Shown here: one piece after another, positions 1 through 64,000 of the stretch | How positions within the stretch are numbered: position 1 is the first letter of the stretch | Layout of the letters: each line of letters starts with the position of its first letter | NCBI GenBank assembly: GCA_018896215.1 | Contig: JAHINB010000013.1 | Location: forward strand, 17,946-81,945 | DNA length: 64,000 bases | Direction: 5' to 3' | From: Patescibacteria group bacterium | GTDB lineage: Bacteria > Patescibacteriota > WWE3 > 0-14-0-20-40-13 | Notes under the pieces: generated by a model | The model's database searches: none | What the model saw: only the letters and a program-made list of their open reading frames with translations | What the model was told of the DNA's origin: nothing | Made by a program: the position numbers and the translations under genes

Positions 1-1000
1 ATGCCCTGGTATGCCAAAAAAACGCTGGTACCACGCTCTGTTTTCTCCAAATTCTTGAGTCACAATGACATCTTCAATTGGCCAATCTAACTCATCTCCA
101 AGGTAGTTTCGCGGATTAACGGCAACGCCATTTTTGTAGACCCCAAAATGCAGATGGGGACCGGTGGAACACCCCGAGTTGCCTTCATAAGCGATAATAT
201 CTCCTTTTTTAACCTGCTTTCCTTCCTTGCCTACAATGTTGGCAAAGGCGGAACTTATAGAATCTAACTCCGATCTAATTTGCACCAGCAACCCTTGATA
301 TTTTTGCTCGTCGTTTTGGGTTTCTTCCAAAACCCATTGTTTAGTCTGTTTTTGATCTTCTAAGGTAGCTTTATACGAAGTTACCGCCTGTCTTTGCTTC
401 TCGATTTCAATTTTTAATAATTCAATTTTGTCCTTCTTATTAGTCAGCAAGTTTTTTTGCCCCTCAAAGCTACTCTTGGTCAAATTCATTTGAGACAAAA
501 TTATCTTATCCTGTTCTTCGATAGAGCGCAGATATTTAAGTTTTAAAACCATGTCGTTAAAATTGGTAGTCTCCAAAAGCGAGATTAAGGGAGATGTCTG
601 GTATCCAACTTCGCTTTTATATTTTTGCCTTAAATGCGCTTTAAGAACTTTTTCCTGATCACCAATTGCCCCCACAAGTTTTTCTAAGCGGTCGGATAGG
701 TTTGTTATATCATCCTCTAAAGAAGCTATTTCTTGAACCTTGACAGAAATTTGGGCGTTAGCTTGATCTATTTTTAACTGGGTATAATACACTTGGGTGC
801 TAATATATTCAATTTCGTTTTTAAGAGTTTTTTCGGAGTTTTGGAGGGAGGTGATTTTAGCTTCTAATTCTTTTATTTGATCTTGCAGATCGTTAACTCT
901 ATCCGTTGTATCGGAAGGGCTTTGAGAAAAGGCGAAATTATTGGCTACAACTAAACCAAACGAAAGGATAAAAATAAAAATAGGTGTCTTAAATAAGCGC
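1..1000 (-). CDS. coiled-coil M23 (LytM) peptidase, EnvC/NlpD-like; its C-terminal end lies beyond the window start
   Basis: Minus-strand ATG at 998-1000 opens an uninterrupted frame to position 1. The N-terminus is hydrophobic, followed by a long heptad-like K/E/Q-rich region. Then comes [31 protein letters not shown] (the M23 HxH motif), then [28 protein letters not shown]. It sits immediately downstream of ftsEX, the same synteny as FtsEX-EnvC. Confidence 0.6.
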
Positions 1001-1016
1001 ATTGCATCATTTAAAT

Positions 1017-1892
1017 CTAAATCTTCAGATATCTCTTAACCGCAAACATACTTCCTACAAATCCTAAAAGAGCGCCAAAAAGAAGCTGCGTCCCAAAAAC
1101 AATTAAGAGATAAACAAAGTTTAAGTTAACAACTGGAATACCTTTAAAAAGTAGAGCAATGTCTCCCCCTAACACACTTACAATAATCGTAAAAACTATC
1201 TGTGAGATAAAAGCTGCTACTACCCCATATATTAGACCTTGAATGATAAAAGGGCCTCTAATAAACCAGCTCGAACCACCAACCAGCCTCATGACCGCAA
1301 TCTCATCATTTCTAATATAAATTGACGAGCCGATGGTCAAAAGTACCGTAATAATTGAGGTTAAAAGTAAGAGCGTTACCATGGCAATTCCCCCGTATTT
1401 AATAATATCGCTAAATTTTTTAAAGGTGGTTATGGCATCTTTGTAATACACTACCTCCTCAACATTGGTGTTACCCTCAAACTTTCTAACAACTTCTGGC
1501 AAATATTTAATATCCCGCGCTCTAATATCTAAACTGGCAGGAAAGATGTCACGGGTTAAGGACTCCAAAAGCAACGGGTCGTTCTGATGTTCTCCAATGT
1601 AAGAATCTAGAGCTTCCTGCTTTGAGGTGTAGCCAACGCTTTGGATATCGGAATCTAGCTCCAGATCTGATTTAATCTTTAAAATATCATCTTCTAAAAA
1701 TGAGTCTTTAAAAAACACTGTAATTTGGGCTTGTGTTTCTAGATACTTTAAGACATCGCGAGAAATTACCCCCACAGAAATAAACGAACTTAGCATAAAG
1801 AAAGTAAAGGTCATGACCAAAACAGAGGCAACAGTAAACCACCTGCTCTTGACGATATTAGATATGGCAAACTTAAAAACTCTTTTATTCAT
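1017..1892 (-). CDS. ftsX: cell-division ABC transporter permease FtsX
   Basis: 291 aa with an N-terminal TM helix, a large extracytoplasmic loop and three C-terminal TM helices. It lies directly downstream of ftsE. Confidence 0.8.
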
Positions 1893-1898
1893 GCTTTA

Positions 1899-2582
1899 TC
1901 ACTCCTTTGAATAACTACCCTTACTTTGATCACGAACAATGCGACCTTGATCCAATTCTACCACTCTTTTTTTAAGCAAATTTACAATATTAAAATCGTG
2001 AGTTGCCATAATAACAGTTGTTCCCCAAGAATTTACTTTTTCTAACAATTTTACTATTTCCCAAGTGCTAGAGGGATCAACCATACCCGTTGGCTCATCT
2101 GCCAGAATTATTTTTGGCTCATGAACTAAGGCGCGAGCAATTGCCAACCTTTGTTTTTCGCCACCGCTTAACTGATAAGGAAAATTTTGCATTTTGGATG
2201 ATAACCCCACCAATTCAAGATATTTTGGCACAATTGTGGCAATTTCCTCATCAGTTTTTCCAACCACCTCAAGCGACAAAGAAACATTTTGGAACACTGT
2301 TCTGCTGTATAAAAGACGATAGTCCTGAAAGATATAGCCAATTTTTCGGCGAAGAGGCGGGATATCGCTGTTTTTTAAGGAGGCTAAATCCTGTCCATCA
2401 ACCATAATTTTGCCACTAGTGGGCAATTCTTCTTTGACAATGAGTCTTAGCATTGTAGTTTTTCCCGCTCCCGATGTACCAACCAAAAACACAAACTCTT
2501 TGGGGGCAACGGACAAACTTATATCGTCAAGCGCTAATGTTCCATCTTTATATTTTTTTGTTACATCCTCAAATATAATCAT
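1899..2582 (-). CDS. ftsE: cell-division ABC transporter ATPase FtsE
   Basis: Walker A GTSGAGKTT, ABC signature LSGGEKQRLAIARAL and Walker B ILADEPTG; 227 aa. Confidence 0.85.
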   Translation of the reverse strand: MIIFEDVTKKYKDGTLALDDISLSVAPKEFVFLVGTSGAGKTTMLRLIVKEELPTSGKIMVDGQDLASLKNSDIPPLRRKIGYIFQDYRLLYSRTVFQNVSLSLEVVGKTDEEIATIVPKYLELVGLSSKMQNFPYQLSGGEKQRLAIARALVHEPKIILADEPTGMVDPSSTWEIVKLLEKVNSWGTTVIMATHDFNIVNLLKKRVVELDQGRIVRDQSKGSYSKE

Positions 2583-2591
2583 ACTCGCCCG

Positions 2592-2987
2592 TCACTTGAA
2601 ACTTACCGCTTCTACATAAACTAACTGCACACCATCTGCATTTTTCCCTCGCGTTGTTCCAGTAATTGTAACAATTCCCTGACCCGAAGCAAAACTTAAT
2701 AACTCCCCCCTTGTCTCCATAAAAGCCAAAATCTCGTTTGATTCCGACATTAATTTATACTGATAAGTTTGATTTTCACCGTCATTTTTAGCAATCCTTC
2801 CCCGCAGTTCAATTGTTCCACCAACAAGTTTGGAAGGATCCATAAAGGCATCTCCTACGGTATTTTTCAGCTCGGCATCAGTTATAGGCGTCAGTTTTGA
2901 GGTAGCGAACAACTTTGTACCAACCAAAAAGATAATACCTAATACTACAAGAAATATTAACAACATAATCAATCTTTTTTTGATCAT
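2592..2987 (-). CDS. hypothetical membrane-anchored protein
   Basis: 131-aa ORF with one N-terminal TM helix (LIMLLIFLVVLGIIFLVG) and a soluble beta-rich domain. No recognisable motif. Confidence 0.4.
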   Translation of the reverse strand: MIKKRLIMLLIFLVVLGIIFLVGTKLFATSKLTPITDAELKNTVGDAFMDPSKLVGGTIELRGRIAKNDGENQTYQYKLMSESNEILAFMETRGELLSFASGQGIVTITGTTRGKNADGVQLVYVEAVSFK

Positions 2988-2999
2988 AGTTCCATGATA

Positions 3000-4004
3000 C
3001 TACAAATAAAGTTCCTTCTCTATGAATCCCCCCAACTCTCCATCCAACACTGCATCTGGATTAAAGCACTCCACCCCTGTTCGCAAATCTTTGACCAATT
3101 TATAAGGATGCAAAATATAATTACGGATTTGATTGCCCCATGAAGCCGTTTTAAAAACCCCCTTTATTTTATTTACTTCATTTACCTTTTCTTTTTCCAT
3201 GGCATCCAGCAATTTTGCTTTAAGCATATTTAAAGCAATTTCGCGATTTTTAAGCTGGAATCTTTCGGTTTGGCAGGAAACAACAATACCGGTAGGTTTG
3301 TGCTTGATACGAACCGCGGTTGAAACCTTGTTAACATTTTGACCTCCGTGCCCGCTGGCTCTAAAAAAATCTGTATCCAAGTCACTTTCTGCTATTTCTA
3401 AATCGGAACCCTTTTGCACTTGAGGTAAAACCTCGACTAAAGCAAAAGATGTCTGGCGAAGATTATCGGCATTAAAAGGGGACTGACGAACCAATCTGTG
3501 AGTCCCCGCCTCGCGTTTGAGCATGCCATAGGCAAAAGAACCATCTACTTGGTAGGTCACCGACTTTATTCCAGCTACATCCCCCACCGTTTCATCAACT
3601 TTAAAAAAACTCCATTTCTTGCGGTCAAAGTATCTCTCGTACATTCGAGCCAACATTCCCGCCCAATCCATGGCCTCGGTTCCACCTTGCCCCGCATGAA
3701 TTGCCAAATAGGCGCCTCCCGAATCAAATTTACCAGATAAAACCGCAAAGATTTCGGCTTCTTTAAGTTTTTGATTAAGCTCTTTCTCTTCGCCCATTTC
3801 GGCTAATAATTCCAGTTCTTCTACTTTCACCACAATTGATTTTAGATCCGAGAGTTCTTTGGCGCGTTTTGACGCCATATCGGGATTACTCCAAAAATTG
3901 GGGTTCTCCATTTCTTTTTCAATTGACGCAAGCTCCTGCTTTTTCTCGTCGTATTTAAGACTGCTTTTGATACTGGAGATTTTACTTAGAGTTGAGTCAT
4001 CCAT
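3000..4004 (-). CDS. prfB: peptide chain release factor 2
   Basis: GGQ motif ([11 protein letters not shown]) and the RF2-specific SPF motif (RQSPFNADN). A single 334-aa frame with no internal in-frame stop, so no programmed +1 frameshift site. Confidence 0.85.
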
Positions 4005-4006
4005 GA

Positions 4007-5077
4007 CTACTTTTGCAACGCCTCCATGACATAATAGGGATCAGACTCCACAACGCTTTGAGCATAAAGCTCCATCGAACCAATATCCGCGGTGCGGTTT
4101 GACAGGTTACCACGATCAACAATTCTTACAATGTACGGCATATGCGACCAGTTTTCTTGGGTTTTAACTAATGGTGGCATATAAATAACTAAATTAAAGC
4201 TTGCTACACCAAGTTCATTTTTAAAGGCGCTTAAAACTTTGTTAATTGATTTTGCAAGCTCCCAACCATAATCTCTCCCAACAATCATAACTTCATTATT
4301 TTTAATCGGGGTTAGCTTTGCCATAATTTTGGTTTTTCCATACTCCACACCAAGTCCCAACGCCTTATGAACACTAAAGACATCATCAAAATAGTTGGCA
4401 AGATAGTTATTTTCGTATTCCAAAACCTGTTTTCTTAGATCATCAACCCTAGCAAAAGAGACCCCTTCAGTTAAAACAACTTGAGCATGACCGTGTATAA
4501 CCGAAGCGCCTGCTTTCCACAAACAGTTCCATGAAAATAAAGGGTAAATGGCATCAGGGTTAACATTATTGGCTTTTTTAAAATATTGGCGAGCTACTTC
4601 TAGATAATCTGCTATTTTTTCTTCGTTAAAATTAAGAGGGTTATGCTCATTAAAAATGATCAGCCCATGAAAACCATCATATTTGGCGATGTTTGACGCG
4701 GTAATACAATATTTTCCTTTAATTCTTCCAAAAACATCTTCGGGAGTAGCGGTTAGTGGAGTACTAAAATGATCGCCTTGACATTGTTCTATTTCTTCTT
4801 TGTATCCTCCATAAGTTTCGTCTTTAATAACTGGTCGCTTGGTGCGCAATTCGTTAAATATTGCTCCTTCTCCAGTAACCCTATTGATAATTTTGACAAA
4901 AGTTTGTGTTTCCAGATCCTTTATTTCACCAAAAGTTTTTGTCGCCCATTCTTCCATTTCCGTTGGAATTAAAAGTTTACCAGTAGAAATAGTTATTTTA
5001 TAAATACGAGTAAATTTTTCGCGAGTTGCGGTATCGAGTTTTTCAATTTTTGACAACAATTGATCCTTAAATCCCAT
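4007..5077 (-). CDS. HIT-superfamily (GalT / Ap4A-phosphorylase-like) nucleotidyltransferase, putative
   Basis: 356 aa with an HxHxQ-type motif (VIHGHAQVV) near the middle. No stronger family signature seen by eye. Confidence 0.35.
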
Positions 5078-5129
5078 AATCTAATCATAAAGGTTTAAGA
5101 GAAAAGTTTAAAGGGGAAATAAAAAATCT

Positions 5130-5855
5130 CTAGAAGAAGTCTTCGGAAAGAATATTTTTTTTGGGTACGCCAGCTTGTAAAAATAGGGTGGTTGCGTCTT
5201 TCATCATCTCGGGATGACCACACAAAAATACAAAATTGGGCTTTTCTTTTTTTAACAATTCTTGAGCAATTTCCGTAACATAACCTTTATGCCAATACTC
5301 TCCCCATTCGGGTTTAAATCCAACTGTTGTTTGTGATAGAGCAACATAGTAATAAAAATGCTTTAATGTTTTTGCCAGGTTTTCGAAATTCTTTAAAAAA
5401 ACTATGTCCTCCTTAACTCTTGTTCCATATATCAACCTAATCTTCCCAATTCCACCTATCTCCCTTATTCTCTCTATCTGTGCTTTAAGCGGCGCGACTC
5501 CGCAACCCGTACCCAAAAACCAGACATTTCCATAAATCCCCTCGGGTACCACAAACTTTCCATACGATCCCCAAAACTCAACTGTTTCCCCAACCTTTAA
5601 GCTTTCCACAAATTTAGAGCCAATCCCCTGCGCTTTTGTGTCAATCAAAAGTTCTAACACATTGTTCTTGTCATCCCACCTGCATATAGAATAAGCTCTC
5701 CTAACATTAGGAGCAACCACAAGCGAAATGTACTGCCCCGCCGAATACGAGAAGTCTTGAGATTTTTGCAAAATCAAATGGACAAAGTGTGAGCTTAAAT
5801 TGTTTTTACGAGTTACTTTTGATGTGTATTTTTTAGGTAGATTGAGTAGAGTCAT
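5130..5855 (-). CDS. ferredoxin-NADP+ reductase-like FAD/NAD(P)-binding oxidoreductase
   Basis: RxYS FAD-binding motif (RRAYSIC), NAD(P)-binding GTGCGVAPL and a C-terminal CGHPEMM. Its start overlaps the ferredoxin stop (TAATG). Confidence 0.55.
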   Translation of the reverse strand: MTLLNLPKKYTSKVTRKNNLSSHFVHLILQKSQDFSYSAGQYISLVVAPNVRRAYSICRWDDKNNVLELLIDTKAQGIGSKFVESLKVGETVEFWGSYGKFVVPEGIYGNVWFLGTGCGVAPLKAQIERIREIGGIGKIRLIYGTRVKEDIVFLKNFENLAKTLKHFYYYVALSQTTVGFKPEWGEYWHKGYVTEIAQELLKKEKPNFVFLCGHPEMMKDATTLFLQAGVPKKNILSEDFF

Positions 5856-6073
5856 TACGGATAAAGCTGTTTTCCAGCTTCATCAAACAAATGAATAGCT
5901 AAAACCGGACAACTTTGAGATGCCTGCAAAATAACCTCATCTGTGTCGCCTGCCGGCTTTGCAATGGTTGATTTACCCTCCGAGTTTAGGGAAAATGTCT
6001 TACTGGCAATTACTCCGCAAGTTCCGCACCCAATACAATCCTGATTAATTTCTATTTTTGTTATCTTGGACAT
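5855..6073 (-). CDS. 4Fe-4S ferredoxin
   Basis: CIGCGTCGV...SCPV cluster-binding cysteines. Start taken at the internal ATG (MSKITKIEI), which avoids the 52-nt overlap with sufU that the longest ORF would create. Confidence 0.6.
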   Translation of the reverse strand: MSKITKIEINQDCIGCGTCGVIASKTFSLNSEGKSTIAKPAGDTDEVILQASQSCPVLAIHLFDEAGKQLYP

Positions 6074-6423
6074 AGTGCTTTTTTTAAAACTCCTAAACTT
6101 AAGATGGCACACTTTTTACGAGATGTTGTTAGATCCATTTCTAGTAATTGTAACATCTGCTCTTCGGACATGTCTTTGATTTCTCGTAGCGTTTTTCCCT
6201 TGACAAAATCCGCCAACATGTCGGCCGAAACTGTAGAAATTAAGCAACCGATACCATTAAATTTAATGTCAGTGATAACACCCTTTGAGGTTTTGAAAGA
6301 AACGGAGAGCGCGTCCCCGCACAAAGGGTTTTTTAATGATGCCTTATTTGTGGCATCAACAATCTCACCCATATTTTGCGGGTTTTTATAGCGATCTAAT
6401 AATTCTTCCCGATAAATATTCAT
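6061..6423 (-). CDS. sufU: Fe-S cluster scaffold SufU/IscU-like (NifU N-terminal domain)
   Basis: The three conserved Cys in the NPLCGD, GIGCLIS and KKALCP contexts; 120 aa. Confidence 0.7.
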   Translation of the reverse strand: MNIYREELLDRYKNPQNMGEIVDATNKASLKNPLCGDALSVSFKTSKGVITDIKFNGIGCLISTVSADMLADFVKGKTLREIKDMSEEQMLQLLEMDLTTSRKKCAILSLGVLKKALCPR

Positions 6424-6425
6424 AT

Positions 6426-7697
6426 CTAACTGTTTTTACGGGTGACACCCCTAAAGTGGTGTTTTGGGGTGTCACCCGAAAATCCAAATATCTTCTTTGC
6501 TTTATTAATCCCACTTATTAGTGCATCTATATCCTCTTTTGTATTATAGATATACAAACTTACCCTAACTGAACTTGGTATATCCAACGCCGTGTGTAGT
6601 GGCATAGCGCAGTGGTGACCCGACCTAACCGCAACCCCAACCGAGTCTAAAACACTGGCTAAATCATGGGAGTGCACCCCTGGCAGGTTAAACGCCACAA
6701 TTCCAACCCCGTTTTCTGCTTTTTGGTTCCCGTATAGTAATAGCCCTAATCGCCCTAACATTTCTAATAAGTATTCTGTATTCCCCCCCACCTTCCCCCT
6801 CAACTTCTCCAACCCATAGGAGTTTAGGTAATCCACTGCCACCCCAAGCCCAATCACTCCCGCGATATTTGGCGTTCCGGCTTCAAATTTATTGGGAACA
6901 ATATCCCAAACAGCGTGATCTTGATAAACTTCAGTAATCATACCCCCGCCAAATTTAACAGGCTCAAGTGTTTTTAGTAATTCTCGTTTTCCCCAAAGCA
7001 CTCCAACTCCAGTTGGCCCTAGCATTTTATGCGCCGAAAAAGCATAAAAGTCGCATCCTAAAGATTGCACATTAACTGGCAGGTGCCCCACCGCCTGCGC
7101 CCCATCGACTACTACTAAACAATTGGGATTTGTCGTTTTGACAAGTTTGACTAAATCTTTAATCTTAATAATTTCTCCAGTGACATTGGAAGCGTGGGTA
7201 ATTGCTAAAGCATCCACTTTTTGAGAGAGTATTTTTTTAGCTTCAGAATAATCTAGTAAACCGCCTTTAGTAACCGGAATATAGATCAGCTGACAATTTT
7301 TTTGTGTTGCCAACTGTTGCCAAGGTACAAGGTTGGAGTGATGTTCTAGTTCCGATAAAACAATTGTTGATTCTTCTTTTAATATTTGACCAACTAATTG
7401 AGAAGCCGTATTTAATGATTCTGTTGCTCCACTGGTAAAGATCACTTCTTCGGGAACAACTGCTCCAATTAAACCTGCAACCTTTTTTCTAGCTTCTTCA
7501 AACAATAAAGTTGATTCCTCGCTTAATGTATGAATTCCTCGATGGATATTGGAATTATGTTTTTGATAATAGTTAACAACGGCATCAATAACTTGCTGTG
7601 GCTTTTGCGTTGTAGCAGCATTGTCCAAATAAGCAAGTTTGTGACCGTTGATTTTGCGATTTAAAATTCTGAAATCCTTTTTGGTATTAATTAACAT
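6426..7697 (-). CDS. sufS: cysteine desulfurase SufS (class V aminotransferase)
   Basis: PLP-lysine SAHK motif and the group-II active-site loop RSGHHCA. The last ~17 codons (FSGDTPKHHFRGVTRKNS) and the stop codon are supplied by a palindromic repeat element (see repeats). Confidence 0.85.
   Translation of the reverse strand: MLINTKKDFRILNRKINGHKLAYLDNAATTQKPQQVIDAVVNYYQKHNSNIHRGIHTLSEESTLLFEEARKKVAGLIGAVVPEEVIFTSGATESLNTASQLVGQILKEESTIVLSELEHHSNLVPWQQLATQKNCQLIYIPVTKGGLLDYSEAKKILSQKVDALAITHASNVTGEIIKIKDLVKLVKTTNPNCLVVVDGAQAVGHLPVNVQSLGCDFYAFSAHKMLGPTGVGVLWGKRELLKTLEPVKFGGGMITEVYQDHAVWDIVPNKFEAGTPNIAGVIGLGVAVDYLNSYGLEKLRGKVGGNTEYLLEMLGRLGLLLYGNQKAENGVGIVAFNLPGVHSHDLASVLDSVGVAVRSGHHCAMPLHTALDIPSSVRVSLYIYNTKEDIDALISGINKAKKIFGFSGDTPKHHFRGVTRKNS
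6439..6478. repeat. IR-A palindromic element copy 1 (CGGGTGACACCCC ... GGGGTGTCACCCG)
   Basis: 13-nt inverted arms separated by 14 nt, at the sufS 3' end / sufU 5' junction. It translates to ..SGDTP..GVTRK.. Confidence 0.65.
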
Positions 7698-8191
7698 CAG
7701 TTTTCTAAAAACCCAGAGGTGATTAATTGTTCGGCGTCTATGTGAGATAAACCGCGAGATTCCATGTAGTAGATTTCGTCTTCGCTTACTTTTCCAATTG
7801 TAACCCCATGACTGGCTTTAACTTTAGCATTTTTAATTTCCAGCGATGGTATAGATTTAACAAACACTTCCTCTCCTACTAAAAGATTCTTTTGAGAAAG
7901 ATGGGTGTCGGTTCCAATTGCATTTGTGTTGACAATAAGACACCCATTAAAGTACAGCTTTGCCTTATCATGCAATACAACCTTGATATCAACTCGACCT
8001 TTGGTATTAATCCCTATGTGATTTAACACGATATTGATATTCCTTTCGGTATTTCCCGTTAAGAGAAATCTACCGGTGACACTGATCTCGGATTGATCTC
8101 CAATTAAATTTACCAACATGGAGGTATCCTCATTTTTTAGGACGAGTTCTTTACTCTCACTCATATTTAATTTTATTGTTTTTGTCTTCAT
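7697..8191 (-). CDS. sufD: SufD/SufB-like Fe-S assembly protein, short form
   Basis: 164 aa covering only the C-terminal beta-helix region, with the typical tail YYMESRGLS..AEQLITSGFL. Confidence 0.55.
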   Translation of the reverse strand: MKTKTIKLNMSESKELVLKNEDTSMLVNLIGDQSEISVTGRFLLTGNTERNINIVLNHIGINTKGRVDIKVVLHDKAKLYFNGCLIVNTNAIGTDTHLSQKNLLVGEEVFVKSIPSLEIKNAKVKASHGVTIGKVSEDEIYYMESRGLSHIDAEQLITSGFLEN

Positions 8192-8202
8192 TTTCGTCTT
8201 TT

Positions 8203-8252
8203 CGGGAGACTCCCCAAAAACAGTTTCTAATGCCTTTAAGGGGAGTCTCCCG
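8203..8252. repeat. IR-B palindromic element (CGGGAGACTCCCC ... GGGGAGTCTCCCG)
   Basis: 13-nt inverted arms separated by 24 nt, in the divergent sufD-ybaK intergenic region. The arm differs from IR-A at 2 positions. Confidence 0.6.
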
Positions 8253-8337
8253 GAAAAATTCTAAGATTTTGTTCCCCTTTTATCATAGATAACCGTCTAT
8301 ATATTAACATGAATTTTTACTATGGTAAACTTACACA

Positions 8338-8805
8338 ATGACACAAACACTTTTAGATAAAATTGTAAACTTTCTTGACCACGAGAAAATAAATTACCAA
8401 TTGACAATTCACGAACCGGTCAGAACTAGCGAAGAAGCAGCCAAGTTGCGGGGAGTTCCCCTATCATCTGGAGCCAAAGCCATGGTAGCCAAATGCAAAA
8501 GCAAATACTACCTTTTTGTTCTCCGCGCCAACACCAAGTTGGACTGGAAAAAAGTCAAGGTTATTCTTAACAATAGCGATGCCCATTTGGCACCGATTGA
8601 GGAAGCAGAAAAAATAACCGGAGTCCAAATTGGAGCAGTCGCTCCCTTTGGCAATCTGATGGGTTTACCAACTTACTTTGACAAAAAATTACTACAAAAT
8701 ATTGATGTTAATTTTAATGCCGGACTCCGAACTCACTCTATCAACATGAAAACCGTAGATCTCGTAACTCTCGTCAAACCAATCGTGGAAGATTTCTCCG
8801 GATGA
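8338..8805 (+). CDS. ybaK: YbaK/ProX-family aminoacyl-tRNA deacylase (Cys-tRNA(Pro) editing)
   Basis: 155 aa with a YbaK-like core (GAKAMVAKCKSKYYLFVLRANTKLDWKK...GAVAPFG). It is divergent from the suf genes around it. Confidence 0.65.
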   Translation: MTQTLLDKIVNFLDHEKINYQLTIHEPVRTSEEAAKLRGVPLSSGAKAMVAKCKSKYYLFVLRANTKLDWKKVKVILNNSDAHLAPIEEAEKITGVQIGAVAPFGNLMGLPTYFDKKLLQNIDVNFNAGLRTHSINMKTVDLVTLVKPIVEDFSG

Positions 8806-8810
8806 AATAT

Positions 8811-10178
8811 CTATCCGATACTCCCCCCCATTTCTAACTCCACTAATCTATTTAATTCCACCGCATATTCCATAGGAAGTTCTTTAGCTATAGGCTCAAT
8901 AAACCCCGATGCCACAAGGCTTTTGGCTTGTTCCTTGGATAAACCCCGTGACATTAAATAATAAAGTTTACTATCATCTATATTACTGACTGACGCTTCA
9001 TGTCCAATTTCTACATTTTTGCTTTCTATCTGCATTGTGGGATAGGTGTTGGTTTGCGAATTGGGCGAAAGCAGCAGGGCATCGCAAACTACATTTACTT
9101 TGGCATTTTTGATATGGGGAGGAACCTTTACCATTCCTCTATAAGTTGCAATTCCAGTTTCTTTTGAGATTGATTTTGAGATTATATTTGAGGAGGTATT
9201 ATTTGCTAGGTGATACACTTTACCCCCCGCATCTTGTGTTTGCCCTGCTTTCGCGTAGGCAAGCGAGAGTATTTCTCCTTTTGCCCCATCCCCTTTTAAG
9301 TAGATCGAGGGGTACTTCATAGTAACCTTTGATCCCAAATTGCAATCCACCCATTCCATTACACCGCCTTTCTCCACAAACGCTCTTTTAGTCACTAAAT
9401 TATAAACATCATTACTCCAATTTTGAATTGTGGTATAGCGAACCCTTGCGCCCTCCATAACAAATATCTCCACAACAGCAGCATGCAAAGAAGCCGAAGC
9501 ATAAACTGGAGCAGTACAACCTTCCACATAGCTTACAAAGGAATTTTTGTCCGCGATGATGAGAGTTCTCTCAAACTGCCCCATGTTGCGCTCGTTAATT
9601 CTAAAGTAAGTCTGAAGTGGAAGTTTCACTTTGACATTTGGCGGAATATAAATAAAAGAACCTCCGCTCCAAACAGCACTATTTAACGACGCGAATTTAT
9701 TATCGGCTGGGGGAACCGCTTTACCAAAATACTTCTTAAAAATCTCTGGGTGCTTTTGTAAAGCCGAGTCAGTGTCCAAAAAAATCACACCCTTTTGTTC
9801 TAGTTCTTTTTTAAGTGAGCCGTAAACTACCTCAGATTCAAATTGCGCTTTGACTCCCGAAAGATATTCTCTTTCGGCTTGGGGAATCCCCAACCGTTCA
9901 AAAGTATTTTTTATTTGTTCGGGGACTTCTTGCCAGGAGTGTTTTTGACTATCCTGCGGTTTAACATAATAGTAAAGTTCCTTAAAATTTATCGCCGATA
10001 AGTCCGGACCCCAAGCGGGCATTTTCTTTTGACAAAATAATTCGTATGCTCTAATCCTAAAGTCAAACATCCATTGAGGTTCTTTTTTTGTGGTTGAGAT
10101 ATAGCTAACAATCTCTCGTGACAATCCCCGTGGTGATTTGTAAATTGGAGTGGTTTTTGTCCTAAATGTGGTATCCAT
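8811..10178 (-). CDS. sufB: Fe-S cluster assembly protein SufB
   Basis: 455 aa with the conserved C-terminus [24 protein letters not shown]. Confidence 0.85.
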
Positions 10179-10899
10179 TGTTTTCTATCTCTTCTGCTAA
10201 CTTACTATTTCCACTTTGGACAATTGTTCCGTTTATCATTACATGGACAAAATCAGGTTTTAAAATTTTTAAGATTCGTGGGTAATGGGTAATTATAACA
10301 ACTCCAGTGTTCTTAAATGTTTTGATTTTCTCAAATATTGTTTTTTGTGCGCCAATATCTAAACCGCTGTCAATCTCATCCAAAATTGCATATTTAGGGT
10401 TCAAAACTGCCATTTGCAAAATTTCGCCTTTCTTTTTTTCGCCTCCGCTTGCACCCTCGTTTAAATTTCTTTCGGTAAATTCCTTTGCCATTCCCAACCT
10501 TTCCAGGTGACTCATTAATAATGTTCTAAATTTAATTGGGGGCAAATTGATACCAGCGATACTACCGTATGAGAGACGCAAAAATGATTCTAAGGAAACT
10601 CCGGGAACCTCGACTGGGTATTGAAAGGCTAAAAACAAGCCTAGCCTTGCTCGCGCGGTTGCATCAAGATTTAATAAACAAGTTTGTTTCTGACGAAATA
10701 GATCTTTCCCGTCAAGAGAAACTGATCCCTTTGTAACTGTAATTAGGGGATTACCAATAAGCGTTGTTGCCAAGGTGCTTTTTCCTGAACCATTTGGTCC
10801 CATAAGAGCATGAATTTCCCCACGGTTGATGTTGAGACTCACCCCTTTAAGGATTTCTTTTTCTCCAATTTTAGCGTACAGATTATTTATCTTTAGCAT
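10162..10899 (-). CDS. sufC: Fe-S cluster assembly ATPase SufC
   Basis: Walker [11 protein letters not shown], signature SGGEKK and Walker [11 protein letters not shown]. Confidence 0.85.
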
Positions 10900-10911
10900 A
10901 ATTCTTAATCT

Positions 10912-11175
10912 CTAATCAGCCACGGGACATTTGCACTCACCACAACCACAAGTACATTGAGCATCGTAATAGACTTCCCTTCCTTTTTTAATTCTTTTAA
11001 GTAAACCCGTTTTTGCAAGTTCCATTAAATGGTACGAAACCGTAGGTTGTGTCAATTTAAAATGGGACACAACCTCGGATACTGTTTTAGATTTTCCGCT
11101 TTGCACAAATTCGTAGATTTTAGATCTTGAATTATCCGAAATAGCTTTAAAGCAAGCCAAGCATTTTTTATTCAT
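10912..11175 (-). CDS. ArsR/SmtB-family winged-helix regulator with C-terminal Cys cluster (SufR-like)
   Basis: HTH SEVVSHFKLTQPTVSYHLMELAKTGLL plus a C-terminal CTCGCGECKC. It is the first gene of the suf cluster. Confidence 0.55.
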   Translation of the reverse strand: MNKKCLACFKAISDNSRSKIYEFVQSGKSKTVSEVVSHFKLTQPTVSYHLMELAKTGLLKRIKKGREVYYDAQCTCGCGECKCPVAD

Positions 11176-11270
11176 AACAAGATTAAAGAAAAATATTTCT
11201 ATTAATTTCCCCGACTAATGTCGGGGGCGTTACATATTTCCGAGCGCGGAAATCTATATTTTTTAAATAG
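11173..11270. repeat. copy of the dispersed structured leader repeat ('E-family')
   Basis: CATAACAAGATTAAAGAA.. then hairpin CCCCGAC-taat-GTCGGGG, then GCGTTACATA, then hairpin TTTCC-gagcgc-GGAAA, then TCTAT. It abuts the start codon of the ArsR-like gene and is near-identical in architecture to the copies inside the ribosomal operon. Confidence 0.6.
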
Positions 11271-11337
11271 AAACCCATCTATATATTAATCTGTTTGGAT
11301 AAAATAGTCAACAAGTGAGCGCTGTTGCAAATCTTCT

Positions 11338-11808
11338 TTACCTTTTGTTTTTGATGCCTTCAATCCGCCTAAAGATTTGCTGATCGGGATATTTTCCTAC
11401 AAGCATTCGGGAAAGCTGATTGTAGCTAGTAATGTCGTTATTCTTTTTAGCAAAGACCGTTCCGGCGTTTTTAATTTGCTCAATAGTCGAACGGTACGAG
11501 CTTTCGCTAAAAGAAAAAATTGGCAAAGGCAAATAGCTTATTCCCTGCCCTAGACATGCCTGCCTCTTTAAGGAATCTGCCCTAAGCTGATTTTGGAATT
11601 TTTCGGGAGTTTGCATTGCTTCTATCTGCTTGTAATGCTGCGGACCCTGAAATTCTATGGCAACTCCCAGTTGTGGGTAGTACCTGTCAATCTCAAGACC
11701 ATTAGTCCACAAGGGACGGGTATTATCTAGAGTCTTAAACCCTTTAAGGTAGTAGTCCAAAATTGTCTTGGCTAATTGTTCGAACAAGGAAACCGTAGTT
11801 ATTTGCAT
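11338..11808 (-). CDS. hypothetical protein, possible PD-(D/E)xK / DUF559-like nuclease fold
   Basis: 156 aa. LEIDRYYPQLGVAIEFQGPQHY resembles the D...(E/Q)xDG..H core of Vsr/DUF559-like endonucleases. Weak. Confidence 0.3.
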   Translation of the reverse strand: MQITTVSLFEQLAKTILDYYLKGFKTLDNTRPLWTNGLEIDRYYPQLGVAIEFQGPQHYKQIEAMQTPEKFQNQLRADSLKRQACLGQGISYLPLPIFSFSESSYRSTIEQIKNAGTVFAKKNNDITSYNQLSRMLVGKYPDQQIFRRIEGIKNKR

Positions 11809-11832
11809 AGTATTAATGGCTGTGCCACGTTT

Positions 11833-11943
11833 ATCTTAGCGATTTAGAATTGGTATCGTGTTCGCGTGATGCTCCGCCTTCGGCGGATCAAACGCGACCA
11901 TCGTAATCTCTAAGCTTCCCGATTAAATCGGGATCGCTAAGAT
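11833..11943 (-). ncRNA. candidate structured RNA element 3' of tRNA-Pro (function unknown)
   Basis: An 11-bp long-range stem (ATCTTAGCGAT at 11833-11843 pairs with ATCGCTAAGAT at 11933-11943). It encloses the hairpins CCGCC-UUCG-GGCGG and CCCGATT-AA-ATCGGG and a CGCGT...ACGCG stem. No ORF. Confidence 0.3.
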
Positions 11944-11949
11944 ATTACG

Positions 11950-12025
11950 TGGTCGGGGATGCCGGGCTCGAACCGGCGACCTCACGCACCCCATGCGTGC
12001 GCGCTACCAACTGCGCCAATCCCCG
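11950..12025 (-). tRNA. tRNA-Pro (anticodon GGG)
   Basis: Cloverleaf read by hand: acceptor CGGGGAT/ATCCCCG, U8, D-arm GCGC-AGTTGGTA-GCGC, anticodon stem CACGC/GCGTG with loop ATGGGGT, T-arm GCCGG-TTCGAGC-CCGGC, then A-CCA encoded. Confidence 0.75.
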
Positions 12026-12262
12026 CTACACTCTATCCTTTAAAAACCGTCTACCAAAACCAGTCTTAAAATACTGCTCTCTTTTTAAAGCCTTATACTT
12101 ATCTAAACAAGCCTCATAATATACTAGCGTTAAAGGTGCCCGAGACTTAGTCGCCTCAACCAAACCTTTGTTATGCATTTCTACTCTATTTTGCAAATCC
12201 TCTGTATATCCAACATAGTATTTCTCATCAATCTTGCTTTTTAAAACATAGGTGTAATGCAT
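12026..12262 (-). CDS. GIY-YIG nuclease-domain protein
   Basis: 78 aa with YTYVL...YYVGYTEDLQNRVEMHN (GIY-YIG core). Its stop codon abuts the tRNA-Pro 5' end. Confidence 0.65.
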   Translation of the reverse strand: MHYTYVLKSKIDEKYYVGYTEDLQNRVEMHNKGLVEATKSRAPLTLVYYEACLDKYKALKREQYFKTGFGRRFLKDRV

Positions 12263-12336
12263 ATGCTACCAACTGCCCTGCCCGCAACGCCTTCGCAAGC
12301 TTGGCTTGCGTGGCGGGCGTGGCGCCAATCCCCGCT
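12262..12336. repeat. partial direct duplication of the tRNA-Pro 5' half
   Basis: GCTACCAACTGC (12264-12275) and GCGCCAATCCCCGCTA (12321-12336) repeat tRNA segments 12003-12014 and 12013-12028. Together they bracket the GIY-YIG ORF. Confidence 0.7.
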
Positions 12337-12426
12337 AGAAAATGTTTCCTTGCGTCCTGAGCCTGTCGAAGGACAATTCCTATTCTATCCTTTTGCCTCC
12401 ACATTTTCCAGACCCGCTTTTCTTGT

Positions 12427-12450
12427 CATAGGGTCTGACCCTTAAACAAA
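12427..12450. repeat. GGGTC-N-GACCC boundary palindrome, inverted-orientation copy
   Basis: TTTGTTTAAGGGTCAGACCCTATG on the minus strand matches TTTGTCTAAGGGTCAGACCCTAAAACA at 15.86 and 18.76 kb. Confidence 0.55.
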
Positions 12451-12495
12451 ATATTCCTCATTTTAAAAAAGTCCTTCTGTTGTTATACTAAAAGT

Positions 12496-13002
12496 ATGTT
12501 AACAAACCAAATGCATCCCGATCAAAAAGTTGGAGTTTTTGTGGATGTCTCCAACATGTACTACAGCGCCAAAAATCTTCACAATTCAAAGGTAGACTTT
12601 GGGCAGGTTTTACAAATGGTACTGGGCAAGCGCAAACTCATCCGCGCCTTTGCCTATGTTATAAGAGCCAACATTGAACAGGAAAAGACTTTTTTTGAAG
12701 CGCTAGAAAAACGCGGCTTCGAAGTTCGTATTAAAGACTTGCAAGTTTTTTTGGGTGGCGAAAAAAAAGGTGATTGGGATGTAGGGCTTTGCATGGATGC
12801 TGTAAGACTCATCCCCAAAATAGACGCTCTAGTTTTAATTTCGGGAGATGGGGATTATACCGATTTGTTGGATTATGCCCGTTCGCAAGGAGTAAGGTGC
12901 GAAGTGGCTTCGTTTGGACGCAACACCTCTGGAAAATTAATCGAGCGCGCCGACAGTTTTTTTGATTTAGACTACTTTGCCAAAAATATCCTTTTAGCCT
13001 AG
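12496..13002 (+). CDS. NYN-domain (LabA-like, PIN-like) protein
   Basis: VGVFVDVSNMYYS...GDWDVGLCMDA...LISGDGDYTDL are the acidic-residue signature of NYN/DUF88. Confidence 0.65.
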   Translation: MLTNQMHPDQKVGVFVDVSNMYYSAKNLHNSKVDFGQVLQMVLGKRKLIRAFAYVIRANIEQEKTFFEALEKRGFEVRIKDLQVFLGGEKKGDWDVGLCMDAVRLIPKIDALVLISGDGDYTDLLDYARSQGVRCEVASFGRNTSGKLIERADSFFDLDYFAKNILLA

Positions 13003-13023
13003 AGTATTTTTTAAATAGCTAAG

Positions 13024-14778
13024 ATGAGAAGCTTTTACTTCCCAAAACAACTTATCATTCGGGCAGGGATTTTAGCTTTTGCCTTTACGGCAATTTCGTT
13101 TTTTGCTTACCACCTTTCGTTTTTAAACAGAGTAATTCCCAATGTTTACTTGGACGGTAAACGCATCAGCGGGATATCAATTGTTAAATTGCAACAAGAT
13201 CTTGGGTATCTTGATACTTATGATCCCGTAATTTCTTTTAGGGACGAGCCCTCAAAACAAGATTTTGTCGTTAAGGCATCGGATATTGGACTTTATTATA
13301 ATTCTCAAGAAACTATTAAAAAAGCGTTTTTACTTGGCAGAACCAGCAATTTTATTCAAGATAACTTAACAAAGTTTAACCTACTATTTAAGGGATATAA
13401 CCTGACCCCAGAGTATCTTGTAAATCAAGATCTTTTGGATTTAAAAATAAGCCAAATCCAAACTAAAGTAGAATCCCCTTTTTACAACGCTTACTTCTAC
13501 ATCTCTAATAACAAGCTCGAGATAGAGAAAGAAGTTTCGGGATTACGGCTTAACAAAAACAAATTAAAAGCTAGGATTTTAGAAAAATATTTAAGTTTTA
13601 ATTTTGTAAACGAGCCTCTTCCTATGGAACAATTTACTCCGGAGGTAACAACAGAAAACTTAACCCCTGTGAAAGAATTCGTCCAAAATATAGTTTTTAA
13701 TCCACCAGCGCTATTTTTTGAGAAAAAAGTTTATAAATTAACTCCCGAAAACATTTTAAAATCTGTTTTTCTAAAAATGGAATCGGGGGCAAACAAAGCC
13801 ACCGTTACCGTAAACACCGAAACGCTCTCCCCCATAATTGCAACAATTGCCGAAGAAATAAACACCCCACCTAAAGGAGAGATATTTTTAATGGAAAACG
13901 GCAAGGTAAGTAGCTTTAGACCAGCATCCAATGGCGTCGTAATTGATGAAGAAAAACTTTATAAAGATTTGGCAAGCGCGATTTTAGTAGATGACCCCAA
14001 GGCTAAAACTGTTACCATTCCGGTTCGCGAAACCAAAGTTTTAGCTAATAATGAATACGGTATAAAAGAATTGCTGGGAGAAGGCATATCTAAATTCGAA
14101 GGGTCTATAAGTGGCAGGGTTTTTAATATTGCTCTTGCTTCATCCAACCTCAACGGAACCTTAATTCCCCCTGGAGAGACATTCTCTTTTAATAAATCGG
14201 TAGGCGAAATTGATGCTACCCACGGGTTTACTTCTGCCTACATTATTTCCAAAGGGAGAACAGTACTGGGAGAAGGTGGCGGGGTTTGTCAAGTTTCTAC
14301 CACGCTTTTTCGCGCTGTCTTAAATTCGGGACTTCCAGTAGTTACTCGAGCCGCTCACGCCTATAGAGTTTCATATTACGAACAGGACGCTCCGGTAGGT
14401 CTTGATGCCACAATTTATCAGCCCACAGTGGATTTTAAATTTAAGAATGACACCGCAGGCTATATTTTGTTAACTGCTTCCGTTGACCAGAAAAACCTGA
14501 CTATGAATTTTAAGATTTATGGAACAAGTGATGGGAGAACCATAGAAATTACTAAGCCGATTATTACTTCCCAAACTCCGCCACCGCCAGCAGTTTATGA
14601 GGAAACTGATACATTACTTGTGGGACAAACTAAGCAGGTGGATTGGTCGGCTTGGGGAGCAAGTGTCAAATTTAGTCGTAAAGTGGTAAAAAATGAAAAA
14701 ATAATAATTGACGAAGAGTATATTAGCAATTATAGACCTTGGCGAGCTGTGTACTTGGTTGGTACCAAAGAACCTTAA
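13024..14778 (+). CDS. VanW-family protein (N-terminal TM anchor)
   Basis: 584 aa. C-terminal VanW core GFTSAYIISKGRTVLGEGGGVCQVSTTLFRAV...YYEQDAPVGLDATIY. Confidence 0.7.
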   Translation: MRSFYFPKQLIIRAGILAFAFTAISFFAYHLSFLNRVIPNVYLDGKRISGISIVKLQQDLGYLDTYDPVISFRDEPSKQDFVVKASDIGLYYNSQETIKKAFLLGRTSNFIQDNLTKFNLLFKGYNLTPEYLVNQDLLDLKISQIQTKVESPFYNAYFYISNNKLEIEKEVSGLRLNKNKLKARILEKYLSFNFVNEPLPMEQFTPEVTTENLTPVKEFVQNIVFNPPALFFEKKVYKLTPENILKSVFLKMESGANKATVTVNTETLSPIIATIAEEINTPPKGEIFLMENGKVSSFRPASNGVVIDEEKLYKDLASAILVDDPKAKTVTIPVRETKVLANNEYGIKELLGEGISKFEGSISGRVFNIALASSNLNGTLIPPGETFSFNKSVGEIDATHGFTSAYIISKGRTVLGEGGGVCQVSTTLFRAVLNSGLPVVTRAAHAYRVSYYEQDAPVGLDATIYQPTVDFKFKNDTAGYILLTASVDQKNLTMNFKIYGTSDGRTIEITKPIITSQTPPPPAVYEETDTLLVGQTKQVDWSAWGASVKFSRKVVKNEKIIIDEEYISNYRPWRAVYLVGTKEP

Positions 14779-14782
14779 TCCC

Positions 14783-15196
14783 TTATCTTTCTTCGTAAAT
14801 TACCTCAATAACTACAGATAACTCCCCTCCCCCACTAGTTAAAATAATCGACAAGGTTTTATTGTCTTTTTTGTATACAAGAGGTTTTTCTATTGTGTAT
14901 CCCAAATTTCTCGCCTGCGAAATATAATAATTGGCAATTTTGGATAAAGGATCGTAAGACTCAAACAAAAGATCGTAGCCTTGGAGTGTTTTGTTTTGGC
15001 TGATAAATAAGGCTCCGGGATAAACAATGAAATCTTTAGGCAATGAGCTTAAAAACCCAGTTGAAACCCCGGCAACTTTGCTGGTTCCCGGTGTAATAAC
15101 AGTTTCGATGTTGGTAAATTTTTGGTAAAGGATAAAAGAAAAAACAAAGACGATAAATCCTGCAATTAACTTTTTAAATGCTACTTTCATTGCCAC
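14783..15196 (-). CDS. hypothetical membrane-anchored protein
   Basis: 137 aa with one N-terminal TM helix (LIAGFIVFVFSFILY). Confidence 0.35.
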   Translation of the reverse strand: MAMKVAFKKLIAGFIVFVFSFILYQKFTNIETVITPGTSKVAGVSTGFLSSLPKDFIVYPGALFISQNKTLQGYDLLFESYDPLSKIANYYISQARNLGYTIEKPLVYKKDNKTLSIILTSGGGELSVVIEVIYEER

Positions 15197-15217
15197 TAGT
15201 ATATCACTTTTGCCTTT

Positions 15218-15240
15218 TTAGGATCCGACCCTAAAACAGG
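15218..15240. repeat. variant boundary palindrome TTAGGATCCGACCCTAAAACAGG
   Basis: Same TAAAACA tail and GACCC half-site as the GGGTCAGACCC copies. It supplies the stop codon (TTA on minus) of the 15218 gene. Confidence 0.45.
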
Positions 15241-15523
15241 AGTACAAATCTAGCAAATACTCTGCAATAACTTTGTCTTCGAATTTGCTATTGATGATTT
15301 CCCACGCTTTTTCATACAATTCCGGTGACACTGTTTTTACTTTCTCCACAAGAGAAGTTGCCAATCCCCTTTCGCCTTTCGCCATGTAATAGGCGCTACG
15401 ATAAATATTCCCCAACGCATCTGCTTGTAGATTTTTCTCACGGGAGACTCCTTTCTCACGGGTGACACCCCATAAAGCGTTTGTATTTTGTACCGGGGTG
15501 TCACCCGAATAGATTTCTTTCAT
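15218..15523 (-). CDS. hypothetical protein whose 5' coding region is built from palindromic repeat elements
   Basis: Start taken at the ATG that forms an ATGA overlap with the upstream gene stop (MKEIYSGDTP...). Codons 5-25 are encoded by the IR-A and IR-B repeats. Confidence 0.3.
   Translation of the reverse strand: MKEIYSGDTPVQNTNALWGVTREKGVSREKNLQADALGNIYRSAYYMAKGERGLATSLVEKVKTVSPELYEKAWEIINSKFEDKVIAEYLLDLYSCFRVGS
15441..15510. repeat. IR-A palindromic element copy 2, with adjacent partial IR-B arm
   Basis: CGGGAGACTCC (15441-15451) followed by CGGGTGACACCCC (15459-15471), a 23-nt spacer, then GGGGTGTCACCCG (15495-15507). Copy 1 is at 6439-6478. Confidence 0.65.
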
Positions 15524-15855
15524 TTTTGATTCCAAATGACTTCTTTGACAACTTTGATTAATTTCTCTCTTATCACTGGATCCAAAATATCCATTGAAGC
15601 GTTTCCTTGACTTGCACGCAGATTTAAAACAGCTAAAGTTTCTACAGATTTTACTTTGAGGTCAACCGCTCCACCCCAAATATCTCTGGGATGAGATCCT
15701 TCCCCCACCAAAATATCCTCCCCATCACTATGGAGTTCGCAACCTGCAACAAGCCATTTATTTTCTATATCAACAGTAACTTTAAAATAACTCCCAAACT
15801 CTTTCTCTAGCTCCAAAAGATCTTTGTTTGTAATTTTTTCTTTAAATAATTTCAT
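15520..15855 (-). CDS. hypothetical protein
   Basis: 111-aa ORF with no recognisable motif. Confidence 0.35.
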   Translation of the reverse strand: MKLFKEKITNKDLLELEKEFGSYFKVTVDIENKWLVAGCELHSDGEDILVGEGSHPRDIWGGAVDLKVKSVETLAVLNLRASQGNASMDILDPVIREKLIKVVKEVIWNQK

Positions 15856-15861
15856 TTTGTC

Positions 15862-15882
15862 TAAGGGTCAGACCCTAAAACA
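15862..15882. repeat. boundary palindrome TAAGGGTCAGACCCTAAAACA
   Basis: Identical 21-mer at 18764-18784. A 5-1-5 inverted repeat GGGTC-A-GACCC. Confidence 0.65.
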
Positions 15883-15888
15883 GATCGA

Positions 15889-15924
15889 AAAGTATCTGGC
15901 AATATCTGGCAACATCAGGCAATG
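15889..15924. repeat. phased 10-bp direct repeats (GTATCTGGCA / ATATCTGGCA / ACATCAGGCA) ending in ATG
   Basis: Three 10-nt units in register. A near-identical array at 17741-17785 ends in the Fic start codon. Confidence 0.6.
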
Positions 15925-15927
15925 TTG

Positions 15928-16347
15928 CTAAAACTCCAAAACTTCCGGTGGATTTGTGGCGTGATTGCTATACTTTGTCCAACTAGGAACGAACCTGAGA
16001 ATAGTTCCATCTGCAACATAATCTTTCCACTCGGGATGAACTTGCAACATATAATCTCTTTCTTTGGCGGCTCCTGAATCATCTACTACTTGTGTGATAT
16101 CCCCATCAATTTGTACCGTCGGATTGTCGTTTTCGCAGCCTACGACAACAGAAGCTTTTGAATTAACTTTTATATTAGCCATTTTTCTTGTTGTAGCATC
16201 GGTAGAAAACAAAAGAGAAAAGTCGTCTTTAGCAACATAAGCCATAGTTGCAGCCTGTGTCTTTCCGGACGCATCGGCGGTAGCTAAAACACACAACTCT
16301 CTGCTTTTTAAAAAAGCCAAAACTCCTTCTTTATCCATACTTCTCAC
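15928..16347 (-). CDS. pyridoxamine 5'-phosphate oxidase-like FMN-binding protein
   Basis: 139 aa, split-barrel PNPOx-like (LCVLATADASGKTQAATMAYV....VVVGCENDNPTVQIDGDI). Confidence 0.55.
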   Translation of the reverse strand: MRSMDKEGVLAFLKSRELCVLATADASGKTQAATMAYVAKDDFSLLFSTDATTRKMANIKVNSKASVVVGCENDNPTVQIDGDITQVVDDSGAAKERDYMLQVHPEWKDYVADGTILRFVPSWTKYSNHATNPPEVLEF

Positions 16348-16359
16348 CCCCTTAAATAG

Positions 16360-16410
16360 GTTCCCACGCGCAAGCGCGCGGTACTATATTCGTTACAAAA
16401 GTATCCGCAT
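16360..16410. repeat. partial E-family-like element (hairpin + GTTACAAAAG)
   Basis: CACGCGCAAGCGCGCGG hairpin followed by CGTTACAAAAG, the same grammar as TTTCGCGAAGCGAAAGCGTTACAAG in the ribosomal-operon spacers. Followed by two GC hairpins at 16429-16497. Confidence 0.3.
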
Positions 16411-16532
16411 TTGCTGGAGCAAATTAACGCCCCGCCGCAGGCGGGGAATTTATCGGAAGATTCATCCCCGCCCAGAACTGCGTAGCTGTTGGCGGGGTCT
16501 TCTCTAAATCTTGTTATAAAAAATATCTGTCC

Positions 16533-17510
16533 CTAAATCCTAATAAGCTTTTCTAACCAAGGAATGTGTTCGTTTTTCCTTTTCCACCAAAGATCTTCCC
16601 AAATATAATGTACCGCGAGCTGTTTATATTTTCCATACCTCTCAAAGTATTTGAGAAGTTTTTCTACAGGAACGGGATTTTCGGGATCTTTATTAAAAAA
16701 TAATTTGGAATAAATTTTTTGCTCCCAAGGTGATATATGGTTAAAAAAATCCCAACGATGAAAAACATCAAACAAAAGATACCAAACTGTAGCTGGTCCG
16801 ACTCCGTAAAGTCTCAACAACTCCTTCATTTGTGTATCTCGATCTTTTTTACGCAACTCCATTTCATCAATTTCATCAATGAGACCTTGGAAAAAGCAAT
16901 CATCTGTTCTTTTTATTGACTTAGCACGATAACCCACTTTTAAAGCTCGCAACTCATCTTCGGTGACATCCTTCAAATCCCCCGGCTCCCAAAAACACCA
17001 GAGTTTCTTGCCAGCGAATTCGAGGGATGTTCCGTATTTTTCAAATAAAACCTGCATCATTTGGATTGAACGACGGACGGTGCAATTTTGTAAAACAATG
17101 CTGATGATTAAGTATTCGTAAAGGGAATCTTGATGACCAGGGCGCATACCGTAAAGCCGCTTGATAACTGGTCCCACAAACCTGTCCTTTGAGAGGTGTT
17201 TATAAAAGTCAGTGAGGTTCAGATTTAGATTATACCTATATTTGACTTCATCGATAAATTGTTCAACAAATTCTCCAGACAGTCTTTCGGTGGAATAGAT
17301 CTCTACTTTTATTTTTGGTTTATCAATAGAACTAACACCTTTGAATACCACTCCTAAATTTTTTCCAAGATAACGAAAGGTTTGCCATCTAACATCAGGC
17401 TCCCAGTAATTATCACCTGATGAGAAATGGGCCGGCTTATGAAAAGTGGCATCAAAATTAAATGGGGCTGTCGGATCTATCTCAATTGTATATTTTTTGT
17501 CTAATATCAT
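16533..17510 (-). CDS. HhH-GPD superfamily DNA glycosylase (AlkA/Ogg-like)
   Basis: Helix-hairpin-helix LRLYGVGPATVWYLLF followed by a conserved Asp region. 325 aa. Confidence 0.55.
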   Translation of the reverse strand: MILDKKYTIEIDPTAPFNFDATFHKPAHFSSGDNYWEPDVRWQTFRYLGKNLGVVFKGVSSIDKPKIKVEIYSTERLSGEFVEQFIDEVKYRYNLNLNLTDFYKHLSKDRFVGPVIKRLYGMRPGHQDSLYEYLIISIVLQNCTVRRSIQMMQVLFEKYGTSLEFAGKKLWCFWEPGDLKDVTEDELRALKVGYRAKSIKRTDDCFFQGLIDEIDEMELRKKDRDTQMKELLRLYGVGPATVWYLLFDVFHRWDFFNHISPWEQKIYSKLFFNKDPENPVPVEKLLKYFERYGKYKQLAVHYIWEDLWWKRKNEHIPWLEKLIRI

Positions 17511-17740
17511 AATTGCTTGGGGTGTCCGAGGATCTGAATCCCTTTAAAATCCTTTAGTGTGATTATATACTATCCCATGGAACATATTGCAATAATGAAA
17601 AAACAATGGGGGCTAATACCAAAAATCTTATCTGGAGAAAAAACTGGGTACGGTGTGCAGTGCGCTTGGATAACAACAGAAAACACCTCGCGCCTTAGGA
17701 TCATTTAGAATTTAGATATTAGGATTTAGAATTTCTTCTA

Positions 17741-17785
17741 AAGTATCTGGCAATATCTGGCAACATCTGGTAACATTAGGCAATG
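17741..17785. repeat. phased 10-bp direct repeats (x4) ending in the Fic ATG
   Basis: GTATCTGGCA-ATATCTGGCA-ACATCTGGTA-ACATTAGGCA-ATG, 10-nt periodicity. Confidence 0.6.
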
Positions 17786-18766
17786 GAAATTCCTCCAAAA
17801 TTCGCGATTAATTCCAAAGTAGCTGACCTAATAGCGTTAATTGACTCCAACCGCCTCTTTATTAATTCCAAAAACATTCCCCCAATCGTACAACAGAATA
17901 TCGACCGCGTTAGTCTTTTAAAAAGTGCTTTATATTCCGCAAAAATTGAGGGCAACGAACTCCAAGAACACAACTTTAATTTTTATCCCAAAGATCAAAA
18001 GAAACTAGAAGTTTTAAACATCCAAAAAGCCATAAATTACATCAATAGCGAGATTACAGGTACAAAACCAGTGATTTTAGAAACTATTCTTACACTGCAA
18101 AAGATATCTATGGAAAACATAGTTCCAAATGCAGGAAAAATTAGAAGCGACAATTTGGCTATTTTTAATTCCGCTGGAGTTGCAGTTTATTTTGCCCCTC
18201 CCCCATCGGAACTTTCTATTTTTTTAGAGAAATTGATAAACTATATAAACTCATCAAGTGCAGAATCACCAATTATTGTTGCCTTAATAGCTCATCTAAT
18301 TCTAGAAAAAATCCACCCCTTTCAAGACGGCAATGGTAGGGTTGGAAGACTCTTAATTTATGCGGTTCTAAAAGCCAAAAGCTACAATTTTGGAGTCCCT
18401 GTTGTGTTAGAAGAAGAAATAAACAAAAGACGAGACGAATATTACTATCACCTAGACCAAGGATACAAAAATGTAGAGGACTATTTGTTTTTTATGCTCG
18501 AAATCTTTTATAACCAAACAGAAACTGTTAAAACCCAGCTAACTTATATTCCACAAGAAAACGATGTGGTTTTGTCTTTGGCGCCAAGGCAAGGAGAAAT
18601 TTACAACATTATTAAAGACCATCAACTGGTATCTCTTGATTTTATTCATAGGAGATTCGTAACAGTTCCAGCAAGAACCCTTCGTTACGATCTAAAGAAA
18701 TTACAAGAAAAGGGTTTGATCAACAAAACATCTTCCACTCGAGGAGCTTTCTACAGAGTTGTCTAA
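17783..18766 (+). CDS. Fic/Doc-family protein (Fido, adenylyltransferase-like)
   Basis: Canonical Fic motif HPFQDGNGRVGRLL. The C-terminus is winged-helix-like. Its stop TAA is the first 3 nt of the boundary palindrome. Confidence 0.8.
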   Translation: MEIPPKFAINSKVADLIALIDSNRLFINSKNIPPIVQQNIDRVSLLKSALYSAKIEGNELQEHNFNFYPKDQKKLEVLNIQKAINYINSEITGTKPVILETILTLQKISMENIVPNAGKIRSDNLAIFNSAGVAVYFAPPPSELSIFLEKLINYINSSSAESPIIVALIAHLILEKIHPFQDGNGRVGRLLIYAVLKAKSYNFGVPVVLEEEINKRRDEYYYHLDQGYKNVEDYLFFMLEIFYNQTETVKTQLTYIPQENDVVLSLAPRQGEIYNIIKDHQLVSLDFIHRRFVTVPARTLRYDLKKLQEKGLINKTSSTRGAFYRVV

Positions 18767-18784
18767 GGGTCAGACCCTAAAACA
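18764..18784. repeat. boundary palindrome TAAGGGTCAGACCCTAAAACA
   Basis: Exact copy of 15862-15882. Confidence 0.65.
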
Positions 18785-18858
18785 ACTACAACAAGATTCA
18801 TGAAATTCCCATCCAAAATTTTTTGCCAAAGGCAAAAGCGTTGCAAGAACTTTAGTTC

Positions 18859-19563
18859 TTATTTTCTCCCAGTTTTAAGTTTTCTTTCGGTTTCGCGGAT
18901 AGCGATTTTGGGCAATACTTCTCGATTTGTATTTATATATTCCACAACCTTTTCCCAATGATGCTTGATAAGACTTCTTAAAATCCACGAAACTGCCTTA
19001 GTAATTAAAATGTCTTTTTCCGATTTTAACTTTTCCAAATTCTCAAAAGCTAGTTTTGCCAGTCGTTCATCATTGCTTTCTCTAACTGACCTAGTAAGCA
19101 ACACCAAACTTGCTCTTCTTCTAGAAATATTTTTATCCCTCGCCATCTTTGTAATTGTCTTTTCCCAAACTGACCAGTCACCCAAAATATCCTCTGCTCC
19201 AAAAGTGCTTTGACACAAACTGTCCACCTCACACCATCCGCTAAGATTTGCAAGCCACTCAAAAACCCTTTTTGGAGTAAAGAGATCTTTAAATTCTTTT
19301 TTTCTGGAAATTAAAGTTGTACCAAATCTCCGTTCGTTGGAGGATTCCCCAACATTAAGAGCGTTCAATAACTCCAAAAATTCTTCTTTCGTGATGTTGG
19401 GATGCTTTTTTACAAATTCTTTAGCAATTTGCTTTTGAACCGCTGTTTTTAGGTGATAAAACTTATTATCGGTTCCGAGATACTTTGGCAAATCAAACTT
19501 TGACGACCCCCTATCCAACCTTTTAAATTCCTCGATGATTTCTTTTTGCAATTTGTTAATCAT
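18859..19563 (-). CDS. DNA alkylation repair protein (AlkD/AlkC-like HEAT-repeat)
   Basis: 234 aa with WCEVDSL, ISRRRASLVLL and KAVSWILRSL, as in the DNA_alkylation family. Confidence 0.5.
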   Translation of the reverse strand: MINKLQKEIIEEFKRLDRGSSKFDLPKYLGTDNKFYHLKTAVQKQIAKEFVKKHPNITKEEFLELLNALNVGESSNERRFGTTLISRKKEFKDLFTPKRVFEWLANLSGWCEVDSLCQSTFGAEDILGDWSVWEKTITKMARDKNISRRRASLVLLTRSVRESNDERLAKLAFENLEKLKSEKDILITKAVSWILRSLIKHHWEKVVEYINTNREVLPKIAIRETERKLKTGRK

Positions 19564-19652
19564 AATCTGTTAGTTTATGGGATTCTCTCCCCCACTTCAA
19601 ACTAACGAGGTAGGAGATAATAGAGTTACAAGGTTTTGGGAGATAGCAAATC

Positions 19653-20855
19653 CTATTTGATTAAACCACCCCAAAGATATTCTGTAAATCTCACTGACTT
19701 TTCCTTACCAATAATTCTACTTTTAGAAATCTCTAGGTTTCGAACTCTCCGCTTGAGAGTTTCGTTGTCTGCTTCGGTTGGTGTTTCTTTAACTTCAAAA
19801 GCTAAAGGTTTGTCTTTAAAGTCTAATATAAAATCCACCTCACCATCGCGATTGGAAAAGTAAGATAAATTTCCATAAAAAGATAATTGATGACATACGG
19901 TGTTTTCAAACTTACTTCCACTAGACAGATCCGCGTTTACATTAGCTATTCCCGTATCGACAAAATATGATTTCTGTAATAGTCTATTTTGTATGTCTGG
20001 GGAACGAGAGAAAGCAGAAACTGTGCGTATTAGATAGGTTTGCTTTAAAAATTCAATGTAATTATCGACGGTAATTCTACTTAAACCGGTAATGTTCGCT
20101 AGTTCACTCACATTTAATCTACTTCCAATTCGTGATGCCAATAATTTGATTACTTTTCTTAAATCATTAGTCGATTTAAAGTCAGATAAAGACTGCACAT
20201 CGAGATTAATATACGAGCTAAAAATTTCTTCCAGTAATTGTTTTTTTCGTTCTACATCTGCTGTTAAAACCACTTTTGGCAAACCTCCGTATTCAATATA
20301 CTGTTCGTAGTAATTTTGAAGCATTTTAAAAGTATCAGTTGGAAAATCCACATCAATTGAAAGTTTTTCGGGAAGTAGATATTCTACTCCCTGAAAATCC
20401 AGAAATTCCTGAAAACTTAAAGGAAACATTTCGTATATTATTTTTCGACCAGCCATAGATTCAGAGAACCTGTTTTTGATATAGAATGAGCTAGATCCTG
20501 TAAGAAAAAATTTAATTTGGTAATGATCATACAAATACTTAACTACACTGGGAAGATTTGGTAACAATTGAATTTCATCTAAAGCAATGTAAAGTTGCTC
20601 TTTGGTGGATAGTCCTCTAGTTTGAAACTCGTGGATCAAAGAATCATAGTTTGTCGCCTCGAATAATTCCCGATCAACAAGGTTTTCCAAATCAAAATAA
20701 TGTTTGTTTTTAGATGGAATATTGTCAAGTAGCCAATGGAGAGTTGTAGTTTTTCCTACCTGACGAGGACCTGTAATAACTACAATCTCTTGGGTAGCTA
20801 TCTCGGGCAACAATTTCTTCCAAATCTGTCTATTTTGCATACTATTACTATACAA
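19653..20855 (-). CDS. AAA+ ATPase (AAA_14 + DUF4143 architecture)
   Basis: Walker A ITGPRQVGKTT and Walker B-like LDEIQ. The C-terminal region matches the DUF4143-type layout. Confidence 0.6.
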   Translation of the reverse strand: MYSNSMQNRQIWKKLLPEIATQEIVVITGPRQVGKTTTLHWLLDNIPSKNKHYFDLENLVDRELFEATNYDSLIHEFQTRGLSTKEQLYIALDEIQLLPNLPSVVKYLYDHYQIKFFLTGSSSFYIKNRFSESMAGRKIIYEMFPLSFQEFLDFQGVEYLLPEKLSIDVDFPTDTFKMLQNYYEQYIEYGGLPKVVLTADVERKKQLLEEIFSSYINLDVQSLSDFKSTNDLRKVIKLLASRIGSRLNVSELANITGLSRITVDNYIEFLKQTYLIRTVSAFSRSPDIQNRLLQKSYFVDTGIANVNADLSSGSKFENTVCHQLSFYGNLSYFSNRDGEVDFILDFKDKPLAFEVKETPTEADNETLKRRVRNLEISKSRIIGKEKSVRFTEYLWGGLIK

Positions 20856-20998
20856 TAACCGCCTTTAATTGTAAAGTGGTTAGTCAAATTCGTAGAATAA
20901 GCCTGGGGCATAAAGTTTTGGAAAACATTAGACTCTCTTAGATAAGTAGCTAAGTCTCAGTGGTTCTCTAAAACTACACTCTCTCAATAAAAAATTAT

Positions 20999-21199
20999 CT
21001 AAGATTTAGAAGAATAGGCTAACATCAATACCCCATAGACAAAACAAATAGATCCAACGAAATAAAACATAGATTCTTTGCTTAAATAGCCAACCAGCAA
21101 AGAAATCACACCAAGACTAGCTATAAAATATGCGATTAATTTATAATTTCTTTTCATTAATATTTTTTGTTTTGGCGTAAGACCTTTTTGATCCTTCAT
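20999..21199 (-). CDS. small two-TM membrane protein, hypothetical
   Basis: 66 aa with two hydrophobic helices. Confidence 0.3.
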   Translation of the reverse strand: MKDQKGLTPKQKILMKRNYKLIAYFIASLGVISLLVGYLSKESMFYFVGSICFVYGVLMLAYSSKS

Positions 21200-21240
21200 A
21201 TCTTTTATACTAGCATATACAAATTACACGCACAATAACA

Positions 21241-21315
21241 TGGTGACCTCACGGGGGATCGAACCCCGATTGACGACTTGAGAAGCCGCCGTCCTAACCA
21301 TTAGACGATGAGGCC
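21241..21315 (-). tRNA. tRNA-Glu (anticodon CTC)
   Basis: Acceptor GGCCTCA/TGAGGTC (one G-U pair), D-arm GTCT-AATGGTTA-GGAC, anticodon stem GCGGC/GTCGT with loop TTCTCAA, T-arm CGGGG-TTCGATC-CCCCG, then A-CCA encoded. Confidence 0.65.
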
Positions 21316-21644
21316 ATAATTAAATTTCTAATTTCTAATTTCTAATTTATCTCGCTTCGCGAGACATACTTCGCATGTTAAACAAGCACCAAGTATCAAT
21401 TCCCAATTTGGTTCGCCGATTGGCGAATTGGTTATTGGGATTTATCTAGGTTAATTAGATAATTAGATCAATTAGAAATTCCAATCTTTGCCCATTCTAC
21501 AACATATTAAACAACTTGACGAGGGGGTTAGGGTATGCTAAATTAATTGAGCATTTTCATTGCATTATTGGTTATCCCAGATTCTATTTAAACACTGTGT
21601 ATCATCCAAAAACTGATGGTTGTGGTGTTTGTAGTAGTTACAAC

Positions 21645-22103
21645 ATGGACAAGGTTATCTTAACCCAAGAAGGGTTGGAAAGGCTTAAAAAAGAATACGA
21701 AGGCTTGGTAAATACAAAGCGTCAAGAAATTGTAGATCGCATTGCTAAAGCCCGCGCTGAAGGAGATCTCTCCGAAAACGGCGCCTATCATGCCGCCAAG
21801 GAAGAGCAGGCTTTTATCGAGGGAAGAATTGAGGAATTAGACGAAATCTTAAAAAATGCTCTAGTTGAGGTATCTTCTAAAAACGACGGGTTAATTCGTG
21901 TTGGGTGCTTAGTAAAAGTTAAAATAGAAGGTTCCGAGGAAGAATTTAACATTGTAGGAGCTCCCGAAGCCAATCCTTCGGAACGCAAAATTTCTCACGA
22001 ATCGCCTTTGGGAAGCGCCTTAATAGGAAAAAAGGTTGGGGATGTCGTAGAAGTAGAGGCGCCGGTGGGCAAAATAACCTACGAGATTCTCTCGGTAAGC
22101 TAA
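21645..22103 (+). CDS. greA: transcription elongation factor GreA
   Basis: ILTQEGLERLKKEYEGL...AKARAEGDLSENGAYHAAKEEQAFIEGRIEEL is the GreA coiled-coil with the acidic tip, followed by an FKBP-like C-terminal domain. Start placed at the internal ATG (MDKVIL). Confidence 0.8.
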   Translation: MDKVILTQEGLERLKKEYEGLVNTKRQEIVDRIAKARAEGDLSENGAYHAAKEEQAFIEGRIEELDEILKNALVEVSSKNDGLIRVGCLVKVKIEGSEEEFNIVGAPEANPSERKISHESPLGSALIGKKVGDVVEVEAPVGKITYEILSVS

Positions 22104-22121
22104 CTGTGCTATTATTCCATC

Positions 22122-23576
22122 ATGGAAGAATCTCTTAAAAGCATAAAAGCGAGCAGAGTAGAAAGACTTAATCAGCTCATAAAAATTGGTATTAACCCAT
22201 ATCCTTCAAAACTCGAATTTAAAAGAATCCCTATAGTAGAGGCTAGAGATAAAGGCGAAAATTCCACTGTTTCCGTTGCTGGAAGAATTACTTCACAAAG
22301 AAATTTTGGGGCGCTGGCGTTCTTTGATGTTACTGACGCTACAGGAAAAATCCAAATTATCCTTAAAAAAGACACTCTTGACACCAAAAAACTCCCTCTT
22401 TTGGAGCTTTTAGATACTGGGGATTTTATAGAATGTACTGGCTCTATTTTTACCACCAAATCTGGGGAGTTGACCATCCAGGTTAGCAACTTAAACCTGC
22501 TTTCTAAAGCTCTAAGACCACTGCCTTCTGCTCATTTTGGGCTGAAAGACGAAGAAGAAAGATACCGCCAAAGGTATGTGGATTTTGCGATAAATCCAGA
22601 ACTTAAAGAGCTGTTTGTTAAAAAAAGTATCTTTTGGAACACAATGAGAGCGTTCTTGTCTTCTCGTGGATTTTTAGAGGTTGAAACTCCAGTTTTGGAA
22701 AACACCGCTGGGGGCGCCGATGCCGAACCTTTTGTGACTCACCATAATGCCTTGGATGTGGACTTATATTTACGAATCTCTATGGGAGAACTTTGGCAAA
22801 AACGGCTTATGGTAGGTGGTTTTGAGAAAACCTTTGAAATCGGAAGACAATTTAGAAACGAAGGCATCAGCCGAGAACACCTGCAAGACTACACCCAAAT
22901 GGAGTTTTACTGGGCGTACGCCAACTACAAAGATGGCATGAAATTGGTCGAAGAGATGTACAAGGAGGTAGCAAAAAAAACCTTTGGGACGCTTAAATTT
23001 AAAATTAATGAGATGGAGATAGATTTGGAAAAACCGTGGAAAGAGATTAACTACACTACAATTATCCAAGAAAAATTTGGAGTTAACGCCCAAACTGCCA
23101 GTCGCGAAGATGTTCTTGCTAAGGTCAATTCCCTCAAACTCCTCAATCTCCCCAAGGCTCGTCTTTTGGACTTACTCTGGAAACAGGCCCGCAAAGAAAT
23201 TGTCGGTCCTGCTTTTTTAGTCGGACATCCGGTGGAGGTTTCTCCTTTAGCTAAACGCGATGATGCAAACCCAAAAACAGTTGAAAGATATCAAGTAATC
23301 ATCGCAGGAAGCGAAATGGGTAACGGCTACAGCGAGCTTAACGATCCGCAAGATCAAGAACAACGGTTTAAAGAGCAACAAAAAGCCCGCGATGCCGGAG
23401 ATGCCGAAGCCCAAATGTACGATGGCGACTTTGTCAGGGCGCTGGAGTATGGCATGCCACCCGTAACAGGTCTTGGAGTTTCGGAAAGGCTGTTTGCCTT
23501 TTTAGCCAACAAAACCGTAAGAGAGTGCGTTATGTTCCCTCTCCAAAGACCGGAGAAAGGTCTAAAGGAAAGTTAA
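22122..23576 (+). CDS. lysS: lysyl-tRNA synthetase (class II)
   Basis: N-terminal OB fold, then class-II motifs FLEVETPVL, FEIGRQFRNEG, GGADAEPF and the C-terminal GLGVSERL. Confidence 0.9.
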   Translation: MEESLKSIKASRVERLNQLIKIGINPYPSKLEFKRIPIVEARDKGENSTVSVAGRITSQRNFGALAFFDVTDATGKIQIILKKDTLDTKKLPLLELLDTGDFIECTGSIFTTKSGELTIQVSNLNLLSKALRPLPSAHFGLKDEEERYRQRYVDFAINPELKELFVKKSIFWNTMRAFLSSRGFLEVETPVLENTAGGADAEPFVTHHNALDVDLYLRISMGELWQKRLMVGGFEKTFEIGRQFRNEGISREHLQDYTQMEFYWAYANYKDGMKLVEEMYKEVAKKTFGTLKFKINEMEIDLEKPWKEINYTTIIQEKFGVNAQTASREDVLAKVNSLKLLNLPKARLLDLLWKQARKEIVGPAFLVGHPVEVSPLAKRDDANPKTVERYQVIIAGSEMGNGYSELNDPQDQEQRFKEQQKARDAGDAEAQMYDGDFVRALEYGMPPVTGLGVSERLFAFLANKTVRECVMFPLQRPEKGLKES

Positions 23577-23592
23577 AGTTAGATCTAAATCT

Positions 23593-24837
23593 ATGCTAGA
23601 CATAAATTTTATTAAACAAAATAAAGAGGCTGTTACCAAAAACTGCTTGAGGCGTGGATCTAAAGTTGATATTGACAAAATTTTAGAGCTCTCTAATGCC
23701 AAAAACACAAAGATAACTCAAAACGAAGCTCTAAAACACCAAATAAACTCTCTTTCCAAATCCAAACCAGAACCAAAGCAAATGGTTAAATTAAAGGAGT
23801 TAAAAGAACAAACAAAGACACTCCAAGAAGAAATAAACAAACTTGAGAAGGAACTTTTCTCTCTTTTAAGCTGGGTTCCCAATATGCTTTCCCCCGATGT
23901 TCCCGACGGCCAAAGTGATGCGGATAATGTAGAAATAAAAAAGTGGGGCGAGATTAAGGAATTCAATTTTACGCCCAAAGGTCACCAAGAATTGGGAGAA
24001 AATTTGGACATTTTAGACAAAGAAAGAGGCGCCAAGGTTGTCGAGTCAAAATATTACTTTTGGAAAGGTGACGGAGCACGGCTTGTTTGGGCGCTTTTTA
24101 GCTGGGCACAAAATTTTTTGCAGGAGAGGGGTTTTACTTTCTTTTTAACCCCAGATTTAGCGCAAGAAAAAACCCTTTTTGGAACTGGGTACTTGCCTTT
24201 TTTCTCGGAGGATATATACAAAATCGAGAGGTCCAACCTTTCTCTAATAGGAACCTCGGAACAAGTTTTAGTCGCCTATCACGCTGATGAGATATTAGAA
24301 GAAAAAAATCTTCCTCTTTTGTATTCTGGTTTCTCACCTTGTTTTAGAACCGAAGCCGGAAGCTACGGCAAAGATACCAAAGGGGTTTTTCGCGTTCATC
24401 AGTTTAACAAATTAGAGCAAATTGTTTTTTGCCAGCCTGAAGAATCGCAAAAAATGCACGAATTATGCCAAAAAAACGAAGAGGACATGGCAGAGGCTCT
24501 TAGAATTCCCCATCACAGAGTACTGGTTTGTGTTGGAGACTGCGGAGCTCCGGGATATAAAAAATACGACTTGGAGGCTTGGTTTCCCAGCCAAAACAAA
24601 TACAAAGAAATCACCTCCAACACCAATTTGACTGATTTTCAAACCCGAAGACTTGGAATTAGATACAAAACCAAAGACGGCAATAAAGTATTTCCTCACA
24701 CCATCTCCGCGACAGCAGTCACCGATCGCTGGGTTTTGACGATTTTGGAAAATTACCAACAAGCGGATGGGTCAGTTGTTGTACCAGAAGTATTAAGACC
24801 CTACATGGGCGGGTTGGAAATAATTAAAAAGAGATAA
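23593..24837 (+). CDS. serS: seryl-tRNA synthetase
   Basis: N-terminal coiled coil, then the class-II core (FRTEAGSYGKDTKGVFRVHQFNKLEQ). Confidence 0.9.
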   Translation: MLDINFIKQNKEAVTKNCLRRGSKVDIDKILELSNAKNTKITQNEALKHQINSLSKSKPEPKQMVKLKELKEQTKTLQEEINKLEKELFSLLSWVPNMLSPDVPDGQSDADNVEIKKWGEIKEFNFTPKGHQELGENLDILDKERGAKVVESKYYFWKGDGARLVWALFSWAQNFLQERGFTFFLTPDLAQEKTLFGTGYLPFFSEDIYKIERSNLSLIGTSEQVLVAYHADEILEEKNLPLLYSGFSPCFRTEAGSYGKDTKGVFRVHQFNKLEQIVFCQPEESQKMHELCQKNEEDMAEALRIPHHRVLVCVGDCGAPGYKKYDLEAWFPSQNKYKEITSNTNLTDFQTRRLGIRYKTKDGNKVFPHTISATAVTDRWVLTILENYQQADGSVVVPEVLRPYMGGLEIIKKR

Positions 24838-25523
24838 TGGCTATTTTTTCCCCATGGAAAACAATTTATACCACTGTTTCCCCTGTTTCTGGAGACATTA
24901 GAGTTGAGCAAAAAGACAATTACACCAGACTTGTTGTGACAGGCTATGTTCAATCCGTAAGCCTAAACTACCCTAATATCGAAAGCACTGTCTGGGGGAA
25001 TATTGTAACTTGTGCCAGAACAATTGTACCCAACGCCAAAACAGCTTTGATCTTGGGTATTGCCGGTGGCACAGTTCCTGCTTTACTTAAGCAAACCAAC
25101 CCCGCTCTTGAGATTACCGGTGTTGATTACGACGAGATTGTTACTAGCACCGGTTCCAAGTTCCTGCATTTTCCTAATCCCTCTCATCCCCCTAATTCCC
25201 CTTATCCCCCAAAGGTAGTGGTTATGGACGCCTACGAGTTTGTGCTTAAAACAACCAACTCGTACGATTTAGTGGTAGTGGATTTATACACTGGTGGTTC
25301 TTACGACCTCCGCTTTGCCAGTGACCAATTTTTAGGAGCGCTACCAAAACTTGTAGAGCTAAATGGTGCTGTTATAATAAACAGAATCTTTACAGGAAAC
25401 ATTGCTAACCAAACCAGCGAATTTTCTAACAACCTTAAAAAGTATTTTAAACAAGTTACCTGCAAAAGAGTCCGGACTAAATTTTACGAGACTAGTTTCA
25501 ATTTTCTCTTTATATGTCAATAG
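24837..25523 (+). CDS. class-I SAM-dependent methyltransferase / spermidine-synthase-like protein
   Basis: Gly-rich ILGIAGGTV and acidic VVVDLY motifs. Carries a Pro-rich insertion PNPSHPPNSPYPP. Confidence 0.4.
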   Translation: MAIFSPWKTIYTTVSPVSGDIRVEQKDNYTRLVVTGYVQSVSLNYPNIESTVWGNIVTCARTIVPNAKTALILGIAGGTVPALLKQTNPALEITGVDYDEIVTSTGSKFLHFPNPSHPPNSPYPPKVVVMDAYEFVLKTTNSYDLVVVDLYTGGSYDLRFASDQFLGALPKLVELNGAVIINRIFTGNIANQTSEFSNNLKKYFKQVTCKRVRTKFYETSFNFLFICQ

Positions 25524-26299
25524 TAACAGCCATTATACTTGGGATAATTCAAGGAACAACCGAATTTTTACCGGTTTCTTCCTCGGGTCATTTAATCGTT
25601 ATCCCAAAACTCTTAAATATAGATTCTGGAGGATTTTCTTTTGATGCTTTTTTACATTTGGCAACTGGGTTAGCTATAGTTAGCTATTTTTTTCCCGACT
25701 ACAAAAAACTCTTGACAAAAGCATTAGCAAAAGACAAATCAGCGCAAAAACAAGTAACCTATCTGATTATTGGATGTATTCCTGCTGGAATTATTGGGCT
25801 TATTTTTGGAGATTTCATAGAAAACAAAATGCGCGGAGAATTTGTAGTCGCTGGAGCGTTATTTATTGTGGCTCTTGCAATTATTCTAGTCGAAAAATAT
25901 CTAAAAAATCAAAAACGAGAGGTGGTAACAAAAAAGGATGGGGTAATTGTTGGACTATCTCAAGTATTAGCACTTATTCCAGGAGTTTCCCGATCGGGAA
26001 TTACCATAATTTCTGGCATGGCGGGTGGATTAACGCGCGAAGCATCCGCTAAATTTTCTTTTATGCTGGCAACACCAATAGTTCTACTGGTCGGAGCATA
26101 CTCTTTTTATCAAGCGCTACCTTACCTTGATTACAATCAATTATTAAGTTACGCCGTCGGATTTATCACTGCATTTTTTGCCGGAATTTTTTCGATTGAA
26201 TTTTTGCTTTCTTATGTAAAAACCAAGTCTCTGATGCCATTTGCTATTTATAGAATTGCTCTAGCCTCTATAGTAATTGTTACAGCAATATTTTTATGA
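25514..26299 (+). CDS. uppP: undecaprenyl-diphosphatase
   Basis: BacA/UppP signature GIIQGTTEFLPVSSSGHL, followed by multiple TM helices. Confidence 0.85.
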   Translation: MSIVTAIILGIIQGTTEFLPVSSSGHLIVIPKLLNIDSGGFSFDAFLHLATGLAIVSYFFPDYKKLLTKALAKDKSAQKQVTYLIIGCIPAGIIGLIFGDFIENKMRGEFVVAGALFIVALAIILVEKYLKNQKREVVTKKDGVIVGLSQVLALIPGVSRSGITIISGMAGGLTREASAKFSFMLATPIVLLVGAYSFYQALPYLDYNQLLSYAVGFITAFFAGIFSIEFLLSYVKTKSLMPFAIYRIALASIVIVTAIFL

Positions 26300-28860
26300 G
26301 CATCTTAAAATCGCTTTTTGATCTAAACAAAAAGAAAATTCAAAAACTTTACCCTTTGGTTCGTGAAATAAACCAGCAATGGGAAAATGTTAAAGATTGG
26401 AAAAATGAAGATTTTGCAAACCAGACAAGCAAGTTCCAAGACGACTTATTCAAGATTAAGGATTTAGCCCAAAAAGAAAAGTATCTCGAAAGCATTCTGC
26501 CTTTAGCTTTTGCTATGGTCAAGGAAGCAACTAAAAGAACCCAGGATAAAATTTTGCATGACGAGCAGTTGCTGGCGGGAATTGTCTTAAATAGCAAAGC
26601 TATAGCCGAACAAAAAACTGGTGAGGGAAAAACCAACACAGCAGTTCTAGCTTTGTATTTAAACTCACTTACAAAATTAGGCTGTCATTTGGTTACCCCA
26701 AACGACTATCTTTCCCGTCACGGCGCCGGATGGATGGGACCAATTTACAACCTGCTGGGCGTTTCGGTTTCGGTAATTATTCACGAAGCGTCTTATATCT
26801 ATGACCCAAGCTTTGAGAACGAAAAATTCTTAGACGAATACGCCAAAAACTTAAAACCTGTATCGCGAAAAGAGGCCTACGCCTGCAACATAACTTATGG
26901 AACCAACAACGAATTTGGTTTTGACTATTTGCGGGACAATATGGCAAATACATTATTAGGAATTGTACAAACTAATCCCCAAGGTGACGAAGGGTACCAC
27001 AATTTTGCCGTGGTGGATGAGGTTGACTCTTTGTTGATTGATGAAGCCAGAACTCCTCTTATTATCTCCGCCCCCGCCGAGGATTTAGCCTCCCGTTATA
27101 AGGAATTCTCTCAAATTGCCAACAAACTTGTCATTAAAACCGACTGCGAAATAGATGAAAAATTTAAAACTGCCACGCTTACCGATCTGGGAATTAGAAA
27201 AGTAGAAAGGTTTTTGGGTGTAGATAACTTGTACGAAAAGGATTTTGAAAGTATCCATCTAATCGAAAACGCCATTAGAGCAAACCATCTATATTTAAAA
27301 GACCGGGATTATGTAGTTCGCGAAGGCGAAATAATCATTGTAGATGAATTTACAGGAAGACTTATGCCGGGACGCCGATGGAGCGAGGGCTTGCACCAAG
27401 CAATTGAGGCAAAAGAAAGCGTTTCAATTCAAAAGGAGTCTAGAACGCTAGCTACTATTTCGTTTCAAAACTATTTTAGAATGTACCACAAGTTGGCTGG
27501 AATGACAGGAACCGCCGAAACCGAAGCCGAGGAATTTTACAAAATTTACGGGTTGGATGTTGTTGTTGTCCCCACTAATCTCCCAATTAAACGAGAGGAT
27601 TATCCCGACTTTGTTTATAAAACTAAAACCGCCAAATACCACGCTGTGGTGGCAGAAATTGAGGAGGCGACAAACCGTGGCCAACCAGTTTTGGTAGGTA
27701 CCACTTCCATCGAAAATAACGAGCTTTTATCTCGTTTGCTTTCTCATAAAGGGATAAAACACGAGGTGTTAAATGCCAAACAACACGAAAAAGAGGCCCA
27801 GATTATCTCTCAGGCGGGAAGAATTGGGGCGGTAACTCTTGCCACCAACATGGCAGGTCGTGGGGTGGACATTAAGCTTGGCGGAGATCCAACAACGACA
27901 GAGGAAAAACAGCAAGTCGAGACTCTTGGTGGACTCTTTGTAATTGGAACCGAACGACATGAAGCAAGACGGATTGACAACCAGCTCCGTGGGCGGGCGG
28001 GCAGGCAAGGAGAGTCGGGAGCTTCGCGATTTTTTGTTTCCTTGCAGGATGATTTAATGAGAATTTTTGGCGGGGCGCAAATTGAAGGTCTGATGACCCG
28101 TTTTAAAATGGACGAAAACACTCCGCTGGAATCGGGGATTGTTTCCAAAGCCATCGAAAACTCACAAAAAAAGGTCGAGGGTTTTAATTTTGACGCCCGA
28201 AAACGAGTTGTAGAATACGATGATGTGATGAATGTGCAAAGGAGTGCCATATACAAAATTCGCAAAAAGGTTCTCCTCCTAGAAAAATCCCTAACATCTC
28301 CAACAACCACTCTAGAGGAATTTGCTAACTGGTACACCAATAAAATTACCCCTTACTATGCAGAATTTACAACCATTTGGAGTAAGTACCAAAAACAATT
28401 CGGTCCGATGTGGCTAGAGGTGGTAAAACAAGAAACCTTGCGGGTAATTGATTTTTTGTGGATGGAACACTTGGATGGCATGGATGACCTGCGAGAAGGA
28501 ATTGGACTGCGCGGTTATGCTCAAATTGACCCTATTGTGGCATACAAAAAAGAGGGTCGGGAGATGTTCGAAAAGCTTTTGGCTAATATTTGGGGTACCC
28601 TGGGCGAGCGCTTTTCCAAAATTAATATCACATCAGAAGTCTCCCCCTCACCACAATCTACCCAATCCCCCCTATCTTCTCAAAGTTTAGTTTATCAACA
28701 CGCCTCTCCAGAACTCGGCGTTGCCGACGAAGCGCGCGAAATAGCCCAAGCTCAATCCCAAAAACCCAAAGACGAGGAAGGTCAAAAAATTGGGCGCAAT
28801 GACTTATGCCCCTGTGGAAGTGGCAAAAAATACAAACGCTGTCACGGCAAGCAGAAATAG
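26296..28860 (+). CDS. secA: preprotein translocase ATPase SecA
   Basis: 854 aa with DEAD-like motor motifs and the C-terminal zinc finger CPCGSGKKYKRCHG. Confidence 0.95.
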   Translation: MSILKSLFDLNKKKIQKLYPLVREINQQWENVKDWKNEDFANQTSKFQDDLFKIKDLAQKEKYLESILPLAFAMVKEATKRTQDKILHDEQLLAGIVLNSKAIAEQKTGEGKTNTAVLALYLNSLTKLGCHLVTPNDYLSRHGAGWMGPIYNLLGVSVSVIIHEASYIYDPSFENEKFLDEYAKNLKPVSRKEAYACNITYGTNNEFGFDYLRDNMANTLLGIVQTNPQGDEGYHNFAVVDEVDSLLIDEARTPLIISAPAEDLASRYKEFSQIANKLVIKTDCEIDEKFKTATLTDLGIRKVERFLGVDNLYEKDFESIHLIENAIRANHLYLKDRDYVVREGEIIIVDEFTGRLMPGRRWSEGLHQAIEAKESVSIQKESRTLATISFQNYFRMYHKLAGMTGTAETEAEEFYKIYGLDVVVVPTNLPIKREDYPDFVYKTKTAKYHAVVAEIEEATNRGQPVLVGTTSIENNELLSRLLSHKGIKHEVLNAKQHEKEAQIISQAGRIGAVTLATNMAGRGVDIKLGGDPTTTEEKQQVETLGGLFVIGTERHEARRIDNQLRGRAGRQGESGASRFFVSLQDDLMRIFGGAQIEGLMTRFKMDENTPLESGIVSKAIENSQKKVEGFNFDARKRVVEYDDVMNVQRSAIYKIRKKVLLLEKSLTSPTTTLEEFANWYTNKITPYYAEFTTIWSKYQKQFGPMWLEVVKQETLRVIDFLWMEHLDGMDDLREGIGLRGYAQIDPIVAYKKEGREMFEKLLANIWGTLGERFSKINITSEVSPSPQSTQSPLSSQSLVYQHASPELGVADEAREIAQAQSQKPKDEEGQKIGRNDLCPCGSGKKYKRCHGKQK

Positions 28861-28887
28861 GGATTATCCCAAATTTGGGATAATCCC
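28860..28887. terminator. perfect 28-nt palindrome between convergent secA and L,D-transpeptidase genes (bidirectional terminator candidate)
   Basis: GGGATTATCCCAAA|TTTGGGATAATCCC. Confidence 0.45.
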
Positions 28888-28898
28888 TAATCTTGTCT

Positions 28899-29567
28899 CT
28901 ATTCCGCAGGTGCCTCGCCGTAAATGATTACTTTTGTCCCAGGGTTTTCTGGGGTTGCTCTTGTTCCCCATTCTCCTTCTTTTAGTTCTGGGTTTGCCCA
29001 ATAAAACAATTGCTCTACTTCTTCTGTCTTCATATTAATACACCCATGACTCATAGGATGACCAAAGTTGCTATGCCAATAGGTTCCGTGAATTCCGTAT
29101 CCTCTCTCTTTTGGCACCTCATTATTGTAAAAATACATCGTGTAGGGAACATTCGGTAGATAGTAATAGGTATGCAAGGCCTTGGAGCCACCTGCCATAA
29201 GAGTATATCTAAGCTTAATCCAAATAGTAAATTCCCCAGTTGGGGTCCTTCCCCACTTTCCTGACGAAATTAAAAAATCGTAAACCTTCTCTTCTCCTTC
29301 GTAGGCATAAATCCTTTGATTCGTAAGATCTATTTCTAGTCTTTTATCGGAACTTGTCGCGCCAAGTACAGTTGTGGTGGGTTGGGATGTTGCTAGACGA
29401 GGCGTTGAGACTTTAACCCCATGAAAAACCCCCATTATTTGAGAGGTATCGTACATCCCAGTTAATTTTGTCAAGGAAAGAGGATTTTGCAAGTTTCTAG
29501 TAAGTTTAAAAAACGCCAAGAGGAGAGTAGCAACAATTAATAGAGAAAGTAAAAGTTTAAACCGCAT
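28899..29567 (-). CDS. L,D-transpeptidase (YkuD domain), N-terminal TM anchor
   Basis: Catalytic HGTYWHSNFGHPMSHGCINM (His and SHGC). Confidence 0.7.
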   Translation of the reverse strand: MRFKLLLSLLIVATLLLAFFKLTRNLQNPLSLTKLTGMYDTSQIMGVFHGVKVSTPRLATSQPTTTVLGATSSDKRLEIDLTNQRIYAYEGEEKVYDFLISSGKWGRTPTGEFTIWIKLRYTLMAGGSKALHTYYYLPNVPYTMYFYNNEVPKERGYGIHGTYWHSNFGHPMSHGCINMKTEEVEQLFYWANPELKEGEWGTRATPENPGTKVIIYGEAPAE

Positions 29568-29623
29568 AATGTTTCTATCATGGGTTAAACGAGCAATAAT
29601 TTCAAGAGCTTTTTTGGGGCTTG

Positions 29624-30187
29624 TTATCTCTTGGAGTATTGCGGAGCCTTTCGAGCCTTGCGTAAAAAAACCTTTTTGCTTTCGACTTCTCTGGAATCTC
29701 GGGTTAGTAAACCTGCAACTCGCAATTTTGCCCTAAATTCTTCGTTGTAGACCAGTAATGCCCGAGAAATTCCCAATACTACAGCGTCAATAAATCCAGT
29801 TTTTCCGCCACCTCTAACCTTTATTGACCCCGAAAATTTGGCTGCGGGGTGAGAAACTCCCACAATATGAAAAGGTTTTTGCCACAACAGCTTGTCGGCG
29901 TCTTTAGTAAAAAAATCGCCAATAGGTTTGTCATTAACCGTAATATCGCCTTTTTCATCATACAACCAAACCCTAGCAACGGATCTTTTTCTGCGACCCA
30001 ACCCCATAAATATTTTAGTTTTGCTTTTAGGTTGTTTTACTTCTTCTGTTTTTACAATATCTACCTTATCTACCTTATCGGATTTTGAAGATTTTAGAGG
30101 TTTTTTTGTTTTTTCCACAATCCCTTTATTTACCTTACTGATCTTCTTTTTCTTATTTATCTTATTTACCTTATTTGTTTTTTCCAT
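29624..30187 (-). CDS. rpsI: 30S ribosomal protein S9 with Lys-rich N-terminal extension
   Basis: The C-terminal ~125 aa are S9 (GGGKTGFIDAV...KKVFLRKARKAPQYSKR). The N-terminal ~60 aa are a K/V/N low-complexity region. Confidence 0.85.
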   Translation of the reverse strand: MEKTNKVNKINKKKKISKVNKGIVEKTKKPLKSSKSDKVDKVDIVKTEEVKQPKSKTKIFMGLGRRKRSVARVWLYDEKGDITVNDKPIGDFFTKDADKLLWQKPFHIVGVSHPAAKFSGSIKVRGGGKTGFIDAVVLGISRALLVYNEEFRAKLRVAGLLTRDSREVESKKVFLRKARKAPQYSKR

Positions 30188-30190
30188 AGA

Positions 30191-30625
30191 TTACTGTTTA
30201 ACTATTGCTTTTACCTGCCCTTCGTGCGGGTGCTTATCCCCAGCATAAATATATAAATTAGCCAACCACACTTTTCGCAGATTATTCCGCGGAAGCATTC
30301 CCGCCACCGCCCTTCTTAAAACCTCTCCGGGTCGGCGCTTTTGTAAATTTTTGTAAGTCTCCTCTTTTAGACCACCCATATAACCACTATGCCTAACATA
30401 GATTTTATCCTCTTCTTTGTTCCCGGTTACTTTTATTTTTAAAGCATTAACAACTACAATCTTGTCTCCCACAACCATATTTTTTACAAAATACGCCTTA
30501 TCCTTTCCCATAAGTATTTCTGCAATTTCGCAGGCTAATCTGCCCATAACCTTGTCTTTGGCATCTATTATCTGCCAATTGGTTTTTATGTCCGCTTTTT
30601 TTGTGGCGTAAGTCTTTTTGTTCAT
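30191..30625 (-). CDS. rplM: 50S ribosomal protein L13
   Basis: Full-length match to the L13 pattern (WQIIDAKDKVMGRLA...). Confidence 0.85.
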   Translation of the reverse strand: MNKKTYATKKADIKTNWQIIDAKDKVMGRLACEIAEILMGKDKAYFVKNMVVGDKIVVVNALKIKVTGNKEEDKIYVRHSGYMGGLKEETYKNLQKRRPGEVLRRAVAGMLPRNNLRKVWLANLYIYAGDKHPHEGQVKAIVKQ

Positions 30626-31074
30626 TTGGCTTTGGTTTTAACTTTCTTGGATTTTGTACTTGTCTTTTTTGCCTCTATATCTCCCTTATTCTCCACCGGT
30701 TTTACTTTAGGCAACTGTATAGTAAAACTAATTTTTGCCAGCTCTGCGGCATCTCCCGCTCTTATTCTGGTTCTTTTTATGCTTAAAAAACCGCTTGTTT
30801 TATCTTTAAACAACGGAGTAATTTCGTTAAAGAGCTTTTTTGCCGCCTTGGTATTATTCCCCAGTTTTGCAATTATATATCTGTAAGAGGCAAGGTTGTT
30901 TTTCTTTGCCATTGACACTAGTCTTTCGAGCAATGGTCGCACGCTCTTAGCCTTGGCAACGGTAGTTTCTATGCTACCTTTGTCAATTAGACTTATCATT
31001 AAGTCGCGGTGCAAAGCCTTTCTTGCCCCACCCGACCTTCCTAGTTTTTTAACCTTTTTAACTTGGTGCTTCAT
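30622..31074 (-). CDS. rplQ: 50S ribosomal protein L17 (Lys-rich C-terminal tail)
   Basis: LGRSGGARKALHRDLMISL..., the L17 core. Confidence 0.8.
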   Translation of the reverse strand: MKHQVKKVKKLGRSGGARKALHRDLMISLIDKGSIETTVAKAKSVRPLLERLVSMAKKNNLASYRYIIAKLGNNTKAAKKLFNEITPLFKDKTSGFLSIKRTRIRAGDAAELAKISFTIQLPKVKPVENKGDIEAKKTSTKSKKVKTKAK

Positions 31075-31083
31075 GGTACTTAC

Positions 31084-32013
31084 TTAGTCCTTTAACCCTT
31101 CCTTTTTAAGAAGTTTGGCTATTTCCTTAATGGATTTTTCTCCCAAATTTCTCACCTTTAGCAAATCTTCGTCGGTTAGTTTTCCTAAATCTTCCAAGGT
31201 CTTTACCTTTGCTTTCTTTAACGCGTTTATAGTGCGAGTTGGAAGCCTTAGCTCATCAACCAAAACATCACTCGGCTTGTATGATGGCGTAATTGTCTTA
31301 CCAGCATCCACAATAACTTCGTCTTTAAGAGACTGTTCTCCAGTTGCAACCCGCATAAAGAATTTTTGTAAAATGTCAGAAGCTTGCATTAAAGCCGTTT
31401 TTGGAGAAATTGTGCGATCTGTTTTTATGTCAATGGTTAGTCTATCTAATCCTGTTTTTTGCCCCATACGAGTTGGGGAAACAGAAAAGGCCACATTGGT
31501 AATAGGAGAAAAGATCGCGTCTAAAAGAATCACCCCAACCCGATTAGTCTTTTGCTCTTCCGACGGCACATAACCAAAACCCGACTCCACCAAAAGAGAC
31601 GCTTTAAACTTGGCATTTTTATCCGCAAGTGTTGCAATAACCAAATCGGGATTTGCTATAACAACTCCAGCGGGTAGCTTAATATCCGAAACTTTAACAA
31701 CCTTTGGTCCCGTCTCGTCTATTTCACAAACCGCAGATTCTTTGCCCGAAACTGCAATTTCTATCTTTTTAAAGTTAAGAGTAAGCTCGATTAAATCTTC
31801 TTTTACACCCTTTAGGTAGGAGAATTGATGAGACGCGCCGACAATTTCCGCTTGGGTAACCGCCCATCCTGGAAGAGAAGAGAGTAGCACCCTTCTTAAG
31901 GCATTTCCTAAAGTGTGACCGTACCCACTAGGCAAGGGCTCTATAGCGTAACTTCCCTTGTATTCGTTTTCTTGCAGGGTAATAATTTTTACATCTTCGG
32001 GTTCAAGTCTCAT
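31084..32013 (-). CDS. rpoA: DNA-directed RNA polymerase subunit alpha
   Basis: 309 aa with NTD dimerisation motifs and a CTD HhH (RTINALKKAKVKTLEDL). Confidence 0.9.
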   Translation of the reverse strand: MRLEPEDVKIITLQENEYKGSYAIEPLPSGYGHTLGNALRRVLLSSLPGWAVTQAEIVGASHQFSYLKGVKEDLIELTLNFKKIEIAVSGKESAVCEIDETGPKVVKVSDIKLPAGVVIANPDLVIATLADKNAKFKASLLVESGFGYVPSEEQKTNRVGVILLDAIFSPITNVAFSVSPTRMGQKTGLDRLTIDIKTDRTISPKTALMQASDILQKFFMRVATGEQSLKDEVIVDAGKTITPSYKPSDVLVDELRLPTRTINALKKAKVKTLEDLGKLTDEDLLKVRNLGEKSIKEIAKLLKKEGLKD

Positions 32014-32069
32014 AATAAAAGCTATAAAGCTAAGGGTTGGGGATATTAAAAAATATCAACCCCTTAGAT

Positions 32070-32666
32070 TTACCTGCTATAAAACTCCACAATTAATTGT
32101 TCATTAATATCTTCTTTAATATCTTCTCTTTTGGGAACACCCAAGACCGTTATTTTGTTGGCAGATACTTTAACCCAAACCGCAGGTTCCTTATCGGAGT
32201 TTAAATTAAATTTCCAACCAGAGGGCGTTATCACATCTTTAGCGCAAACAGCAATTGACGGAATATTGACCTTTTTTCCATTAAGCAAAAAACGGCCTTC
32301 GGTAATTAGTTTTCTGGCTTGCGCTCGCGAGACAGCAACTCCAGAACGATAGATTGCATTATCCAATCGCCGTTCCAGTGTTTCTAAAAGATATTCTCCC
32401 GTAACCCCAACCTTTTTAGAAGCTGCTGTGTAATATCTTCTAAATTGGCGTTCTAAAATTCCATAGATCCTTTTTGTTTTTTGCTTTTCTCTAAGCTGGA
32501 TACCATATTCACTGGGCTTTCGCCTATATGCCATTCCATGAACCCCTGGAGCGCTAACCCTGCGGGTTAAGCCGCACTTTTCGGATTCACAACGGACACC
32601 TTTTAAAAAAAGTTTGCTTCCTTCTCTTCTACACAATCTGCATTTGGGACCGGTATATCTTGCCAT
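32070..32666 (-). CDS. rpsD: 30S ribosomal protein S4
   Basis: MARYTGPKCRLCRREG zinc-ribbon-like N-terminus followed by an S4 domain. Confidence 0.9.
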   Translation of the reverse strand: MARYTGPKCRLCRREGSKLFLKGVRCESEKCGLTRRVSAPGVHGMAYRRKPSEYGIQLREKQKTKRIYGILERQFRRYYTAASKKVGVTGEYLLETLERRLDNAIYRSGVAVSRAQARKLITEGRFLLNGKKVNIPSIAVCAKDVITPSGWKFNLNSDKEPAVWVKVSANKITVLGVPKREDIKEDINEQLIVEFYSR

Positions 32667-32678
32667 AAATTTATCTAG

Positions 32679-33047
32679 TTAAACTCTTCGGCGCTTTCTA
32701 GGTCTGCATCCATTATGAGGAATGGGAGTCATATCAGAAATTGAACTTACATTAATACCTGCGCTTCTAATAGATTTTATAGCGGAAATTCTACCCATTC
32801 CGGGACCTTTTACGGTTATAGCAACGCTTCTAACCCCCATATCGTAAGCCTTTTTACCTATATCAAAACCAACAACACCCGCTGCGTAGGGTGTGGATTT
32901 TCGAGCCCCTTTAAATTTGGATGTGCCGCCGGATCCCCAACAAATAACATTACCTTCGAGGCTAGAAACGGTAATTATGACATTATTGAATCCCGCAAAA
33001 ATACTAACCCGAGCTTTTTCCGAAATTACTTTTTTTGATTCTGCCAT
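32679..33047 (-). CDS. rpsK: 30S ribosomal protein S11
   Basis: S11 core (GSGGTSKFKGARKSTPYAAG). Confidence 0.9.
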   Translation of the reverse strand: MAESKKVISEKARVSIFAGFNNVIITVSSLEGNVICWGSGGTSKFKGARKSTPYAAGVVGFDIGKKAYDMGVRSVAITVKGPGMGRISAIKSIRSAGINVSSISDMTPIPHNGCRPRKRRRV

Positions 33048-33433
33048 TATGTTTTGGTGAGAACTTTTTTCATGCCTCCAATAGTCTGCCTTTTTCCTCG
33101 TTTAGTTCTGGCGTTGGTTTTTGTACGCTGACCTCGCGCTGGGAGCTTTTTAAAATGCCTAATTCCTCTGTAACACTTAATGTCTGTTAATCTTTTTATA
33201 TTAGAGTAGACCACTCTCTTAAGCTCCCCTTCGAGCATAATCTTCATTCTTTCTATAGTGTCCCTAAGTCGCACAGTCTCATCTTCGGTTAAAGCGCTGA
33301 CCCGAGTATCGGGATTAATCTTTGCCATTTCGAGAATTTTTTTAGCTCGGGAGGCTCCCACACCATAAATATACGGCAACGCCGCTTCGATTCTTTTTTT
33401 ATTTGGAAGTTCTATTCCTACAATTCTCGCCAT
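33047..33433 (-). CDS. rpsM: 30S ribosomal protein S13
   Basis: MARIVGIELPNKKRIEAALPYIYGVG. Confidence 0.9.
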   Translation of the reverse strand: MARIVGIELPNKKRIEAALPYIYGVGASRAKKILEMAKINPDTRVSALTEDETVRLRDTIERMKIMLEGELKRVVYSNIKRLTDIKCYRGIRHFKKLPARGQRTKTNARTKRGKRQTIGGMKKVLTKT

Positions 33434-33435
33434 AA

Positions 33436-33552
33436 TTATCCCTGCCTTTGCTTATGCTTGGGATTTGCCTTGCAAATAACCCGCAAAACATTCTCCCTTT
33501 TAATAATTTTGCACTTATTGCAAATTTTTTTGATTGATGATCTAACTTTCAT
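33436..33552 (-). CDS. rpmJ: 50S ribosomal protein L36
   Basis: 38-aa ORF below the ORF-track threshold: [38 protein letters not shown] (C..C..C..H zinc ribbon), in the expected infA-rpmJ-rpsM position. Confidence 0.75.
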
Positions 33553-33617
33553 AACAAGATTCAAGAAAAAATACTAAAATATTTCGCGAAGCGAAAGCGT
33601 TACAAGCTTCGCTTATA
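33553..33617. repeat. E-family structured intercistronic repeat (infA-rpmJ spacer)
   Basis: AACAAGATTCAAGAAAAAATACTAAAATATTTCGCG-AAGCGAAA-GCGTTACAAGCTTCGCTTATATC. Near-identical to the rplF-rplR spacer copy. Confidence 0.65.
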
Positions 33618-33839
33618 TCATTTGATCCTAAAGACTATCCTCCCCTTGGTAGTATCGTATTTAGTCATTTCTACCCTAACCGTATCACCAGGTAAAATCC
33701 TAATATGATGCAGTCGCATCTTTCCCGAGACATGCGCCAAAATTGGCAACTCGTCCGTTTCAAATTTTACCTTAAACATGGTATTAGGTAGGGATTCCAA
33801 AACCACGCCTTCTCGAACTTCTATATCCTCTTTTTGCAT
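33618..33839 (-). CDS. infA: translation initiation factor IF-1
   Basis: S1-like OB fold ([28 protein letters not shown]). Start at the internal Met (MQKEDIEV). Confidence 0.85.
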
Positions 33840-33888
33840 AAATAAATACAACCCCATAAAGGGCTCTGGGTATTAAAACAAAAAAAAC

Positions 33889-34668
33889 CTATCTAGTCAA
33901 TATCCTATAACCGTTCTCCGTTACTGCAACCATATCCTCTAACATTGCTGACAACTTACCGTCCTTTGTTTTAACTGTCCAGCCGTCACGAGAAACGGCA
34001 AGCTCTGGAGAGCCTGCTACATACATTACTTCTACACACAAAACCATTCCGCAAACAAGCGATACTCCAGAACTACATCTGCCAAAGCAAGGAATTTGTG
34101 GGTCTTCATGAAGCTCTTTTCCAATAGCGTGACCAGTAAGATCGCGAATAACATTATAGCCTGCTCTTTCGATAGTATTTTGGATTGTACAAGAAATATC
34201 TCCTACAAAATTTCCGGGTACAATAGCATTTATTGCTCTATCTAAAGCCAGCTGACCTATCTGCAAAAACTTTTTAGTTGCGGGATTTGGTTCCTGCCCT
34301 ACTACAATAGTCCGACACATGTCCGATTTCCAACCGCCAAATAAGGCGCCCATATCTAAAGATAATAGATCGCCTTTTTTAACCTTTCTTCCGCCCGGCA
34401 TTCCATGAACAACTTCATCGTTGATGCTAATGCAGGTAGAAAACTTGTAACCACCTTCACCAAGGAACGATGATTTGGCATGAAGCGATTTAAGTTGCGA
34501 AGAAACAAACTTGTCAATATTGGCTGTTTTAAGACCAGGGTGAATCCAACCTAAGGTTCTTTCCATCACCTTCTTGGCAATTTGGGCAGTAAGATAGATT
34601 TCTTCGATTTCTTGAGGGGTTTTAATGATTACCATAAGATTTAATTTTGTCGGATATTTGACGGGCAA
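33889..34668 (-). CDS. map: methionine aminopeptidase type I
   Basis: Metal-binding D/H/E pattern of pita-bread fold (HGMPG, DMGALFGGWKSDMCRT, HEDP). Confidence 0.85.
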   Translation of the reverse strand: MPVKYPTKLNLMVIIKTPQEIEEIYLTAQIAKKVMERTLGWIHPGLKTANIDKFVSSQLKSLHAKSSFLGEGGYKFSTCISINDEVVHGMPGGRKVKKGDLLSLDMGALFGGWKSDMCRTIVVGQEPNPATKKFLQIGQLALDRAINAIVPGNFVGDISCTIQNTIERAGYNVIRDLTGHAIGKELHEDPQIPCFGRCSSGVSLVCGMVLCVEVMYVAGSPELAVSRDGWTVKTKDGKLSAMLEDMVAVTENGYRILTR

Positions 34669-35161
34669 TTTCTTCTACGCTGGGACTTCCATCAACCTCA
34701 AGTAATTTGTTTTGCTTTCTAAAAAAATCCAACACTGGTTCGGTTAGTTGGTGATAAACCAAAAGCCGTTCTTTGATGATCTCCGGCGTGTCGTCACCTC
34801 GTCCCCGTTCGTTTAACCTTTTGATGCATTCTTCGTCGGTTAATTTGATATAAATAGCAAGATCAATGGGAGTTGAGGAATGTTCGGCTTGATACAAATC
34901 TCTTGGGGCGCCGTCCAAGGCAAAACCTTTGTCTTTTAGCTTAGAAAGATGTAAATCTATAATCTCAACCGCATCTTGATTATTTACTAAATGACCCCGA
35001 TCCATGGCGGTTTCGACTCGCGCACCAAGCGGGGTGTTATCTTGCTTTAGTTTTCTAAAAATATCACCAGTAGAAAGGTGCAAAACTCCAAGACTTTTGG
35101 CTAAAATCTCGGCTTGAGTAGACTTACCACTCCCCGGCATTCCCATAATAACTATATTCAT
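34622..35161 (-). CDS. adk: adenylate kinase (short form)
   Basis: P-loop GMPGSGKSTQAE and an NMP-binding region. 179 aa. Confidence 0.8.
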   Translation of the reverse strand: MNIVIMGMPGSGKSTQAEILAKSLGVLHLSTGDIFRKLKQDNTPLGARVETAMDRGHLVNNQDAVEIIDLHLSKLKDKGFALDGAPRDLYQAEHSSTPIDLAIYIKLTDEECIKRLNERGRGDDTPEIIKERLLVYHQLTEPVLDFFRKQNKLLEVDGSPSVEEIARQISDKIKSYGNH

Positions 35162-35220
35162 GAGTTGATTTTACCTCACAAACCGCTATTTACGAAACGG
35201 TATTTGCGCACCTATCAATT

Positions 35221-35249
35221 CGGGTACTACCCGAATCGGGTAGTACCCG
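35221..35249. repeat. perfect 29-nt palindrome
   Basis: CGGGTACTACCCGA-A-TCGGGTAGTACCCG, within the GC-rich insert between adk and the ybaB-like gene. Confidence 0.6.
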
Positions 35250-35454
35250 ATAATATCTTGCCACTAAAGGGTTCTTTTGAATACAGTGTTTCGTGTTGTT
35301 ATAGCAAGGAAAATTTACTATCAATTGCAACTGGATGCAGATGGAGTGGGGCACCTCTTAAACAACAAAAAGAAAAAGAAAAGGCGCTGGAGTCTCTCAT
35401 GATACATCAAGAGAAAATACCCCCAGCACCTTCCGCAACTTCCCCCCCACCGCA

Positions 35455-35818
35455 TCACTTGTTGGCATCGATACAATCGGAGAGGCTCTGCAAGAATGCC
35501 TTGGCGGATACATCGCCATATGGAAAACCCACGACATCGTATACGATGCGATGCCCCCCCCCCGATTTCAGCACGAAACACGGTACGCCACTCGTTAAGA
35601 CTCCCCATTCCTACCCGCAGAAAGATCACTCTGCGCCGTTTATCTTGTACAGCATGAGAGTAAGCTTCCACAGCCAAATGCAAGTGTCTGGGGTACAACA
35701 TAACGAGAACGATGTCGGCAGGTTCACCAATCTCATAATCATGAGCAAGGAGCAATTGCTCAATGATCCTGCGACCCTCGGGAACAAAGTCCTCGAACAG
35801 AAACAGTTTCTGCTTCAT
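35455..35818 (-). pseudogene. small GC-rich gene with strong Shine-Dalgarno, interrupted at a C10/G10 homopolymer (frameshift or phase-variable tract)
   Basis: AAAGGAGGAATCC then ATG at 35816-35818 (minus) opens a clean 85-codon frame (MKQKLFLFEDFVPEGRRIIEQLLLAHDYEIGEPADIVLVMLYPRHLHLAVEAY...RAEIGGG). It reaches ten consecutive C (35554-35563). The actual frame continues as R/C-rich low-plausibility sequence, whereas the -1 frame reads HRIVYDVVGFPYGDVSAKAFLQSLSDCIDANK then a stop. Confidence 0.4.
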
Positions 35819-35899
35819 GGATTCCTCCTTTGTGAGATTCCTCACTGATTTGTAGAGATTCGAGGGGGTAAGTGAGGTTATTATAACACAAAAAGCGAT

Positions 35900-36166
35900 T
35901 TAAAACCCAAAATCTCCCATTTGACCTTGCATTTTGTGGGCGACCTTTTTTTGGGCTTCTTTAACCGCTTTATTAAAAGCCTCCTTGAGACGCACATCCA
36001 ACTCGCCATCTACCCAAACCTCTTGCACATGATTATCTCCCTGCATCACGACTTTGATTCCTTTCTCCTCCACCTCAACAACAATCGCTTCCATTTGCTT
36101 CTTCATCTCATCAGCCTTCTTTTTCATCTCATAAAGTTTTTTTACATTGCCAAATGGTAGTGCCAT
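35900..36166 (-). CDS. YbaB/EbfC-family nucleoid-associated protein
   Basis: 88 aa, KE-rich helical protein with a C-terminal MQGQMGDFGF tail. Confidence 0.6.
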   Translation of the reverse strand: MALPFGNVKKLYEMKKKADEMKKQMEAIVVEVEEKGIKVVMQGDNHVQEVWVDGELDVRLKEAFNKAVKEAQKKVAHKMQGQMGDFGF

Positions 36167-36187
36167 GTTTTAATAATTAAAAACTCA

Positions 36188-37474
36188 CTAAATAATCTTA
36201 GCATCGTAATCGCGCATGATAAGTTGCGATTGGAGTGATTTTACCGTTTCTAATACCACAGATACAACAATTAAAATTCCTGCCCCCCCAACGGTAAGAG
36301 TGGCAATACCCGTGATGCTTTGAGCTACATTCGGCAGTACCGCAACTAACCCTAAAAACAATGCCCCAACCAAAGTGATTCTGGTTACCACCCGATTTAG
36401 ATAATCGGATGTTGGCTTTCCGGGCCTAATTCCTGGGATAAACCCACCCTGTTTTTTTAAGTTGTCTGCCACATCTTCGGGGTTAAAAGCTACCGCAGTG
36501 TAAAAATAGGTAAACGCAAAAACCAAAATAAAATAAAAAGCATTATATATCCAGCCCCCCATTTTAAAATAAACCGTAAGCACTCTGCCGATTTCCGCCA
36601 ATTGCGGACTCTTTGCCGAAACGAGAACATTGCCAAGAAAAGAAGGCAGTAACACTAAAGAGACCGCAAAGATGATGGGAATCATTCCCGCCATATTAAC
36701 TCGCAAAGGCAAAAAATTACTCCCCCCGCCATAAATTCGTCCCCCGCGCAACCTTTTGGCATATTGAACTTGAACATTTCGCGTCGCCTCATTGACAAAA
36801 ACCACGGCAGCAACAACGCCGATTGCCAAAGTAAAAATAATCGCAATATTTGTTATACCTTGTGAGCTTACTGTGGCAAGAGTTTGCCCAAAGGATCGCG
36901 GAAGCTTGGCCACAATTCCCGAGAAAATTATGATCGAAATGCCATTGCCAATCCCATATTCCGAAATTAATTCTCCCAACCACATTAAAAGGACACTCCC
37001 CCCTGTCATGGCAACAACCAAACGCAAAACATCGGCAGGTGACAAATTTCCAATAATCCCCTGTTTAGAAAGCAAAATAAACATTCCGTAAGATTGCATA
37101 GCGCACATGGGAATAGCAATAATTCTGGTGTACTGATTTATTTTTATTCTGCCAAATTCGCCCTCTTTGCTCATTTCTTCCAATTTTGGAAAAACCTTAG
37201 TAAAAAGTTGCATAATAATAGAGGCGTTAATATAGGGACCAAGACCTAAAGTAACCAACGAAAAGTTTTCCATACCACCACCAGTAAAGACATTTAAAAA
37301 GCCTAAAATTTGGCTAGAATTAAATAAATTTTGCAAGGCGGTAATATTTGCCCCCGGAATTGGAATATGAGCTAAAAAACGAAATACAAAAAGAATTCCA
37401 AAAGTAAAAAGGATTTTTCTTTTAAGATCTTTTTCACTAAATAAATCGCTAAATATCTTTAAGACCGAATTCAT
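36188..37474 (-). CDS. secY: preprotein translocase subunit SecY
   Basis: 428 aa with 10 TM helices and conserved SecY plug/hinge motifs. Confidence 0.95.
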   Translation of the reverse strand: MNSVLKIFSDLFSEKDLKRKILFTFGILFVFRFLAHIPIPGANITALQNLFNSSQILGFLNVFTGGGMENFSLVTLGLGPYINASIIMQLFTKVFPKLEEMSKEGEFGRIKINQYTRIIAIPMCAMQSYGMFILLSKQGIIGNLSPADVLRLVVAMTGGSVLLMWLGELISEYGIGNGISIIIFSGIVAKLPRSFGQTLATVSSQGITNIAIIFTLAIGVVAAVVFVNEATRNVQVQYAKRLRGGRIYGGGSNFLPLRVNMAGMIPIIFAVSLVLLPSFLGNVLVSAKSPQLAEIGRVLTVYFKMGGWIYNAFYFILVFAFTYFYTAVAFNPEDVADNLKKQGGFIPGIRPGKPTSDYLNRVVTRITLVGALFLGLVAVLPNVAQSITGIATLTVGGAGILIVVSVVLETVKSLQSQLIMRDYDAKII

Positions 37475-37917
37475 GTGGCAGTTCCTCCAGCTTTAGTAAT
37501 TTTAGCAAGTGCCGATTTAGAATACAAAAACCCCCTAAAGTTAAGCTTTTCGGAAAATTCCCCATCTCCTAAAATCTTGGGCTTAAAGTATTTATTAGCC
37601 CGAATAACACTTTTTTTTACCAGCGTACTGGGAGTTATGGTTTCTCCCGCCTTAAAGCCTTTTAAACTTTTGAGATTTATTGTGGTAACTTTTTTAGATA
37701 CCGGAGAGTTGCCTTTTCCTCTTTTTTGGGGCATGCGCTTAATAATTGCTATTTGCCCACCTTCGAAAAAAGACGGGATATTATGCCCCGATCTTGCCTT
37801 TTGTCCTTTGTTTCCCCGTCCCGATGTATGTCCCCCCTTTCCTGAACCAATTCCCCTCCCCACCCTTTTAGCACTTCTCCTGCTACCTTTTAATTTTGGT
37901 AAGTTGCTTAAATTCAT
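37471..37917 (-). CDS. rplO: 50S ribosomal protein L15
   Basis: Gly/Arg-rich N-terminus RGIGSGKGGHTSGRGNKGQKARSG. Directly follows rpsE with no rpmD (L30) gene between them. Confidence 0.85.
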   Translation of the reverse strand: MNLSNLPKLKGSRRSAKRVGRGIGSGKGGHTSGRGNKGQKARSGHNIPSFFEGGQIAIIKRMPQKRGKGNSPVSKKVTTINLKSLKGFKAGETITPSTLVKKSVIRANKYFKPKILGDGEFSEKLNFRGFLYSKSALAKITKAGGTAT

Positions 37918-38405
37918 ACTCTTTGTGATTTAAGGCTTTTTAAAGCCTTAATAACGGCATAAACATTGTTTAACTTGTTGTTTGAGCCAAGCATTTTTGA
38001 CGAAACATTTTTAATACCCGCAACCTCCAACACTTTGCGTACAGCTCCCCCAGCAATAATTCCCGCGCCGTCTGGAGCCGGCTTAATAAATACCTGACAG
38101 GCGCTGTATTTTGCCCAAACTTCATGAGGAATTGTTCCTTGACGAACCGGCACTGTAAACATTTTTCTTCTAGCACCACTGGTAGCTTTGGCAATAGCAG
38201 ACGCGGTATCACCCGCTTTTCCCAAAGAAATCCCAATTGATCCTTCTTTGTTCCCTACAACTGCTAAAACCGAAAAGGCAATTTTATTACCACCCTTGGT
38301 TTTTTTAGCTACCCTTTTTATTTCGATAATTTTTTCTTCAAAACTGTCCTTTGGGGTTCTTGCGCCATAAGCGTTTTTTCTTGTTCTTTCGTTTTGTTTT
38401 TGCAT
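37914..38405 (-). CDS. rpsE: 30S ribosomal protein S5
   Basis: S5 dsRBD-like core. Confidence 0.9.
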   Translation of the reverse strand: MQKQNERTRKNAYGARTPKDSFEEKIIEIKRVAKKTKGGNKIAFSVLAVVGNKEGSIGISLGKAGDTASAIAKATSGARRKMFTVPVRQGTIPHEVWAKYSACQVFIKPAPDGAGIIAGGAVRKVLEVAGIKNVSSKMLGSNNKLNNVYAVIKALKSLKSQRV

Positions 38406-38409
38406 AATA

Positions 38410-38757
38410 CTAGAAAACTAATTTATTTTCCCTCGCCCCTTCGGCAACCGCTTTTACTCTACCATGATACTTATAACCCGAACGATCAAAAACCACTTTC
38501 TTAATCTTGGCATCAAGCGCTTTTTTTGCTACAGCTTTACCTACTTCGTAAGCCCTTTTGGTCTTTTTAGTTTTTGCATCCATCTTTAGATCGGAGCTTG
38601 CAACCAAAGTTACACCTTTTTCATCGTTTACTATTTGAGCATAAATATGCTTATGGGACCTAAAAACGCTTAGTCTAGGTCGTTCTTTGGTTCCTACTAC
38701 TTTTGCTCTAATTTTAGCTTTTATCCTCTCGCGAGGGCTTTTGTGTGTCACTTTCAT
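38410..38757 (-). CDS. rplR: 50S ribosomal protein L18
   Basis: [21 protein letters not shown]. Confidence 0.85.
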
Positions 38758-38909
38758 ATATTTATATACAAGCTTCGCTTATAACAAGATTTAAGAACAA
38801 ATACTAAAATGTTTCGCGTCAGCGAAAGCGTTACAAGCTCTGCTTATAGCGAAAGCGTTACAAGCTCTGCTTATAGCGAAAGCGTTACAAGCTCTGCTTA
38901 TAATGATCT
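38758..38909. repeat. E-family intercistronic repeat region (rplF-rplR spacer) including the tandem array
   Basis: CAAGCTTCGCTTATAACAAGATTTAAGAACAAATACTAAAATGTTTCGCGTC, then 3x27-bp units, then AATGATCTC. Confidence 0.7.
38821..38901. repeat. perfect tandem repeat, 3 x 27 bp (AGCGAAAGCGTTACAAGCTCTGCTTAT)
   Basis: Three identical contiguous units read directly from the sequence. Non-coding, between rplF stop and rplR start. Confidence 0.9.
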
Positions 38910-39464
38910 CTAAGTTTTACCGGACGCCCCGGCTTTTCCGGCTTTACCAGCTTTTCTTCTGATAATTTCTCCTTGGTACTTAATTCCTTTGCCTTTGTAA
39001 GGCTCTGGCTTTCTAACTTTTCTAATTAACGCGCTAAACTGCCCTACTTGTTGCTTATCACAACCGCTAACTTTAATCTTAACATCGTCAGAAACTTCTA
39101 CCTTTAACCCTTGGGGAATTTCCATTTTTACCGGATGAGAATACCCAACTGTTAAAACAAGTGTGTTGCCTTCTATTTTTGACCTAAAGCCAACTCCCGA
39201 GAGCTCTAACTTACGAAAAAACCCGTTAGAGACCCCCGTAACCATATTGGCAATTAATGCCCGCTCCAACCCCCAGTAGGCATTTTCCGTTTCTCCATCC
39301 TTTAGATAAACCTCAATTTCATTTTTATTGATCTTTAAACCCACCTCGGGTCGAACAACCCTTGTTAGGGTACCACTAGATCCCACAACTGTCACTAAAT
39401 CGCCAACGCAGGTTACTGTTACCCCCGCAGGAATATCAATTGGCATTTTGCCTATTTTACTCAT
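38910..39464 (-). CDS. rplF: 50S ribosomal protein L6
   Basis: Two-domain L6 (SKIGKMPIDIPAGVTV...). Confidence 0.9.
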   Translation of the reverse strand: MSKIGKMPIDIPAGVTVTCVGDLVTVVGSSGTLTRVVRPEVGLKINKNEIEVYLKDGETENAYWGLERALIANMVTGVSNGFFRKLELSGVGFRSKIEGNTLVLTVGYSHPVKMEIPQGLKVEVSDDVKIKVSGCDKQQVGQFSALIRKVRKPEPYKGKGIKYQGEIIRRKAGKAGKAGASGKT

Positions 39465-39469
39465 AGTAA

Positions 39470-39877
39470 TTAGTAAACCTCACAAATAACTTCTCCACCC
39501 AAAGCCTTTTTTCGAGATTCCTGACCTGTTAATACTCCTCTAGGTGTTGATATAATTTGAACACCCATACCATTTCTAATCTTTTTAATATCCTTAGATT
39601 TAATATATTTCCTTAAGCTAGGCTTAGAAATAATTTTTAAATGCGACATAATTGGCTCTCCACTCTCCCCAAACGCCACTTCTATATGCAACCTTTTAAA
39701 AGATTCTCCAGAATTCTTAAATGACTTAACAGAAGCTACAAAACCACAAGTTTTTAAGGCCTGCGCTACCGACTCCGCTAACTTTGAATAGGGAGCCTCA
39801 AAAGACTCGTTTTTTGCCATAACAGTGTTTTTAAGTTGGGACAAAAAATCTACAATCATATTAGTTTCGTTTAGCAA
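39470..39877 (-). CDS. rpsH: 30S ribosomal protein S8
   Basis: S8 pattern with C-terminal GGEVICEVY. Confidence 0.85.
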
Positions 39878-40043
39878 CTCCTGGTAATTCTCCTGCCATT
39901 GCCATTTCTCTAAAACAAATTCGGCAAATTCCGTATTTTCTAATAAACCCGTTCACTCTGCCACAAAACTGACATCTATTGTAAGCTCTTACGGCAAATT
40001 TAGGTGTTTTTTTGTGTTTTAAAATTAGCGCTTTTTTAGGCAT
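39861..40043 (-). CDS. rpsZ: 30S ribosomal protein S14 type Z (zinc-binding)
   Basis: 60 aa, [10 protein letters not shown]...CRICFRE Cys4. Confidence 0.85.
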
Positions 40044-40620
40044 TTTTTATGGGTTTTAACTCTTTTTTAAACGGCATACCCAAAGCCTTAAGCAATAAGT
40101 AACCGTCGGAATCGTTAGAAGCCGTTGTTGTTATAACAACCTGAAGGCTTTTTATCTTTTCGATTTTATTAGAGTCTATAGTTGGAAAAACCAAATGCTC
40201 TCTAAAACCTATAGAACAATTTCCGTGACCATCAAAAGACTTTTTAGAAATTCCTCTAAAATCGCGAACCCGTGGCAACACTACACAGACTAAATTCTGG
40301 AAAAAATCCCACATTTTGACTCCTCGTAGTGTAACACATACCCCAACATCCTCCCCCTTCCTCAATTTAAAACTGGCAATAGACTTTTTGCTTTTTGTAA
40401 CTTGCGGTTTTTGCCCTGTTATCTGCTCCAAATCACGAATGCAAGACTCTTTATATTGTTTATCGTCCTTAAACCTTCCAATTCCCATATTTACAGTGAT
40501 CTTTCCCAAAGTTGGAACAGCGTGAACATTACCTTTTTCAAGCTTTTTAAGTAAATCTTTTTTTATTTCTTTTTCAAATTTTTCTTGTAATGTATTCATG
40601 GCATTATAACTTCCTTGCAT
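40036..40620 (-). CDS. rplE: 50S ribosomal protein L5
   Basis: L5 core. Confidence 0.9.
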
Positions 40621-40907
40621 TTACCACACTTGCGGTATTTTTTTCCCGCCACAATCGAAAATCCAACTCGCGTGGGCTTTTTACATTTGGGACAAACTAA
40701 CATAACTTTAGACACTGCTATAGGCATTTCTTTGGAAATGATCCCTCCTTTAACATTTCTCCCCGAACTTTTTGTATGTCTCTTTACCACATGAACTCCT
40801 TTGACTACAATTTTAGAACTTGCCGTAATCACTCTTTCGACAACAGATTCCTTGCCTTTTTCTTTTCCTGATAAAATTTTAACCGTATCTCCTTTTCGTA
40901 TTTTCAT
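40596..40907 (-). CDS. rplX: 50S ribosomal protein L24 (KOW) with C-terminal CxxC...CxxC
   Basis: N-terminal KOW (KIRKGDTVKILSGKEKGK) and a C-terminal CPKCKKPTRV...CGKCKEV. Confidence 0.85.
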   Translation of the reverse strand: MKIRKGDTVKILSGKEKGKESVVERVITASSKIVVKGVHVVKRHTKSSGRNVKGGIISKEMPIAVSKVMLVCPKCKKPTRVGFSIVAGKKYRKCGKCKEVIMP

Positions 40908-40917
40908 GCTATGTTAA

Positions 40918-41286
40918 CTACCAAACTTCTGTTGCTAATGACACGATTTTGGAAAATCCGGCATCTCTTAATTCTCTTGCTACAGGACCAAAAACTCTTG
41001 TACCCAACGGCAGTTTGTCCGCGCCAACAACACAAGCCGCGTTATCATCAAATCTAATATGTGACCCATCTTTACGTCGCTGTTCCTTTCTACACCTCAC
41101 GACTACAGCCTTTACAACCGAGTGGTCCTTTACAATACCTGTTGACGAAGCCCCCTTTACAACACAGGTTACAATGTTTCCCAATAGAGCAAACCTTCTT
41201 CTGGAATTCCCAGGAATACCAATAATAAGCAACCCCTGTGCCCCACTGTTATCCGCAAGTTTTAGTCTTGATCCAACTTGAACCAT
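40918..41286 (-). CDS. rplN: 50S ribosomal protein L14
   Basis: [17 protein letters not shown]. Confidence 0.9.
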
Positions 41287-41290
41287 AGAA

Positions 41291-41521
41291 TTAATTTATC
41301 TTAGTAACTACCCAATTCTTAAAGCAACTTAGCGGTCTTGATTCTTCTATAGTCACAAAATCTCCTAACTTGGCGCCAACTTCGTTATGCGCTTTAAACC
41401 TTCGGGTATTGCGGATCTCTTTGCCATACATGGGATCTTTTCTTGGCATCTCTACAGCTACAATTGCAGTTTTCTGCATCTTGTCCGAAACTATTTTTCC
41501 TACAAATGTCTTTTTAGGCAT
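41291..41521 (-). CDS. rpsQ: 30S ribosomal protein S17
   Basis: OB fold ([19 protein letters not shown]). Confidence 0.85.
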
Positions 41522-41532
41522 AATGACAAATC

Positions 41533-41733
41533 CTAACTTTGAATAATCTCTTTTTCTCTTAAAATTGTCTTAATTCGCGCTATTTGCTTTCTAATTTTGG
41601 CAATTTTTGCGACCTCTTTAAGCTTTCCCAAAGAGTGGCTCAATTTAGCATCTATTATTTCTTTCTGCAACAACTTAAAGTCTGCGAGCAACAATTCTTT
41701 GGTTTTATCACGAAGCTTTGATATTGATTCCAT
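41533..41733 (-). CDS. rpmC: 50S ribosomal protein L29
   Basis: 66-aa helical hairpin in the expected rplP-rpmC-rpsQ order. Confidence 0.8.
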   Translation of the reverse strand: MESISKLRDKTKELLLADFKLLQKEIIDAKLSHSLGKLKEVAKIAKIRKQIARIKTILREKEIIQS

Positions 41734-41738
41734 GGTAT

Positions 41739-42146
41739 TTAATCTGCTTGAACAAACCCTGTTTTAATCGGTAATTTATGCGAGGCGCGATCAAACGCTT
41801 CTCGAGCTACTGCCTCGGTAACACCAGACAGCTCAAACATTATTTTTCCCGGTCGAGTTCTGCAGGAAAAATGGTCTGCCAAGCCTTTCCCGCCACCCAT
41901 TCTTGTTTCGGCAGGCTTTTTTGTTACAGGATTATCGGGAAATACTCTAATCCAAAGCTTTCCGCTTCTTTTAGTAAAATGCGTAATGGCTTTTCTGGCA
42001 GCCTCTATTTGCCGCGATGTAATATAGCCACGATCCATGGCTTTAAGACCAAACTCTCCAAAATCAACATTAGAACCGCGATTACTCAATCCCGCGATTG
42101 TGCCTCTTTGGGTCCTTCTAAATTTCATTCTCTTTGGCATTAACAT
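41739..42146 (-). CDS. rplP: 50S ribosomal protein L16
   Basis: [15 protein letters not shown]. Confidence 0.9.
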
Positions 42147-42153
42147 AAAAAAA

Positions 42154-42795
42154 TTACTTGATGTTTTCGTACTCGCCTCGATAAATCCAAACTTTTATTC
42201 CAATGCTTCCATATGCTGGCATTGCTTCTACCCGGGCAAAATCTATATCAGCTCGCAAGGTTTGGGTGGGAACTGTTCCACGAGAAAATTTCTCGTTGCG
42301 TCCAATACTGGAAGCGCCACTTAAAAGACCCGAGACTTCTATTTTAATACCCAAAACCCTTGCCTCCTGCGCTTTTTGCAAAGCCGAGTTTACCGCTCTT
42401 TTATAAGGAATTCGTTTTTCTATTTGATCCGCAATAGCTCGGGCTGTAAGATAAGCGGATTTTTCGATCTCTTTAATTTCCTCAACCACCAAATCTACTT
42501 TTTCCGGCGTTAATTTTTTTAACTCCTCTCGTAAAAGCGCGATTCCCGCCCCACCTTTTCCAATAACTACCCCAGGACGAGAAATAGCCACAACTATTTT
42601 AATGTTTCCAAAGGAGCGCTCAATGACAACTTGAGAAATTCCTGCCCCAGAAAGCCTTTTCATTAAAAACCTTCTAATTTTTTGATCTTCTAAAACATAC
42701 GCAGGCAACACTTTTTTGTCTTGAGTAAACCAAATAGATTGCCAATTTTTGTAGACCCCGTAACGGAAACCGTTAGGATTTGTTTTTTGTCCCAT
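42154..42795 (-). CDS. rpsC: 30S ribosomal protein S3
   Basis: [16 protein letters not shown] domain. Confidence 0.9.
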
Positions 42796-43141
42796 TTTCG
42801 TCAGAAACTGAAAGAGATAATTTAATATTTGTGGTTCTTTTTAAAATTGGGCGGGCGGTTCCCTTGGAACCAGCTCTAATTCTTTTAAGCGTTGTCCCTT
42901 TTCCCACCATAATTTCGGATAAAAACATCTCATCGCTTTCAAGACCTCTGCTCTTTGCTGACGCTACTGCCGATTTGATTAGATTAGCAACCGGTCTGGC
43001 TGATCTTTTGACCGTAAAAGCAAGCCGTCTTCGCGCCTCCATGACTGTGCACCCCCTCACAAGATCGCAAACCAAAGCGACTTTTCTTGGCGTTATTCTT
43101 AAATTATTTAATTTTGCAACAACCTGTTGTTTTTTTTCCAT
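42773..43141 (-). CDS. rplV: 50S ribosomal protein L22
   Basis: L22 core. Confidence 0.85.
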   Translation of the reverse strand: MEKKQQVVAKLNNLRITPRKVALVCDLVRGCTVMEARRRLAFTVKRSARPVANLIKSAVASAKSRGLESDEMFLSEIMVGKGTTLKRIRAGSKGTARPILKRTTNIKLSLSVSDENGTKNKS

Positions 43142-43167
43142 AATCCTTAGACGCTTTCTATAGCTAT

Positions 43168-43515
43168 CTATTTTGCTCCCGCTTTAGGTGACGGCTTTGG
43201 CGCAGTTGGAGAAATACCCTCCGGTGCTCTCTTGGCAGAACTTTCTTTTTTAAGACCTTTTCTGCTGTGAGTTCTAAAGGTCCTGGTTAAAGAAAACTCC
43301 CCTAACTTGTGCCCAACCATAGACTCGGTGACAAACACCCCAATAAAGGTTTTTCCGTTATGTACTTCGAAATTTAACCCCACCATCTCGGGACTTATGG
43401 TAGATCTTCTACTCCATGTTTTTATAGCCCCACGATTTAATGTAGCTTTCGCTTTTTTTACTTTTTCTTGCAATTTTGGGTCAATGTAGGGACCCTTTTT
43501 TTGTGATCTGCTCAT
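43168..43515 (-). CDS. rpsS: 30S ribosomal protein S19
   Basis: Start taken at the ATG ([15 protein letters not shown], cf. the canonical S19 N-terminus). The longer TTG-initiated ORF runs into the upstream repeat element. Confidence 0.85.
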
Positions 43516-43604
43516 ATCTATAACAAGATTCAAGAAAACTTCCTATTAATATCCCCGATGGATATCGGGGGCGTTACATATTTCCACGCTTCCCGCGTGG
43601 AAAT
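43516..43604. repeat. E-family structured intercistronic repeat (rplB-rpsS spacer)
   Basis: ATCTATAACAAGATTCAAGAAAACTTCCTATTAATA, then hairpin CCCCGAT-gga-TATCGGGG, then GCGTTACATA, then hairpin TTTCCACGC-ttcc-GCGTGGAAA, then TCTATTTCC. Confidence 0.7.
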
Positions 43605-44426
43605 CTATTTCCTTTCAACAATAAATTTATCGGTATGAGTTCTTTTTCTAGTTTTAAACCCTTTAGCAGGTTGTCCCCAAGGACTTACCGGAGACGCTCT
43701 TCCAACCCCCGATGTTTTGTAACTGCCCCCATGTGGATGAGATCTAGGACTACCATAGGCTACACCTCTTACCTTAGAGCGCCGTCCCAAGTATTTCTTT
43801 ATTCCCGCTTTACCTAGGCTAATATTTTTAACATCTTCGTTGTCCAAAACACCAAAAGATCCGCTACAGTTTCCAAAAATCTTTTTTACCTCACCACTCG
43901 GAAGCTTGATATTAACATATTTCCCCTCTTTTGCGGTAATGGTTGCAAAATTCCCTGCTCCTCTAGCCATTTCTCCACCTTTTCCAACATGTAGCTCTAC
44001 GCAATTAATATACGATCCAACCGGCATTAAATTTAAGGGGCAGGAATTTCCAGGGTTTTGATCAACAGCCTGCTTCGACGAAACAACGGTATCCCCAACT
44101 TTAAGTTCTTTGGGTCTTAAAATATAGCGCCGTTCACCATCAGCATATAAAATTAAAGCTATAGAACTGCCTCTATTGGGATCGTACTCTATTTGCTCAA
44201 CTTTAGCCAAAATGTCGTATTTATCCCTTTTAAAATCTATCTTGCGATAGGCCTTTTTAGCACCCGCAGATCTGTGGCGCATTGAAACCCTACCACGAGA
44301 TCTAGCAGTAGATCCACGACTGCCAACAACCAAAGACTTTACTCTTGCAAGCTTTTGGTTTTTTCGCCTTAAACTAATTTTTCCCCTTTGACCTGGGGTT
44401 GTGGGTTTGTATCTTTTTAATGCCAT
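43605..44426 (-). CDS. rplB: 50S ribosomal protein L2
   Basis: 273-aa L2 (GRNNRGRITVRHRGGGHKR-like motifs). Confidence 0.95.
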   Translation of the reverse strand: MALKRYKPTTPGQRGKISLRRKNQKLARVKSLVVGSRGSTARSRGRVSMRHRSAGAKKAYRKIDFKRDKYDILAKVEQIEYDPNRGSSIALILYADGERRYILRPKELKVGDTVVSSKQAVDQNPGNSCPLNLMPVGSYINCVELHVGKGGEMARGAGNFATITAKEGKYVNIKLPSGEVKKIFGNCSGSFGVLDNEDVKNISLGKAGIKKYLGRRSKVRGVAYGSPRSHPHGGSYKTSGVGRASPVSPWGQPAKGFKTRKRTHTDKFIVERK

Positions 44427-44428
44427 AG

Positions 44429-44758
44429 TTAACTTGTCTTCTTAACCTTCTTAGCCTTTCCTAATTTCTTCTCCACAACTTCAAATAAATCGATTTTCTG
44501 ACCCGTTGCTAATTTAGCGAAGGCTTTTTTATACTCTTTGGTTTTATAAGACATTCTAGCCTTTGTTAAACTTCTTTTTGTTTTGCTCTTTGTTTTTAAA
44601 GTATTCAACCTCGTAACCTTAACCTTAAAGTGCTGCTCTATTTGATCAATAATCGCCCCTTTTGACGCCTCTTTAACAACTGCAAAGGAATAAATGCCTT
44701 TTTTTACCAAGTGGGTAGTTTTTTCTGTGATTATAGGTCTAATTATTATTTGTTGCAT
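44429..44758 (-). CDS. rplW: 50S ribosomal protein L23
   Basis: L23 core, position between rplD and rplB. Confidence 0.8.
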   Translation of the reverse strand: MQQIIIRPIITEKTTHLVKKGIYSFAVVKEASKGAIIDQIEQHFKVKVTRLNTLKTKSKTKRSLTKARMSYKTKEYKKAFAKLATGQKIDLFEVVEKKLGKAKKVKKTS

Positions 44759-45381
44759 AGTTCTGAAATAACCTCTTTTTCTAAAACAGTCAGCGCCACG
44801 GAAGATAACTCAAAAGCGTTAATTGCTCTGGAGTCGCAAACACTAACCTGCGAAAGATTTCTAAACGATCTTAAAACTTTAAATCTTTCGGCAACTTCCT
44901 TTTTGGCAGAAATTACTAAAAGAGCTTTTTTATCTATTTTTAAATTGTTTAAAATACCTATGGCATCTTTTGTTTTTAGCTTGTCCATATCTAATCTATC
45001 CAAAACTAAAATACTTTTAGTCTGCAAGGCGCAAGAAAGGGCTGATACAAGCGCTCCCCTCTTTTGAGCTTTATTTAAAGAGAGTCTTTTTGTGTAAGGA
45101 ACAGGTCCGTGAGATATTCCACCGCCTACCCAAACTGGAGACCTAGATGACCCAGCCCGCGCCCTACCCGTATGTTTTTGGTTCCAAGGCTTTTTTCCGC
45201 CACCAGAGACTTGAGACCTTGTTTTGGTCTTGTGTGTTCCTTGGCTTTGATTAGCTTGATACATTCTAATGTACTGCGCTATTAGATCCAGATTTGGAGT
45301 AACACCAAAAACCTCTTTGGGAAGAGTTATTTTTTCAACTTCTTGGCCTTCTTTATTTAAGACGCTTACCTTTAAACTCAT
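44746..45381 (-). CDS. rplD: 50S ribosomal protein L4
   Basis: L4 core. Confidence 0.85.
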   Translation of the reverse strand: MSLKVSVLNKEGQEVEKITLPKEVFGVTPNLDLIAQYIRMYQANQSQGTHKTKTRSQVSGGGKKPWNQKHTGRARAGSSRSPVWVGGGISHGPVPYTKRLSLNKAQKRGALVSALSCALQTKSILVLDRLDMDKLKTKDAIGILNNLKIDKKALLVISAKKEVAERFKVLRSFRNLSQVSVCDSRAINAFELSSVALTVLEKEVISELCNK

Positions 45382-45809
45382 GTTAGTATTTCAACTTGCA
45401 CCTTTGACCGCCTTGCTCCTGGCACCCCACCTAAAACTTTGATTTCGAGTTTTTCTTTTTCTAGACCAACAATCTTGGATCCCGGTACTGTAATGCTAGC
45501 ATTTCCAAAGTGCCCCGGCATTTTGAGACCTTTAAAAACTCTTCCAGGGGTGGAAGGACCAGTAGAACCAATTGCCCTTTGCCTGTCCGACTGACCATGG
45601 GTAGCAGGACCTCCCTTATGCCCCCACCTCTTCATCACACCAGAAAAACCACGCCCTTTTGAAACTCCTTTTAGCTTTATTTTTTGACCAATGGCAAGCT
45701 CTTTTTCCGGCCAGACAGAAAGTACCACTGTTGTAAAAGGAACGACATCTCCATTTTCTAAATATAATAAACCCATGTCTTTTTTTGTTCCTAAAAGTTT
45801 TGTTTCCAT
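45378..45809 (-). CDS. rplC: 50S ribosomal protein L3 (short form, ~143 aa)
   Basis: The N-terminus aligns with canonical L3 (METKLLGTKKDMGLLY vs MIGLVGKKVGMTRIF). The C-terminal half GFSGVMKRWGHKGGPATHGQS...GGVPGARRSKVQVE is present, but ~60 residues of the canonical internal region are missing. Confidence 0.8.
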   Translation of the reverse strand: METKLLGTKKDMGLLYLENGDVVPFTTVVLSVWPEKELAIGQKIKLKGVSKGRGFSGVMKRWGHKGGPATHGQSDRQRAIGSTGPSTPGRVFKGLKMPGHFGNASITVPGSKIVGLEKEKLEIKVLGGVPGARRSKVQVEILT

Positions 45810-45905
45810 ATCTTATAACAAGATTCAAGAATAATTCCTATTAATTTCCTCGCCCACGGCGAGGGCGTTACATAGTTGCACGAGCTTGCTCGTGGAAATC
45901 TATGT
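45810..45905. repeat. E-family structured intercistronic repeat (rpsJ-rplC spacer)
   Basis: ATCTTATAACAAGATTCAAGAATAATTCCTATTAATTTCC, then hairpin CTCGCC-cacg-GGCGAGG, then GCGTTACATAG, then hairpin CACGAGC-tt-GCTCGTG, then GAAATCTATG. Confidence 0.7.
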
Positions 45906-45924
45906 TTGGTGCAGGGTGGGATAG

Positions 45925-46233
45925 TTAGGCCTTTATTTCTATTCCTACTCCCGAGGGCAAATTTAAATGTGACAACTGATCCATGGTACTTGGAGTTGGA
46001 TTGTCAATATCAATAATTCTTACATGCGTTCTGACTTCAAAGTGCTCGCGAGATCTAGAATCAATATGCGGACCGCGCAGAACCGTAATGACTTCTTTTT
46101 TGCAAGGAAGCGGAACGGGACCCGAGACTCTAGCGCCAGTCCTTATGGCGCAATCTACAATTTTTGCAGCGCTTTGATCAACCACTCTGCTATCATATGA
46201 CTTTAATTTTACCCTAATCCTTCCTTTAGACAT
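45925..46233 (-). CDS. rpsJ: 30S ribosomal protein S10
   Basis: [14 protein letters not shown]. Confidence 0.9.
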
Positions 46234-46328
46234 ACGACATCACAACAAGATTTAAGAAAACATCCAAATAATTTCCCCCGACGAATGTCGGGGGCGTTGC
46301 AAGCTTTTTCGCGTAATCGCGAAAAGGG
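46234..46328. repeat. E-family structured intercistronic repeat (tuf-rpsJ spacer)
   Basis: ACGACATCACAACAAGATTTAAGAAAACATCCAAATAATTTCC, then hairpin CCCGAC-gaat-GTCGGGG, then GCGTTGCAAG, then hairpin TTTTTCGCG-taat-CGCGAAAAG. Confidence 0.7.
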
Positions 46329-47522
46329 TTATTTAATTACCTTCGAGACAACTCCTGCTCCAACCGTTTGACCACCTTCGCGAATAGCAAATCGCATTCC
46401 CTCTTCCATAGCAACTGGAGTAATCAGCTTAATGCTTAATTTTACATCATCACCTGGCATTGCCATCTCTGTCCCTGCGGGCAAATCGGCTTCTCCAGTA
46501 ACATCTGTGGTTCTAATATAGAATTGTGGCTTGTATCCGCTAAAAAACGGGGTGTGTCTGCCACCCTCTTCTTTAGAAAGAACATAGACGCTGGCCTCAA
46601 ACTCGGTGTGAGGGGTAATTGATCCTGGCTTTGCCAAGACCTGACCTCTTTCTACTCCATCTCGCTCAATTCCTCTTAAAAGGATCCCTACATTATCCCC
46701 GGCCTGCCCCTCGGGAAGAGATTTCTTAAACATCTCAATTCCAGTAACAACCGTCTTGGAGGTTGGTTTAATTCCAATTATTTCTACTTCCTCGTTAATT
46801 TTAACAACACCCCTGTCGATTTTTCCTGTAACCACTGTTCCACGACCCTTGATGCTAAACACATCCTCTATCGGCATTAAAAAGGGCTTGTCCAAATCTC
46901 TCTTTGGAGTTGGAATAAACTCATCAACCGCTTTCATTAAGTCTTCGATAGCTTTAATGGACGCGGGATCGCCTTCCAACGCTTTTAGAGCGGAACCTCT
47001 GATAATTGGAGTAGTGTCCCCCGGATACTCAAACTTTTTGAGCATATCTCTAAGCTCCATTTCGACTAAATCGCACATTTCATTCTTTTCGGCGTCGGTT
47101 CCAGGCAGAGCGTCGACTTTATTTAAAAATACGACCAGGGATGGAACATTAACTTGACGCGCTAAAAGAACATGTTCTCTTGTTTGAGGCATAGCTCCAT
47201 CGGTTGCCGCAACAACAAGAATAGCGCCGTCCATTTGGGCAGCTCCGGTAATCATGTTTTTAATGTAATCTCGATGCCCCGGAGCATCTATGTGGGCATA
47301 GTGACGAGCTTCGGTTTCGTACTCAACATGAGTAATGTTGATTGTAATACCACGAGCCTTCTCTTCTGGGGCTTTGTCAATTTGATCGTAAGCATAAAAT
47401 TGAGACAAACCCTTAGAAGCGAGTACCTTAGTAATTGCCGCAGTAAGTGTGGTTTTACCATGGTCTACATGACCTATGGTTCCAATATTTACATGAGGCT
47501 TAGTTCTGATGAATTCTGCCAT
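46329..47522 (-). CDS. tuf: elongation factor Tu
   Basis: [19 protein letters not shown] motifs. 397 aa. Confidence 0.95.
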
Positions 47523-47617
47523 AGAAAAAATCTAAATTTAAAAACTAGTGTGTACGCGCGTCTTGCGAACACTAACCTTTAAATGCTAGATATAAAAACA
47601 AGTAAACTTTTAAAGAA

Positions 47618-49726
47618 TTATACTTTTCTTCCTTCGGCAATTTTTGTTGCCACCGATGCCGGAACCTCCTGATAATGACTGGGCTCAATATTAAAACTTC
47701 CTCTTCCTTGAGTAATGCTTCGCAGGGTTGTGGAATAACCAAACAACTCGGCAAGCGGAACCAACGTTTTTATAATCGCCAAGTTTCCTTTGCTTTCGGT
47801 ACCCTCTATTCTACCACGCTTTGAGCTAATGTCACCTATGACATCTCCCATGAAGTTTTCGGGTACCGAAACCTCTACCTTCATGATAGGCTCTAAAAGT
47901 GCTGGGCTGGCTTTTCTCGCGGCATCTTTAAATGCCTCTATGGCTGCTATTTTAAACGCAATTTCCGAAGAGTCAACCTCGTGAAAAGATCCGTCATATA
48001 ACGCCACCAACACATCAACTACCGGATACCCGGCAACAACGCCACTTTCTAAAGCTTCTTTGACTCCTTTTTCCACCGCTGGAATATACTCTTTGGGAAT
48101 TGAGCCACCTACAATCTCGTTCACAAATTTAAAACCTTCTCCAGCTTCTCGCGGTTCCAAACGCAACCAAACATGACCATATTGACCCCGCCCACCTGAC
48201 TGCCTAATATACTTACCTTCTTGCTCCACAATTTTTTTGATGGTCTCTTTAAAGGCAACTTGCGGAGCACCCGTTTCTGCCCCCACCTTAAATTCTCGCT
48301 TCATCCGATCAACAAGAATTTCCAAATGCAATTCGCCCATTCCAGCAATTAAAGTTTGTCCGGTTTCGGGGTTGGATTTTATTTTAAAAGTTGGATCCTC
48401 TTCGGAGAGTTTTTTTAGAGCCATTCCCATTTTTTCTTGGTCTTGCTTTGTTTTTGGCTCGATAGACATAGAAATAACCGGTTCGGGAAAACTAATTGCC
48501 TCAAGTAAAATTGGATTTTCCTCTGAACACAGCGAATCTCCCGTAAAAGTGTTTTTAAGTCCCACAACCGCGGCAATTTCACCAGCTTTGACCTCTTTGA
48601 CATCTTCACGATCGTTGGCATGCATTAAGACAATTCTACTAAATCGTTCTTTTTCGCCACGGGTGGCGTTTAAAACATACGACCCAGCTGTAAGTTTTCC
48701 CGAGTAAGCTCTAAAATAGGTCAGTCTTCCAACATAAGGGTCGGTTTGAACTTTAAAAGCCAATCCCGAAAAATGCTCCGTAATATCAGGTCTTCTTTCT
48801 TCTTCGGCTCCTGTTTTAGGATTCTTGCCTTTAACGGGAGGAAGTTCTAATGGAGATGGGAGAAGATTAATTACCTGATCTAACAAGCTTTTTACAATTA
48901 CGCCTCGTCCATCTCCTCCAAAAACCGGAAAAACCTCGCCACTTAGAGTAGCTTTTCTAACCGCTCGCATAAGCTCGCTTTCTGATATCTCTTTACCGTT
49001 GAGATACTTATCCATAACTTCGTCATCAAAGTCAGCAACTCTTTCCAACATTTCTCCTCTCCATTTTTTTGCTTCTTCGATTAAATTTGCGGGAATTTCT
49101 TCTTCCACTAAATCTTCTTGCAAATAGTCAGTATAGGTATAAGTCTTCATCCGAATTAAATCGATAACACCATGGAGGTCTTTTTCAAATCCCAGGGGCA
49201 AAACAATAGGAAACGCTTTAGAGCTTAGCCTTTCCCTAATTGATTCCAAACTCCTGTAAAAATCTCCGCCAATTTGGTTAATTTTATTAATAAAACAGAT
49301 TCGGGGAACATGGTATTTGCTGGCTTGTCGCCAAACAGTTTCCGATTGTGGCTCCACTCCCATCTTTCCGTCAAAAACAACTATTGCTCCATCAAGAACC
49401 CTTAGAGAGCGTTCCACCTCGGCGGTAAAATCCACATGCCCTGGAGTATCAATAATGTTGATTCGGTAAACAGCACTTTTTTCTCCAAAATACCTGCGCC
49501 AAAAACAGGTAGTAGCGGCAGAGGTGATAGTGATTCCCCTTTCTCGTTCTTGTTCCATCCAATCCATTTGGGTGTCACCTAAATCGATCTTGCCAATTTT
49601 GTGAGTTTTTCCGGTATGAAACAAAACCGCCTCGGTAGTGGTTGTTTTGCCCGCGTCAATGTGGGCAATTATTCCAATATTTCTAATTCTATCTAGGGGT
49701 ATTTCCCCAAATTCTTTGTCTTGCAT
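47618..49726 (-). CDS. fusA: elongation factor G
   Basis: [21 protein letters not shown] and the EF-G domains IV/V. Start at the ATG for [19 protein letters not shown] (the longer ORF prefix looks non-coding). Confidence 0.95.
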
Positions 49727-50055
49727 GATCTTACAACAAAAAACTCCTATACGGAGTTTCCTCTTTTTAGCAAATTTTGCAACTAATAGCAACGGGTAAT
49801 CACAATCGGTTTGACACCGCACAATTTCCCCTTGACAAGAGTCGTATCTTATAGTAAAAACTGCTCACCTGTCAACTACTTGGAGAGAGCCTGTAAAAAG
49901 GGCTTCCCCTGCGCCTTTTGCGTCTTATCCCTGTCATAAAAATCAGTAAACGAAAAATGAATCGTGTTTCCCTCACTCTGTGGGGGAGATTCAGGCACCT
50001 TAAAAACTGAATAGCGAATTTCATCTTTTATCAAAGAAAGGAAAGGAGGTGTCCC

Positions 50056-50700
50056 TTGTTTGATTTAATAAAGGGAGCACTATGGGCGATGGCAGGAGCT
50101 TTCGGGGACATCTTCCTGCTGGTATTCAATGTCTTGTCCCCATTGTTATTTGACCCGCTAAAAGCGGGAGCGCTGGAGCTCCGTGGCAATGAGTCTGAAA
50201 AAGAGGCTCTAGAAAAGATTGCCACGGCGTTCAAGAGGAACAGGCGCCTTCGCTGGAAAGCTCTGGATCCCGAAAGGGATCCTGCTATGGTTGGTCTGTA
50301 TGTACTGACCAACAATCTCCGTTTCCTCTTTGAGCTCCTAGCAACACAGGTCTTGCTAGAGAGCTCCGCAGGAGGAGAAAGTATAACGCTGATCAAGCAT
50401 GTACGGTTCGGCTGGCTCCTGCGCCTTTTTAGTTTTGAAGGCTACGCGGAGCCAACCCCACTGACTGACATCACTCCCGCGAGAGGTGGCGATGTCACTT
50501 ATCTGCCGTGGAAGATCATCCATGGATCCTCCGGAGAGGTTGTGGAGACCGGTCTTCTCGTAAGGCTGGTCAATTTCCTGACCCAAAAGAGGGTAGTTCA
50601 ATTCTTGACCGCGTCGGGGGAAGCCGACATGTGGCAATTCCCAAACGCGGAGAGATCATGGCGCAAGCTGATGTGGTTGGTCGAAGTCACTACTCAATAA
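50056..50700 (+). CDS. island gene 1: hypothetical protein with N-terminal hydrophobic segment
   Basis: TTG start 6 nt after AAGGAGG. 214 aa. G+C-rich codons. No recognisable motif. Confidence 0.45.
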   Translation: MFDLIKGALWAMAGAFGDIFLLVFNVLSPLLFDPLKAGALELRGNESEKEALEKIATAFKRNRRLRWKALDPERDPAMVGLYVLTNNLRFLFELLATQVLLESSAGGESITLIKHVRFGWLLRLFSFEGYAEPTPLTDITPARGGDVTYLPWKIIHGSSGEVVETGLLVRLVNFLTQKRVVQFLTASGEADMWQFPNAERSWRKLMWLVEVTTQ

Positions 50701-50717
50701 AGGAAAGGAGAAATATC

Positions 50718-50993
50718 GTGTTTAGCAACAGTGTTCTTGCGGTTGCTGGGGTCGGCGCTGTGGCTTTGGCCGTCGCTGCGATCATCATCCTCTGGTCCTC
50801 GAAAGGCGAGGGGATCGGAGGGGTCGCGGGGGCGGTGGTGGCTGCTATGGCGCTGTTGTTGGGGCTTGGGGTTGTGGCGGCGACTGCCTTCGGCATTGCC
50901 TCCCATTCCTCAAGCTATTTCAGTATGTTTGATGGACTGGCGCAGTCATTCGGCCAGTTCGTCAGTAGAGTTGTCCAAATCTTCACCCCCTAA
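50718..50993 (+). CDS. island gene 2: 91-aa Gly/Ala-rich two-TM-helix protein (pilin/VirB2-TrbC-like or holin-like)
   Basis: GTG start 8 nt after AGGAG. Two hydrophobic helices (LAVAGVGAVALAVAAIIIL and VAAMALLLGLGVVAATAFGIA) separated by SSKGEGIGG. Confidence 0.45.
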   Translation: MFSNSVLAVAGVGAVALAVAAIIILWSSKGEGIGGVAGAVVAAMALLLGLGVVAATAFGIASHSSSYFSMFDGLAQSFGQFVSRVVQIFTP

Positions 50994-51003
50994 CGGGGCA
51001 GGA

Positions 51004-52044
51004 GGGAACGAGATGAAAATGAAACGGTTTCTGAAAACCGTCGCTCCCCTCGCTTCCCTCCTGCTTCTGGCGGGATGTACAGGAGGTGAGGGGGACGGTG
51101 TAGGAAAGATGGTCGCAGGAGTGATAGGGGAGCTTAAGGGGATCAGTGATCTGATTAAGTTCGGGATCATCGGTCCTCGAGTTGAGTTACCCCTTTCAGT
51201 TTGGGCAGGGATTGGCGGTCTCGCCTCCCTACTCATCTTAATCGGTTTCATTTTCACCGCGTGGATGTCCGCAAGGGCCTACGCGCGGCGCCAGCCTGTA
51301 GAGGACTGGGGAATCGGTTGGTTTCTGCTTCTGATGATGACCGGAATCTGGATTTTCTTATCCGGTTATCTGTTATCGGGGGCGTACCTAGAGTTCCCTG
51401 ATCTTGGGTTGGCGGATTTCGTTGTGAGGGGGATGGGGCTGATGGATCTTGCCGGGGGAGTATTGCTTCTCATGGCGGGTTTGGTCCTATTTTCCCTACG
51501 GATGATCATGTGGTCAATGTTGCTCGTGGCCGCCCTGTTTGTTCCAATCATTGCGGTAATCGCGCAATGGACAAACAGGCGTGGATTGATTGCGTACGCT
51601 TCAGTGCTGTTTTCTTACATCGTGTACGCGATGTACCCGTTCATCCTGGCGTTCGTCCTCAACACAGATCTTGGTCTACCCACCATTCCCCTGTTGGGAG
51701 GAGGCGGACTGATAAAAGCGGCAGTTCTAGTAATTACTGCCGGAGCGCTTCTCTTCTTCTTCCTGTTTGGTCCTTTGCTTCTGCGAAAAGTGTTCACGGC
51801 GATCGCGCCGAAAGAAACCGTTCTGCAAAGGGAGCCAAACAGGCTAGAGCCGGAGGAGATCGTTGCTTTGGTAATGTCCGCCCTTGCCCTCTTAACCGGG
51901 GGCGGACTGGAAGCGGCTCTAGCGCACATCTTCGGGCCTCTCTCCAAGAGGCTTGGAGTTGATGTTGGTGGAGTTGTCGATGGAGTGAAAAACGCCACCC
52001 GCAGTGGCAACACCGCAGCGGCAAATCCAGAACCCCCGGCGTAG
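51004..52044 (+). CDS. island gene 3: polytopic membrane lipoprotein (VirB6/TrbL-like topology)
   Basis: GGAGG RBS. Signal peptide with lipobox LLLAGC. About seven further hydrophobic helices and a hydrophilic C-terminal tail. Confidence 0.5.
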   Translation, partial: GNEMKMKRFLKTVAPLASLLLLAGCTGGEGDGVGKMVAGVIGELKGISDLIKFGIIGPRVELPLSVWAGIGGLASLLILIGFIFTAWMSARAYARRQPVEDWGIGWFLLLMMTGIWIFLSGYLLSGAYLEFPDLGLADFVVRGMGLMDLAGGVLLLMAGLVLFSLRMIMWSMLLVAALFVPIIAVIAQWTNRRGLIAYASVLFSYIVYAMYPFILAFVLNTDLGLPTIPLLGGGGLIKAAVLVITAGALLFFFLFGPLLLRKVFTAIAPKETVLQREPNRLEPEEIVALVMSALALLTGGGLEAALAHIFGPLSKRLGVDVGGVVDGVKNATRSGNTAAANPEPPA

Positions 52045-52063
52045 CGCGGGGAGGGAGGAAACC

Positions 52064-54010
52064 ATGTTGAGTATTTTGGCTCGAGTAGGAGAGCCCTTAG
52101 GGGATCTGATGTATACAATCCTCCTGTGGGCTTTGGATACGCGGTGGAGCCGCAAGCTCCGCCCGTATCTGCTGGTCTTTCTCTTCCTCCCCGCGTCTCT
52201 TTTTCTCTCTCAACTGCTTCACCCAGCGGGACCCGTCGTGGTTCTGGGCGGTTTGGGAGCGATTTTCGCGATTGGTATCGCCTACAAGTCTTGGGCGATG
52301 CTTCCGCGGAGATTTGGGAGAGAAAAGAGAAAGAGGGGTTGGATTGAGGAAGTCGTTGGAGAGGCAATGAGACTCTTGGGATTTGCCTCTCCGTTGGAAT
52401 CGCTGTTTTCGGTCAACGGATATCCAGTGTGGGAGATTACCTATCCGCCCGAGCAACCGGGGGAAACAATCCTCGGAAACTCCGGTAGAGTCCGGTTGAT
52501 TTCCACACCTGTAGGGTTGGAAGTTCCGGGGTTCCTCGCGGCAACGCGGGCGGACTCGAAAGATCCACCATTCGTGGCGGAAGCTCTAAAGAGTATCGGA
52601 GATTTCGCCCTTCCTGGGAGTGGATCCCTATGGCCTCGTCGGCTAGTCCGCCAAATCTTGCTCACGGCAGATATGCCATCAGAGCAAGCGCCGGATGTGC
52701 CTCTTGGTAGATTGCTGGAGCCGAGGGCTGTTCGTCTTAAGACGGAAGCGCTTTTAGCAAGTTCCGGAGCGACCGAAAGTACCCCAAGGGTTGAGGAGGT
52801 TTTGACCTACGGGGGAACCGCGGTTGCTAAGTTTGGCAAAGCGGGAACGCGGAAGTGCGCTTTCGTGGAGCTTAGACCTCGCTGTTTGGGTTTCGGCAAG
52901 AACCTTCCGCTTTCGGAGGCGCTAAATCGGCTTCTGTCTAAAGGCTATCCTATTTCCTTTGAAGCCGAAAGGATCGCCTCCGGCACCGTCTTTGGACGGC
53001 TGACGGCAATGGTTCTTCTCAAGAACGGCCGAGGGTCGTTGAAGCGGGCGTTGGGCGAGTTCCGCTCTGCAGGATTCGAAATCCCGTTGCTGGGGAGCTC
53101 CAAGACTGGAGCGTCCGGACTCTTCCGTCGCTTCCTTCCGGAAACGGAAATTGAAGCTAGCGGAGGATTCTCTTTGACGGCAGAAGAGTTTTGCCTAGTC
53201 TCCGATGCCCTTTGTTCTAGTGTCGGTTCGGCATCACGCGATCCCGACGAGGCACTGTTCGTCGGGTTGCGGGGCAGAACCCCGTGTTTTCTCGAACCCC
53301 GACCCCACGAACTCCGCACCGGGGTCCAGGGATCGGGCAAGACCACTGGCGTGAACTCGAGTCTCCTCCAAAGAACTGGTGGGAGATTTGTGGGAATCAT
53401 CAGTGGCACTGATCCCAAGGCAAGCACTCTGGCAATGGTGTGTGATGCGGGGGGTAAGGTTGTTGATGTTTGTGGAAACGACAGTGAAAAAACTGGACGG
53501 GCATGTGTGGCGGAAGCAATCGGGTTCCTTCAACAGGGAAAACCGTTCACCATCCGCCCTATCGGTGTGGAGTTCACACCACAACTCGTCCAGTTCGCAA
53601 TCGGCTTCGTTGACGAGTTCACCAAGGAGGTTCCCAAGGCCGACTGGTCCGCGGTTCTTCCTGCAGGTCGGCATCTGGGACTTTTGGTGGATGACCTCTT
53701 CCGTCTCCTCGCCGCTAGGGCAACCTATAGCATGGAGGCAGAGGTTGACAGACTTCTCGCTATCTTAGAAACAGCAATGTCGGAGCTGTGGAAGCCAATT
53801 CCCGGTGGGTACCCAGGATGCATTGTCGCAGTGACGACACAGGCTCCAGGAGATCCACCTCAAACGATGTATGACAAGTTTGGTATCGTTATACATCATC
53901 AAGGTCCGAAATCCGCCGTGATTTCTAGGTATTTGGATTGGGAACCAACATCAATCAACACCTGGATCTCCAACAAGGATCTGCACAACCTCGTTTCGGC
54001 TCGGCGGTAA
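52064..54010 (+). CDS. island gene 4: membrane-anchored ASCE P-loop ATPase (FtsK/TraB/VirD4/VirB4-like)
   Basis: GGAGGGAGG RBS. Two or three N-terminal TM helices. Walker A GVQGSGKTTGV (aa ~419-429) and Walker B AIGFVDEF (~aa 512-519) about 95 aa apart. About 130 aa follow the Walker B. Confidence 0.55.
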   Translation: MLSILARVGEPLGDLMYTILLWALDTRWSRKLRPYLLVFLFLPASLFLSQLLHPAGPVVVLGGLGAIFAIGIAYKSWAMLPRRFGREKRKRGWIEEVVGEAMRLLGFASPLESLFSVNGYPVWEITYPPEQPGETILGNSGRVRLISTPVGLEVPGFLAATRADSKDPPFVAEALKSIGDFALPGSGSLWPRRLVRQILLTADMPSEQAPDVPLGRLLEPRAVRLKTEALLASSGATESTPRVEEVLTYGGTAVAKFGKAGTRKCAFVELRPRCLGFGKNLPLSEALNRLLSKGYPISFEAERIASGTVFGRLTAMVLLKNGRGSLKRALGEFRSAGFEIPLLGSSKTGASGLFRRFLPETEIEASGGFSLTAEEFCLVSDALCSSVGSASRDPDEALFVGLRGRTPCFLEPRPHELRTGVQGSGKTTGVNSSLLQRTGGRFVGIISGTDPKASTLAMVCDAGGKVVDVCGNDSEKTGRACVAEAIGFLQQGKPFTIRPIGVEFTPQLVQFAIGFVDEFTKEVPKADWSAVLPAGRHLGLLVDDLFRLLAARATYSMEAEVDRLLAILETAMSELWKPIPGGYPGCIVAVTTQAPGDPPQTMYDKFGIVIHHQGPKSAVISRYLDWEPTSINTWISNKDLHNLVSARR

Positions 54011-54045
54011 TCGGTCCATCAAGCAAACCCCCAAAGGAGGGCGGA

Positions 54046-55395
54046 ATGGACGACTGGGAAGAGATCTTAAGCCTTAAGTGGCTCCTGTCCACCGCCCTCC
54101 AATCATTTGCTATCGTTGCGACAGTTTGCGCGATGGCATTGGTTGCGGGGGCGGTTTTAGTTTTCGCCTTCCTATTTGACAAAACTGGGGGGGCGATTTG
54201 GGATGTACTGCTAAAGGAAGCGGGAATTTTTGTCCCGCGTGTTGTCTGCACGGAAGTAGAAACGCTGACGGCAGTGGGAGAATCCTCATATGAATTTCAA
54301 CAGAACTACGATGGTGGTAGTGAGGATAGCGCATGGGCGCTTCTTCCCGCTGGAGTTCAACGCTGGCGCGGTCTTCTGGAAGAAACGGCTCTGCGCCACG
54401 GCTTTGACCCTCTGATGTTCGGGGTCATTGCCACAATTGAGAATCCTGCCGGTAACCCCACCGCGGGATCCTGGGCGGGCGCCCAAGGGTTGGTTCAAGT
54501 GATGCCGTTCAACTTTACGGCTAACGAAACCGACCACTTTGATCCCGCGACAAATCTGGAGGCGGGAGCGAGAGTCTTTGCTTCCTGTCTCCGTCTGGCG
54601 GGGGGAGATTTCCGCTTGGCGGGCGCCTGTTACAATGCAGGACCCCGCATCCTGCGGATGAACCTTGCCAACTGGTTTGCCGAAACTCTGTTATATTATC
54701 GCCGCTCGGCGATATATGACGAGATTCGGCAAGGTAGGACTAACACGCTAGATTCATGGCTGGGAGGTCATGGGGGCGCTGTCATGGCGTCAGGAGCGGA
54801 AGCTCCGAGCGCGACAGGCGCTACTACCCAAACCTCCCAAGTATGCAAAATTTGTCTTGTTCCCAACCCCAATGACGGACTGCTGGGGTTTTTGGGAACA
54901 GCGTTGGAGCTTCTGGGGTTGGGACCTTCCAGTCCCTGCTCCGAAGTCTCGGCTTCAACATATCAATCCTCTGCCACAGTGGTGGCGGGGGGGAATGGCA
55001 GTTGGCGCTATCCGGTGGAGGGCGCCACGGTATCGGACGGTCCGTGGCACAAAATCCCAGCGCTGGATTTTATGGTCTCGCTGGGAACACCGGTGGTGAG
55101 CGCCCACACGGTTCCAGCAACCGTGGAATACTCTGGATGCAACAATGCCGGAGGATACGGATGCTGGGTTCTGCTGATGCACGACGACGGTAAGTCAACC
55201 GTCTATGTGCATTTGGACGAGAGTCTTCCTGTCAAGACCGGCGATCGGGTGGATGCGTCCACTTTGCTTGGCCGGGTCGGTTTGACGGGAAAAACCTCTG
55301 GACCCCACCTGCACTTCGAGGTGCGGGAAGGGTTGTATAACCATATAGATCCCGCAGAAGTGTTCGGGGAGATTGGAAAAGGAGGTCTAAAATGA
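54046..55395 (+). CDS. island gene 5: membrane-anchored bifunctional peptidoglycan hydrolase, SLT lytic transglycosylase + M23 peptidase
   Basis: AAAGGAGG RBS. N-terminal TM helix. SLT motifs ATIENPAGN, GAQGLVQVMP, ACYNAGP. M23 motifs H..D (HKIPALD) and TGKTSGPHLHFEVREG. Confidence 0.65.
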   Translation: MDDWEEILSLKWLLSTALQSFAIVATVCAMALVAGAVLVFAFLFDKTGGAIWDVLLKEAGIFVPRVVCTEVETLTAVGESSYEFQQNYDGGSEDSAWALLPAGVQRWRGLLEETALRHGFDPLMFGVIATIENPAGNPTAGSWAGAQGLVQVMPFNFTANETDHFDPATNLEAGARVFASCLRLAGGDFRLAGACYNAGPRILRMNLANWFAETLLYYRRSAIYDEIRQGRTNTLDSWLGGHGGAVMASGAEAPSATGATTQTSQVCKICLVPNPNDGLLGFLGTALELLGLGPSSPCSEVSASTYQSSATVVAGGNGSWRYPVEGATVSDGPWHKIPALDFMVSLGTPVVSAHTVPATVEYSGCNNAGGYGCWVLLMHDDGKSTVYVHLDESLPVKTGDRVDASTLLGRVGLTGKTSGPHLHFEVREGLYNHIDPAEVFGEIGKGGLK

Positions 55396-56609
55396 TGGTA
55401 GAGAAAGGTCAAAATCCTCCTCTTGAAGAGGATGAGAAGGAGGAGCAGACTGGGTCGCGCAAGCGAGGGATTATTGGGTGTCTTGTTGCTCTAGGCATCC
55501 TTATCCTACTCTTCGCCTGCGTAGCGGGGGTGATCGTTGCCGTGGGGAGGCGAGCTGTGGATGAGATAAAGCCTCAACCCACACCCGCACCTACCCCTCA
55601 ACCCCTCCTTGTCTTTGGGCAATGCGAGGGGAACAGCCCCCGATGCGCCCAAGGCGGAAGCGGGGTATTCTTCCCGGGAAACCCCAAAAGGGTCAACTCC
55701 TGGGACGCGCCCCTCCAGTTCTGGGCCGAAACATCGGCTCCAAACGGCGGGACACAACAACGTCCAGTGGGAAAGCTTGTCAAAAATACGGAAGTATATG
55801 AGACAGGGGATCCTGTGAACGGGATGCAACCGGTTGAATGGGTAGTCAAGATTCCCGAGGGGCTGATGGCAAAGCCCCAAAGAGATTGGGAAGTCCGCTA
55901 TGAGGAAGTGGCAGATTTTCCCACAGAGGATCAGCTCGACGAGGTTAGGGATTGGTTGCTTGAGGGAATCAGTTCCTACGAAGTTTTGGACAAATCCCTG
56001 ATCGACCCACCCTACAAGTACGGTTCAGAGGGAGATGTGATGGCGGTTGGAAGTTGGAAGTCCAGCCGAAATTGGTGGCTCGTCTCCTTCCGGGGCTGGG
56101 TGGCGGTTGGTTTGGGAGCAGTGATCGTACCAACCCCCGAACCTACCCCAACGACAGTCCCGGTTCCAACGGAATTGACTCCGGCACCTACTCAAGCCCC
56201 TGACTGCCCGGTCTGTACTGGAGGAGCGCGAAGGGATCCGACAAATCCTTGCGGGCAGGTGTGTGACAACACCTACTACCCACCCGCCCCAGCGCCAACG
56301 ACAAGTGTCTGCACCCCGGGACACTTGGAGTGGATCAAGAGCCTTGACGAGGTCTGGATTTATGAGACCTCAACGGGGCAAAAACTTTGGAGTTTGTCGG
56401 AGTTTCGGATTCAGATGTTCAGCGTCGGTCTCATCTCGGAGGATGAGACCCTTACCCCCGTCCCCACAGGCTCGAAAGAGGCTCTGCGGATAGACAAGGG
56501 TGGATTGCCCGTGGACAGGACGAACGGATATATCGAAATATCCGGATCGGTTCTATCACGGAGAACGAATGAAAGACGAACCTGGTGCCATGAGGGATAC
56601 TGGAAGTGA
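55392..56609 (+). CDS. island gene 6: membrane-anchored Pro/Thr-linker, Cys-rich surface protein
   Basis: ATGA overlap with gene 5. TM helix at aa ~25-50. Linkers PQPTPAPTPQP and PTPEPTPTTVPVPTELTPAPTQAP. Cys cluster CPVCTGG...CGQVCDN...CTPGH. Confidence 0.5.
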   Translation: MMVEKGQNPPLEEDEKEEQTGSRKRGIIGCLVALGILILLFACVAGVIVAVGRRAVDEIKPQPTPAPTPQPLLVFGQCEGNSPRCAQGGSGVFFPGNPKRVNSWDAPLQFWAETSAPNGGTQQRPVGKLVKNTEVYETGDPVNGMQPVEWVVKIPEGLMAKPQRDWEVRYEEVADFPTEDQLDEVRDWLLEGISSYEVLDKSLIDPPYKYGSEGDVMAVGSWKSSRNWWLVSFRGWVAVGLGAVIVPTPEPTPTTVPVPTELTPAPTQAPDCPVCTGGARRDPTNPCGQVCDNTYYPPAPAPTTSVCTPGHLEWIKSLDEVWIYETSTGQKLWSLSEFRIQMFSVGLISEDETLTPVPTGSKEALRIDKGGLPVDRTNGYIEISGSVLSRRTNERRTWCHEGYWK

Positions 56610-56636
56610 CCTTCCAACTTCCCATGGCGCCACTGG

Positions 56637-56688
56637 AAGCGGAGGAAATCTTGGGCTAGCACAGCCAAGGTCTTCTCCGCTTTTTTTA
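56637..56688 (+). terminator. intrinsic terminator candidate at the island 3' end
   Basis: AAGCGGAG ... CTCCGCTT stem enclosing an internal hairpin, followed by TTTTTTT. Confidence 0.45.
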
Positions 56689-56697
56689 TAACAAAAT

Positions 56698-57540
56698 TTA
56701 ATAAATCCCAAGTTCTATTGCAGTTTTAATTTGGGGAATGTCGGTGGGGATTTTAATGTGAGAAAGACTATTACCTTTAAAGCTTTGGATAATTTTTACC
56801 CCGGCGCAATCAATTGCCACCCTTCCAGTTGATGCCAAAAGCAAATTTGGTTCCCTTATTTCCCCCTCTGTAGGTCCTCGGGTGATAAAACATTTTCGAG
56901 CGTCCATAATTACCAAGTCTGGCTTGATAACAGTATTGATTAAAGCGACTTTTTCTTGCAAGTTTTTAAGATGCATTCTAATGCGCTCTATTGGTTTAAC
57001 AAAACCAACTGTTAGCTTTAACGCCCCAGTGTACTGCGCCTGTTTGTGAGTTTTTAAACAGGGAACATAAATTATCTTATCGGCTTTAGTTACAATTTCT
57101 GGAATAGAAACGCTTTTTAGAATTGGGGAGGAGATTGCGGATTTAACCCATCTCCCTTCCTCAAAAACATACATTCTTGGAGGAGTATCCGAATTTAATA
57201 ACTCGAATACCCCCTTCTTTTCCATAATCTTTCGCGTGTTTAAAGTAACTGTAGAGGAATCGCCAATGGCAACAAGTTTTGCCCCATGCTGATACAATAG
57301 TTCGGTAAGACATTTTAAAAATTCCACATCGGAGGAGGCGGGAAAGGGGTCAGCGGTATTAAAATTGGGTTTAACAAAGACTACATCTCCTGTGCTGATA
57401 AATCTCTTAAACCCACCAAGCTCTTCAACCAAGTTGTGGATGGATTCTTTTAAATTAGCTTTGGGAGTGATTTTTACAACTTTTATCAACAGACAATCAA
57501 TGAATCGGTCTAACCTGCATGACACTCGCGGAAACAGCAT
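56698..57540 (-). CDS. DUF362-family protein
   Basis: DVVFVKPNFNTADPFP ... TVGFVKP pattern of DUF362. Low-GC host-like composition. The exact start is uncertain (non-ATG start in the ORF track). Confidence 0.45.
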   Translation of the reverse strand: MLFPRVSCRLDRFIDCLLIKVVKITPKANLKESIHNLVEELGGFKRFISTGDVVFVKPNFNTADPFPASSDVEFLKCLTELLYQHGAKLVAIGDSSTVTLNTRKIMEKKGVFELLNSDTPPRMYVFEEGRWVKSAISSPILKSVSIPEIVTKADKIIYVPCLKTHKQAQYTGALKLTVGFVKPIERIRMHLKNLQEKVALINTVIKPDLVIMDARKCFITRGPTEGEIREPNLLLASTGRVAIDCAGVKIIQSFKGNSLSHIKIPTDIPQIKTAIELGIY

Positions 57541-57745
57541 CCTGCGTACTTAACCATTGGGATTTAATACCAACTACCCAAGCTAAAAGGGCAAAAAACA
57601 AAAAAAGCAAGCTTGTGACCAGAATTAATGGCACTAACTTACGACTGTTAAACGGCACCATACTTTTAGCCTCGCGACTTGCAACAGCACGCCTTTTTAC
57701 CGTTGCCCGTTTGGTTTTTTTAGTTTTCATATATTTTGGGGGCAA
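57497..57745 (-). CDS. hypothetical small basic membrane protein
   Basis: 82 aa with a K/R-rich N-terminus then one TM helix. It overlaps the DUF362 ORF 5' end, so one of the two starts is likely shorter. Confidence 0.25.
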   Translation of the reverse strand: MPPKYMKTKKTKRATVKRRAVASREAKSMVPFNSRKLVPLILVTSLLFLFFALLAWVVGIKSQWLSTQDAVSASVMQVRPIH

Positions 57746-57953
57746 AAATACTGATAATTACTAATGGGTAGATATTCCCACTGGAGTATTTATGCTGTCA
57801 AGCACTTCTTTTTTAGTTGGTAAATTTATCCTCCGTCGCCTACGGCTATAGTTGTTGATTACTAACATTATTCTAATTCCCTTTGAAGTCAACGGCAAAT
57901 TCAGAAATTAATCGCATTCTTGGGTAAATATATAAATAATGGGAGTTGTGTCA

Positions 57954-58421
57954 TTACCATTTAAAATGTGCAAAGGCTTTGTTGGCTTCTGCCATTCTGA
58001 TAGTATCTTCTTTCTTTTTAAAGGCGGCGCCTTCTTTTTTAAAAGCCAACTGAATTTCATCGAGCAATCTTTGAGCCATAGGCTTGCCTTTTTTATTACG
58101 AGAAATCTCCACCAACCATCTAATTGCCAACGCCTCGGATCTGTCGTGGCGCAAAGGAGCTGGAACCTGATAAGTTGCTCCTCCAACCCTACGACTTCTG
58201 ACTTCTTGAGCAGGCATTAAATTTTTGATCGCCTCTTCAAATTTTGCCAGCGCCTCCTTTTTGTCTTCAGACAAGCCTGCGATTGCGATGTAAGCAATTT
58301 CTTGGGCAAGGCTTTTTTTACCCCCTAACATCATCCGAGTGATAAGTCTTGTGACTACCTTGGATTTATAAACGGTGTCTGTTTCTAAAATCTTTTTTAT
58401 TGGTTTAGACGATCTTGACAT
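57954..58421 (-). CDS. rpsG: 30S ribosomal protein S7
   Basis: MSRSSKPIKKILETDTVYKSKVVTRLI. Confidence 0.9.
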   Translation of the reverse strand: MSRSSKPIKKILETDTVYKSKVVTRLITRMMLGGKKSLAQEIAYIAIAGLSEDKKEALAKFEEAIKNLMPAQEVRSRRVGGATYQVPAPLRHDRSEALAIRWLVEISRNKKGKPMAQRLLDEIQLAFKKEGAAFKKKEDTIRMAEANKAFAHFKW

Positions 58422-58423
58422 GA

Positions 58424-58849
58424 TTAAACTTTCTTAACTCCCGCATCTTTTTTGGTTCCGTAATGACTTCGAGAAGTCTTGCGACCAGAAACTCCTGCTA
58501 AATCAAATTTGCCTCTAACAATTGTGTACTTTACACCCGGCAAATCCTTAACCCTACCACCACGAACCAATACTACGGAATGTTCTTGAAGCGCGTGACC
58601 TTCCCCCGGAATGTAGGCAGTTACCTCCTCACCATTAGATAAACGCACTCTGGCAACTTTGCGCAGTGCCGAGTTCGGTTTTTTAGGAGTCATTGTCTTA
58701 ACAATAAGACATACCCCTCGTTTAAAGGGACTGGCTATTTTTTTCTTTTTGCGATGCAAAGATGAATAAATAACCTTCAACGCTGGTGTTGCCTTTCGAA
58801 CCTTAATGTTTTTTCTTCTTTTTTTGACTAACTGGTTTATTGTCGGCAT
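58424..58849 (-). CDS. rpsL: 30S ribosomal protein S12
   Basis: [13 protein letters not shown] ... [28 protein letters not shown]. Confidence 0.9.
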
Positions 58850-58868
58850 AATCGTATATTATAACTCA

Positions 58869-61800
58869 TTATTCCAGTCGTGCACGCTCTCCCACTGGAA
58901 TTAATCTACCGATTATTACATTTTCTTTGAGACCGAGCAACTTATCAACCGCGCCAACCGAAGCGGCATCGGTTAGTACTCTACTAGTGTTCATAAAGCT
59001 CGCAGCCGCCAAAAAGCTATCGGTCTCCAGTGACGATCTTGTAATACCAAGCAATATTAAATGCCCCTCTGCCATTTCCCCACCCTCTGCTGCAACTTTA
59101 GAATTTTCTTCTTCAAACCTATCTTTGGTAATAACTTCACCCTGCAAAAAAATTGTGTCGCCAACTTTATCCACCTCTACCTTATTAAACATCTGCCTTA
59201 CAATTACCTCTAAATGCTTATCGTTTAGCTTAACACCTTGCGATGTATAAACTTTTTGCAAGTCTTTTACAATATAATTTTGCGTTTGCATTACCCCAAC
59301 AGCGTTTAGAAGCTCCCCCAAATCTAAACTCCCTAGTGTTAAGGGCTGTCCTGCCGTGACTAAATCGCCTTTTGCCACAATAATTTCCGAAACGGGATCT
59401 ACATTGTAGCAAACTTCGGAAATATCAACATTCTTTGTCGTCACCTTTACTGTAAGAGTCCTTTTTCCATTCTTATCCTCCTCTAGCGATACCCGACCAG
59501 AAATTTCGCTCATGATAGAAAGTGATTTGGGCAAACGAGCCTCTAAAATTTCTTCTACTCGGGGAAGCCCTTGTGTAATATCCTTTCCTGCAACACCACC
59601 TGTATGGAATGTTCTCATAGTAAGCTGGGTTCCCGGCTCGCCAATAGACTGCGCCGCCAAAATTCCAACAGGAACGCCTATCTTTACCACCGCCAAATTA
59701 GTTAAATCCTCTCCATAGCACTTTTGACAAATCCCATGACTGTACTCACAAGTTAAGGGAGAGTAAATTCTAATGTTGTCAATCTCCAGCAAATCTATTT
59801 GCTTGGCGATACTTGCCGTTATAAGCTCTCCTTTTTTAATGAGCGTTTTTCCTTTATGCTTAACAGTCTTGGCAACAAACCGACCCTTTAATTTATCTGC
59901 CATGGAGGCGAGTGGCACGCAATCGGCTCGCGAAATTTCTCTGTACTTTTCGGTTCCGCAAAATTCGGTTCTTATAATTACATCTTGCGCCACATCGACA
60001 AGTCGGCGAGTAAGATACCCCGCATCGGCGGTCCTTAATGATTTATCGGTAATTCCCTTGCGAGAACCTCGGGATCCCGCAAAATATTCAAACCCCGAAA
60101 GACCTTCTTTGTAATTTCCTTTAATTGGCATTTCAATAATTCGTCCCGTAGGATCAGCGATAAGCCCTCTCATTCCAGCAATCTGTCTAATTTGCACTCG
60201 TGAGGCTTTTCCAGCACCGCCCGATTTAAGCATATATTTAACCACATTCTTATCGTCCAACATTTTCCAGGTAGCATCGTCAATTTTTTCGGTAGTCTCT
60301 TGCCAAAGAGCTTGTAGCAAACTCTTTTGTTCTTGTCTTGTAATAAGACCTCTTTTGTAGTTCAAGTCAATTTCCTCCGCTTTCTTATTAGCAACATTAA
60401 GCATTAAATCCTTATCTGGAGAGGCTTTAAAATCAAACAGCGAAACTGACAAACCCGACTTTGTAGCGTATTCGTATCCTAAATTCTTGACCGCATCAAT
60501 AAATTCCACAGTAATCCTAGAATCTTCAGATTTTAATACTTTATCAAATAAGTCGCTTAGCGAAAGCGTGTCTTCCGAGGCGCTTTTTCCAACGCTACTA
60601 TTAATATATCCCAAAGATTGAGGAATCTGCTCGTTAAAAATTACCCTTCCCGCAGTGGTTTCTAGAGTCTTCCCATTTATGTAAACATTTATGAGTTGTT
60701 TAAGAGTTATTTTTTTATTATCCAAAGCCAGCAACACCTCATCTACACTCCCGAATGTTCCAGAGTGTTTTTTAGCCTCGGTATCTATTGTTGTTAGGTA
60801 ATAGACACCTAAAATCATATCTTTTGCTGGCATGGCAATAAATTGACCATTAGAAGGTTTGAGCAAGTTTTTATCTGCCAACATTAAATCTTTTGCCTCA
60901 TCAATAGCTTCTTTAGATAACGGCAAATGCACAGCCATCTGATCCCCGTCAAAATCGGCATTGTAACCATCACAAACGCAAGGGTGAATTTGAATCGCGT
61001 TGCCATCAATTAGCTTGGGATAAAAGGCTTGAATTCCCAATCGATGCAGTGTTGGAGCGCGATTTAAAAGTACGGGTCTTGTTTTGGCAAGGGACTCTAC
61101 AATATCCCAAACCTCGCCACCTCTTTCTTCTAAAATATATTTGGCGCTCTTTACATTGGGAGCAAGCCCGCGAAGCAAAATTTCGCGAAGAACTAAAGGC
61201 TTTAAAAGCTCAATTGCCATTTCTCTTGGAATACCGCATTCGGTTAGGGCAAGTTCGGGACCCACAACTATAACCGATCTTCCCGAATAATCTACCCTCT
61301 TTCCCAGTAAATTCTGCCTAAATCTTCCCTGCTTTCCCTTTAACATATCAGAGATTGAACGCAAGGGTTTTCGGGTAGTCCTTAGAACCCTAGATGTGGA
61401 TCTTTGCTTGGAAGAATCAATCAAAGCGTCCACCGCCTCTTGCAACATTCTTTTCTCGTTGCGGACTATAATTTCTGGCGCCCCCAAATTTAGTAACCTT
61501 TTCAGTCTACTATTACGGTTGATAATTCTTCGATAAAGATCATTGAGATCGCTTGTGGCGAACCTACCACCCTCCAGCTGAACCATAGGACGCAAATCTG
61601 GGGGGATAACAGGTAAATGTTGTAACACAACCCAAGTTGGGCTAATACCAGCGTGTCTAAAACCCTCCAACACCTTTAATCTTTTGGTGAGTTTAAGTTG
61701 CGCTTGACCCTTTGTCCGTGTAATTTTGGCTTTAAGCTTTTTAATATCCTCCACCAAATCTATTGCATCCAAAATATTTTTTATTGCTTCGGCCCCAATT

Positions 61801-62579
61801 TCTACAGTACAAAACTGATCCATGTAGTATGCCATATCTAAATATTCCATGTCGGTTAATACCGTAAATCGCTTGATGGAGGAGAGTTTTTTATCTAAAA
61901 TCGAAAACTTATCTTTTACTTCGTCTTGACGAGCAACAACTTTCTCGCGAATTTGGGCTACCTTTTGATTAGCTTTTAAGGTAATCGCCTCAATTAAAAG
62001 CGCTTTTTTCTGTTTATCTTTCTCTTTAACTTCTTTTGCCACCTCTGCTTTAAGCAATGCAATTTGGGCCTCGGAATCTTCTAAAACCTTGCTCTTTTCT
62101 AGCTCTAAATCTTTGCTAAGAGTAGAAATTATGGACATCTTTTTATCGCTGTCTAATGAAATTACAATGTATGACGAAAAGTAAATTACCGCTTCTAAAC
62201 TTCTAGGCGAAATATCTAAAAGCAATGCCAGTTTTGAAGGTATCCCTTTAAAAAACCAAACGTGGGCAACGGGAGAGGCAAGGGTTATATGCCCCATCCG
62301 TTCTCTTCTAACTCGGGAATGAGTTACCTCCACGCCACATTTGTCGCAAATTACCCCCTTGTAGCGAATTCTTTTATATTTTCCGCAATAGCATTCATAA
62401 TCTTTTGTCGGTCCAAATATTTTCTCGTCAAAAAGACCGCCCTTTTCGGCTTTAAAAGTTCGGTAATTTATTGTTTCAGGCTTTGTAATCTCACCAAAAG
62501 ACCAGTTCTGAATATCATCGGGCGAAGCAACCGATATTTTTAGGGAATGAAAATCTTTTAGTCTAGATAATTTATTCAT
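58869..62579 (-). CDS. rpoC: DNA-directed RNA polymerase subunit beta'
   Basis: 1236 aa with zinc-binding CxxC motifs, NADFDGD catalytic loop, bridge helix and trigger loop. Confidence 0.95.
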
Positions 62580-64000
62580 GAGATTTGTCTTCTAAAACTA
62601 CTTCTAATTCCACAACTTTTGGTTTTTTGCCGCTTTTTTCGGATTCTACAACAGCCTCTCCCGGAACAATGCCCGCAAGTTCTACTTCTTCTACTTCCTC
62701 TTGGCTTTCTCCAACTGTTTCAATATTTAGACATAACCCATTAAGCTCACGAACTAAAAGTTTAAACGATTCGGGAATTGCCGCTGGTGGGATTTTTTCT
62801 CCTTGTAACATCGCCCTATAAGCAAGTGTTCTTCCTAACATATCGTCCGATTTGATGGTGAGCATTTCCTGAAGAACATGCGCTGCGCTGTAGGCTTCGA
62901 GAGCCCAAACTTCCATTTCTCCGAACCTTTGACCTCCAAATTGAGCCTTTCCACCCAATGGTTGCTGGGTAATTAAAGAATAAGGACCTGTGCTCCTGGC
63001 ATGCATTTTGTCTTCCGCAAGGTGATGAAGTTTTAGAACATATAAACTACCAACTACAATACGAGTGTCAAAAGGCTCGCCTGTGCGACCGTCGTAGAGT
63101 ACAGTTTTTCCATCGGTGGGAAGATTGGCATCTTTTAAAGCTTTAATTAGATAACTTTCGTTAAATTTACTAAACACGGGAACTTTATAGTAATTACCAG
63201 TCTTTTGAGAAACCCACCCCAAATGGGTCTCTGGAAGCTGGCCAATATTCATTCTTCCAAGAAGAGATGCTGGGTGTAAAATGATGTCTGCAGCAACCCC
63301 TTCTTGAGTAAAAGGCATATCTTCTTCTCGGGCGATTAGAGCAATAACCCCTTTTTGACCCTGCCTTCCAGTAAGTTTATCCCCCACCACAATTTTTCTT
63401 CTTTGGGCAACAAAAACCCTAATCTCGCGAACAACTCCAGTGGGCAACTCGTCGCCTCTTTCTTTGCTTAACTCGGTTACACTAATGACTGTTCCGTATT
63501 CGCCGTGAGGCAAAACCAAGGAATTATCTTTAACATCGCGAGATTTTTCTCCAAAAATCGCCCGCAATAGCCTTTCTTCGGCAGAAAGTTCGGTCTCCCC
63601 TTTGGGAGCAATTTTTCCAACTAAAATATCGCCCGACTTAACCTCGGAACCAACCGCAACAATACCATTTTCATCCAAATTCCTAAGCGCCTCCTCCGAA
63701 ACATTGGGAATATCGCGGGTAATTTCTTCGGGACCAAGTTTAGTTTCCAAAACTTGCACCGAGTGATCTTTAATGTGAATAGAGGTTAAAATGTCATCTT
63801 TTACCAAACGATCCGAAATAATTATGGCGTCCTCGTAGTTGTACCCATGCCAAATCATAAAAGCAACTGTAAGATTTGCCCCAATTGCCATTTCTCCATT
63901 ACTAACCGCTGGACCCTCGGCAAGAATAGCACCTTGTTTAACTTTTTGACCTGTAACTACATTAACCTTTTGGTTGTAGCAGGTATCCATATTAGATTGC
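62572..64000 (-). CDS. rpoB: DNA-directed RNA polymerase subunit beta, C-terminal part (5' end beyond window)
   Basis: Conserved beta C-terminal blocks ([27 protein letters not shown]-like). The frame is open to the window edge. 8-nt overlap with rpoC. Confidence 0.9.

Follow-up and report, generated by a model that had tools for sequence, protein, structure and literature searches.

The closest described counterparts of the locus reported here are the monoderm (MPF-FATA/FA) T4SS, such as those of pCF10, Tn916 and ICEBs1 (ConD-E-G-CwlT), which bring together five kinds of parts in a single compact operon. These are a 2-TM protein of small size and a polytopic one, a P-loop ATPase tethered to the membrane, a two-domain wall hydrolase with a TM anchor, and a surface protein that is bitopic. 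In pCF10, prgI encodes the small TM protein, prgH the polytopic protein, prgJ the ATPase, prgK the hydrolase and prgL the bitopic protein; to our knowledge VirB4 is the sole ubiquitous T4SS protein. Within Patescibacteria, a reportedly widespread T4SS clade defined by an HMM-detectable VirB4 (2,474 virB4 genes in the dataset) is reported to carry M23 and LysM domains in its VirB1 homologues, mostly lacks a relaxase in its clusters, and is believed to serve the epibiotic lifestyle in a repurposed form (Quinonero-Coronel et al. 2025, PMC12102498). A third group, the archaeal Ced and Ted systems, is chromosomal, has no relaxase and is built around a triad of polytopic, 2-TM and membrane-bound ATPase proteins; Ced consists of the 6-7-TM CedA, the 2-TM CedA1 and CedA2, and the VirB4/HerA-like CedB, and no recognisable sequence similarity exists between Ced and Ted components (PMC9905601).

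The locus that we compare with these systems lies in a 64,000-nt stretch of DNA from a Patescibacteria group bacterium (hereafter the window), where six plus-strand ORFs (g1 to g6, 50.0-56.7 kb) form a ~6.8-kb island between fusA and rpsG. As a first-pass annotation made from the letters alone had recognised, fusA (start 49726) and rpsG (57954-58421) are thereby separated by 8.2 kb. The gap also contains a DUF362 gene (56698-57540; Pfam DUF362, 3e-40) and an 82-aa TM ORF (57497-57745), both on the minus strand and outside the G+C-rich island, in a region of host-like GC (0.38-0.41); these two genes, too, part rpsG from fusA, and in another sample a different sequence follows rpsG. In 500-nt windows, the GC content of the island (50000-56749) is 0.50-0.58 versus 0.33-0.46 in the rest of the window, the GC skew flips sign over it, and its GC1/2/3 values are 0.60/0.47/0.58 versus 0.48/0.36/0.35 in 63 host ORFs. 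The contrast with the flanks seen earlier is real, although smaller than in the by-eye estimate of 55-65%. Shine-Dalgarno (SD) usage sets the island apart as well, as had been noted: a properly spaced core of at least GGAG precedes all six island genes but only 9 of the 63 host ORFs (~85% without), even under a generous host count in which any in-frame start within the first 40 codons was accepted, and it is lacking at the host tuf, rpsL, rpsG, rpsJ, rpoC and secA.

The spacer between fusA and g1 (49727..50055, plus strand) forms the leader of the island and ends in the SD of g1, AGGAGG. Except for two indels it is ~96% identical to the sister genome L011, compared with 82-87% for the coding island, and it yielded neither an Rfam match nor a convincing sigma-70 promoter on the plus strand. 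At the opposite end, the proposed hairpin and T7 tract are borne out as an intrinsic terminator (56635..56687, plus strand) that ends the unit and points at the 3' end of the DUF362 gene, which runs convergently; its hairpin (56635-56684; -26.9 kcal/mol, RNAfold) leads into T7 at 56681-56687. Five of the gene starts assigned earlier (50056, 50718, 52064, 54046 and 55392) hold, as does the ATGA overlap of g5 and g6 (55392-55395), while that at 51004 is a GGG codon and g3 starts instead at the ATG at 51013, which is also picked by gene callers.

An abrupt GC step at both ends, with strand and SD usage unlike those of the host, is what an assembly or binning chimera would also produce, in which a higher-GC fragment had been joined into a Parcubacteria contig. 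This explanation is effectively refuted by independent assemblies covering both junctions: the left (fusA to g1-g5) is present in an independent Logan assembly of SRR35107410, on a contig 99.99% identical to ours, and the right (g5-g6, DUF362, rpsG, rpsL, rpoC) in an independent Logan assembly of the same run. Contigs at ENA and JGI also contain the island, as do additional NCBI assemblies (protein records with five locus-tag prefixes), and a divergent allele occupies the identical site in the sister genome.

Horizontal acquisition of the operon, as first proposed, is instead well supported by its foreign composition, GC3 and SD usage, by a synonymous divergence discordant with its flanks, by a mosaic allele and by a related island in Saccharibacteria. 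While tuf and fusA are 98.5-99.9% identical to those of L011 (dS 0.004-0.06), identity falls to 82-87% in the island genes (dS 0.40-0.74; dN/dS about 0.12), a synonymous divergence ~6- to 200-fold above that of the adjacent tuf and fusA, and the evolutionary history of the island is independent of that of its flanks. The module is under purifying selection, with a dN/dS of 0.11-0.14 against L011 in all four testable genes (among them g1, 0.135; g2, 0.13; and g3, 0.11), and in several assemblies it occupies one shared chromosomal site, where two divergent alleles and a mosaic, represented by the g3 allele P0129, are found.

A colinear homologous module, likewise G+C-elevated and SD-rich, is present in one Saccharibacteria MAG (L010), where five of the six island proteins have colinear homologues (1e-17, 5e-10, 9e-28, 4e-49 and 8e-17), and gene order is conserved across two candidate phyla. 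There, an NlpC/P60 domain replaces M23 and the membrane anchor of the ATPase is a separate gene; modular evolution of this kind, with a swapped hydrolase domain and a fused or split anchor, is typical for such machines. Almost nothing else similar is found in public data: relatives were found solely in a small set of closely related Parcubacteria assemblies and in this MAG, and no relative was detected in IMG/VR (four protein scans), INPHARED phages or PLSDB plasmids. The actinobacterial donor once suggested finds no support, as the searches run returned no relative of g3 or g4 from outside Patescibacteria and the closest hydrolase-domain relatives of g5 are Chloroflexota-like. In agreement with the first-pass annotation, domain and repeat searches at the locus detected no integrase or relaxase domain in the island and no att-like repeat in its flanks. 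No tRNA lies next to it.

The ATPase is encoded by g4 (52064..54010, plus strand, 648 aa), which runs from a 2-TM hairpin (~34-77) through a basic patch and a ~300-aa middle domain to a C-terminal RecA-like P-loop domain. A Walker A motif (GVQGSGKT) at 420-427 and a Walker B motif (LLVDD) at 540-544, 117 residues apart, are both conserved; a VTTQxPxD motif lies at 590-597, and ~230 residues follow Walker A. The RecA-like fold fits HerA, VirB4, TrwB and Rad51 about equally. The protein is the membrane-anchored Walker A/B ATPase described before, but its assignment to the FtsK/VirD4/VirB4 type is not supported: no Pfam, NCBIfam or PHROG model matched even at E 0.1 (including FtsK_SpoIIIE, Pfam: PF01580), and hhalign comparisons with PrgJ, Tn916 Orf16/Orf21, PcfC and FtsK recovered at most the Walker A stretch (best P 8.5e-4 over 26 columns, P-loop only; to E. 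coli FtsK, just 26 columns around the P-loop). A fold search against BFVD yielded generic P-loop matches only, no DNA-binding gamma or wHTH domain is evident in g4, and an exhaustive HMMER search returned no relative beyond the sister assemblies and the Saccharibacteria module. The 2-TM hairpin, fused in g4, is encoded by a separate 85-aa ORF in L010, much as the VirB3/PrgI-like small TM protein that tethers the ATPase of monoderm T4SS is sometimes fused to it; PrgI and Orf17 themselves show no resemblance in sequence.

Upstream of the ATPase lie three smaller genes. The first, g1 (50056..50700, plus strand, 214 aa), has a TTG start at 50056 with an alternative ATG at 50089, is homologous to L010 3020-3652 (BLASTP 1e-17), matches no family in Pfam, NCBIfam or PHROG and nothing in PDB, and is probably cytoplasmic. 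All six island products have the hydrophobic N-termini ascribed to them, but the stretch in g1 is missing from its homologue. The 91-aa Gly/Ala-rich product of g2 (50718..50993, plus strand) has two hydrophobic helices by hydropathy, as anticipated, and a positional counterpart in L010 (3655-3957; 100 aa, two TM helices) whose similarity is not significant; no VirB2, VirB3 or PrgI match was found for it. As for g3 (51013..52044, plus strand, 343 aa), the earlier description as a polytopic lipobox protein is upheld by an LLLAGC motif and ~6-8 TM segments, and its homologue (L010 4110-5585, 5e-10) keeps the lipobox as FATGC. No other relative of g3 was found among 5.8 billion proteins searched, nor any Pfam match or similarity to PrgH or Tn916 Orf15; we regard it as a candidate channel subunit.

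Judged by its sequence, the product of g5 (54046..55395, plus strand, 449 aa) is the sole island protein that matches known families, and its reading as a bifunctional peptidoglycan hydrolase is confirmed by an SLT domain (~113-207; Pfam 2e-11) and a Peptidase_M23 domain (~339-429; Pfam 2e-19). The alignment of the two sequences shows an invariant Glu132, at the usual catalytic-Glu position of SLT-family enzymes; in the M23 domain, HLH is present at 421-423, and the spacing of the first motif is non-canonical (HKIPALD). The first 300 residues are 36% identical to L010 8087-9448, the protein that bears NlpC/P60 at the place of M23, and both carry an N-terminal hydrophobic anchor. The nearest relatives of g5 are SLT+M23 hydrolases in flagellar operons of Limnocylindria/Chloroflexota, which share its two-domain layout and work for a machine that spans the wall. 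Only the M23 domain is alike (39-49% identical); their operon is a different one (fliI-fliJ-X-flgB-like), with fliJ on one side of them and a rod-protein gene on the other, and the N-terminal and post-SLT regions common to g5 and its Saccharibacteria homologue are missing from them.

PHROG matches of g5 to tail lysins, endolysins and tape-measure proteins raise the reading of the island as a remnant or cargo, now chromosomally fixed, of a mobile element or of a non-tailed, membrane-containing virus, with g4 as packaging or translocase ATPase, g2 and g3 as internal membrane proteins, g5 as entry or lysis enzyme and g6 as spike. FtsK-HerA-type ATPases act as DNA packagers in membrane-containing viruses, and the foreign composition, the hotspot location, the patchy occurrence over two candidate phyla and the want of relatives in a housekeeping context would suit such an origin. 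We nevertheless consider it improbable as a whole, given that genes for a capsid, for replication, for an integrase or for a terminase are missing from the locus, as are att repeats, that the viral and plasmid databases named above returned no relative and the BFVD search nothing but generic P-loops, and that the module sits at a fixed chromosomal site in several assemblies under purifying selection.

The last gene, g6 (55392..56609, plus strand, 405 aa), encodes a predicted bitopic surface protein (sequence, hydropathy), much as previously described. Its charged N-terminus is followed by a TM segment (~27-51), and the remainder comprises Pro/Thr linkers, an ectodomain that is conserved, a module rich in Cys and a C-terminal domain that varies. 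Homology to L010 9463-10743 (8e-17), where the C-terminus is a LysM domain, covers residues 28-241, and no family match was found in Pfam, NCBIfam or PHROG, nor any in PDB. A variable outer part, in a protein whose homologue would bind peptidoglycan through LysM, fits a second alternative, which we hold possible though rather unlikely: a new machine of the envelope or cell wall, without relation to T4SS, that translocates neither nucleic acid nor effectors. It could, for instance, be an ATP-driven complex that puts a surface structure (g6, possibly with g2) in place through the wall by insertion or assembly, or one that remodels peptidoglycan locally so that a partner cell can be attached. In line with this, the hydrolase alone falls in known families while every secretion-system profile fails, its nearest SLT+M23 kin serve the flagellum, another wall-spanning machine, and the fast allelic turnover suits a surface or interaction locus. 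Against it, a TM-anchored RecA-like ATPase with a polytopic and a small 2-TM protein is the recurrent signature of translocation, as in T4SS and Ced/Ted, and we know of no wall-remodelling system of the FtsEX-EnvC type with such an ATPase.

Set beside the described translocation systems, the island has all five kinds of parts of monoderm T4SS in one tight operon, similar to those of pCF10 and arranged similarly to Tn916 orf17-16-15-14-13. The SLT+NlpC/P60 hydrolase of the Saccharibacteria copy has the architecture of CwlT and Orf14, and the VirB1-type combination of SLT with a second peptidase domain is found in both modules (SLT+M23 in g5, SLT+NlpC/P60 in L010). The gene order is nonetheless unlike that of pCF10 and Tn916 in that the polytopic gene precedes the ATPase, and the ATPase itself differs in its mere ~230 residues beyond Walker A and its 117-residue Walker A-B spacing; no VirB4, VirB6, VirB3 or VirB8 homology was detected, nothing in g2, g3 or g6 resembles PrgI, PrgH, PrgL, Orf13, Orf15 or Orf17, and no VirB4-family ATPase is recognisable by profile in the island (Pfam, NCBIfam, PHROG). 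With the Patescibacteria T4SS clade the island shares the host group, the chromosomal location and the usual lack of a relaxase; unlike in that clade, its ATPase matches no VirB4-type model, and it is rare and set in a G+C-rich island. It can be likened to Ced and Ted by their described architecture, but these are archaeal, lack a peptidoglycan hydrolase, and were linked to T4SS by HHpred and cryo-EM, a link that could not be drawn for the island. In actinomycete dsDNA conjugation, clt 8-mer repeats are recognised by TraB; the island contains no clt-like repeats and no enriched 8-10-mer, and in g4 no FtsK_SpoIIIE domain of the Streptomyces-type FtsK/SpoIIIE-TraB kind was recognised. The island also lacks a cargo gene. 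Since neither a coupling protein (VirD4/TcpA) nor a relaxase was found in the island or in ten other window ORFs scanned, classical self-transfer is unlikely.

What stands of the T4SS- or conjugation-like machine of the first-pass annotation is therefore an envelope machine with the corresponding parts, and not membership in the T4SS, FtsK or VirD4 families, for which profiles and hhalign give no support; the likeness to a minimal conjugation or DNA-transfer apparatus is an analogy in the parts list only. It is quite plausible, if not quite probable, that the island is a horizontally acquired and actively maintained operon for an ATP-powered complex across the cytoplasmic membrane and cell wall, T4SS/Ced-like in layout and either too diverged from those families or independently evolved. 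This reading is drawn from architecture rather than from homology. We infer that the products form a complex acting as a channel, and likewise the nature and direction of its cargo, which would be DNA or protein. In such a complex, the 2-TM hairpin of g4 would tether it to the membrane, with g4 filling the role of VirB3 plus VirB4 and powering a channel built from g3, the polytopic lipoprotein, and g2, the small protein with two TM segments. Anchored alongside, g5 would open the wall locally, its SLT domain cutting glycan strands and its M23 domain (NlpC/P60 in the relative) peptide cross-links; g6 would cross the wall on its Pro/Thr linkers, and its outer domain, which varies (a LysM domain in the relative), would contact the wall or a partner; g1 may be a cytoplasmic accessory protein. 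The use that we favour would be exchange between the cell and a partner or host.

Beyond this, we put forward as a possible, if doubtful, prospect that the island represents a previously unrecognised envelope translocation system specific to candidate phyla, with an ATPase lineage of its own that was either invented independently or derived from T4SS/Ced beyond recognition. It would then travel as a self-contained cassette between Parcubacteria and Saccharibacteria, and partner-specific exchange between cells may be what keeps it polymorphic.

The six plus-strand genes embedded between fusA and rpsG (g1 to g6) differ from their surroundings in base composition and translation signals, much as the first-pass annotation had proposed, and also in codon usage. 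Sliding-window composition gives a G+C content of 0.50-0.58 at about 50.0-56.7 kb against 0.33-0.46 elsewhere in the 64-kb window, and the sign of the GC skew flips across the block. The three codon positions of the island have a GC of 0.60/0.47/0.58, and those of the 63 host open reading frames (ORFs) 0.48/0.36/0.35; the compositional shift thus affects synonymous sites in addition to amino-acid content. All six island genes carry a strong, properly spaced Shine-Dalgarno (SD) site of the AGGAGG or GGAGG type, whereas even the 4-nt core is found in only 9 of the 63 host ORFs, with any start within the first 40 codons allowed, and tuf, rpsL, rpsG, rpsJ, rpoC and secA have none.

The surrounding ribosomal region lies on the minus strand in the order rpoC, rpsL, rpsG, gap, fusA, tuf, rpsJ and ribosomal-protein genes. 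The gap that cuts fusA off from rpsG measures 8.2 kb, as had been stated, and also houses a DUF362 gene and an 82-aa ORF, both of host-like GC. The island itself comprises g1 (50056-50700), g2 (50718-50993), g3 (51013-52044), g4 (52064-54010), g5 (54046-55395) and g6 (55392-56609), the last two overlapping in an ATGA; the position previously given as the g3 start, 51004, reads GGG. As described, the unit is closed by a hairpin of -26.9 kcal/mol followed by T7, and the reported lack of an integrase and of att-like repeats at the borders was borne out by our searches, which found no tRNA target there either. No clt-like repeats were found in the island, and an Rfam scan of leader and island gave no match.

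That the island was made by an assembly chimera is extremely unlikely. The window sequence is also present in contig JAKLRK010000007.1 of GCA_022012835.1, a Candidatus Parcubacteria MAG, and the junction check called for by the first-pass annotation found both island junctions in an independent Logan assembly of SRR35107410, in which Contig_83, 99.99% identical, runs from the ribosomal-protein genes through tuf and fusA to g1-g5 and Contig_20 carries g5-g6, DUF362, rpsG, rpsL and rpoC. Because these independent contigs span the junctions, they refute a chimera. The same genes occur in ENA and JGI contigs and in further NCBI assemblies, with five locus-tag prefixes among the protein records, and are annotated as hypothetical in all those public records.

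A gene-by-gene comparison with the sister genome GCA_043827225.1 (L011) places the deep allelic divergence of the cassette directly beside almost identical flanks. Nucleotide identity is 99.0% in rpsJ (dS 0.04), 99.9% in tuf (dS 0.004) and 98.5% in fusA (dS 0.06), is about 96% in the fusA-g1 spacer as far as the g1 SD site, and falls to 82-87% no earlier than g1, with a dS of 0.40-0.74 across g1-g4; the corresponding dN/dS of 0.11-0.14 indicates that these four genes are under purifying selection. Such divergence next to near-identical flanks implies that the cassette has either been exchanged or persisted as old alleles, in both cases independently of them. At the level of BLAST blocks, window positions 42205-45817 match positions 1-3613 of the L011 contig at 99.9% identity, and the remainder of that contig (3612-10536) aligns with window 45901-52833 in a single block of 92.6%, a sharp step suggestive of tracts of recombination or of mixed strains in the MAG. 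A third g3 allele from another assembly (P0129) is a clear mosaic of alleles P0002 and P0127, matching the L011 allele at its N- and C-terminal ends and the window allele in its centre, which demonstrates that recombination has occurred within the island.

Comparison of the rpsG-fusA junction in relatives, by look-up of identical EF-G and S7 proteins, yielded variant sequence 3' of rpsG but no clean empty site. The variant, Logan contig SRR10598175_16969, is 100% identical to window 57955-59059 through rpsL-rpsG and departs exactly past the rpsG stop, where a different small TM-protein gene replaces the 82-aa ORF and DUF362; the rpsG-fusA gap is thus a strain-variable hotspot.

Further features of the region are recorded here in their own right. 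A 26-nt stretch of the fusA-g1 spacer (49868-49893), holding the -35 box of the sole sigma-70-like site facing fusA (49875 to 49846), is missing from the sister genome. On the minus strand, rplC (ribosomal protein L3, 45378-45809) encodes only 143 aa, bacterial L3 usually having about 200, and NCBI annotates no gene at that position of the same contig. Positions 17700-21400, with a GC of 0.345-0.36 the most AT-rich part of the window, may be a second, AT-rich accessory region; they contain genes for a Fic/DOC+HTH protein (17783-18766) and an AAA_14/DUF4143 ATPase (19653-20855), with tRNA-Glu (21241-21315) alongside. Finally, the window stops inside rpoB, and positions 1-2434 of Logan contig SRR35107410_20 (L036) carry Bro-N and RhuM-family genes, of a kind characteristic of mobile elements, just upstream of rpoB.

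When 1.84 billion representatives were searched exhaustively by HMMER with g4 as query, two relatives only came up, an 85%-identical fragment from L011 and a distant protein, 28% identical (E 4e-21), in GCA_964638225.1 (uncultured Candidatus Saccharibacteria); a scan of GTDB genomes, with patterns biased by the near-identical fragment, re-found the Saccharibacteria locus only. At this locus (L010) the cassette is conserved as a unit: the gene order is that of the window, g1, g3, g4, g5 and g6 have counterparts by BLASTP (1e-17, 5e-10, 9e-28, 4e-49 and 8e-17, respectively), and the position of g2 is filled by a 100-aa 2-TM protein. L010 is also a G+C island (0.45-0.52 versus 0.33-0.38; GC3 0.45 versus 0.32), its genes have strong SD sites, a GGAGG-type site being present in just one of the eight host genes nearby, and it lies beside other genes than those in the window, one for a cold-shock protein and one for a PilB-type ATPase. 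Two copies with ATPases only 28% identical each stand about 12-15 GC points above their host and keep strong SD sites. They differ in detail: the L010 hydrolase shares the TM, SLT and post-SLT region with g5 (36% identity) and has a C-terminal NlpC/P60 domain in place of M23, the ATPase anchor is a separate 85-aa 2-TM ORF whose TAG directly precedes the ATPase ATG, and the C-terminus of the g6 homologue is a LysM domain. The g3 homologue bears a long acidic repeat tail (L010 5299-5926; YTEEDLSDEDISS...) that is absent from the Parcubacteria protein, with repeats of 55-121 nt broken by an assembly N-run.

Foreign GC3 and SD sites, dS above that of the flanks, a mosaic g3 and a homologous island in Saccharibacteria together uphold the horizontal origin claimed for the cassette. 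The actinobacterial donor suggested speculatively with it is not supported, as the searches run found no g4 or g3 relative outside Patescibacteria. Derivation of the module from a mobile element or virus, which this island behaviour favours, nonetheless appears improbable: there are no capsid, replication or integrase genes, and no relative was recovered in four scans of IMG/VR, by tblastn against plasmids or by blastn against plasmids and phages.

Only g5 falls in known families. The SLT and M23 domains assigned to it are recovered by Pfam (2e-11 and 2e-19), and Glu132, at what is presumably the usual catalytic Glu site of SLT-family enzymes, is invariant in the two-sequence alignment; the M23 domain has the HLH motif and an oddly spaced first motif. 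The two-domain proteins nearest to it are Limnocylindria hydrolases encoded in flagellar operons, with the likeness confined to M23. On three Limnocylindria/Chloroflexota-like contigs (L003, L007 and L009) such SLT+M23 hydrolases lie between fliJ and a rod-protein gene, an architecture that may replace the usual FlgJ-type rod-cap hydrolase. A JGI metagenome scan with the g5 N-terminal profile found generic SLT proteins in housekeeping contexts only (e.g., trmD/ychF neighbours on high-GC contigs), and an M23-only relative (P0005) was rejected as a module member on its differing genomic context.

Pfam, NCBIfam, PHROGs and PADLOC gave no match for g1-g4, g6 or their L010 homologues, PDB searches with g6 and g1 profiles gave noise only, and a word-indexed search of 5.8 billion proteins with g3 and g4 gave self matches only. 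The lipobox described earlier for g3 is conserved, and the protein has about 6-8 TM segments; g2 is, as described, Gly/Ala-rich with two TM helices. The bitopic g6 combines Pro/Thr linkers with a conserved ectodomain and an end that varies. The hydrophobic start noted for g1 is not shared by its homologue, so that this product is probably cytoplasmic.

The ATPase, g4, starts with a 2-TM hairpin and a basic patch, continues with some 300 residues of middle domain and finishes with a C-terminal P-loop domain. The two distant copies share three invariant motifs, Walker A (G..G.GKT), Walker B (LVDDL) and VTTQ.P.D. In g4 the spacings between them (K426 to D543, 117 residues; D543 to T591, 48 residues) compare with 124 and 39 in E. 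coli FtsK. PDB searches with the g4 sequence and profile gave noise only. The full-length AF2 model, at pLDDT 42, was too poor for use, and Foldseek against the PDB returned F1/V1 ATPases and DMC1 only, every E-value above 1e-3. The AF2 model of the C-terminal domain has a pLDDT of 55 and a pTM of 0.60, with 60-88 in the core. We classify g4 as a membrane-anchored ATPase of the RecA-like type. The more specific FtsK/VirD4/VirB4 assignment was not supported, hhalign against FtsK, PrgJ, PcfC and Tn916 Orf16/Orf21 aligning the P-loop at most; g4 is compatible with the FtsK-HerA-VirB4 assemblage but not assignable to it.

The suggested likeness to type IV secretion systems (T4SS) holds for the parts list and not for homology. 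The cassette has one gene for each kind of part in pCF10 (polytopic prgH, small TM prgI, VirB4 prgJ, TM-anchored multi-domain hydrolase prgK, bitopic prgL) and Tn916 (small TM orf17, VirB4 orf16, polytopic orf15, lysozyme/C40 orf14, and orf13), and little else. The Saccharibacteria hydrolase, with an SLT-type glycan-cleaving domain and NlpC/P60 (C40), resembles Tn916 Orf14, annotated as lysozyme/C40, and the same pairing is found in CwlT of ICEBs1. Cassette proteins gave negative hhalign results against pCF10 and Tn916 proteins, as did g2 against the g3 N-terminus for VirB2/VirB6-type internal homology. Membership of the T4SS is not demonstrated, the defining VirB4 test having failed. The T4SS clade of Patescibacteria is VirB4-defined and related to MPF-FATA, and its VirB1 homologues carry M23 or LysM domains (PMC12102498). 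In archaea, Ced comprises CedA (6-7 TM), CedA1 and CedA2 (2 TM each) and the VirB4/HerA-like CedB, and although no sequence similarity between Ced and Ted can be recognised, a T4SS origin is shown for both (PMC9905601). By analogy, the parts list shared with pCF10, Tn916 and Ced suggests that the island works, on paper, like those systems.

We tentatively propose, at slightly less than even confidence, that the six proteins make up an ATP-driven translocon across the envelope. What is shown comprises the foreign origin, the conservation of the cassette as a unit, purifying selection, the identity of the hydrolase, the P-loop motifs and the class of fold; association into a complex, action as a channel and the cargo are what we infer here. 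The ATPase would dock on a g3/g2 channel through its own VirB3-like hairpin, g5 would open the wall locally with two complementary activities, g6 would span the wall and touch peptidoglycan or a partner cell, and g1 would help in the cytoplasm. VirB3-VirB4 fusions occur in some conjugative systems and in none of the Patescibacteria dataset, from whose T4SS relaxases are generally absent (PMC12102498); that the cassette has neither a relaxase nor a coupling protein speaks against self-transfer of the classical kind. Less probable is the reading as a new wall machine or surface-assembly machine with no relation to T4SS; every secretion-system profile failed and the nearest hydrolases come from flagellar operons, and both points favour it. 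The chance that the cassette constitutes a separate system is of similar size, modest yet real.

A limited literature search turned up no account of the unit formed by the cassette, of its occurrence in two candidate phyla, of its island nature or of its T4SS/Ced-like architecture. Patescibacteria cells rely on other microbes, and their canonical T4SS is suspected to be repurposed for partner exchange (PMC12102498). A translocon of the kind proposed would constitute a second machine built on the same logic, much rarer and evolving fast, portable as one cassette, detectable by architecture only and located in a strain-variable hotspot within the ribosomal str operon. Machines of this sort escape secretion-system surveys that rely on profiles. 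High GC3 and strong SD sites persist in two hosts that are AT-rich and poor in SD sites, which in itself poses an evolutionary puzzle, and the six or seven genes offer a small, defined set to probe for contact-dependent transfer.

What the first reader, a model, noticed from the sequence alone, without database searches (positions are those of the whole stretch)
54046..55395. Membrane-anchored bifunctional cell-wall hydrolase: family-1 lytic transglycosylase (SLT) fused to an M23 endopeptidase
The N-terminal TM helix is followed by SLT signature blocks (ATIENPAGN with the putative catalytic Glu, GAQGLVQVMP, ACYNAGP). A C-terminal M23 domain follows (WHKIPALD ... GKTSGPHLHFEV). Two-activity hydrolases of this kind (muramidase/transglycosylase plus peptidase) are the dedicated peptidoglycan-punching enzymes of Gram-positive conjugation systems and of some phage tails. 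Its position directly after the ATPase and translationally coupled (ATGA) to the downstream surface protein argues that it is part of one apparatus.
Basis: partly seen in the sequence, partly recalled or inferred. Interest (0 to 1): 0.6.

Follow-up and report, generated by a model that had tools for sequence, protein, structure and literature searches.

The report
Wall-cutting enzyme of an unknown machine
The gene really encodes a membrane-anchored two-part cell-wall-cutting enzyme, an ordinary type in itself, but it is the only recognisable part of a foreign six-gene operon shared by two groups of ultra-small (CPR) bacteria, whose other five proteins match no known family.

Summary
Observation confirmed. 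ORF 54046-55395 (449 aa, strong SD, ATGA overlap with the next gene) has an N-terminal hydrophobic anchor, an SLT/GH23 domain (Pfam 2e-11) and an M23 domain (2e-19). The SLT motifs are intact (E132, GLVQ, YNAGP). The M23 domain keeps D341, H389 and H421xH423. It lacks the canonical HxxxD histidine: Ile sits at D-4 and His at D-6, whereas 91 of 98 homologues have His at D-4. Peptidase activity is therefore unproven.

Context is the real result. The gene is the fifth of six co-directional genes (A-F, 50056-56609) that end in a strong terminator. They form a GC-rich island (GC3 0.57-0.67 versus 0.33-0.42) between fusA and DUF362/rpsG of a Parcubacteria chromosome. Three further assemblies confirm one or other junction. 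Between strains, backbone dS is about 0, against 0.43-0.74 for genes A-C and the N-terminal part of D (dN/dS 0.11-0.17).

A Saccharibacteria MAG carries the same operon at 25-38% identity. There the peptidase module is NlpC/P60 and F ends in LysM. Genes A-D and F match no Pfam, NCBIfam, PHROG or PADLOC family. D is a membrane-anchored RecA-fold P-loop ATPase whose family I could not resolve.

Most likely E opens the wall for this unclassified envelope complex. A conjugation or phage origin is not demonstrated.

The parts
50056..56609 (+). Six-gene operon A-F, a GC-rich foreign island between fusA (47618-49726, -) and DUF362 (56698-57489, -)/rpsG/rpsL/rpoC
   Evidence: GC is 0.53-0.57 against 0.36-0.44 in the rest of the 64 kb. 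GC3 is 0.57-0.67 against 0.33-0.42. The same junctions occur in independent MAG assemblies L013, L016 and L017.
50056..50700 (+). Gene A, 214 aa, N-terminal hydrophobic segment, no known family
   Evidence: SD GGAGG lies before the TTG start. It is 30% identical (1e-18) to the first gene of the Saccharibacteria cluster. dN/dS is 0.17.
50718..50993 (+). Gene B, 91 aa, two predicted TM helices
   Evidence: SD and hydropathy. A 100-aa two-TM ORF sits at the same position in L012, but shows no detectable sequence similarity. dN/dS is 0.13.
51013..52044 (+). Gene C, 343 aa, lipoprotein-like signal (LLLAGC) followed by about 6 TM helices
   Evidence: Hydropathy. It is 27% identical (1e-11) to L012 4110-5585, which has the same signal-plus-polytopic layout. 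dN/dS is 0.11.
52064..54010 (+). Gene D, 648 aa, two N-terminal TM helices plus a C-terminal P-loop NTPase (Walker A GVQGSGKT at nt 53321, Walker B LLVDDL at nt 53681, VTTQ at nt 53831)
54046..55395 (+). Gene E, the finding: 449-aa anchored SLT + M23 peptidoglycan hydrolase
54082..54186 (+). E aa 13-47: hydrophobic signal-anchor, rich in Ala/Gly/Val
   Evidence: Kyte-Doolittle scan. A TM segment sits at the same place in the Saccharibacteria orthologue.
54382..54666 (+). E aa 113-207: SLT/GH23 domain. E132 (nt 54439-54441), GLVQ 148-151, YNAGP 196-200
   Evidence: Pfam 2e-11. A profile including it hits Slt70 1QSA at 4e-20.
54844..54945 (+). E aa 267-300: conserved Cys-flanked linker (C270-L-x-P ... 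LLGLGP ... C298)
   Evidence: These residues are invariant between the Parcubacteria and Saccharibacteria orthologues, although the peptidase module that follows differs.
55060..55332 (+). E aa 339-429: M23 (LytM) domain. D341, H389 and H421-L-H423 are present. The canonical first His is replaced (I337), with H335 two residues upstream
   Evidence: Pfam 2e-19. PDB alignment to 9gy1. Motif census gives 91 of 98 with His at D-4.
55392..55395 (+). ATGA start/stop overlap between E and F
55392..56609 (+). Gene F, 405 aa, one TM helix, Pro/Thr-rich linkers, extracytoplasmic domains
   Evidence: Hydropathy. It is 26% identical (2e-16) to L012 9463-10743, which ends in a LysM domain (Pfam 1.5e-5, above cut-off).
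56635..56687 (+). Intrinsic terminator closing the operon
   Evidence: Hairpin of -26.9 kcal/mol, z -4.46, followed by U7.

Best explanation
E is a type-II anchored, extracytoplasmic peptidoglycan hydrolase. It serves as the dedicated wall-opening component of the complex encoded by its own operon (A-F).

That operon encodes five further membrane proteins:
- a two-TM mini-protein (B);
- a lipoprotein-signal polytopic protein (C);
- a membrane-anchored RecA-fold P-loop ATPase (D);
- a bitopic wall-facing protein (F), which carries a LysM peptidoglycan-binding domain in the Saccharibacteria orthologue;
- gene A.

Proposed mechanism. The anchor keeps E next to the nascent complex. The SLT module (general acid E132) cleaves MurNAc-GlcNAc bonds. 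The C-terminal peptidase module cuts, or at least binds, stem peptides or cross-links. Together they make a local gap through which the D-energised membrane complex and F span the wall.

The operon is a horizontally acquired module exchanged between strains of CPR bacteria. It is probably of high-GC monoderm (Chloroflexota-like) ancestry, and it cannot be assigned to any named secretion or conjugation system.

Shown: domain identity, motifs, operon structure, conserved synteny, foreign composition and purifying selection. Inferred: the topology, that the target is the cell's own wall, cooperation with A-D and F, and any enzymatic activity.
For: Domains and motifs.

Operon structure: an SD before each of the six genes, gaps of 35 nt or less or overlaps, and one strong terminator after F.

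Conserved six-gene order in a Saccharibacteria MAG: A 30%, C 27%, D 25%, E 38% and F 26% identity, with E-values from 1e-11 to 1.6e-48.

At the same position the peptidase module is a non-homologous NlpC/P60 domain with its DCSG Cys and DHCG His intact. This argues that a peptidase function is what is selected. F' carries LysM.

Purifying selection: dN/dS is 0.11-0.17 for A-C and the N-terminal part of D. E shows only 4 changes, all synonymous, against a variant whose neighbouring genes differ by 10-30% at synonymous sites.

Precedents for anchored SLT+peptidase enzymes next to the ATPase of an envelope machine: the G+ conjugation cluster L007; the Thermomicrobium flagellar operon, fliI-fliJ-hydrolase; and Patescibacteria VirB1 homologues with M23/LysM domains, plus peptidase and lysozyme genes downstream of virB4 that are essential in S. 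epibionticum (PMC12102498).
Against: No neighbour can be assigned to a known machine, so 'apparatus' rests on synteny and topology alone.

The first M23 zinc-ligand His is out of register, so the second activity may be lost. SpoIIQ, EnvC and DipM are precedents for non-catalytic LytM domains (my knowledge; all three appear among the hits).

The Ser of the ES motif is Asn.

Structure models of D and F were too poor to test architecture (pLDDT 45 and 40).

Nothing shows whether the substrate is the cell's own wall or that of a host cell.
Confidence: 0.6

Rival explanations
1. The operon is an extremely diverged monoderm type IV secretion system (MPF_FATA-like, as described for Patescibacteria). 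On this reading B is VirB3/VirB2-like, C is VirB6-like, D is VirB4 or a coupling-protein ATPase (with a VirB3-like TM part fused on), E is VirB1/PrgK/TraG-like and F is VirB8-like or an adhesin. E would then be a genuine VirB1 analogue.
For: The gene order and topologies mimic prgH-prgI-prgJ-prgK-prgL (my knowledge).

In the Saccharibacteria cluster the TM part of D is a separate 85-aa ORF, like VirB3/VirB4.

The 'VTTQxPxD' motif after Walker B resembles the FtsK-HerA/VirB4 sensor-1 Gln (motif comparison from memory).

In Paceibacteria, VirB1 homologues, some with M23, are associated with virB4 (PMC12102498). A TM-SLT-M23 protein sits in a bona fide conjugation cluster.
Against: D gives no hit to AAA_10, CagE_TrbE_VirB, FtsK_SpoIIIE or T4SS-DNA_transf, even at E=10.

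C, B and F have no TrbL/VirB6, PrgI or VirB8 signal.

There is no relaxase or coupling protein in the island. Canonical Paceibacteria T4SS loci lie near dnaA/dnaN, not in the str operon.
Confidence: 0.25
2. E is an offensive or feeding enzyme. The A-F complex would be displayed on the epibiont surface, and E would breach the peptidoglycan of the host (basibiont) cell to release or import nutrients, rather than remodelling the producer's own wall.
For: Patescibacteria are obligate epibionts. [quoted passage not shown]

Island alleles are far more diverged between near-identical strains than the backbone (dS 0.43-0.74 against about 0). Assemblies repeatedly break inside D-F. This is the pattern expected for a locus under host-interaction pressure.

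The peptidase module is swapped (M23 versus NlpC/P60), as expected if specificity tracks different host wall chemistries.
Against: E is membrane-anchored with short linkers and has no obvious release signal.

E itself is the most conserved gene of the island between variants, not the most variable.

No toxin-immunity pair or delivery signal is recognisable.

The pattern is equally explained by recombination at any surface structure.
Confidence: 0.2
3. E is a housekeeping autolysin or division enzyme (MepM/ShyA/DipM-like, or an Slt-like enzyme) that merely happens to lie beside unrelated membrane-protein genes.
For: The best NCBIfam domain hits are to DipM, ShyC and MepM. An E-like anchored SLT without a peptidase lies between trmD and ychF on high-GC contigs, which is a housekeeping context.
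Against: All NCBIfam scores are far below the equivalog cut-offs (62.7 against 900, and so on).

The gene lies inside a compositionally foreign island. It is translationally coupled to F, and its neighbours are conserved across two CPR classes.
Confidence: 0.05
4. The island is a prophage or tailocin remnant or a lysis cassette. B would be a holin, and E a signal-anchor-release endolysin or tail-associated lysin.
For: PHROG hits of the two domains go to tape-measure, tail-lysin and endolysin families. PDB hits include phage gp41 TMP and Gp16. The anchor is rich in Ala and Gly, like SAR domains (SAR comparison from memory).
Against: These are domain-level hits only. A-D and F have no PHROG hit. 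D and F have no match in 50,697 phage genomes. IMG/VR holds no close relative of D or E.

There are no capsid, tail or integrase genes and no tRNA or att repeats.

All genes tested are under purifying selection and are conserved across classes.
Confidence: 0.04
5. The GC-rich segment is an assembly or binning chimera and does not belong to this chromosome.
For: The GC jump is abrupt. In other samples the island lies on short contigs.
Against: The left junction (fusA-A) is reproduced in GCA_043827225.1 and GCA_018817985.1. The right junction (F-DUF362-rpsG-rpsL) is reproduced in GCA_043825695.1. These are independent assemblies.
Confidence: 0.02

Closest known systems
PrgK (pCF10), TraG (pIP501) and CwlT (ICEBs1): multidomain VirB1-like hydrolases of monoderm conjugation systems
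   Same: All have an N-terminal membrane anchor and a glycan-cleaving module combined with a peptidase module. PrgK has LytM + SLT + CHAP, TraG has SLT + CHAP, and CwlT has a muramidase + NlpC/P60. Each gene lies next to the ATPase gene of an envelope-spanning machine (my knowledge; cited as refs 72-76 in PMC12102498). The Saccharibacteria orthologue E' (SLT + NlpC/P60) mirrors CwlT and TraG.
   Different: This operon has no detectable VirB4, VirB6, coupling protein or relaxase. The domain order and combination (SLT then M23) differ from PrgK. Sequence identity exists only at the generic domain level.
Patescibacteria VirB1 homologues with Peptidase_M23 or LysM domains (Quinonero-Coronel et al. 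2025, PMC12102498)
   Same: They come from the same phylum. They are SLT-type hydrolases carrying extra M23 or LysM domains, associated with the secretion ATPase gene, especially in Paceibacteria (= Parcubacteria). Peptidase and lysozyme genes downstream of virB4 are essential for epibiotic growth in S. epibionticum.
   Different: Those loci are defined by an HMM-detectable VirB4 and usually lie near dnaA/dnaN. Here the ATPase is unclassifiable and the locus is a GC-rich island inside the str operon. The assembly accessions of this genome and of one sister assembly, and the inferred protein accessions of E, were not found in the two supplementary files of that paper that are held as text.
TM-SLT-M23 protein P0011 in metagenomic Gram-positive-type conjugation clusters (locus L007)
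   Same: It has the same three-part architecture, TM + SLT + M23. It sits in an operon with membrane proteins and translocation ATPases.
   Different: It is 329 aa, has a canonical HxGxD motif, and is only about 30% identical over 28% of the query. Its neighbours are recognisable (AAA_10/VirB4-like, FtsK_gamma, Replic_Relax).
Thermomicrobium roseum flagellar-operon hydrolase WP_012642874.1 (and the Limnocylindrales-type proteins P0004-P0007)
   Same: It is the best annotated match covering both domains: SLT 38% identity (3e-17) and M23 35% identity (2e-16). Its gene lies directly after the export ATPase (fliI-fliJ). It comes from a high-GC Chloroflexota-related lineage, consistent with the island's composition.
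   Different: The domain order is permuted (M23 first). It has no N-terminal extension or conserved Cys linker, its HxxxD motif is canonical, and it lies in an unmistakable flagellar context.
Phage tape-measure and tail lysins with M23 or SLT modules (PHROG 10030 and 2013; PDB 9b45 gp41, 9m7n Gp16)
   Same: They use the same catalytic domains to breach peptidoglycan locally.
   Different: In phages the domains are embedded in very large virion proteins. There is no phage gene in or near the island.
Degenerate LytM factors (SpoIIQ, EnvC, NlpD, DipM)
   Same: They have the M23 fold with an incomplete zinc site. B. subtilis SpoIIQ lacks exactly the first His and acts as a structural part of a cell-cell channel (my knowledge). 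All are among the hits.
   Different: E keeps four of the five catalytic residues and has a His two positions upstream. The degenerate factors usually lack several.

Membership tests
Family-1 lytic transglycosylase (Pfam SLT PF01464 / GH23) | Profile match above the curated threshold | tested here: met
   43.9 bits against a cut-off of 21.3, E 2e-11, aa 113-207. A family profile hits Slt70 1QSA at 4e-20.
Family-1 lytic transglycosylase (Pfam SLT PF01464 / GH23) | Catalytic Glu at the end of the helix preceding the E-S motif | tested here: met
   E132 is invariant in alignments with the Saccharibacteria orthologue and with P0002, P0011 and P0024. It aligns with the Glu of 8rhe. Alignment with Slt70 E478 requires a one-residue insertion after the Glu.
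Family-1 lytic transglycosylase (Pfam SLT PF01464 / GH23) | Ser following the catalytic Glu (ES motif) | tested here: not met
   The residue is N133. The orthologue E' and other homologues have ES. This residue is not known to be essential (my knowledge).
Family-1 lytic transglycosylase (Pfam SLT PF01464 / GH23) | Motifs G-L-M-Q and A-Y-N-x-G | tested here: met
   G148-L-V-Q151 and C195-Y-N-A-G-P200.
Peptidase M23 (LytM) zinc metallopeptidase | Profile match above the curated threshold | tested here: met
   70 bits against a cut-off of 28.7, E 2e-19, aa 339-429. PDB hit 9gy1 at 3.6e-16.
Peptidase M23 (LytM) zinc metallopeptidase | HxxxD motif (first His and Asp as zinc ligands) | tested here: not met
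   D341 is present, but position D-4 is Ile337 and the His is at D-6. HMMER puts the template His opposite a gap. His occupies D-4 in 91 of 98 homologues. The closest relatives P0003, P0009, P0021 and P0010 also lack it.
Peptidase M23 (LytM) zinc metallopeptidase | HxH motif and the catalytic His of the Y-x-H-L block | tested here: met
   H421-L-H423 and H389 sit in columns where the His is conserved in 117-118 of 118 aligned homologues.
Peptidase M23 (LytM) zinc metallopeptidase | Zinc binding and endopeptidase activity | not testable with these tools
   This needs metal analysis and muropeptide assays.
Monoderm type IV secretion system (MPF_FATA), with E as its VirB1 component | Signature VirB4 ATPase in the cluster | tested here: not met
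Monoderm type IV secretion system (MPF_FATA), with E as its VirB1 component | VirB6-like polytopic protein, VirB3-like small TM protein, VirB8-like bitopic protein | tested here: inconclusive
   The topologies of C, B and F fit, but there is no profile hit. The F model is unusable, with pLDDT 39.6.
Monoderm type IV secretion system (MPF_FATA), with E as its VirB1 component | Peptidoglycan hydrolase encoded with the ATPase | tested here: met
   E starts 35 nt after the D stop.
Monoderm type IV secretion system (MPF_FATA), with E as its VirB1 component | Coupling protein and relaxase (for conjugative function) | tested here: not met
   None is present in the island or in the 64-kb window. The paper notes that most Patescibacteria T4SS also lack a relaxase.
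Phage tail-associated lysin or endolysin | Location within a phage or prophage genome | tested here: not met
   None of the five neighbouring genes has a PHROG hit. D and F have no match in the phage genome collection. D has no IMG/VR relative, and E has only generic domain-level hits there. There is no tRNA and no att-like repeat.

The most novel reading that the evidence does not exclude
The A-F operon is a previously undescribed envelope-spanning machine, so far seen only in CPR bacteria. It would consist of a membrane-anchored RecA-fold ATPase, a polytopic lipoprotein, a two-TM mini-protein, a wall-binding bitopic protein and the SLT-peptidase enzyme. It would be unrelated at any detectable level to T4SS, T7SS, flagellar T3SS or Tad/T4P systems. 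It moves between lineages as a compositionally distinct cassette, and its alleles are swapped between near-identical strains. On this reading E is its wall-breaching blade, possibly directed at the host cell's wall to build the long-sought epibiont-host conduit.
Probability: 0.3. Interest if true: 0.8.

Novelty: new variant of a known kind. Interest (0 to 1): 0.55.

Why it matters
Taken alone, the enzyme is a familiar kind of tool. Anchored glycan-cutter-plus-peptidase fusions open the wall for conjugation systems, flagella and phage tails.

It matters here because it is the only readable gene in a six-gene operon that occurs in both Parcubacteria and Saccharibacteria. That operon is under purifying selection, is foreign in composition, and differs strongly between otherwise identical strains. 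None of the searches made here assigns its other genes to a family.

How CPR epibionts connect to and feed from host cells is an open question. A conserved, ATPase-containing, wall-breaching membrane module is a concrete candidate that can be tested.

The swap between M23 and NlpC/P60 at a fixed position, and the non-canonical M23 zinc motif, also give a clean system for asking which of the two activities such enzymes really need.

Tried and rejected
- Word-indexed homologue searches for D, alone and as a D+P0123 profile, returned only the protein itself. This used two of the three searches.
- The exhaustive HMMER search gave just one distant homologue.
- IMG/VR and JGI metagenome scans for D found nothing.
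- hhalign of the D family against single VirB4-like, FtsK-like, FliI and T2SSE sequences gave nothing significant. The best was FliI at E 0.008, probability 5%.
- The equal length (648 aa) of D and the L007 protein is a coincidence. The latter is a VirB6-like polytopic protein.
- No convincing flanking direct or inverted repeats, no tRNA and no integrase were found, so the insertion mechanism is unknown.
- The sigma-70 scan found no + strand promoter upstream of gene A.
- PADLOC gave no hit, so a defence-system reading is not supported.
- tblastn of D against plasmids and of D and F against phages gave no match.
- The supplementary files of the Patescibacteria T4SS paper that are held as text do not contain the assembly accessions of this genome and one sister assembly, or the inferred protein accessions of E.
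- I considered a cryptic flagellar export gate (B ~ FliQ, C ~ FliP/R). I rejected it because the Bac_export profiles give no signal even at E=10.
Full report
**1. The observation.**
The ORF is real and well defined. ATG 54046 follows AAAGGAGG at a spacing of 6 nt, and the upstream gene stops at 54010. The stop TGA at 55393-55395 overlaps the ATG (55392) of the next gene as ATGA.

Pfam finds Peptidase_M23 (2e-19, 70 bits against a cut-off of 28.7, aa 339-429) and SLT (2e-11, 43.9 bits against 21.3, aa 113-207). NCBIfam, PHROGs and PDB sequence searches give the same two domains and nothing else. A 35-residue hydrophobic stretch rich in Ala, Gly and Val (aa 13-47) forms the anchor.

**2. Catalytic residues.**
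In the SLT module, E132, G148-L-V-Q151 and Y196-N-A-G-P200 are conserved in every relative aligned. Against Slt70, E132 matches the catalytic E478 only if one extra residue is allowed after the Glu, and the usual Ser is Asn133. I regard the transglycosylase site as intact.

In the M23 module, D341, H389 and H421-x-H423 are in place. The first zinc ligand is not. The sequence is W-H335-K-I337-P-A-L-D341, so the His is 6 residues before the Asp, not 4. HMMER aligns the template His to a gap. Among 98 homologues with the Asp aligned, 91 have His at D-4.

The nearest M23 relatives (P0003, P0009, P0021, P0010) also lack it. P0003 and P0009 share a GCNNAGGYGCW loop with the query, and P0010 has a related one. 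'Bifunctional' is therefore a hypothesis, not a reading.

**3. Where the gene sits.**
The window is contig JAKLRK010000007.1 of GCA_022012835.1, 'Candidatus Parcubacteria bacterium'. The gene lies in the only GC-rich stretch of the 64 kb. GC is 0.53-0.57 over about 50000-56650, against 0.36-0.44 elsewhere. GC3 is 0.57-0.67 against 0.33-0.42 in nine backbone genes.

The stretch interrupts the classical rpoC-rpsL-rpsG ... fusA-tuf-rpsJ array. It holds six co-directional genes, each with a GGAGG Shine-Dalgarno sequence:
- A, 214 aa.
- B, 91 aa, two TM helices.
- C, 343 aa, an LLLAGC lipoprotein-type signal plus about 6 TM helices.
- D, 648 aa, two TM helices plus Walker A GVQGSGKT and Walker B LLVDDL.
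- E, the finding.
- F, 405 aa, one TM helix and Pro/Thr-rich linkers.

A strong hairpin followed by U7 closes the operon at 56635-56687 (-26.9 kcal/mol, z -4.5). The rest of the window is housekeeping: SecA, SecY, aminoacyl-tRNA synthetases, Suf proteins and ribosomal proteins.

**4. It is not a chimera, and it is unusually variable.**
Independent assemblies reproduce the left junction (GCA_043827225.1 and GCA_018817985.1) and the right junction (GCA_043825695.1). All three contigs end inside D or F. In five further metagenome assemblies the identical E protein lies on contigs of only 2.3-3.5 kb, and three of these end at the same base, 56392. This is the signature of population heterogeneity.

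Against L013 the backbone is 99.9% identical up to position 49040. From 49046, inside the 5' part of fusA, and on through the island, identity drops to about 88%. dS is 0.43-0.74 for A-C and the N-terminal part of D, against 0.06 for fusA. dN/dS is 0.11-0.17.

A second variant (L005) is mosaic. D and F differ from the window, yet E shows only four changes, all synonymous. So the genes tested are functional, the alleles are much older than the backbone, and they are exchanged by recombination.

**5. The neighbours.**
A, B, C, D and F match nothing in Pfam (down to E=10), NCBIfam, PHROGs or PADLOC. D, additionally searched against PDB sequences, matches nothing there either. D has no homologue in a word-indexed search of 5.8 billion proteins.

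In an exhaustive HMMER scan of 1.84 billion representatives D has only two hits: a fragment of a strain variant and P0123 (28% identity, 4e-21). P0123 comes from an 'uncultured Candidatus Saccharibacteria' MAG.

Around P0123 the whole operon recurs in the same order:
- A', 30% identity, 1e-18.
- A two-TM mini-ORF at the position of B.
- C', 27% identity, with the same lipoprotein signal and polytopic body.
- A separate 85-aa TM ORF followed by D', 25% identity, 1e-26.
- E', 38% identity, 1.6e-48.
- F', 26% identity, 2e-16.

E' keeps the anchor, the SLT domain and a Cys-flanked linker (C-L-x-P ... LLGLGP ... C). Its C-terminal module, however, is NlpC/P60 (1.7e-17) with its catalytic Cys and His, and F' ends in a LysM domain. 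That cluster is also GC-richer than its flanks (0.43-0.51 against 0.35-0.38).

Synteny conserved across two CPR classes, together with displacement by a non-homologous but isofunctional peptidase, is the strongest evidence that E works with its neighbours and that a peptidase function is wanted at that position.

**6. What kind of machine?**

There is no relaxase, coupling protein, integrase, tRNA or phage gene.

Published work shows that Patescibacteria carry an MPF_FATA-like T4SS. It also reports VirB1 homologues that sometimes bear M23 or LysM domains, associated with virB4 especially in Paceibacteria. Hydrolase genes downstream of virB4 are essential in S. epibionticum (PMC12102498). Those loci are defined by a detectable VirB4 and lie near dnaA. 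A diverged T4SS is the best-named rival (0.25), but its defining feature was tested and not met.

**7. Relatives of E itself.**
- The same TM-SLT-M23 architecture occurs in a clear Gram-positive conjugation cluster (L007: AAA_10, VirB6-like protein, hydrolase, FtsK_gamma, Replic_Relax).
- The best annotated two-domain match is a permuted M23-SLT protein in the flagellar operon of Thermomicrobium roseum, directly after fliI-fliJ.
- The closest SLT modules (41% identity over aa 104-251) are anchored, peptidase-less proteins on contigs of GC 0.58-0.68.
- The closest named M23 relatives are from Chloroflexota (P0009, Chloroflexota bacterium; P0004, Limnocylindrales).

A high-GC monoderm donor is therefore plausible for the hydrolase, and it fits the island's composition.

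**8. Verdict.**
E is a new variant of a well-known kind of enzyme, an apparatus-dedicated anchored SLT-plus-peptidase hydrolase, with a non-canonical M23 zinc motif.

The more interesting object is the operon around it: a conserved, mobile, fast-exchanging six-gene membrane module of CPR bacteria that contains an unclassifiable ATPase. Whether it is a hyper-diverged T4SS or something new, and whether E cuts the cell's own wall or a host's, cannot be settled with these tools. The literature has proposed the host-directed role for CPR transglycosylases in general (PMC11665869).

Noticed in passing
window 49046-56650 compared with L013 (GCA_043827225.1): There is a recombination tract. The two strains are 99.9% identical up to 49040. 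They then diverge to about 88% identity from inside the 5' part of fusA through the island as far as the L013 contig reaches (window 52833). dS is 0.43-0.74 against about 0 for the backbone.
   Followed up: yes
window 56392 (inside gene F), and contig ends inside D in L013 and L016: Three independent metagenome contigs (L003, L004, L006) end at exactly the same base. Other MAG contigs end inside D or start inside F. Assemblies systematically break in the D-F part of the island, which suggests co-existing variants in the populations.
   Followed up: partly
L005 (SRR26275509) compared with window 53200-55720: This is a mosaic variant. The central part of D (53200-53700) and the start of F differ strongly, while the end of D and all of E are almost identical, with 4 synonymous changes in E.
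   Followed up: yes
window 45818-45900 (between rplC and rpsJ): An 83-nt segment with two GC-rich hairpins is present here but absent from the otherwise 99.9%-identical strains L013 and L016. Its left flank resembles 43519-43550. It may be a small mobile or repeated intergenic element.
   Followed up: partly
L012 6003-8060 (Saccharibacteria cluster): The N-terminal TM part of the D-type ATPase is a separate 85-aa ORF that abuts the ATPase ORF (stop at 6260, ATG at 6261), whereas the two are fused in the window. This is a split/fusion polymorphism reminiscent of VirB3/VirB4.
   Followed up: partly
L012 about 5300-5700: A run of N (scaffold gap) lies inside the acidic, repeat-rich C-terminal tail of the C-type protein. 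The end of that gene model is therefore unreliable.
   Followed up: no
window 56698-57540 (-): A DUF362 gene (3.3e-40) sits between rpsG and the island, an unusual occupant of the str operon. Strain L017 has an extra 170-aa gene (weak PsbP_2 hit) nearby that the window lacks.
   Followed up: no
window 49727-49822: The mechanical fusA ORF extends to a GTG at 49822 (734 aa). NCBI aa (start 49726), and the extra N-terminal 32 residues look non-native.
   Followed up: no
window 13024-14778 (+): A VanW + PG_binding_4 protein (5e-44, 3e-24) is another cell-wall-associated protein in the window, with backbone composition.
   Followed up: no
window 19653-20855 (-), within the lowest-GC stretch of the window (0.35, 18001-22000): An AAA_14/DUF4143 ATPase (4.5e-33) is present. 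This family is often found on mobile or defence islands.
   Followed up: no
E aa 365 and 373 (nt 55138-55164): Two Cys residues flank the NNAGGYG loop of the M23 domain. P0003 and P0009, relatives that also lack the canonical first His, share exactly this loop, and P0010 has a related one. They may form a disulfide or compensate at the active site.
   Followed up: no
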